Positions 1 to 41,380 of a DNA stretch of 41,380 bases are shown here, piece after piece. The stretch's first letter is position 1. Every line of letters starts with the position of its first letter. Made by a program: the position numbers and the translations under genes. This DNA comes from Macrostomum lignano (lineage: Eukaryota), in contig NIVC01004583.1 of the NCBI GenBank assembly GCA_002269645.1, positions 1 through 41,380 of the forward strand, written 5' to 3'. The notes beneath the pieces were generated by a model. It saw only the letters and a program-made list of their open reading frames with translations, did not search any database and was not told the DNA's origin.

Positions 1-10642: not shown

Positions 10643-11929
10643 ATGAACGACCCACTGACACCAGTTTTCTACAAAATTAACAAGCCTATTTTGAGTGATG
10701 ATAGCACAATCAAAGCGACACAAGTTAGAGTTCCGAGTCACGAGAACCAGAATGAAACTAATTTGGGTCCAGGTCAAACACTGACATTTACATACAATGG
10801 ATGTTCGTCTCTGGTTAGTGTGCACAGTCTTAAGAGCGGCTTCCATATGACATTTCAATTCAAGACAAAAGGTGGTGCGGATGCGGCTCGTGCTAACGTT
10901 GACAAGCATGATGCGGATGTGGCTCTGATCAGTAACTTTTGGGCGTACATGTTCAAGGAGTTTAGTGTATCGAATGGGAGCACAGAGTTGGAGCGAATCG
11001 CCAACTTTGGAATTGTCTATGACGCTCATTGTTTGATCGAGAATCCTGATTTTATTCAGTTGGGAAGTGGTGCGGGTTTTATTGCAGATGAAAAAGAAGG
11101 AGATATCAATGACAGTGGCTATAAAAATAGGAAGAAGAGATACAACTATGCATTGCAAGGTGCTGATGATGCTGCTAAGAACCCGCAGTATCGGTCTGTT
11201 GATGTATTTGTACCACTGAGATTCATGAGTGGATTCTGTAATACATTTAATCGACTGACTAGTAACTTTAGCTACACATTTAGACTGACTAGAGATGATC
11301 GCAGTAGAGTGTTGTGGACTGGGGCGGACCACACAAGGATGGAGGTGAAGCTAACCGGAATCGAGCTGTATTTGGAAGTCATTGAGCCAAAGACTGCACT
11401 AAAAGCAGACTATCTTAAGGCAATAGAGAAGGACATTGATGTTGCATACACGGCCTACATGTGTCGAGATGAGCGAAACGAAACTAGAACAAACATCTGC
11501 ATCAAAGAGGGATCATGCAGCAATCCAAGGTATATCATTATTAATATGAGAAACCCAAATAGCATTATACGCTACATGCATGGAGACGTGCGGTCCATTC
11601 AGCATGAAATCAGTGATAATCTTTACCCTGCACTGCCACAAAATGGAGATTTCAGTCAGAACAAGATTAGCAAATTTTACAGCGAGTTGGTCGACTTGGC
11701 TGTGAAAGAGAACAATGGAATTGCTATCACTGCTCTTCAATACGGAACTCTATATCCGATGTTTGGAGCTGATGTGTCTGCCAGACAAATGCCTACTGAT
11801 AACAGCCCTGTGAATATCGTGACTAACATTGAGAGGACTGTCGCAACACCCGTGGACTTGTACATTATCTATGCATTTGAGAGGAAGGTGAAGCTTAACA
11901 TGATCAACAATTCATCCAGTAAAGTTTAA
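10643..11929 (+). CDS. Major capsid protein (double jelly-roll, hexon-like), intact 428 aa
   Basis: Size, position and motif pattern fit Polinton MCP: SDDSTI..NL..TFTY; ISNFWAYMF..NGSTELE; GFIAD..NDSGY..R; FVPLRFMSGF; FRLTR; VKLTGIELYL; QYGTLYPMFGADVS. Recognised by motif pattern, not by a profile search. Confidence 0.85.
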   Translation: MNDPLTPVFYKINKPILSDDSTIKATQVRVPSHENQNETNLGPGQTLTFTYNGCSSLVSVHSLKSGFHMTFQFKTKGGADAARANVDKHDADVALISNFWAYMFKEFSVSNGSTELERIANFGIVYDAHCLIENPDFIQLGSGAGFIADEKEGDINDSGYKNRKKRYNYALQGADDAAKNPQYRSVDVFVPLRFMSGFCNTFNRLTSNFSYTFRLTRDDRSRVLWTGADHTRMEVKLTGIELYLEVIEPKTALKADYLKAIEKDIDVAYTAYMCRDERNETRTNICIKEGSCSNPRYIIINMRNPNSIIRYMHGDVRSIQHEISDNLYPALPQNGDFSQNKISKFYSELVDLAVKENNGIAITALQYGTLYPMFGADVSARQMPTDNSPVNIVTNIERTVATPVDLYIIYAFERKVKLNMINNSSSKV

Positions 11930-11951
11930 ATATTTTTTTATGTGAAAAAAA

Positions 11952-12815
11952 ATGGAAGCGATTGCTGAAAGACTAAACAACATTGTTTCACACTCTAAGG
12001 AGAGCATTCCTATTACAATAACTGGGCGAATTAATGACTCAAACGGGATGTTTGTTGAAAAATTAGAGCAGGCGATTCGCCTGGATCCAGGCGCTAATTA
12101 CCATGTCTATCTTAACGACTTCACTGGTTGGTCAAACGTTCCCAATGTGATGGCAGCAAATAATAAGTTTTATTACAAATGGAAAGGTGCAGCAGCAGAC
12201 CCTGTGGTATTCCATGTGAGCACGCAAAGTGTGGATACCTACAATAACTTTCTAGAAAATGTCTTTACTAAGAGAGGCCATTTTGAGACACCTGATGCGA
12301 GTAAGCCAGAGAAGAAACTGTTCCCTGTCAAACTAACCTATGATCTCACTGTAATGAGAGTGGTCATGCAAGTTCACAAAGATGCGGAGGTTGAGTTTAA
12401 AGATGACACTTGGTATAGGGAACTGGGATTCGAGAAGAAAGTTTATAAGGCAGAATCCGCGGCGCGGACCGCCACTCAAGCATTGGGGACCGTTAGCATG
12501 GCCCGGGAAAGTGTACGCGGTTTGTTCTTAGCACCCAATATAGCAGACATTGTAAAGGGTTTGAATATTCTAATCAGAACTAATCTCAGTCTTGATTGGG
12601 TATTTAAGGGAAAGCGAACTAATATTTTGTACAACATCTCCAACTCTGTAGCTGGAGGACAGATGCTGGTAGAGAAACCAAATCCAGTGAAAAGAGTTGT
12701 ATTGAGTAATAAGGAGATTCACGAGATTGTGCTACAGTTTGAGACTGAAGATGGGATGGGTGTTGATTTCAACGGTGAAAAGTTTGTCTTGACGTTAATC
12801 ATTGAGAGAATGTGA
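11952..12815 (+). CDS. Minor capsid protein (penton-like, single jelly-roll), intact 287 aa
   Basis: Immediately downstream of the MCP. Motifs SNVPNV..NNKFYY, ELGF, NILY..VAGGQMLVEKP and ETEDGMGVDFNGEKFVLTL match the Polinton penton pattern. Confidence 0.85.
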   Translation: MEAIAERLNNIVSHSKESIPITITGRINDSNGMFVEKLEQAIRLDPGANYHVYLNDFTGWSNVPNVMAANNKFYYKWKGAAADPVVFHVSTQSVDTYNNFLENVFTKRGHFETPDASKPEKKLFPVKLTYDLTVMRVVMQVHKDAEVEFKDDTWYRELGFEKKVYKAESAARTATQALGTVSMARESVRGLFLAPNIADIVKGLNILIRTNLSLDWVFKGKRTNILYNISNSVAGGQMLVEKPNPVKRVVLSNKEIHEIVLQFETEDGMGVDFNGEKFVLTLIIERM

Positions 12816-13086
12816 GAAAATGCGTTCCCTTTTAAGTATGCTTGCAGAGAATAGAGTGGTATGAAAAAATGCGCGCATGTGTACTCAAAATCTCTTACCC
12901 CATTCTGACAGTTTGTGGGCGCGGGCGTCGGGTGCGCGGGGGAGAGGGGAGTGTGTGTGTGGGCGCAGCGCGCGTGGGGGAGAGAGATTTTCACTTTAAC
13001 TGAGCCCAGCCGAGGAAGAATTCCGTCTCGAGGGAAGGCCAGAATGCAAACGATTTCGGCCTCGCGCAAGGCCAAAATGAAAAGGG

Positions 13087-13141
13087 TTTTGGCCTTTTGG
13101 CCTTTTGGCCTTTTTGGCCTTTTGGCCTTTTGGCCTTTTGG
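13087..13141. repeat. (TTTTGGCC)n octamer array, about 6.5 copies
   Basis: Read directly. An inverted copy GGCCAAAA lies at 13070-13077. Confidence 0.95.
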
Positions 13142-13153
13142 TTTTTCGGTTTT

Positions 13154-13396
13154 TTAACGCAACTGCCTAATGATTTCTGCAAAGTTATAGTAGCTGTCGT
13201 AATCTTTTACATAGGTTACTCCATACTTATGAAACCAGTGTCTTTGGAGAGCTAGATTAATATTAGGGACATTGATATCAACGTCGGGCCAATATTTTCT
13301 CATGTACTCGCTGCATTCAAGTTTGCATCGGTACTTGCTCTTGTAATTAGGCTCGTGCGCTTTGTAATAAGAACTCGGAGAGACAACTGGAAACAT
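13154..13396 (-). CDS. Hypothetical 80-aa Polinton protein
   Basis: Intact ORF with the same AATAAAAATG start context as other element genes. Non-repetitive and Tyr-rich. Confidence 0.55.
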   Translation of the reverse strand: MFPVVSPSSYYKAHEPNYKSKYRCKLECSEYMRKYWPDVDINVPNINLALQRHWFHKYGVTYVKDYDSYYNFAEIIRQLR

Positions 13397-13584
13397 TTTT
13401 ATTGAGAATTTAATTTTTTTTCAAAGGGTTAGGACCCTGCGCTGATGATTTAAAGTCTTTGGGATCTGGTTTCGCTTTGCAAATTGAATGTGGGGAGAAG
13501 AATGCAGATTTTTTCCGATTGTTTCGAACATGCTATGGGCGGATGTCGGTGTCAGTGAGCATAACAGGTGTCCTACTGTTATGC

Positions 13585-13825
13585 TCTGATTCTGTCAGGG
13601 ATAATGCTCTGATTCTGTCAGGGATAATATGGATGGATTTAATAGGATTATGTTCGAAGTTTTCGGAGCAAGTGCGACCCCTCCCCTTTTTTCAAGATTC
13701 TGTCAGGGATAATATGGATGGATTTAGGTGGATTATGGAGGACGTTTTGTGAGCGAGTGCGACCCCCCTTTTTTCTGATTCTGTCGGGGATAATATGGAT
13801 GGATTTAGGTGGATTATGGAGGACG
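13585..13825. repeat. Subterminal direct repeats (core GATTCTGTCRGGGATAAT x4; three long units spaced 85 and 81 bp)
   Basis: The core starts at 13588, 13611, 13696 and 13777. The long units share ATGGATGGATTTA..GGATTATG and AGTGCGACCCC. Confidence 0.9.
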
Positions 13826-14274
13826 TGAAAAATTTTGTCCCAGAAGCCCCCTCATGCCTTCTACTAGCCGTTAATACACATGTGAATGTTACAGTAACTA
13901 TATTTTTTTACGTTTTAATTACAAAGTTTAGCCTTTCAACAACAACGCTTAATCTGTTTTGCATACTTGTCCTGTTCATTTACTACAATGAACAACTGTA
14001 TCTGCTTGTAACTAACTGTACTTCGAGATTTGTGTGTCGTCTGAAATGAAAGAGTTGATATTTTTAGCGTGAGTTACAAACGCACAAATATTACAAACTC
14101 AATAAAAGTTTACAACCGCAACAAATTCACGGGGCGCTTTCATTAGGCAAAAATTTCACTTTGCTGAAAAGCACTCTCTTTCACTAGGCCGAAACTTCAC
14201 ATTGCCAAAAAACCATTTTAGCAGCCCCTTTCAATACGCCGAACCTTATGGAAGAGCGTGCTCGGCAATGTGAA

Positions 14275-14550
14275 GTTCCTCTGTCCTCTCTACCCTCCTC
14301 TATACCCTCTATCCTCTCTAGCCTCTCCTCTCTACCCTCTCCTCTCTACCCTCTCTTCTCTACCCTCTCTTCTCTCTACCCTCTCTTCTCTCTACCCTCT
14401 CTCTTCTCTAGCCTCTCCTCTCTACCCTCTATCCTCTCTACCTACTTCCTTTTTCTCTTCCTTCTCTCCTCTCCTCCCTCTCTCCCTTCTCTCGTCTCTT
14501 CCCTCTTTTCTCCTCTTGTCTTCTTTCTTATCTCATCTCTCTCTGTCTCT
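14275..14550. repeat. Pyrimidine-rich low-complexity repeat (TCTCTACCC-like)
   Basis: Direct reading. Confidence 0.9.
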
Positions 14551-14904
14551 CATGTTTCATGAGCTTGCGCTGGATTTTTCATCTGGCCCTTGAGGAAAAA
14601 AGTTTGCCAGCCTCTGGGTTAAAGCTTTAAGTCAGCTTTGCTTCTCGCAGCGCAGCACAGCGAGCCAATAGGTCGGATTCCCTGGCTCTTACTTCCCTGG
14701 CTAATTTAGACTGCCATAACTTTGCCCCAAATAAATATATTTATTTCAAACTTGAGTCGATTGCGCCTTGATATGTTTTCTGTCCTAACATGGAGTCTCA
14801 GCTTCATAACTCAATCAGGACAGGACAGAAACTATGAGCATGTGAATTTTGCCTGATTTTTATCTATTCTTTCGCCTGTGGAGCAGTAGAGCAGTTAGAG
14901 AAAA

Positions 14905-15202
14905 CAGGGAAACATAGAAAGCTATAGAAAACAGGGAGAGAGGAGAGATGAAAAAGCAGTAGACCAGAAGACAGATAGAGCAGCAGAGAGGACAGATGAA
15001 AGGGATGCAGGGCAGATGCAAGAGAGGGAGGATGAAAAAAGGGTACAGCGGAAGAGAAGACCGGGATAACAGAGTGAGAGTATAGACAGATCGAAGGGGG
15101 GAGGGAGATCAGTGTGGACAAAGGGAGAGAGGGAGAGTAGACAGATAGAAGGGACTGTGAGGAATAGGGTGGAGAGAGGACAGATGGAGAGAAAAAGAGA
15201 CA
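14905..15202. repeat. Purine-rich (AG) low-complexity tract
   Basis: Direct reading. Confidence 0.8.
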
Positions 15203-16258
15203 GTAGAATCCTGCTGAAATAAACCGACGAAATCGAACTGGTAGACCTTGTTTGGTTTTTCCTAACTTCTGTTGCACTAGATATTTAAATATTTTTTGTT
15301 AGATTTTAAATCAAAGAAGCAAAAGAGATACAGGGTCCAAATTCTGTGGGTTTAAATTCCAACCGTTAAAACAGCGTGTTTTCACCAAAACAAAATATAT
15401 AAATAATCAATAGTTAGTTCTGCCTGCAGAGAAATATCCAAGCTGCGCAACGGCATCCAGGAATAAAAAATCTGCGATTTTAGTGGGCACTACTCAAAGC
15501 TGTAACAGCTGCTGCAGCATTTTTCAGATCATTTATTATGGATTTCTGGCCAACAGCATGAAGTCAAGCATTGCAGACACTGCTCGTAGTTTCACCCAGT
15601 GAGGAGCCCTTAATTCTACTGCTAAGGGGCATTTTAAGCCGGCATGTTCGATCAGCAGGTTTAGCAGCAATTTAAAATAGATGGCAAAGACAAGCCCGCT
15701 TTTCGGGAATGTGGAGTGAATTTACAATTAATTGCATTTAGAATAGTCGAGAAGTTTCAATTTATGACTTGTTCTAAAGAGGACAATTGTACAACTTTCC
15801 GAGTAGAGAAGGATTTCTTAAGTTGCGAAGTGAAGTCTGCCTTAGAGTAACTGGCTTGTATTTCCTTGCTCCCTGTCTGGGGACGGCCGTGCAATGAATT
15901 TGACATTAATAACTTATTATTGGCAGATTTAAATTATTTGCACTTCGTGCAAGTGAATGCCGCGTCCTCCAGGTGGTCAAGACGGTGAGCCGCTCTTCAC
16001 TTCTGCGGCGTGATGTGTAATTTACATTTACACAAACAGACGGGGGCCTGTTGGCTTTGACGCAATGGCGGCAGCCAACGGATTCCAATCAGAAATCATG
16101 CAACTGTGCAAATCCGTCACGGGTTCTGTATTGAAGGCCCATTGTCTCTGTGTTAGCAAATATAATGCGCTTCACACAGCTGTGATAAGGCCTCTCGCTG
16201 CGAATCCGCTCTCTCTCTCTCTCTACTCTGAGTCCGAACTCCGCCAATTTCTCTGAAA

Positions 16259-17037
16259 ATGCAGCCTACCATGCCGGCTCTGTACAGGACCGGCATGCCG
16301 ATCCTGAGCTGCCTGATCTGCGCCGCTCTCTGCCGCCAGTTTCAGATCTCGGACCTCGGCTGCTTCGTTGACGACGCGAATGGCGTGAGAGACGTCAATG
16401 ACATGAAGCACATTGGCCTCATACGGATCGGAAGCTCCGAGGTATCTCCGATAAACGATGCCAGTGGCGCTTTTGTCGGCAGCTACTCGATAATGACTCA
16501 CGAGCTGTGCAGCAGCGTCTGCGCTCTGGGCGGCTTCCAGTTCGCGGCTCTGCAGGCCATATACTGGTGCTTCTGCGGCAACTCCTACGGGTCGCTGGGC
16601 GCTGCTTCTGACTCGGAATGCAATCTCGCTTGCAGTGGAAACTCGGGCCAGAACTGCGGAGGCGACTACCGAAACCGGGTGCTCCGGCTGAGCTACACGG
16701 GCAGTTCGGAAGACGCTTGCATGAGTTGGTTAAAAGTACAAATCTCTTTCTATGTAGAAAGGCTTGGTATTAATGCAACTGGCGCTCATTTTAAACTGCA
16801 GACCGGAACGTGTTCGTTCCCGGTAACCGGACCTTCGTTGAGCTGAGCGTCCCGGATGCGCCCGCCTTCAGAACACTGCAGTGTGCCGGGCTGCCCGAGT
16901 GCCTGCACCGGTGCCGCTCCGGTTGCCAGGCGGTGATCTTCAGCCAGCAGCAGCGCCTGTGCCACCTGCTGGAGTTTGCTGCGGTCCCGGCCGCGCTCAG
17001 CAGCGCCAGCAGCGGCGACTTCTTTGTCCGCCGCTGA
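16259..17037 (+). CDS. Secreted WSC-domain + PAN/apple-like domain protein, 2 exons (16259-16724, 16802-17037)
   Basis: Hydrophobic N-terminus. WSC pattern LGCF..MTHELCSSVC..FAALQ..CFCGN..CNLACSGN..CGG. The 77-nt GT-AG intron restores the frame (ATG A|AC CGG). The C-terminal C..ECLHRC..C.AV..LCHL is PAN-like. Confidence 0.88.
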
Positions 17038-17266
17038 GTGCGAATGCGACAGGTGCTGCTGCGACTGTGCAGAGCAGACGAACTTTACGAACCGCAATTT
17101 AGAGGTAGATCATGTCACATAATTTCAACTTTTTTTGCTTCATTTTTTGTCCCGAAATTTAACAACGTTGTATTTTTATCACAACGCTTCAATTTGCTTT
17201 CCTTGATAGTCTTTGCGAATGCGCTTCTGTGTGCAAGACATTCGGTTTCTGCTTTTGTTCCGTTAA

Positions 17267-17993
17267 CAATAGAAAGACCACGCTATTTTTCCCATGGGGA
17301 AAGACCACGGGGGTATATTGCAAATGCACACAACCCATTTCACGATTTCTCGCAAACCGAATTACCGATTTTCCTAAAAGTCCACCATATGGATCAAACT
17401 TTTCTGCCCTTTCCGACGAACTGACTTTCAAAGTCATCCTACGTCAACATCGTCGAGATATTCAACGATTCTCCTCGGGGTGGCCGCGTGGTGGCACTCT
17501 GTTGAAGGTCCCGAAGGTCGCCTTTATGTCTACAGGTCAGCCTAGAGGGTCACCATCGTCTATTTTATTCACCGATTGTGTCTACTGACTGAATGCTGCA
17601 TGCAGAAGAGGATTCATCCACTTCAGTTTTGGGAACGCAGCCGTCTCTGAGATACCGACGGGTGCTTTTGTTGAAGGTGCCGACGGTCGCCGCCGATGCT
17701 CCAGACGGTGCTGAAGGGGACCCTGGTGCCTTAGATGCTGAGAACAAAGGCCTCACGACTAGTTTGTTGAGCCGACGTGGAAAATTTTTTGCCAATGTTG
17801 GTGATTTTTGCCACAAGGCACCCCGAGGATAATCGTTGAATATCTCGACGATGCCGATTTTTCCTGATTCTCGAAGTTGCTCCATCGAATAGAGCGGAAA
17901 ATTTTCATGGCAATTGGTTGAATATTTTTGGAGATCCAGACAAAGGAAAATGTGTGTATTTGAAATACAGCCCCCCCCCTGGTCTTTCTGCTG
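17267..17993. mobile_element. MITE-like non-autonomous DNA transposon (727 bp) flanked by TTAA
   Basis: TTAA at 17263-66 and 17994-97. Termini are CAATAGAAAGACCA and revcomp CAGCAGAAAGACCA. A second inverted pair sits at 17299-17332/17951-17988, and an internal 35-bp inverted repeat (1 mismatch) at 17448-17482/17819-17853. Confidence 0.8.
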
Positions 17994-19666
17994 TTAAGTG
18001 CCGTTGAGAAGAAAAGAGTAACTGTTTTGAGTGCGATCGGATGTTTTCATAATCTCTGTATTAAGCGGAAGTCATCACGATGCGTCATAATTATTTATTC
18101 CCTTCTTTTTTTCCTCCCCAAACAGCAGCTATATGATTTGTCCGGGACTCAAATTTCATGCTGTCCAGATTTAAGCGGCTTGCCTTATGCTGCGCAAGTT
18201 GAAGTTTTGGCAAACCACACAGTTCTCTCTTTGAATTTTGGATTTTTTATCTAATAATCCTGTTCTCTGACAATGGAAACTGGTTCAGCAGCGCCGGCAG
18301 CGGTGACTTCTTTGTCCGCAGCTGAGTGCGAATGAAGCCGAGTTATACATTTAGATAAGATGCGGCTTACTCATGTAAATTTAATAAAAATTTATCGCAG
18401 AATTTTTTACGCTGGGATTCATTTTTTTGTTTTTTTGAGTGAAATTAATAATTATCGAGATTTAACGAAAGCCGTGATTTTTCCCTTTTACTCTTCAACC
18501 TACTGTAGTGAATAAACTGAGTTTGTGTTTTTTAGTACACTGTCGTTTCTGTAATGGGGTAACTTCAATTTTGCGTAGATTAGTTCGATTATAAACCATT
18601 TAGTAGTGTACTATATATCTAAAACCGAGGTCCTGTTTCACTATCCTGCGCCAACGGTGACTTCTACAGGTGGGAAGCGTCATCTGACGGACCTTGATCG
18701 CATGAGTTGATTTGTTTGGGTTGCGTTTTTTACTTTGCTTTTGTTGTTGCTGTATTTTACTTGATTATTCGAATTGAGCTAGCTTTGTCTAAACTGATAA
18801 TAGTAAGTTGAATTTTAAATAAATTCATTTCAAATGCGGGCGCGAACTCGCCACGAGTGCTCTGATCAGTTATATCTTCTTGATCCCTCAATGCTAATGT
18901 TGTTTGAGAAGCTGTTTTGCAGTCAGGATGCGGAACAAGTACTCATTGAAATGAAATTGATCTGATGCAGCTCGGCAGCACACCGAGATCTTGGCAATCT
19001 GCATCGGAAACTTTCTGAGTTGCTACTGAAGGAAAACGCCGAGTGTAATGTACAGACAGACGACTTTGAGATGACTTTGAGACGAAGTCAATTAGCAATC
19101 GACATAAATCATGAACCATTTTTTTATAATTTATCCTAACTTTATTATTTACAATTTATCGATTTTTCGAGCCCAGAAGGCTGCAGGCTGAAGCTCAGGT
19201 GAAGCAGAATCTGGCACGGGAATAATCCGATTAGATTCACCATGCTCCATGATTCACTCTAGCAGAGCTGCTTCGCTTCGCTGCCTGTGTGAGCCAGCTC
19301 GAGCTGAGACTCACTCGCTAGCAGATTGGCAGCGGGCCGTCACAGCTGGATTGCCCTGGATGAAATCCATCAGCTGCATCCACTGCCGGCTTTGGAGTCA
19401 CTGCTGCTGTAGGTAAAGCCGTTGTTTGTCACCTACCTTGAAGGCATTATTACGATCTGCAAAGCTGATATTTGAGTCATTGCACAGTCATTTGCCGGTC
19501 ATAGTCTGAGCATCGCTTACACCTTGGATTCTGAGCAGTCTGAGCTATTGTTAACTCTTGCCTGTTGACTTGACTTACTTGACTCAGCTGCAGGGCTGTC
19601 CCGGAGGGGACACAGCGGGAAGGCGCGGGCGCCCATTCCGCTAGTCCCTGAACGGCCGACGCGTCG

Positions 19667-22600
19667 CTATGGACGGAGGGTTGGCGCCGCCCAGGGGGGT
19701 CCCCCAGTGTCGCCAGCAGCTATGGTGCTCTCTGGAAAGGAGAGTTCAGCCCTGCGGGTGGCCCGAAGGTAGCGCATGAGCTGATTAAAGTTTTCGGGTT
19801 TGCACGCTTCAGTAATAGATGTGTGTGGCCCGAGGTAAGTGAGTCTGGCCCGCGTGAAGGCGGGACAGATGCTGACGAAATGCTCAGCGGTTTCGTCACC
19901 TGAGTTGCAGAAACTACAGGTGGCGTTGGTGGCGTTGCCCTGCAGGTACTGGTGCCTGGAGAAGCAGCCGTGACCAGAGAGGGTCATGGTGGCAGCCCGG
20001 ATGTCTCTGCGCGAGAGGCGCAAGAGGAGCTTCCGGAGCTGGTGAGAGGGCTGAGGGACAGCGCCTCTGGATTGCCTGCAGGTAGTGCAGTTCGCCCAAG
20101 TCGAGCGATGCTGGGTCCTGATCCACGCTTTGATGCGCGAGTCGATGACACAGCCAGGAATCGGGACAAGGGTTCGGGACCGAGAGAGGAGCCGGAGGCA
20201 CCAACTTTTGCAAGGGTGTCAGCCAACTCATTTCCTCGGATCCCCACATGCCCCGGAACCCACTTAAGGGTAATTTTGTTGGTGGAACCCAACACGTTGA
20301 GGAGTTTGATACAGTCGAGGACTGTAGCAGAGTTGGTGCTGCAGCCACTGATGGCGTGCAAGGCAGCTTGGCTGTCCGAATGGAAAATGATGTTCTTACC
20401 AGTAACGCCAGTGGCGAGAAGCTCTGCAGTGCAGGAGCTGATGGCCAGAACTTCATTTTGGAAAACACTGGAGTTGACCCCAGTGTATTGAGCGTGGGTA
20501 GCGATGACCCTCCCGTTCAGAAAGATTCCAACACCAAAGCCGGTGTTGGCTGACTGCTTAGAACCGTCGGTGTAGCAATGAAGCTCACCAAGGTTCCATT
20601 GGTCATTGATGTTATCGCGCGAGTCGATAGCTACGCAGTAGCGCTGTCTCAGGTTGAGCGTTGAGGCAATGCCATCGGTGAAGACGCGATTGGCCTGACA
20701 CTCGTTGAGAAAGTTGAGGCACAGGTCGCTATGCGGGACAAGGTTCCGCTTAGCAGGTGCTCTCATGTAAATGAATTTGACGCCGGCATCAATTAGACGC
20801 CGCGTCGTTCTAGCCGCCTCACCCCTGACGAAGAGGTCAAGAGGCGGTAGATTAAGGAAGGCCCCCATGCCAGCAAAGGGCGTGGACCTGGTGGCATTGC
20901 AGATGAGCCTACACGCTCTGCCTTGGATCCTGTTGAGCAGGTCTGCATGGCTTTTGACCTGGGTAGCGCTAACCCAGACAACCGAGGCGTACGTAATGGC
21001 AGGTCTAACAACGGAAGTATAGATCCACCAAAGCCGCTTTGGGGATAGACCCCAAGAAGTGCCAAGTGCTCGTCGGAGCTGGGCCAGGATGGCTGAGGCA
21101 CGCTTGGCTTTTGCTTTCACGTGGAAGGACCAGTTGAGCCTGTGGTCAAGTGTGACCCCGAGACATCTGGTCTGGTGCGCGAAGGCAATATCTCTGCCGT
21201 AGAGCTGCAGAGGACGTATGTTCCAGCGTAGTCTGCTGGTAAACATAATGGCAACGGTTTTGGGCTCAGAGAGTTCCAGACCATTGTCATTGGCCCAGGA
21301 TTCTGCTTTGCGGATAAAGCTCTGCATCAGATCCCTGAGCGTGCTGGGAGACGGTCCTGCCACAATGGCCGTGACGTCATCAGCATACCCGACTTTGAAG
21401 ACGGGGTCGGGTCGGGAGTCACTCAGAAGAGCGTCCATGACCAGGTTCCAGAGCGTCGAGGTGAGGACTCCGCCTTGGGGTCCACCCTTACAGACTCTGG
21501 TGGAGGCAGTTTGCCCAAGAAGTTGGGCAGTGACCGTACGGTTGGAGATCATGTACATGATCCACCGTATGAGGGTAGCATGAGCTTTGCGATTTTGAAG
21601 GGCCCTCTGAAACGCTTCAAAGATAACGTTGTCGAAGGCGCCAACAATGTCAAGAAAGAGAGCCAGGGCGTAACCGTCACCCAGTACCGCCCGTTCAATC
21701 TTCTCGACAATCGCATGCAGGGCGCTGTCAGTCGACCTCCCGGTACGGAAGGCGTGCTGATTATTGCTGAGGGGCATCGCTGTCAGCTCGCAGGAGAGCA
21801 GCCGCCAGAGAATAAGCCTCTCAGTGAGCTTAAGCATTGCTGACGTTAAGCTAATAGGCCGGAAGGCCTTGACGCTTTGGTAGTCACCCTTCCCACGTTT
21901 GGGAATAAAGACTACCCGAGCTTCAGTCCAGCATTTGGAAACGTATCCCAGCTGGATAGAGGCCCGCATAAGATTGCGGGTGAGTCTCAGGAACGAGGGT
22001 ATCTTGGCTGCTTCACGAAGGAGAACAGGGTAGATACTATCAGGTCCAGGAGATTTGAAGGGTTTGAAGGTTCTGACCGCACGAGGGATTAGGTCTTCAG
22101 TGACAATGCCCGCCGCTAGGGTGGCTCCATCCATCGAATGGTTGGGCTCCGGTCTAGCAGTAGGTACCCTCGGGAAGAATGTGCTAAGCATATGCTGAAG
22201 CACTTCTTCAGGGTCTTTAGTAAGAGAGCCATCATCTTTTTTGATCATGGCTAATTTGGACATTTTGTCCATTGTAAGGGCCTTGACAAGCCTAGAAGTA
22301 GGTCTGTCTTGATCCAATTCATTGCAGAATTGGCGCTACTTACATTCCTTGGCCTTGCGCACTTCAGATTTGAAATTGCGGGAGGCTTGCCGGAAAAGCT
22401 CCATGTCCTCCGGGTTTCCGGTCTTCATGGCACGGCGATGAAGGCTTTTGGCCTTCCGCCTGAGTTTCCCCAGCTCCGGGTTCCACCACGGCGCCGAGGT
22501 CTTGCCTTTGTAGGCGCGAGCAGGACAAGCCGCTTCGTAGGCTGCAATAATGCAACCTGTCAGCGTCTCAGCCATATGATCCACATCCTCGCAGGTCTCA

Positions 22601-23402
22601 ATCGGTCGTAAGTCCGTGAGTTCCTGCAGGTTCAGATCAAGGGCAGCCTTGTAGGCCGCCCAATCAGTGTTGCGGATATTGCGTCTCCAAGTGATCGGAG
22701 ACTGGGTTTTAGTGTCCGCGATGTTAAAGGCGATAAAGCAGTGGTCGGACAGGGAGGGCTCCTCAGACCAGACTCTCCACTCCTCAACTCTGTCAAAGAG
22801 TCTTGGGTAACGAGTGTGGCGTCGAGGACCTCGGTCCATCTGCCATTATTAAAGGTAGGAGTGCTGCCGCGGTTGCAGAGCATGAGGTTTGTGTTAGAGA
22901 TGAGGGCCAGAAGCTCCTCTCTAGTGTTGGTATCTTTGCTGCCCCAGTGCTTGTGGTGCGCGTTAAGGTCGCCCCCTAAGCACAGCTCAGCGTTCTGGGA
23001 CTCGCAGTACTGCGCAAGGCGCAGTAAACTCTCGGGAGCAGGGTCTCTGTCGCCTGGGATATAAACCGAGGCAACAAGACACGTACGCGGAGAGAAATGA
23101 TTAGATTGGATGACGCAAAGCTCTCCATCAGAGAGATCAGTCCTCAGCCAAGCCTGGAGATGGCTAGCAGCGAGGATAGCCGCTCTAGGGCGGCTGTTCC
23201 CCGGGCCACACACATAAAAATCAGAGTAGCCAGAGGGAATGTTGGGCAACTTACCGTTGCGCATCCAGGGTTCCTGGATCAGGATGAGGCCTGGCCTGTA
23301 CAGCTCAGCAATCTTCATCAGATTTACTGACGCAGATACGCAATGCTGTAAATTAATTTGCAGACAGAATGTCGCTCCTTTGGCAGCGTGGAGCTTAGTC
23401 AT
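19667..23402 (-). pseudogene. LINE ORF2: AP endonuclease, reverse transcriptase, RNase H; 2 frameshifts and 1 nonsense codon
   Basis: QINLQH..LIQEPW..SVYIP..GGDLNAHH..SDH (APE); KSPGPD..RPISL..GGPQGGVL..YADD (RT); YTDGS..QNEV..SDSQAA..WVPGH..NELAD (RNase H). Shifts at ~22800 and ~20180; in-frame TAG at 22336-22338 where Trp is expected. Confidence 0.93.
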
Positions 23403-23425
23403 ACTGTATTAAATGCAATGTCTGG

Positions 23426-24322
23426 CTAGAGCCCAGGGCCATCAAGGAGACTTGGACAACAGATCGTCCTCGTCCCAGGCCGCTGGGGCTTGACTGGGAG
23501 ATGGGAGTTGGTCGACGTCCATGGCCTCCTCACCCCCACCGGCCCCCCAGCAGAGTCCTCAGGCTCCGATGACAGGATGGAGGAAGCTTCCTCCCCTGCA
23601 TCTTTACCTTCAGACCCCACCAGGGTGGCCGAGGAGAGCTCGGATTCCGAAGACCCGGCCTCGTCCTCAACTCCTTCTCCGACTGGCAGGTTTGGTTCCC
23701 GGGGCTTGGCCGGAGCCGTTACCGCGGTCGCCGAACTGCTGCTAGCAGAGGGGCGAGATGCAGCTTTGGCTTTGGGATCGGCTTGCGCCTTTCCTTGGGC
23801 CTTAGACTGCGCCCCGCTCTTGCCGGAGATGCCGGGGTTGGCAGTAGCCTTCCCTTTGGCAGACTTTCCTCGGCGCATCTTGAGCTTGAGGGCACCCAGC
23901 TGGAAAGAGGATCCATTAGGGTACCGACTCGCCCAAGTGCTGGAAAGGCCGAGGACAATTGAGTTGCCCGTCTCCCCCCTGCGGACTCGGCGGTGATACA
24001 CCAGTCCACTAGCAGGGAGGTCGGGGTTCAGACGCAGTAGGACCCGGCGGATAACGTCTGGTCCAGCTGCGGTGCTCTTAGCAGGGACGAAAACCACATA
24101 GGGTATCGTCTTTGGACGCTGGCCCTCGCGAAGAAAAAGAGCTCCGCCAAGGTCAGCATCCAAGGAGATCTTGCCTGTTTCTGCAGATCCCAATATTTCA
24201 TTAAAATCATTCAGATTGCTTTCCGTTTCGCAAATGTTCGAAGTGTCAAATTGTTTGTTATGTTTATGTTTCAATTCTGCACTGTGGAGTGTCTCTGCAG
24301 AAACGTTGGAAGGAACGCTCAC
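23426..24322 (-). CDS. LINE ORF1 (gag-like, DUF4780-type domain); probable frameshift in a G-run near 23545
   Basis: Positioned directly upstream of ORF2. The YVVFVP..IRRVLLRLNPDL..IVLGL..FQLGALKLK domain is followed by a low-complexity tail. A shifted frame gives an acidic end AWDEDDLLSKSP* (stop 23442-23444). Confidence 0.7.
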   Translation of the reverse strand: MSVPSNVSAETLHSAELKHKHNKQFDTSNICETESNLNDFNEILGSAETGKISLDADLGGALFLREGQRPKTIPYVVFVPAKSTAAGPDVIRRVLLRLNPDLPASGLVYHRRVRRGETGNSIVLGLSSTWASRYPNGSSFQLGALKLKMRRGKSAKGKATANPGISGKSGAQSKAQGKAQADPKAKAASRPSASSSSATAVTAPAKPREPNLPVGEGVEDEAGSSESELSSATLVGSEGKDAGEEASSILSSEPEDSAGGPVGVRRPWTSTNSHLPVKPQRPGTRTICCPSLLDGPGL

Positions 24323-24434
24323 AAAACAGAAGACAACAGATGAGAAAAGGAGACAATTTATTTTGGCGAAGTTAAGTTTTTTCCTGCCAGGCGCTACTGC
24401 TAGTCAGTAGAAAGTAACGTTCTTCTTCTTCTCT

Positions 24435-25218
24435 CAGGGGCGTCGCCAACGGGGGGACAGGGGGGACAGGTCCCCTCCAGTAAAAGATCTGGGGGGACAT
24501 ACCAATGCTTTGTCCCCCTCACCCCCACCTTGTGGCCCGTTGTGAAAATCAATAACTTTTGGTGCCTGTGGCGCTAAAATGAGTGCCTGCGGCGCTAAAA
24601 TGGTGCCTGTGGCGCTAAAATGAGTGCCTGTGGCGCTAAAATGAGTGCCTGCGGCGCTAAAATGGTGCCTATGGCGCTAAAATGAGTGCCTGCGGCGCTA
24701 AAATGGTGGTGTGGCGCTAAAATGAGTGCTTGCGGCGCTGAAATGAGTGCCTGTGGCGCTGAAATGAGTGCCTGTGGCGCTGAAATGAGTGCCTGTGGTG
24801 CTGAAATGAGTGCCTGCGGCGCTAAAATGAGTGCCTGCGGCGCTAAAATGAGTGCCTGCGGCGCTGAAATGAGTGCCTGCGGTGCTGAAATGAGTGCCTG
24901 CGGCGCTAAAATGGTGGTGTGGCGCTAAAATGAGTGCTTGCGGCGCTGAAATGAGTGCCTGTGGCCTGAAATGAGTGCCTGCGGCGCTGAAATGAGTGCC
25001 TGTGGCGCTGAAATGAGTGCCTGCGGCGCTAAAATGAGTGCCTGCGGCGCTAAAATGAGTGCCTGCGGCGCTAAAATGAGTGCCTGCAGTGCTATAATGA
25101 GTGCTGAAAACACCGATTATGAAAATAATGTACATGTAGGAATTTCGTCGCGTACATGTATATCTAGAATTCTTGGCTTTGTCCCCCCCCCACCATAAAA
25201 TCCGTGGCGACGCTTTCG
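24435..25218. mobile_element. hAT-type non-autonomous element (784 bp) with internal 21-bp minisatellite
   Basis: Left TIR CAGGGGCGTCGCCAACGG; right TIR CCGTGGCGACGC(tttcg), degenerate at the tip. 8-bp flanks are TCTTCTCT and TATTCTCT (7/8). The internal array spans ~24560-25108, unit GGCGCTRAAATGAGTGCCTGY. Confidence 0.75.
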
Positions 25219-25233
25219 TATTCTCTTATTTGA

Positions 25234-25310
25234 GGTAGAGCAGCTCAGGGGTAAACGAGTCTAGCTCCCGAGCCACCCGCGGCCACCTGGTTCGCTTCAG
25301 TGCGCGCGGC
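25234..25310 (+). other. Possible tRNA-derived SINE head or tRNA pseudogene
   Basis: A-box-like AGCTCAGGGGTA (25242) and B-box-like GGTTCGCTTC (25289) are at tRNA-like spacing, but there is no acceptor stem. Confidence 0.3.
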
Positions 25311-26258
25311 CTCATTCATTCAGTTTGAGGGCCAGCTTCCAAGGCACAGAGAGTGCACATGCAGCTGTACACCCTGTGTAGACCGTTGTGTGAATGCGAG
25401 CCTGCGTACAGCATTGGTGCGCTTGTGTGTTGAACAGGAGCTCCAATTCTGGTTTTCAATCATGTGCCGAGATTCCATTAATAAACAACAGGACACGCTG
25501 CAAAAGAAGAAGCTATGCAGTGTTTTTAATCATCAAGTTTGCTGAATAGACACCTGACAATAAGCTTCGACATCTGAACACGAGAATAATCATCATCTGA
25601 GCGATTTGTGAGGCTTGTGAAGCAGAAGGTGAAAATCCAAGAGATCCGCACAGCTTGTACTGTCGTGGCTACAGCTAATACAGCCTGACTTCAGCTTGAG
25701 AATACATTGCATTATAGCCTGCCTATAGATCCGTGCCGATCCCATTCAGTGTATTGGAGAAGGGCATTGAGAAGTGTATTCTATGTACCTTCAACTCAGA
25801 CAGTGAGACTGTCTTCGGCCTGCCCCCAGCCCGCCCTAATAAATAATAAACTGACAAGTCGTGTCAAGCCTGTACGGAAGAGCTGAGCAGTTCAGATGCA
25901 GCTGGAAGCGGCATCAACTCCAGTCTGTTTCTATGGCACTGGGGGTCTTGGAGTTAATCACAGCTTTTAGCCCCGAATAAGCACCGCCTGACATCTCAGT
26001 GGGGGTGACGCCATTAGACCATTTGGTTGGCCTGCCCGGGGCTGGGTCAGGAACGCAGCTGACAGGAAACTCCTTAGCTGCCTCTCAAGTTATATCTGTG
26101 TATTAATGCTTGTTTATTTGCGACAGGCTTCCGTGCTGGCTTCAGTTCCCTGCCAGCATGAATAATTAGACAGTTGAGTCCCGGTGCACGTGCCTTGGGC
26201 CTCACTGGCTTTGAGGGGCTCCAGGCCTGGGGCAAAACTCTTTTCATGACTTGCCGAC

Positions 26259-26287
26259 GATAGATGATAGATAGATAGATAGATAGT

Positions 26288-26336
<49 letters not shown>

Positions 26337-26339
26337 TAG

Positions 26340-26390
<51 letters not shown>
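26259..26390. repeat. (GATA)n microsatellite
   Basis: Direct reading. Confidence 0.98.
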
Positions 26391-26583
26391 TCTCACAATC
26401 CGTTCTACTCATTCCTCATTGGCTGCTCACTTTTCCCAGACAGTCGCTGAGTGGCTAAAACTCTCTGTTAGCTTGCAGAAGATCCACTTTGCTCAAGGTT
26501 GTAGTTGACCCTACTCAGGGCCAAGCATCCGGATATGAAGGCATGTTTTTAATCTAATAATTCGAGTTTCGACTGACTTCCCG

Positions 26584-29500
26584 ATGTTGAGCAAGTGGCT
26601 GATTCCTGTACTCTGCTGGATGTCGGTGAGGTGAGCGGAGAAATCCTTTACTCACTCCTCACTGCTAACATTTCAGACTTTTGGGACTTTGTAGTCTTCA
26701 CTATTTCCTTTTTCCTACTTTATTTCTCCTATATCTCCACTCTCCCTCTCGCCAGTCCCACTCTACCTCTCGCCAGTCCCACTCACCTCTCGCCAGTCCC
26801 ACTCTACTCCTCTCCACTCCCACTTTACCTCTCGCCAGTCCCACTCTACCCCTCTCCACTCCCACTCTACCTCTCGCCAGTCCCACTCTACCCCTCTCCA
26901 CTCCCACTCTACCTCTCGCCAGTCCCACTCTACCCCTCTCCACTCCCACTCTACCTCTCTCCACTCCCACTCTAGTTATCCGAAATGCGCATGGGCTGGC
27001 TTTGAGACCGTCAACCCCGATTCGCACCGCAGCTCAGGGGAGCCGCGGCCACCCCCGCGCAGCCGTCTCGACGCAGCCGCGGTCTCCGCCAACGCCTCCC
27101 AGCTGGTTCGCATCTCCCGGGTGCTCGACCAGATGCTCAACAGCAGCCGGTACGACAGCAACCTGCGGCCTGGGCTGGAGTTCAAGCTTAACAACCTGAC
27201 TGGGGAAAGAGAGGTTATCGGTGAGCTGCTCCTCTGGATCAACGCCTAGCACTCGTTCAGTTACTGGCCAAGCACTAATGGTAGTGTGATCAGCAGCACA
27301 CAGACTGGGTGTCAATGCCTGCCTTGATGTATTATTTTATTAAACTTGCAGAGAGGGGGAGAGGGAGAAAGGGAGAGGAGAGGGAGTGAGAGATAGAGAG
27401 GGGAGAGGGGAGAGGAGGAAAAAAGGAGAGAGAAGAGAGGGAGAGAGGATGAGGGGAGAGGGCAAGGAGAAGACAGGGAGAGAGGGGAGAGGGCAAGGAG
27501 AAGACAGGGAGAGAGGGGAGAGGGCAAGGAGAAGACAGGGAGAGGGCAAGGAGAAGACAGGGAGAGAGGGGAGAGGGCAAGGAGAAGACAGGGAGAGGGC
27601 AAGGAGAAGACAGGGAGAGAGGGGAGAGGGCAAGGAGAAGACAGGGAGAGGGCAAGGAGAAGACAGGGAGAGAGGGGAGAGGGCAAGGAGAAGACAGGGA
27701 GAGAGGGGAGAGGGCAAGGAGAAGACAGGGAGAGAGGGGAGAGGGCAAGGAGAAGACAGGGAGAGAGGGGAGAGGGAAAGGAGAAGACAGGGAGAGAGGG
27801 GAGAGGGCAAGGAGAAGACAGGGAGAGAGGGGAGAGGGCAAGGAGAAGACAGGGAGAGAGGGGAGAGGGCAAGGAGAAGACAGGGAGAGAGGGGAGAGGG
27901 CAAGGAGAAGACAGGGAGAGACGGGAGAGGGCAAGGAGAAGACAGGGAGAGAGGGGAGAGGGAAAGGAGAAGACAGGGAGAGAGGGGAGAGGGAAAGGAG
28001 AAGACAGGGAGAGAGGGGAGAGGGCAAGGAGAAGACAGGGAGAGGGCAAGGAGAAGACAGGGAGAGAGGGGAGAGGGCAAGGAGAAGACAGGGAGAGGGC
28101 AAGGAGAAGACAGGGAGAGAGGGGAGAGGGAAAGGAGAAGACAGGGAGAGAGGGAGAGGGAAAGGAGAAGACAGGGAGAGAGGGGAGAGGGCAAGGAGAA
28201 GACAGGGAGAGGGCAAGGAGAAGACAGGGAGAGAGGGGAGAGGGCAAGGAGAAGACAGGGAGAGAGGGGAGAGGGAAAGGAGAAGAGAGGGAGAGAGGGG
28301 AGAGGGAAAGGAGAAGAGAGGGAGAGAGGGAGAGACATGGTGAGCAAAGGAAACAGCTGATGCAGCACAGAAGCAAGCATGCAGGCCCACACACAAATTT
28401 GGCAGCAAAATGCATTCCAAGCTATCAGGCATAAAGCCGCAGGGCCTGCAATGCATTGAACGAGCATTTAGCAGACACAAAGGAAAAGTGCCTGCACTGC
28501 TGGAGAGTTTCTGGTGTTGACCCTGCCAAGTCTAGGCTGACTTAAGCAGGATTAAAAAATTCAAGCCATTCCTGCTCTCTGCGTTGACTGCGAAGATAGC
28601 TTCTGCATAGATATTATCATAGATATTTTCTGGTTAAACTGCTTTTCCTCCAGTCCGAGTGTACTTTTGCTTAATCCAAGAAAATTTCTCAAGCAACCGC
28701 TTCAGCAGCTCTGCATGTTTAAAGGAAATAAATGGCTCTTCAACAATGAGAAATTCGAATAGAAGTGAAATGTAAAAATGCTGGATAAGTTTTGAAGCGG
28801 TTATTTGCGGTGCGGCTCGCATCGCAGGGCATGAAGCCGGATTGCCGGGTTGAGGTGAGCCGAAAGCGGATTAGCAAATCCCATTGGCAAACCGGGAGTT
28901 GTTTATCCCCAGGCCCAGGAGACTCAGATGGGGACTGGCTGCTCACAGTGAGTTTGGAAAACCACCTCAACTAAGACCGACCCGTGTCGTTCATCATTTT
29001 CAACTCGGTGTCAAAATCCCAGAGATTGGGATCGCGGGCCCGACAGTATGGCGGGCGAAGTTGGCGCTGAGATGCCGCTCCGCTGCTCAAGTAGAGGCAC
29101 AGCAGAGCGAAGAGTCAGAAAGTAAGACTGGAGCTTCGTTCTTGAATGTAAACTTTACTGCTCAGGCTGCGAGCTACGAGCTTTCGCTCTGATCCCGAAA
29201 AATTTGTGAAGCGAGCCCGGGGTCGGCTCGGAAATAACTTATGGAAATTTTAGCGGTGAAGTCTTGTTGGCTGAGACATGGGCGAGTGTGCGTGGGAATA
29301 ATCTGGCTGGGGCTTAGCGGGACAACAGACTCAAAATGAGTCACAGTTTAATTGTGATTAACAGGCCACTCCATGCTTGAATTAATTTTGTCAGCCTTTC
29401 TTGGCAAGTGGAGTTACTAAAGTACATAAAGGACGTAACATGAGTAACTACTTTTATATGACAGATCACATAAGGTGTCTTCGCACAAACTTTTAATAAC

Positions 29501-29789
29501 ACAGAGGTTAAAGCAATACTATTAATCCACTTTCTCTTCCCTCCAGATGACGACCCGGTGGCGGTGTCAGTGAACATGCTCATCAAAAACCTCGGACCGA
29601 TTGACGAGGAGAAAATGGTATTCAAATAATTATCGCTCCTAATACTGTGTGTTATCCAACACTCTTAGTGTAAGATTCTAAAGCTGGAAAATAGATCCAG
29701 AGTGATACGAGAGAGACAGACAGACAGGCAGACAGAAAGACAGACAGACAGACAGACAGACATACAGACAGACAGACAGACAGACAGAC

Positions 29790-29866
<77 letters not shown>

Positions 29867-32800
29867 CTCTGATAGACAGACAGACAGACAGACTAGAAGA
29901 GATACAAATACAGGAGGTTGTCATTGAAGCGCCGCTCCCAATGGCCAGATGTACGCCATGGAGATCTACTTCCGGCAGTGCTGGATGGACAGCCGGCTCA
30001 AATTCGATCCGGAAATTGCGCAGCAGGACGAGATCAAAGTCAGCATCAGCATCCTGAGCCGCATCTGGCGGCCGGACACGTACTTTTTCAATGGACGCGG
30101 CTCTCAGCTGCACGAGCTGACAACGCCGAACAAACTGCTTCGCATTCAGGCGGACGGCACCGTGTTCTTCTCCATGCGGTATAAATAAAATTGGCCTGCG
30201 GTTGTCGTGCAATTCACACTATGAGGGCCAACCCCAAGGGTACAGAGAGTGTTTGACGATGTCGCCGAAGCCGTTGCGTCAGGTTGGGGCCCTCCTGCGA
30301 ATAGTTATTTCAAACCACTATCAAAGTAGATCTGCATCTTCTTGCACAAGCTCCCAAACAAATGTGACCGCACACTGAATCAAACGAAGGGTTCGTGGCG
30401 CGATAGAGAGAAGCGTTTACCGCTGAGCTGATCCGTCCTTTTTGGCAGTGGTTGACGCGTCGTACAGAATATCGTAATTTCGAAATTGAAATTGTCGAAA
30501 AGCCTTAATAACAATTTCGATAGTTCAATACTCGAAAATTTCTGGAATGTGAAAAAAAATTGGAATTAGGATACCAATTTTTTGTTTGACCGGATCAGAT
30601 TACGGAACTCTCCGTTGTTTTGTACATCAGTCGTGTGATTTGATGGCTGACTTAAAGGCGTTTGGAACGAGTTTCAAACAGCAGATATATTTCAACGCTA
30701 ATGCTTGCAGGCTCACGGTAAAGGCGGTTTGCTACATGGACTTCAGGAAATTCCCTGTTGACCGGCAGACATGTCCGCTGTTCATTGGCAGCTGTGAGTC
30801 AGGAACTCAGTTTGGGATTTGGTACAAAGACCTCTGATAATCTGATGCCTAGCTGGCTTCAACTAAAAACGCATTCCAGTCGCGTACGACTCGCACAACT
30901 TGGTGTACCTGTGGTGGGAGGAGGCCAGAGCCGGCCCGCACCTGCATTACATTCCCGACACGGTGGTCAATTCAACTAACAAAAATCTGGGCGTAGAGGT
31001 GACCGCCATGGCGCAGTTTCTATTCCGTCAGGAGAGGGTGCTGTTCTCGCATCAGCATACCCGGTTAGGGAAAGGTGAGTCTGGCAAAAACCCTCTGCAT
31101 CCTGAATGACATAAGTCACCTCTGGAGTTTGATAATCCACTCAGCCATGTCTTCTTGGGTAGCTTGAAAAAATATCAACAAGATTGAATCCCCATTGACC
31201 ATTTTTTAAACCAAGGAGTTTAATCCGTTTATACTGTGTTTCCCAACCTGTGTAAGTTCAGCTGATGGGGCGGTCCCAACTTTGCATTAGTTGAACTAAT
31301 TTTACTGCTTAAACAAAAAGCTGGACACGATAGAGGAAACGATACTTTTCAGAGTATCGAAACCTGCTCAGCATGACCATTCCGCTGGAGAGGATGATCG
31401 GATTCTATGTACTGCAGATCTACCTGCCCTCCTACATGACTGTGGCGATCTCCTGGGTTAGCTTCTGGATCAACAGGGAGGCGACCCCGGCTCGTGTGAC
31501 TCTCTGTGCGTTTCTCAGCCTTCATTGTGTACTTTAGCATTCTTTGCTTTCGAAGTGTGCTGAGTTGCTTGCAAATTGATTTTTGATTGATTTTTGTGTG
31601 TTTGTGAATTAGTGAGAATCTCAATTAGTGTGCTTATGGATTTGTGTGCCTGTGAATTGGTGTGCTTGTGGATTGGTGTGCTTGTGGATTGGTGTGCTTG
31701 TGGATTGGTGTGCTTGTGGATTAGTGTGCTTGTGGATTGGTGTGCCTGTGGATTGGTGTGCTTTGGGATTGGTGTGCTTTGGGATTGGTGTGCTTGTGGA
31801 TTAGTGTGCTTGTGGATTGGTGTGCTTGTGGATTAGTGTGCTTGTGGATTGGTGTGCTTGTGGATTGGTGTGCTTGTGAGTTGGCTATTTTGGTGAGGTG
31901 TTGGTGCTAGGGTTAGTGTTAATCGGTGATAGATTAAGCATGAGTACATGATGAGGAATGTAAGGTTGCTTAGTGGTTTGTTATTAGTAATAAAGAGATG
32001 TATTTGCAGGAGATTGAAACTTTATGTTTTCAAGTTTTAACCCTCAATTTTTTAACTCTAACCCTTTCTCCGACTAAAACCGGTTGACAAGCTTATTGTT
32101 CACCTATAATTCATCGGAACCCCGCAGCAATCACAACGCTGCTCACAAGCGTCACCATCACGCTGACTGGCCGCATCGGCCTGCCGAAGGTGTCCTACGC
32201 CACCGCTCTGGACGTCTTCCTGCTGGTCTGCTTCTTCTTCGTGTTCTCCGCCCTGCTGGAGTACGCGGGAGTGAACTATTTCACCAAGACTGGCAATGTG
32301 GAAATTCCCAGGAGACCCCAGGTGCGCGGCTTAGCGGTGCTCAACTGTGTAATCAAAATAATCAGCCGCGCGCGGATAAGTAGCTTTACATCTCTCCTTT
32401 ATACACAATTATTTCGGCTCCCGTTGTAGCTTGGGAAAGTATATCTCCAAGGAGGTTAATTTTTATTTGTTATTTGTACAAGCGTATTATATATGATTAT
32501 TGATTTCAAATACCTCAGCCCTAGGCATAATCTCAAAGCTAGATGCTGGAGTATTAACGTCTATAGATCAGTACAATAAACTGGCAGGTGCTACCTGAAG
32601 CAACAAGTTTTACCTACATGTTAATGCCTGTTAGTAGTAGCCGTTAGCCAGCGCTCTTATGTTCCAGCGGCCCAGGCTCGATTCTAAGCGCAGTCAAATT
32701 GTAATATTATGGATTGAAATCTTGCTAACTGCTAAATTGGAATGTTCGCTTGGGTCTGCTTGGGTCTGACGCCATTGACGCACACAGCCCCCACCCTGTC

Positions 32801-33291
32801 TCAAGTAGACAATGTCTGTTAAAAATGCAGCAAATATTTCACATTTATTGTAAGTCAAAATTCCCTACGCTGCCCAGGCTTCTATCGACTCCGCCGAGCC
32901 CGAAGCGACCACTCTGAAGAATGCGGGCGCTCAGTTGATTGAGGAAGACGACTCGCAGACACGGAACAGACTGAATCGCCGGCCACACTCGCAAAGAGAC
33001 AGCAATCAATGGAGACCGAACTTCTCCAACGACGGACACGTCGAAGAAGCCGCTGGCCGACCAACCGGCGTTGGCGGCGGCGACTCCTGCCCGAGCATGT
33101 TCCTGCACTGCCTGCGCGGAGACAGGAAGTACATGCTGCTGAAGGAGAGCCGTAGAACATCCGGTCCCAACTCGGAGTCCTGTATCGATCGGGCGTCTCG
33201 ATTCATATTTCCAGCCTCGTTCCTGGCCGTGAATGTGCTGTACTGGCTGGCTCTCTTCTTGGGCGACGAGTTTCGAGTGGAGCCGGAGTGA
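26584..33291 (+). CDS. Cys-loop ligand-gated chloride channel subunit, GABA-A alpha/Grd-like; 9 exons, 543 aa
   Basis: Exons 26584-26630, 26976-27220, 29547-29617, 29949-30178, 30711-30793, 30880-31074, 31353-31505, 32128-32321 and 32878-33291. All introns are GT-AG and phase-compatible; total 1632 nt. Features: signal peptide, YD..LRP, WRPDTYF, Cys-loop [16 protein letters not shown]1, PAR-M2, [16 protein letters not shown] and M4 IDRASR. Confidence 0.95.
26735..26973. repeat. Pyrimidine-rich 21-bp minisatellite in intron 1
   Basis: Alternating units CCCACTCTACCTCTCGCCAGT and CCCACTCTACCCCTCTCCACT. Confidence 0.92.
27352..28337. repeat. Purine-rich 31/22-bp minisatellite in intron 2
   Basis: Unit GGGCAAGGAGAAGACAGGGAGA(GAGGGGAGA), ~1 kb. 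Confidence 0.97.
29712..29893. repeat. (GACA)n microsatellite in intron 3
   Basis: Direct reading. Confidence 0.97.
31625..31884. repeat. 16-bp minisatellite (TTGTGGATTGGTGTGC)n in intron 7
   Basis: Direct reading. Confidence 0.95.
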
Positions 33292-34250
33292 TGAAGGCAA
33301 CAGCCAGCAGAGACAAAATCGTACAAAAAAGTTTGCCTGAGAAACATTTCATAAAGTTGGAAACCTGCTTTAATGAAAAATACAGTTTTACAGATGCTTT
33401 GGAACTTGTTACTTATTTACTTAAGCAGCCTGTTTATAAGACAAGCTGCTCGAGCTTAACATGCTCAATAAACTTCCGTCAAATTTATTCTGAGTTCTAC
33501 TCAAGTGTAGCAACATCTGCTGCAGTTGAAGTCTTCTCAGACATACGAGCGTACGAATATTTTCATATTGCACCCTTGGTTCCCAAATATTGCACTGCAT
33601 TTTTATGTGATGCACGCAAAATTTTGGTTATGGTCCAAATTTTCAACTTCCCAAAGAGTTACAATTTTATATGTACTTAACTTCAAAAGCAATCCATCAG
33701 GTGCAAAATGAAACACTAGGGCAAACAGAGAAAAATTAGCCTTTCGTTACTGAGTTCGATTAGGAAAAGCTCTTCCTTCCAGGTATGGATCTCACACAGT
33801 CTCGTCTCTACGCACGGAGTTACTCAGATCATTATCTATATAACTAGGTACATTAACCGGCATTCTTCTCCCCATAGGATAGAAAAGAAACATATGACAT
33901 CCCGAAGTACTGAGAGATCTACGAAAATCTGGCACCCCGCGTCGCCCTCTCTGGTGTTTTTGATAGACCAACTAGTCAATAGGTCGTCTCTTGCTGCGAA
34001 CGTTTTGGTGCTCGCGAATAAGCCTAGAAGTAATACGGGTCTGCAGCGCTAACCAGCCCGAGTGAAGACTCAAATGAAGGAGGCCTGCCAGTCTCAGAGC
34101 TCATTAAGCGCGCAGCTTTCTGTCATGACTTACAGCATCTGATTGATATTTTTTGTCCTGAAATGTCCTGACACCTTAGACTCTGAAACATTGTGGGCAC
34201 TCACACGCGTGCGCCGGCCAGTAAGAGCCAGCTTACTTGAGTATTGCACC

Positions 34251-34280
34251 CAGGGACTACTAAGTATTTAGTAGTCCCTG
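34251..34280. mobile_element. 30-bp TIR-only hAT-type mini-element
   Basis: CAGGGACTACTAA-GTAT-TTAGTAGTCCCTG (perfect 13-bp inverted repeat) with a perfect 8-bp TSD ATTGCACC at 34243-50 and 34281-88. Confidence 0.85.
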
Positions 34281-35589
34281 ATTGCACCCTGTACAAACTA
34301 TCTTAGTACGTAGACTAGGGATTCAAGGATACAATGAAAGCGTTCCAGTAAAACTAAAATCTGATACCTACTGTTAAATACGTTTGCTACTTTGGCAAAA
34401 ATCGTGTCGGACAAGGTGTGAAAGAGCGCCTCTTCTGTCACCTCTCGCGTCGCTCGCATGCACTTCCGGTCGATCTCTTTATTGAGTTATTGAGTTACTG
34501 ACTGCAGCTATTGAACACATATAATTTCGAGTTGTCCGACAACTTTTTTGGGGTCCATTTTGTAACTTTACTTGCTGTATCGCAGCACGTGGTACTCCAA
34601 CGTTACCTACTCTTCCTCTTAGGGGTTCTTGCAAGTCTGAGGTCATTAAAGATCAATCAAGGCTATGTCCAGCAAGGTGAAAATACTAATAAAAGTAGTA
34701 ATTACAGCGAGGTTCTGGCCTTAAATTGGTCGTGAAAGGGCCCATAGGCTATCTTGCAGATTTATTAAGACTAATTATCATACCAGCTACTATGTTGTAA
34801 GTTAGCCACAGTGCCATATACACGGCAACATCGTTTCCATTTTCAAATAGTTGCTTGATTGAATAACTTACTGACCACTGTTTGTCCATTTGGCTTATTG
34901 CGACCCTCCTATAAGGCTTAGACGTAACTACTCAATTGAGCGGAAAAGATCAAGATGAAGCAATTGGTCGAATTTTAGCTTAACTTCACTCGCAACTTCT
35001 TAAATTTTTATGCGCTAGTAAAGTCATTGAAAAGACGCTTGCCTGCCTTGCGAATACCAAGCAATCAAGCAAAGTGCAATATAAAATCAAACTACTGAAA
35101 GAGAGGCCAGATAAAGAGTGCTCCTAATTAAGCACGCTTAAATGGCCTCTCAAAACCAACAAATCAGATATTGAGGCTGTCTGTGGCCTGGAAAATTCGC
35201 GACCAAATAGACCAGACTGCGGACTCTTTTTGCACAGCTGTCTCCGGGCGAACTGGGCGTCAGAAAAGCATTAGCTAATTGACTCGAGCGAGCCTCGGGT
35301 TTCCCGTGACAGAGCGCAAACTGCAGGACTCAAATGAGTCTGCTCCCTGGCTATCCATTTTCTTATTTCCTGAGACTTTAACTACTGACCAAGAGATTTT
35401 ATACGACGGCGGTGGCTACAGACTTGATGCTGCAGGCATGCGTTTGCGGATTCTTGATTACATTGTCCGCTAACTACGAATGTGTTATTATTTGGTCCAT
35501 TATTAGTAAAAATTCTGCATTTGCAAACCGGATCGTTTCTTATGGCTTAGCGTCGTGACCCCAGACCCACCGGCACCGTGCCTGGATTC

Positions 35590-36030
35590 CGGCTCGCAGT
35601 TCCATCGCAGGGCGGGGCCCTGATTGGACTCAACCGCAGGGACATCATGGACTCTCTCGGGTAATGGCTGTTTTGCCAGGCATCGCCACCTGCAGGGAAA
35701 AATCCGCAGTGAGGAATGCCCTTTCTGCCTCTCCGGTGTCGAGAATGCGGAGCACTTCATCTGTGAATGCCCTGCCTTTACTCAGGTCAGGCTCACCTAT
35801 CACGGCCCCAGGGACAACTAAACACTCGTTTAGGACACTATGACACTAGAGTGCTTTAGTTGTCCCTGCTCGGCCCAAACTCGGACCTCTCCGACGTTTT
35901 CAGGCCCGAGAATCTCTGCCAGCTCGTCCGCTACCTAAGGGCTATCGGGCGAGCGACAATCCACCTCCTGGAGGGGGACCGCGCTGCGGACACCGGCACC
36001 ACCGGAACTCTTTGCGCGACACCGCAGCAC
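35590..36030 (+). pseudogene. 5'-truncated 3' fragment of a LOA/Lian-like LINE related to the element at 19565-24430
   Basis: [51 protein letters not shown] parallels the C-terminus of ORF2 at 19667-20023. It is interrupted by the 60-bp element. Confidence 0.85.
35809..35868. mobile_element. 60-bp hAT-type mini-element inserted in the LINE fragment
   Basis: TIRs CAGGGACAACTAAACACTC and GAGTGCTTTAGTTGTCCCTG; 8-bp flanks CACGGCCC and CTCGGCCC (7/8). Removing it plus one flank restores the LINE frame (Y-L/H-GPNSDL). Confidence 0.85.
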
Positions 36031-37790
36031 CAGCTGCCTGTTGTCGCCAGGGGTCAGCGAAATGGGCAGCAACGTTTAGCGCCTGTTCTTGCTTACTCTT
36101 AGTGGATAACTGATTTGATTTGATAGCTCGCTGCCAACACGTTTCCTGAGATTCACTAAGCCTAGTTTTAGGAGATAAAAGAACGAGGGCGGGAATCCAA
36201 AGAAAAGTAAGCTGTTCCAATAAAAGATAGTTTAACACCCGGATTCCCCTGCTATTCCTTATGAAGTACAATTTCGTAGTACAATTTATGAATGACTCCC
36301 TTTGATACTGGCCCAAGACTGTTCATCAACAAGCTAAAAAATTATCATATCATCTTCTCATTTACCTGAAAGTTAAACTTTGACGATCCCGATCTTGAAT
36401 TAAGGAAAGGAAACTAAACAAACTTATCCTTCCCCACGAGCGCTACGCCTCTTTACATTATACTCGTATAAAAGCTTTAAATATATTACTGACATTTTCT
36501 GAAACTAAGACTACTACCAGTAGCATAAATAGAAATTCGCGCTACACTATATTATTTCTTAATCCCTGGTAGAACTTGACAGCAAGATTAGTGAGAGAGT
36601 ATACTCGTATTAGTAGCCGGCCATATAGCTTAAATTATGACAGTACCGATGAGATAAAGTAATTGTAGTTTCCAAATTGATGGTCTTTAAAGCGCCCTGG
36701 AGGCTCAGAAACAGGCAATTGTCTCGAAAATCCCACTGCATTTACATTCAGACTGCAGCATCCGTGTAGCTCTGCAAATTGAGAAAGCTCAGCTACACAG
36801 GGTTATTGTAAGAACAGACTATCCAGGTTAAAAAACTCTTTAGAGGTAGCTGACGTAGAGCTTCATTTCTACGTTGCCTACGTTACCAACCTCCTGTAGA
36901 ATAGATGTATTGCATATTTAAACAACGAAAACGCTTTCAATGCAGAAAACTGCATGATTGACAAAGCAGCTCCAGACGATTTGTGTTTGTATTTCGAAAA
37001 TTAAGCACAGCAGTGGCCCCTTTTTAAAGTAAACATTTTTCCTTTTTCATGAATAAGGAATAAGGGCTCTGCTTAAGGCATTTTTTAAACGAGCTAGTTT
37101 TTAAAAAAAATAAAAATAATTTTCAAATTTGTGAATATGTAAATTCCTGAGTCAAGGGTACTGTACAGTATCAGCACAGGAACTGACTGCACGCAGCTCT
37201 GCTGTTGCTTAGGCTTTTATGGCACATTATACATGTAAAAATTTCGAGAATGAGAATACAAAAATTGTATAGATTTGATTACTGTGCCAGTACAGCACTG
37301 CACAGCTGCAGCTTGTGTGCCTAAGTACTTTGTTGGTAGATTAAAAGCAATTGCTGTAATGAAAAATGATCATTTCGAGAACTGTAAGCAAAAATCAGTG
37401 AAGGAATTTTATGCGAAATTGATAAAGTTTTTTTTCAAATTGAAAGCAATCTTGAAGTATATATTAAGTAAAAACAAGCGGATTTAATAAAAGGTATAAT
37501 TATAACAAATTTATTAATCTTTATAAAAATTTGCGCCAGAAAATAGATTTACAATGTAAATTTGTAATTTTTTAGTGTTATCAATATATTAGGATTAGTT
37601 TCACCTAAATAGTAAGTATTTTTTCGCTGTCAAGGTAAAACATCACATCGCTATTCAAACGAAAGCAAGCAAATCATTAAGTATAATAGCTAGTACATAC
37701 GGGTCGGCACAAAATCAATCTTCGCCACCATAATTATTTAAGTTTTTTAATTCTTAAGCTTCAAGGCTTTCTTTTTCTTTACTTGCGATA

Positions 37791-40129
37791 ATGTCTGCGA
37801 GACCAACACAGTGCATCTGTCAAATCTGCAATTGCGGGTATGCAAAACGTCATTTTTCTTTTCTTAATGTTTTCGACTTTCAAGAAATTTTTGCTGAAAA
37901 AAGAATTTAGTAAAAGTAAAATATCGTTTTACTGAACTTTCGAAATTCTTATACTATCCCTTAGATTATTTAATTCCAAATAGGTTATTTGACTCCCATT
38001 TTCCTCTACATTTCTGTGCTGTTTTCTAAGTAATTTATGGTTTGACATACATTCATTGGCCTGGCACGACTCTTCAAAATTTATCAGAACTAATGATTTG
38101 AAATTTTACAAAACCATATAAATTTAACTGTTGAAAATGTTTCAATTTTAGCATTTAAATTTATAATAGACAGAAAAAAATACACTTAAATTAATCATTT
38201 CTCACTTCTGTCTGATTTAATACTTAAAAACAAGGTTTTATTTATTATTAAACGAATTTATAAGCCACTAATTTGTTTCTTGTTTGCATTCTTTATTTGA
38301 TTTTAATAGCTACGCCAAATACAAATTAAAATTAAATGGTTAAAACTTTATATGAACAAATTTTTTCTGGTCACTTTATCAGCCGGCATCGCTGCAAGCT
38401 GCACCCGAATCGCCCGATCCGCGACGGCCCCTGCCAGCTGTCCGAGTACACCAACAAGTTCATCCCGCATGCCATCGTGCCGGTCGGCAGCTTCAAGCCG
38501 ACAGTCGAGCGGCCGGCAGCGAAGGCCCTCTGTCCGATAAGACCACCCACCGGGTGGACTTCGTGCCGCACCCGCTGGACAGGCCGAAGCAGCACCAGGC
38601 TGAGCAATACCGGCCGCCCTCCGGCCAGTTCGATGGCATCACCATGTACAGCAAGGAGTACACGGAGAAGCGGGCAGACCGAGCCGTGCCCGCTAAGCGC
38701 GAAGTGAAACGCGGCGTTGCTGGCGAATTCCGCGGCGAGCCGACGTACAAGCACGACTACCGGAAGTGGGACATGCCCAAGCTGGAGCGGAGCCGCACCA
38801 ACCCGCAGTGGGAGCCGTCCAAGACTCCGTTCGGCGGCCTGCCTACCTACACCACCGACTATGTGGCCCACCCGGGCAGGTGAGAAGGGCTGATTGGCGA
38901 TTAGGTTGGTTCTAAATAAAATAATTTAGCTTGCAGCAATCGATCATGTGATAATGAACAGACAAATCCACTTTTACCTGAACCAGAGTATAATCGACTT
39001 ATTAATGACATGCTGAACTATCAGCGATCATAATTCAGGTTGGTTTAAAATATCCCTTCTATATGGACACTATTTTTATATTTAGAATGTTTTTTCTTGG
39101 CATTGAAAGTTGCTTCTGCCTCACTCGATCACTAAATATTTAATCGATTGACGGTTCAAATAGGCTTTCTGCCGATCACATTCAAGTCCAAACTCAACAG
39201 TGAACAGAAATCACTTTAAATGCATTACTTCAGTAGCTTTTCTGGCTTATAATTTTTACTCATTTTGATTTTAAAACATGATTAGCACGAATATGGTACT
39301 GGATAAGCTTAAGCACCGGACTGGGGCCTGAAGTACCGTGGATTGTATGATAACTCAACAGTTACCGGTAGAATGGGACCCAAGAATTCTACAGGATCAC
39401 ACGATCAGGCAGACTTGAAGGAATATTTTAGAGCTCGTTTACAACACGGTTTCTCAGTCAACTTCTGCCCTGATACGGCTAGGCGAGACACGAACTGTAG
39501 GTTGACATGAAATCCCGTTTTATTCAACTTTACCCGGCAAGTTATTGATTTCAGGCGGTTTGGTCTCGTGTCTTATTTTTGGGGTTCATTCCGGAGCTTA
39601 AGTTGGCATTCCAATATTGAGCTGTAACTCAGATAAAAATGTTGGTTTCTCACAGACCGTCCACCAGCTGCAAACCGAACGAGGTCGCTCGCTTGTCGTC
39701 CGCCCCGCTGGAGAACCAGACCGACTACCGGCAGAGCTTTGTGCCGCATCCGCTCGAGCGGCGCAAGGAGAAAGAGCGCCAGGTCTGGGCGCGCCCATCG
39801 GCGCCATTCGATGGCCTGAGCACATTCACGCGCGACTTCACCCCGAAATCGGCGATGGTCCGCAGCTCGATGAAGCCGGACGCTACCGCGTTTGCCTCCA
39901 ACGCGCCGTTCAAAGACGACACAACGCACCGACTTGACTTCAAGCCGTGGGAGCTGCAGCGTCACGCCGTGCATAAAGCCGAGCCCTACGTGCCCCCGGA
40001 GGGTCACGTGGATGGCACCACGACCTACGTCAAGGACTACCCAGCCCACAAGGTCGTTAGGGAGACCTACACTAGGAGGCCGGAGCGCGGTCTACCTAGC
40101 GGAGAATTCAATGACGCCACAGATTACAA
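37791..40129 (+). CDS. SAXO: SAXO/FAM154-family stabilizer of axonemal microtubules, 5' part (exons 37791-37837, 38383-38879, 39656-40129); 1-nt frameshift ~38517; continues beyond the window
   Basis: N-terminal CICQICNCGRHRC followed by periodic Mn-like motifs TTHRVDFVPH, TMYSKEY, PTYKHDYRKW, PTYTTDY, TDYRQSFVPH, STFTRDF, TTHRLDFKPW and TTYVKDY. GT-AG junctions are phase-compatible. The paralogue number cannot be assigned. Confidence 0.88.
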
Positions 40130-41380
40130 GTGAGTTTTCCTCACCTTTGACTCATCTTTCCTCACCTTTAATCCTTTTTTACACCAGATGTAAACCCTTA
40201 CGGTATAAACCCACATTTTAAAGTCTTTCGGTCTCTTGGACGTTTCTTGCGACTTAAACAGAAGCCTTAGTTTCGGTAATTTTTCCGAGCCTATAACCAA
40301 GGATACGAAAACTCCATTACGTCGCTAGGGCAATTTTTAGGTTTGTTTTTCTTGCTTCTCACCCAATCAGCTTCATGGGAAGTGGAGCTGTACTAAAAAA
40401 AATCAACCAATTCATTGCAACTGTACTGAGAGGCATCCATATTGTTACTTGTTTGTAATGCAAGCAGGGGTTGCAATCTGGCAGGGCGAGAGTGAGACTT
40501 GGGGAGAGGCAGGCAGCAGAACCCATGGGTTGCAAGAGCTTTAGCCATACGCAGTATATCCTAGCAAACTTTAGCCGCAGGCAGCTGAGCAACTGGCAAA
40601 AAAGAAGAATGGCTTTCATTGTTGACTGTCGCCCGGCAGAACTGAGCTGGTCCAGTGGGTGGGGGAGAGAGAAGGGAGAACGGAGAGTAAAGATGCGGGA
40701 GAGAGAAGAGAGGCCGTGCCTGGCTACTCATCACACCGAGGCTTTAGAAAATCATTTTCTATTCAAAGAAGCGAGGCAATCAAGACGGATCAAAACCTCG
40801 CGTCTGCTCTCTCTGCTCACTGCTCAGCCGACCGTCTCAGTTCTTTTCGCTGTCTAACGCATTGCCAATGAGTACCCGACAATTCGAGTCTCTCACGCCA
40901 CTCTGGCCCAACCACCTTGCTAATGGTCTCACCACTTAAAAACGAATACTGAATATCTAACTGTAGAAAGTGGCTCCGACATTGTCTAGAAAAGTTTTGG
41001 CATACCACTTAATTAGCTTAGTTTAGTGAATACCGTGTTGCAGGAGACGAGTAAATATATACTATTATATTTCTGAATTCGCCTACTTATAGAAAGAAGT
41101 GTAAGGGAGACGAATAGCCTGTAGAGTGCCCGTGATGTCTTTACGAGCTATTGTGCTTCTGAGGGCAGACAACAAGCTTTTTAAGCCCTATGACATAAAA
41201 TTGGGGGCCCAAGTATTGAAATGCTAGTGTTGATAGCGACCAAATATTGACACCCTAAAGGGCCCATTTTGATAATAAACGTATCGGAACTCTTCAATGC
41301 ATTAATAGTAAAAAGTGTCGTTCTAGCACTTCGTGCAACGTTCGGACATCCACGGACGCAAGTCGTATTTTTATATTACA

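Follow-up and report, generated by a model that had tools for sequence, protein, structure and literature searches.

A transposon-derived 30-bp palindrome in the genome of Macrostomum lignano, probably a stub formed in place

Several described systems resemble the very short elements considered here. Non-autonomous elements and MITEs of the hAT superfamily, such as maize Ds1, Drosophila Mar and the human MER1-type, combine 8-bp target site duplications (TSDs) with short terminal inverted repeats (TIRs) starting with 5'-CAGGG, have no coding capacity and insert into other repeats; they are usually 100–600 bp long and contain subterminal sequence. The general rule for hAT TIRs is a 5'-YARNG start, and duplications of 8 bp are also made by P and several other superfamilies. 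The hAT transposases dissected so far depend on long ends, namely about 220 terminal bp on each side for Hermes in cells and 200 and 150 bp for Tol2; the preferred hAT target is nTnnnnAn (PMC10368747). Cleavage by hAT transposases produces hairpins on the flanking DNA and leaves no transposon end sequence behind (PMC5499845). A different architecture is known for MADE1, the Hsmar1-derived human MITE of 80 bp, which consists of two 37-bp TIRs plus 6 bp (PMC1784062). It belongs to Tc1/mariner, duplicates TA, retains complete TIRs, forms a stable hairpin and is present in thousands of copies. Footprints of Drosophila P elements preserve an intact 8-bp TSD together with short, near-equal pieces of the TIRs (no more than 17 nt), sometimes with filler. 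P-element transposase makes a staggered cut with 17-nt extensions (PMC10983969). Finally, in internally deleted derivatives (Ac to Ds, P to KP, or mariner “miniaturisation”) the ends and the TSD are kept and the interior is lost with a short junction; internal deletion via microhomology or repair is a documented source of short non-autonomous elements (PMC3814204). Such derivatives normally retain enough of each end to move.

The window analysed here is a stretch of 41,380 nucleotides from the flatworm M. lignano, and it contains two related elements that are shorter than the usual hAT MITEs, 30 and 60 bp. Their components, and the repeat into which the longer of them is inserted, are as follows.

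34243–34250, no strand assigned: left TSD copy of the 30-bp unit, ATTGCACC, identical to 34281–34288
34251–34263, plus strand: left TIR remnant, CAGGGACTACTAA, 13 bp, 12 of which agree with the terminus of the 60-bp element
34264–34267, no strand assigned: centre of the 30-bp unit, GTAT, 4 bp, its last T assigned to the right arm by comparison of both elements
34268–34280, minus strand: right TIR remnant, TTAGTAGTCCCTG, 13 bp (14 bp with position 34267)
34281–34288, no strand assigned: right TSD copy of the 30-bp unit, ATTGCACC
35617–36074, plus strand: decayed 3' fragment of a LINE ORF2 (CCHC zinc-knuckle region), target of the 60-bp insertion
35801–35808, no strand assigned: left TSD of the 60-bp element, CACGGCCC, which differs from the ancestral CTCGGCCC by one substitution
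35809–35868, plus strand: 60-bp sister element, TIRs of about 20 bp flanking a 21-bp centre
35869–35876, no strand assigned: right TSD of the 60-bp element, CTCGGCCC

The 30-bp palindrome with its flanking repeats is an exact and non-random structure. An earlier note on this DNA had described it as two 13-bp TIRs with a 4-bp spacer and a perfect 8-bp TSD, and this description holds to the letter at 34243–34288, where the arms are complementary in 13 of 13 positions and the flanking repeats identical in 8 of 8. The direct repeat may also be read as 9 bp long, with a C next after each copy; the 8-bp reading was adopted because the ends are then symmetric and because this length is also seen in the 60-bp element and at its empty sites. 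In the output of a repeat-finding program the palindrome was longer, 19 nt at 89%, for the sole reason that the self-complementary TGCA is part of the duplicated target. As single-stranded DNA the entire 46-nt unit folds with an energy of −16 kcal/mol (z = −9). A scan blind to the family, which looked for perfect stems of at least 10 bp with a span of up to 600 and 8-bp flanks matching in at least 7 of 8 positions, returned from the window exactly two loci, the 30-bp and the 60-bp elements, against a mean expectation of 0.005 per window in 200 dinucleotide shuffles. Likewise, the two-end pattern CAGGGACNACTAA-N(4–34)-TTAGTNGTCCCTG gave 2 matches in the window versus 0 in 100 shuffles. With no more than one mismatch the terminal 13-mer occurs in only four places, which are both arms of the 30-bp unit and both arms of the 60-bp unit, and matches with three mismatches are at chance level in the window. 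The 30-bp element is not known to match the PacBio, Nanopore or Tn5 (Nextera) adapters.

The unit is located in unique non-coding sequence about 960 bp downstream of the stop codon of a Cys-loop (GABA-receptor-like) gene, which runs on the plus strand from about 26584 to the stop at 33291 and whose exons have 96–100% identity to a UniRef protein of M. lignano (P0121). Self-BLAST of 32000–37500 against the window revealed no paralogue of its flanks. No Rfam family was registered at E ≤ 1 in 33300–36500, hence none over the unit, and no tRNA gene was found around it by the tRNA scan. On the right side of the unit, about 120 bp away, there is an inverted repeat of 19 nt with 84% identity (CAAAAATCGTGTCGGACAA / TTGTCCGACAACTTTTTTG, 34396–34414 / 34532–34550), which may be another small element or may have arisen by chance. 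The introns of the receptor gene carry tandem arrays at 27351–28335, 29710–29893 and 31624–31878, one more (26737–26974) lies between the first two matched receptor exons, and an array at 24562–25104 is situated upstream of the gene; in the order of their positions, the repeat types of the five arrays are a 21-bp unit in 26 copies, 21/42-bp units, purine-rich 31/62-bp units over about 1 kb, (AGAC)46 and a 16-bp unit in 16 copies.

The 60-bp element is a true insertion, and its family inserts with an 8-bp duplication. Its sequence starts with CAGGGACAACTAAACACTCG and ends with GAGTGCTTTAGTTGTCCCTG; in both arms the ends match the 13-mer of the 30-bp unit in 12 of 13 positions, and in the TIRs a perfect stretch of 14 bp (CAGGGACAACTAAA) is followed by a 1-nt indel and by CACTC/GAGTG. 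The flanks match in 7 of 8 positions, the left copy having since mutated from T to A. The element splits the C-terminal zinc-knuckle region of the decayed ORF2 on the plus strand, and deletion of the 60 bp together with one 8-bp flank copy gives one continuous ORF2 frame (...ECPAFTQVRLTYHGP up to the junction), collinear with the C-termini of the related LINE proteins P0002 and P0008. In two external sequences, L002 (Logan run ERR14788467) and L003 (JGI 3300038379), the left flank is aligned up to position 35808 and the right flank from position 35869, and these flank alignments overlap by exactly 8 bp, at 5693–5700 (CTCGGCCC) in the former and at 2243–2250 (CTCGGACC) in the latter. A second LINE of the window also contains the target site in single copy, CTCGGGCC. 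The joined flanks are thus collinear with three LINE copies, each with a single 8-bp target, and it is these single-copy targets together with the restored reading frame that identify the element as a genuine insertion. The suggestion of the earlier note that a related 60-bp element points to a family is confirmed by the empty sites and by the likeness of the ends.

The second LINE itself, at 19700–24322 on the minus strand, is near full length and encodes endonuclease, reverse transcriptase and RNase H in several split frames, its pieces having 95–100% identity to P0105 and 79–98% to the M. lignano protein P0003. The empty form of the target site lies in its C-terminal region.

A cut-and-paste transposon family with CAGGGACWACTAA(A) ends and 8-bp TSDs therefore exists in M. 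lignano; its termini are CAGGGACWACTAA ... TTAGTWGTCCCTG, and the 30-bp unit, with its own TSD, is transposon-derived and belongs to the same family as the 60-bp element. Within 41 kb the family has two copies, related but different, and the 30-bp form is represented by one of them only. Both are short and non-coding and have TIRs and a TSD, which are among the operational traits of a MITE. According to the searches made so far the family is apparently undescribed: a full-text literature search for its end sequences returned unrelated primers only, and the M. lignano genome papers and supplement make no mention of hAT or MITE families. The two-end pattern had no match in IMG/VR and a single one, unrelated, in JGI metagenome contigs, both being collections without the M. 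lignano genome. This single match (L001, JGI contig Ga0214921_10107225) was tried as a relative and rejected as a chance similarity, for its arms are 29 bp long, it occurs twice in an AT-rich, prokaryote-looking contig, and only the core CAGGGACCACTA is common to both. The palindromes of L001, with copies at 17–74 and 1555–1608 and arms of about 29 bp starting with GCCCTTCGACRGGCTCAGGGACCACTA, represent a repeated hairpin family of their own that has a 12-mer in common with the flatworm element by chance.

The superfamily can be named provisionally only, as hAT-like. CAGGG is present at both tips of both elements, in agreement with 5'-YARNG, and together with the 8-bp TSD it fits hAT, of which the earlier note called both traits hallmarks; the superfamily as such is not established by these traits, since duplications of this length occur in P and other superfamilies too. 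The family here shares with hAT MITEs the lack of coding capacity and the insertion into other repeats. It differs from them in its copy sizes of 60 and 30 bp, in that no hAT transposase partner was identified (among the window ORFs of at least 120 aa, nine of which were scanned against Pfam, none is evidently transposase-like), and in its two target sites, ATTGCACC and the ancestral CTCGGCCC, which have T at position 2 and C at position 7 and so lie outside nTnnnnAn, as far as two sites can tell. The 4 bp between the arms leave the 30-bp copy no space for a subterminal transposase-binding sequence. In architecture the 60-bp copy (about 20 + 21 + 20) is closest to MADE1, and the 30-bp unit resembles MADE1 in being a near-perfect palindrome of two TIRs and a few bases; it differs in its 8-bp TSD and in that its TIRs are partial, with 13–14 of about 20 bp per side. 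The 60-bp copy, whose insertion is validated, already stands at the lower size limit of MITEs, and one may ask with how little DNA the transposase of the family can work.

Comparison of the two copies bears on the origin of the shorter one. With the 60-bp element as a template, the 30-bp copy retains the outer 13 bp (left) and 14 bp (right) of TIRs of about 20 bp, for the last T of GTAT belongs to the right arm, as judged by the CAGGGACAACTAAA end of the longer copy. The remaining 3-bp centre, GTA, has no match in the 60-bp element, and the inner 6–7 bp, or a third, of each TIR are absent along with all internal sequence. Arms of 13 and 14 bp separated by an unmatched GTA make up the pattern expected of a deletion junction with filler. 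One more difference concerns position 8, which is T in both arms of the 30-bp unit and A in both arms of the 60-bp element, the arms within each element matching perfectly. Such a concerted difference points either way, to distinct subfamilies or to arms copied from one another.

Of the alternatives formulated in the earlier note, a mobile unit or a longer element with a deletion, the second is favoured by this anatomy, in which 13–14 bp of TIRs of about 20 bp flank a filler of 3–4 bp. On balance we lean towards the view that 34251–34280 is a stub formed in place, by imprecise excision or repair or by deletion of a hairpin centre, and that it is immobile. A longer member of the family would have inserted at ATTGCACC, about 960 bp downstream of the receptor gene, and duplicated this target; it would have had TIRs of about 20 bp and a length no smaller than that of the 60-bp copy. 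Its interior and the inner 6–7 bp of each TIR would later have been lost in place, so that only 13 bp on the left, 14 bp on the right and the 3-bp GTA filler would remain. The likeliest route of such loss would be faulty repair of a transposase-induced break, either by interrupted gap repair or by end joining with added filler; another route would be cleavage of an extruded hairpin at its tip, followed by rejoining of the ends. The product would no longer be excisable, as the inner repeat and any subterminal sequence are lost and the tips are only 30 bp apart, and would hence persist. The greater length of the parent, the route of deletion, the present immobility of the stub and the hAT assignment are what we infer; as to the parent, none of the sequences covered here revealed a longer member of the family.

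The in-place stub is favoured by the deletion-with-filler junction located inside the TIR and by the long end requirements of the dissected hAT transposases, as well as by the distance between the tips, by the accumulation to be expected of non-excisable stubs and by the documented origin of other short elements from internal deletion (PMC3814204). On a stiff duplex, two tips separated by only 30 bp would not easily come together in one synaptic complex. Non-excisable stubs should pile up and excisable copies should vanish, which would fit the presence of two tiny and no long copies in 41 kb. Internally deleted derivatives of known transposons normally keep enough end to move, in contrast to the 30-bp unit, which is trimmed into the TIR itself. 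Some observations speak against a stub. Both copies of the window are very short and symmetric, as would also be the case if the family normally moved in the form of short palindromes, and the concerted difference at position 8 has to be accounted for; furthermore, near-equal remnants of 13 and 14 bp are a mild coincidence if both ends were deleted independently. Perfect TIRs and a perfect TSD indicate a young event, of either kind. Should the unit be no more than a stub, DNA transposon activity would have left it as an ordinary by-product. Even so, it is a useful marker of a previously undescribed family with CAGGGACWACTAA ends and 8-bp TSDs in a model organism of regeneration, and it would show that old insertion sites are marked by very short remnants which standard repeat finders miss.

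According to the next reading, the 30-bp unit is mobile as such and represents an ultra-minimal MITE of two 13-bp TIRs and a 4-bp spacer, moved in trans by a transposase encoded in the genome. The intact TIRs (13/13) and TSD (8/8), as after a recent insertion, agree with this, and so do the proven insertion of a second very short family member, the tiny and symmetric form of both copies in the window without any longer relative, and the TIR-spacer-TIR precedent of MADE1 (PMC1784062). The concerted difference at position 8 suits palindromes spreading as units, and it hints that the arms were mutually copied or co-selected, as in a self-propagating palindrome. Against mobility stands the absence of the inner 6–7 bp of the TIR that the 60-bp copy possesses; in addition, the hAT transposases studied so far require 150–220 bp per end (PMC10368747), and the 30-bp form occurs once in the sequence available and has no related match in the IMG/VR and JGI collections, which are devoid of the M. 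lignano genome. The stiffness of the duplex would make synapsis of the two tips difficult as well. We regard a mobile 30-bp unit as unlikely, and a transposition-competent palindrome with many copies in M. lignano, each with a different 8-bp TSD, as quite unlikely. If it were true, that is, if the 30-bp palindrome were mobile and multi-copy, it would be the smallest eukaryotic cut-and-paste element known. Its transposase would need only 13 bp per end and would have to pair tips 30 bp apart, for example through pairing of ends in trans or with an extruded hairpin as its substrate. A mobile 30-bp form would challenge the current view of how the ends of eukaryotic cut-and-paste elements are recognised and synapsed.

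A further possibility, which appears rather improbable to us, is a P-like family, or one of another superfamily with 8-bp TSDs, in which case the 30 bp would represent a canonical footprint of excision with 17 + 17 − 4 = 30. The transposase would then cut about 17 nt inside each end, the end pieces would stay on the donor flanks and end joining would fuse them. The 17-nt staggered cut of P-element transposase (PMC10983969) provides a precedent, and in the 30-bp unit the TSD is kept and the TIR pieces amount to 13 and 14 nt, not exceeding 17; this symmetry looks as if the enzyme had set the positions of the cuts. P elements likewise have 8-bp TSDs and start with CA, and neither of the two target sites fits the hAT consensus nTnnnnAn. 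The arithmetic itself has no weight, however, since any 30-mer can be divided as 17 + 17 − 4, and positions 14–17 read GTAT / ATAC in the 30-bp copy versus ACAC / AGCA in the 60-bp copy. Besides, the CAGGG start fits the YARNG of hAT and differs from the CATGATG of the P element, and neither a P/THAP9-type nor any other transposase is linked to the family ends.

Two more origins were considered and rejected. A classical hAT excision footprint would hold palindromes of the flanks and not transposon ends (PMC5499845). The junction of an excised circle would have the tips abutting, but in the 30-bp unit they face outward. As to a chance palindrome, or a functional hairpin (an RNA gene or a regulatory element) unrelated to transposons, its probability is negligible and this origin is effectively refuted: the hairpin is very stable and lies downstream of a gene, possibly in its 3' UTR, but about 0.005 such structures are expected per window, the arms share 12 of 13 positions with the termini of the proven 60-bp insertion, which lies 1.5 kb away, the unit is enclosed by a perfect 8-bp direct repeat, and neither Rfam nor the tRNA scan returned anything there. 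In preference to all these readings we retain the stub formed in place.

Other features of the window are the following. The sole other perfect inverted repeat with a short spacer and arms of at least 13 bp is found at 14193–14277 (AACTTCACATTGCC ... GGCAATGTGAAGTT, with 57 bp between them); no 8-bp repeat flanks it, and it has no relation to the CAGGGAC family. A likely non-autonomous element of the piggyBac type occupies 17263–17997, with TTAA on each side, ends CAATAGAAAGACCA / TGGTCTTTCTGCTG and subterminal inverted repeats of 90 nt with 73% identity (17393–17482 / 17819–17908). The segment 1776–12815 carries a Maverick/Polinton-like gene set, in which an adenovirus-type cysteine protease (PF00770) is encoded at 5908–6282 and an ORF resembling a double-jelly-roll capsid protein, just under the cut-off for PF21738, lies at 10643–11929; the long ORFs at 2573–5762 have no Pfam match and resemble, by eye, a protein-primed family-B DNA polymerase. 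Host exons encode a WSC domain (PF01822) at 16259–16846 and a SAXO1/2 “stabilizer of axonemal microtubules” (PF05217) at 39639–40133.
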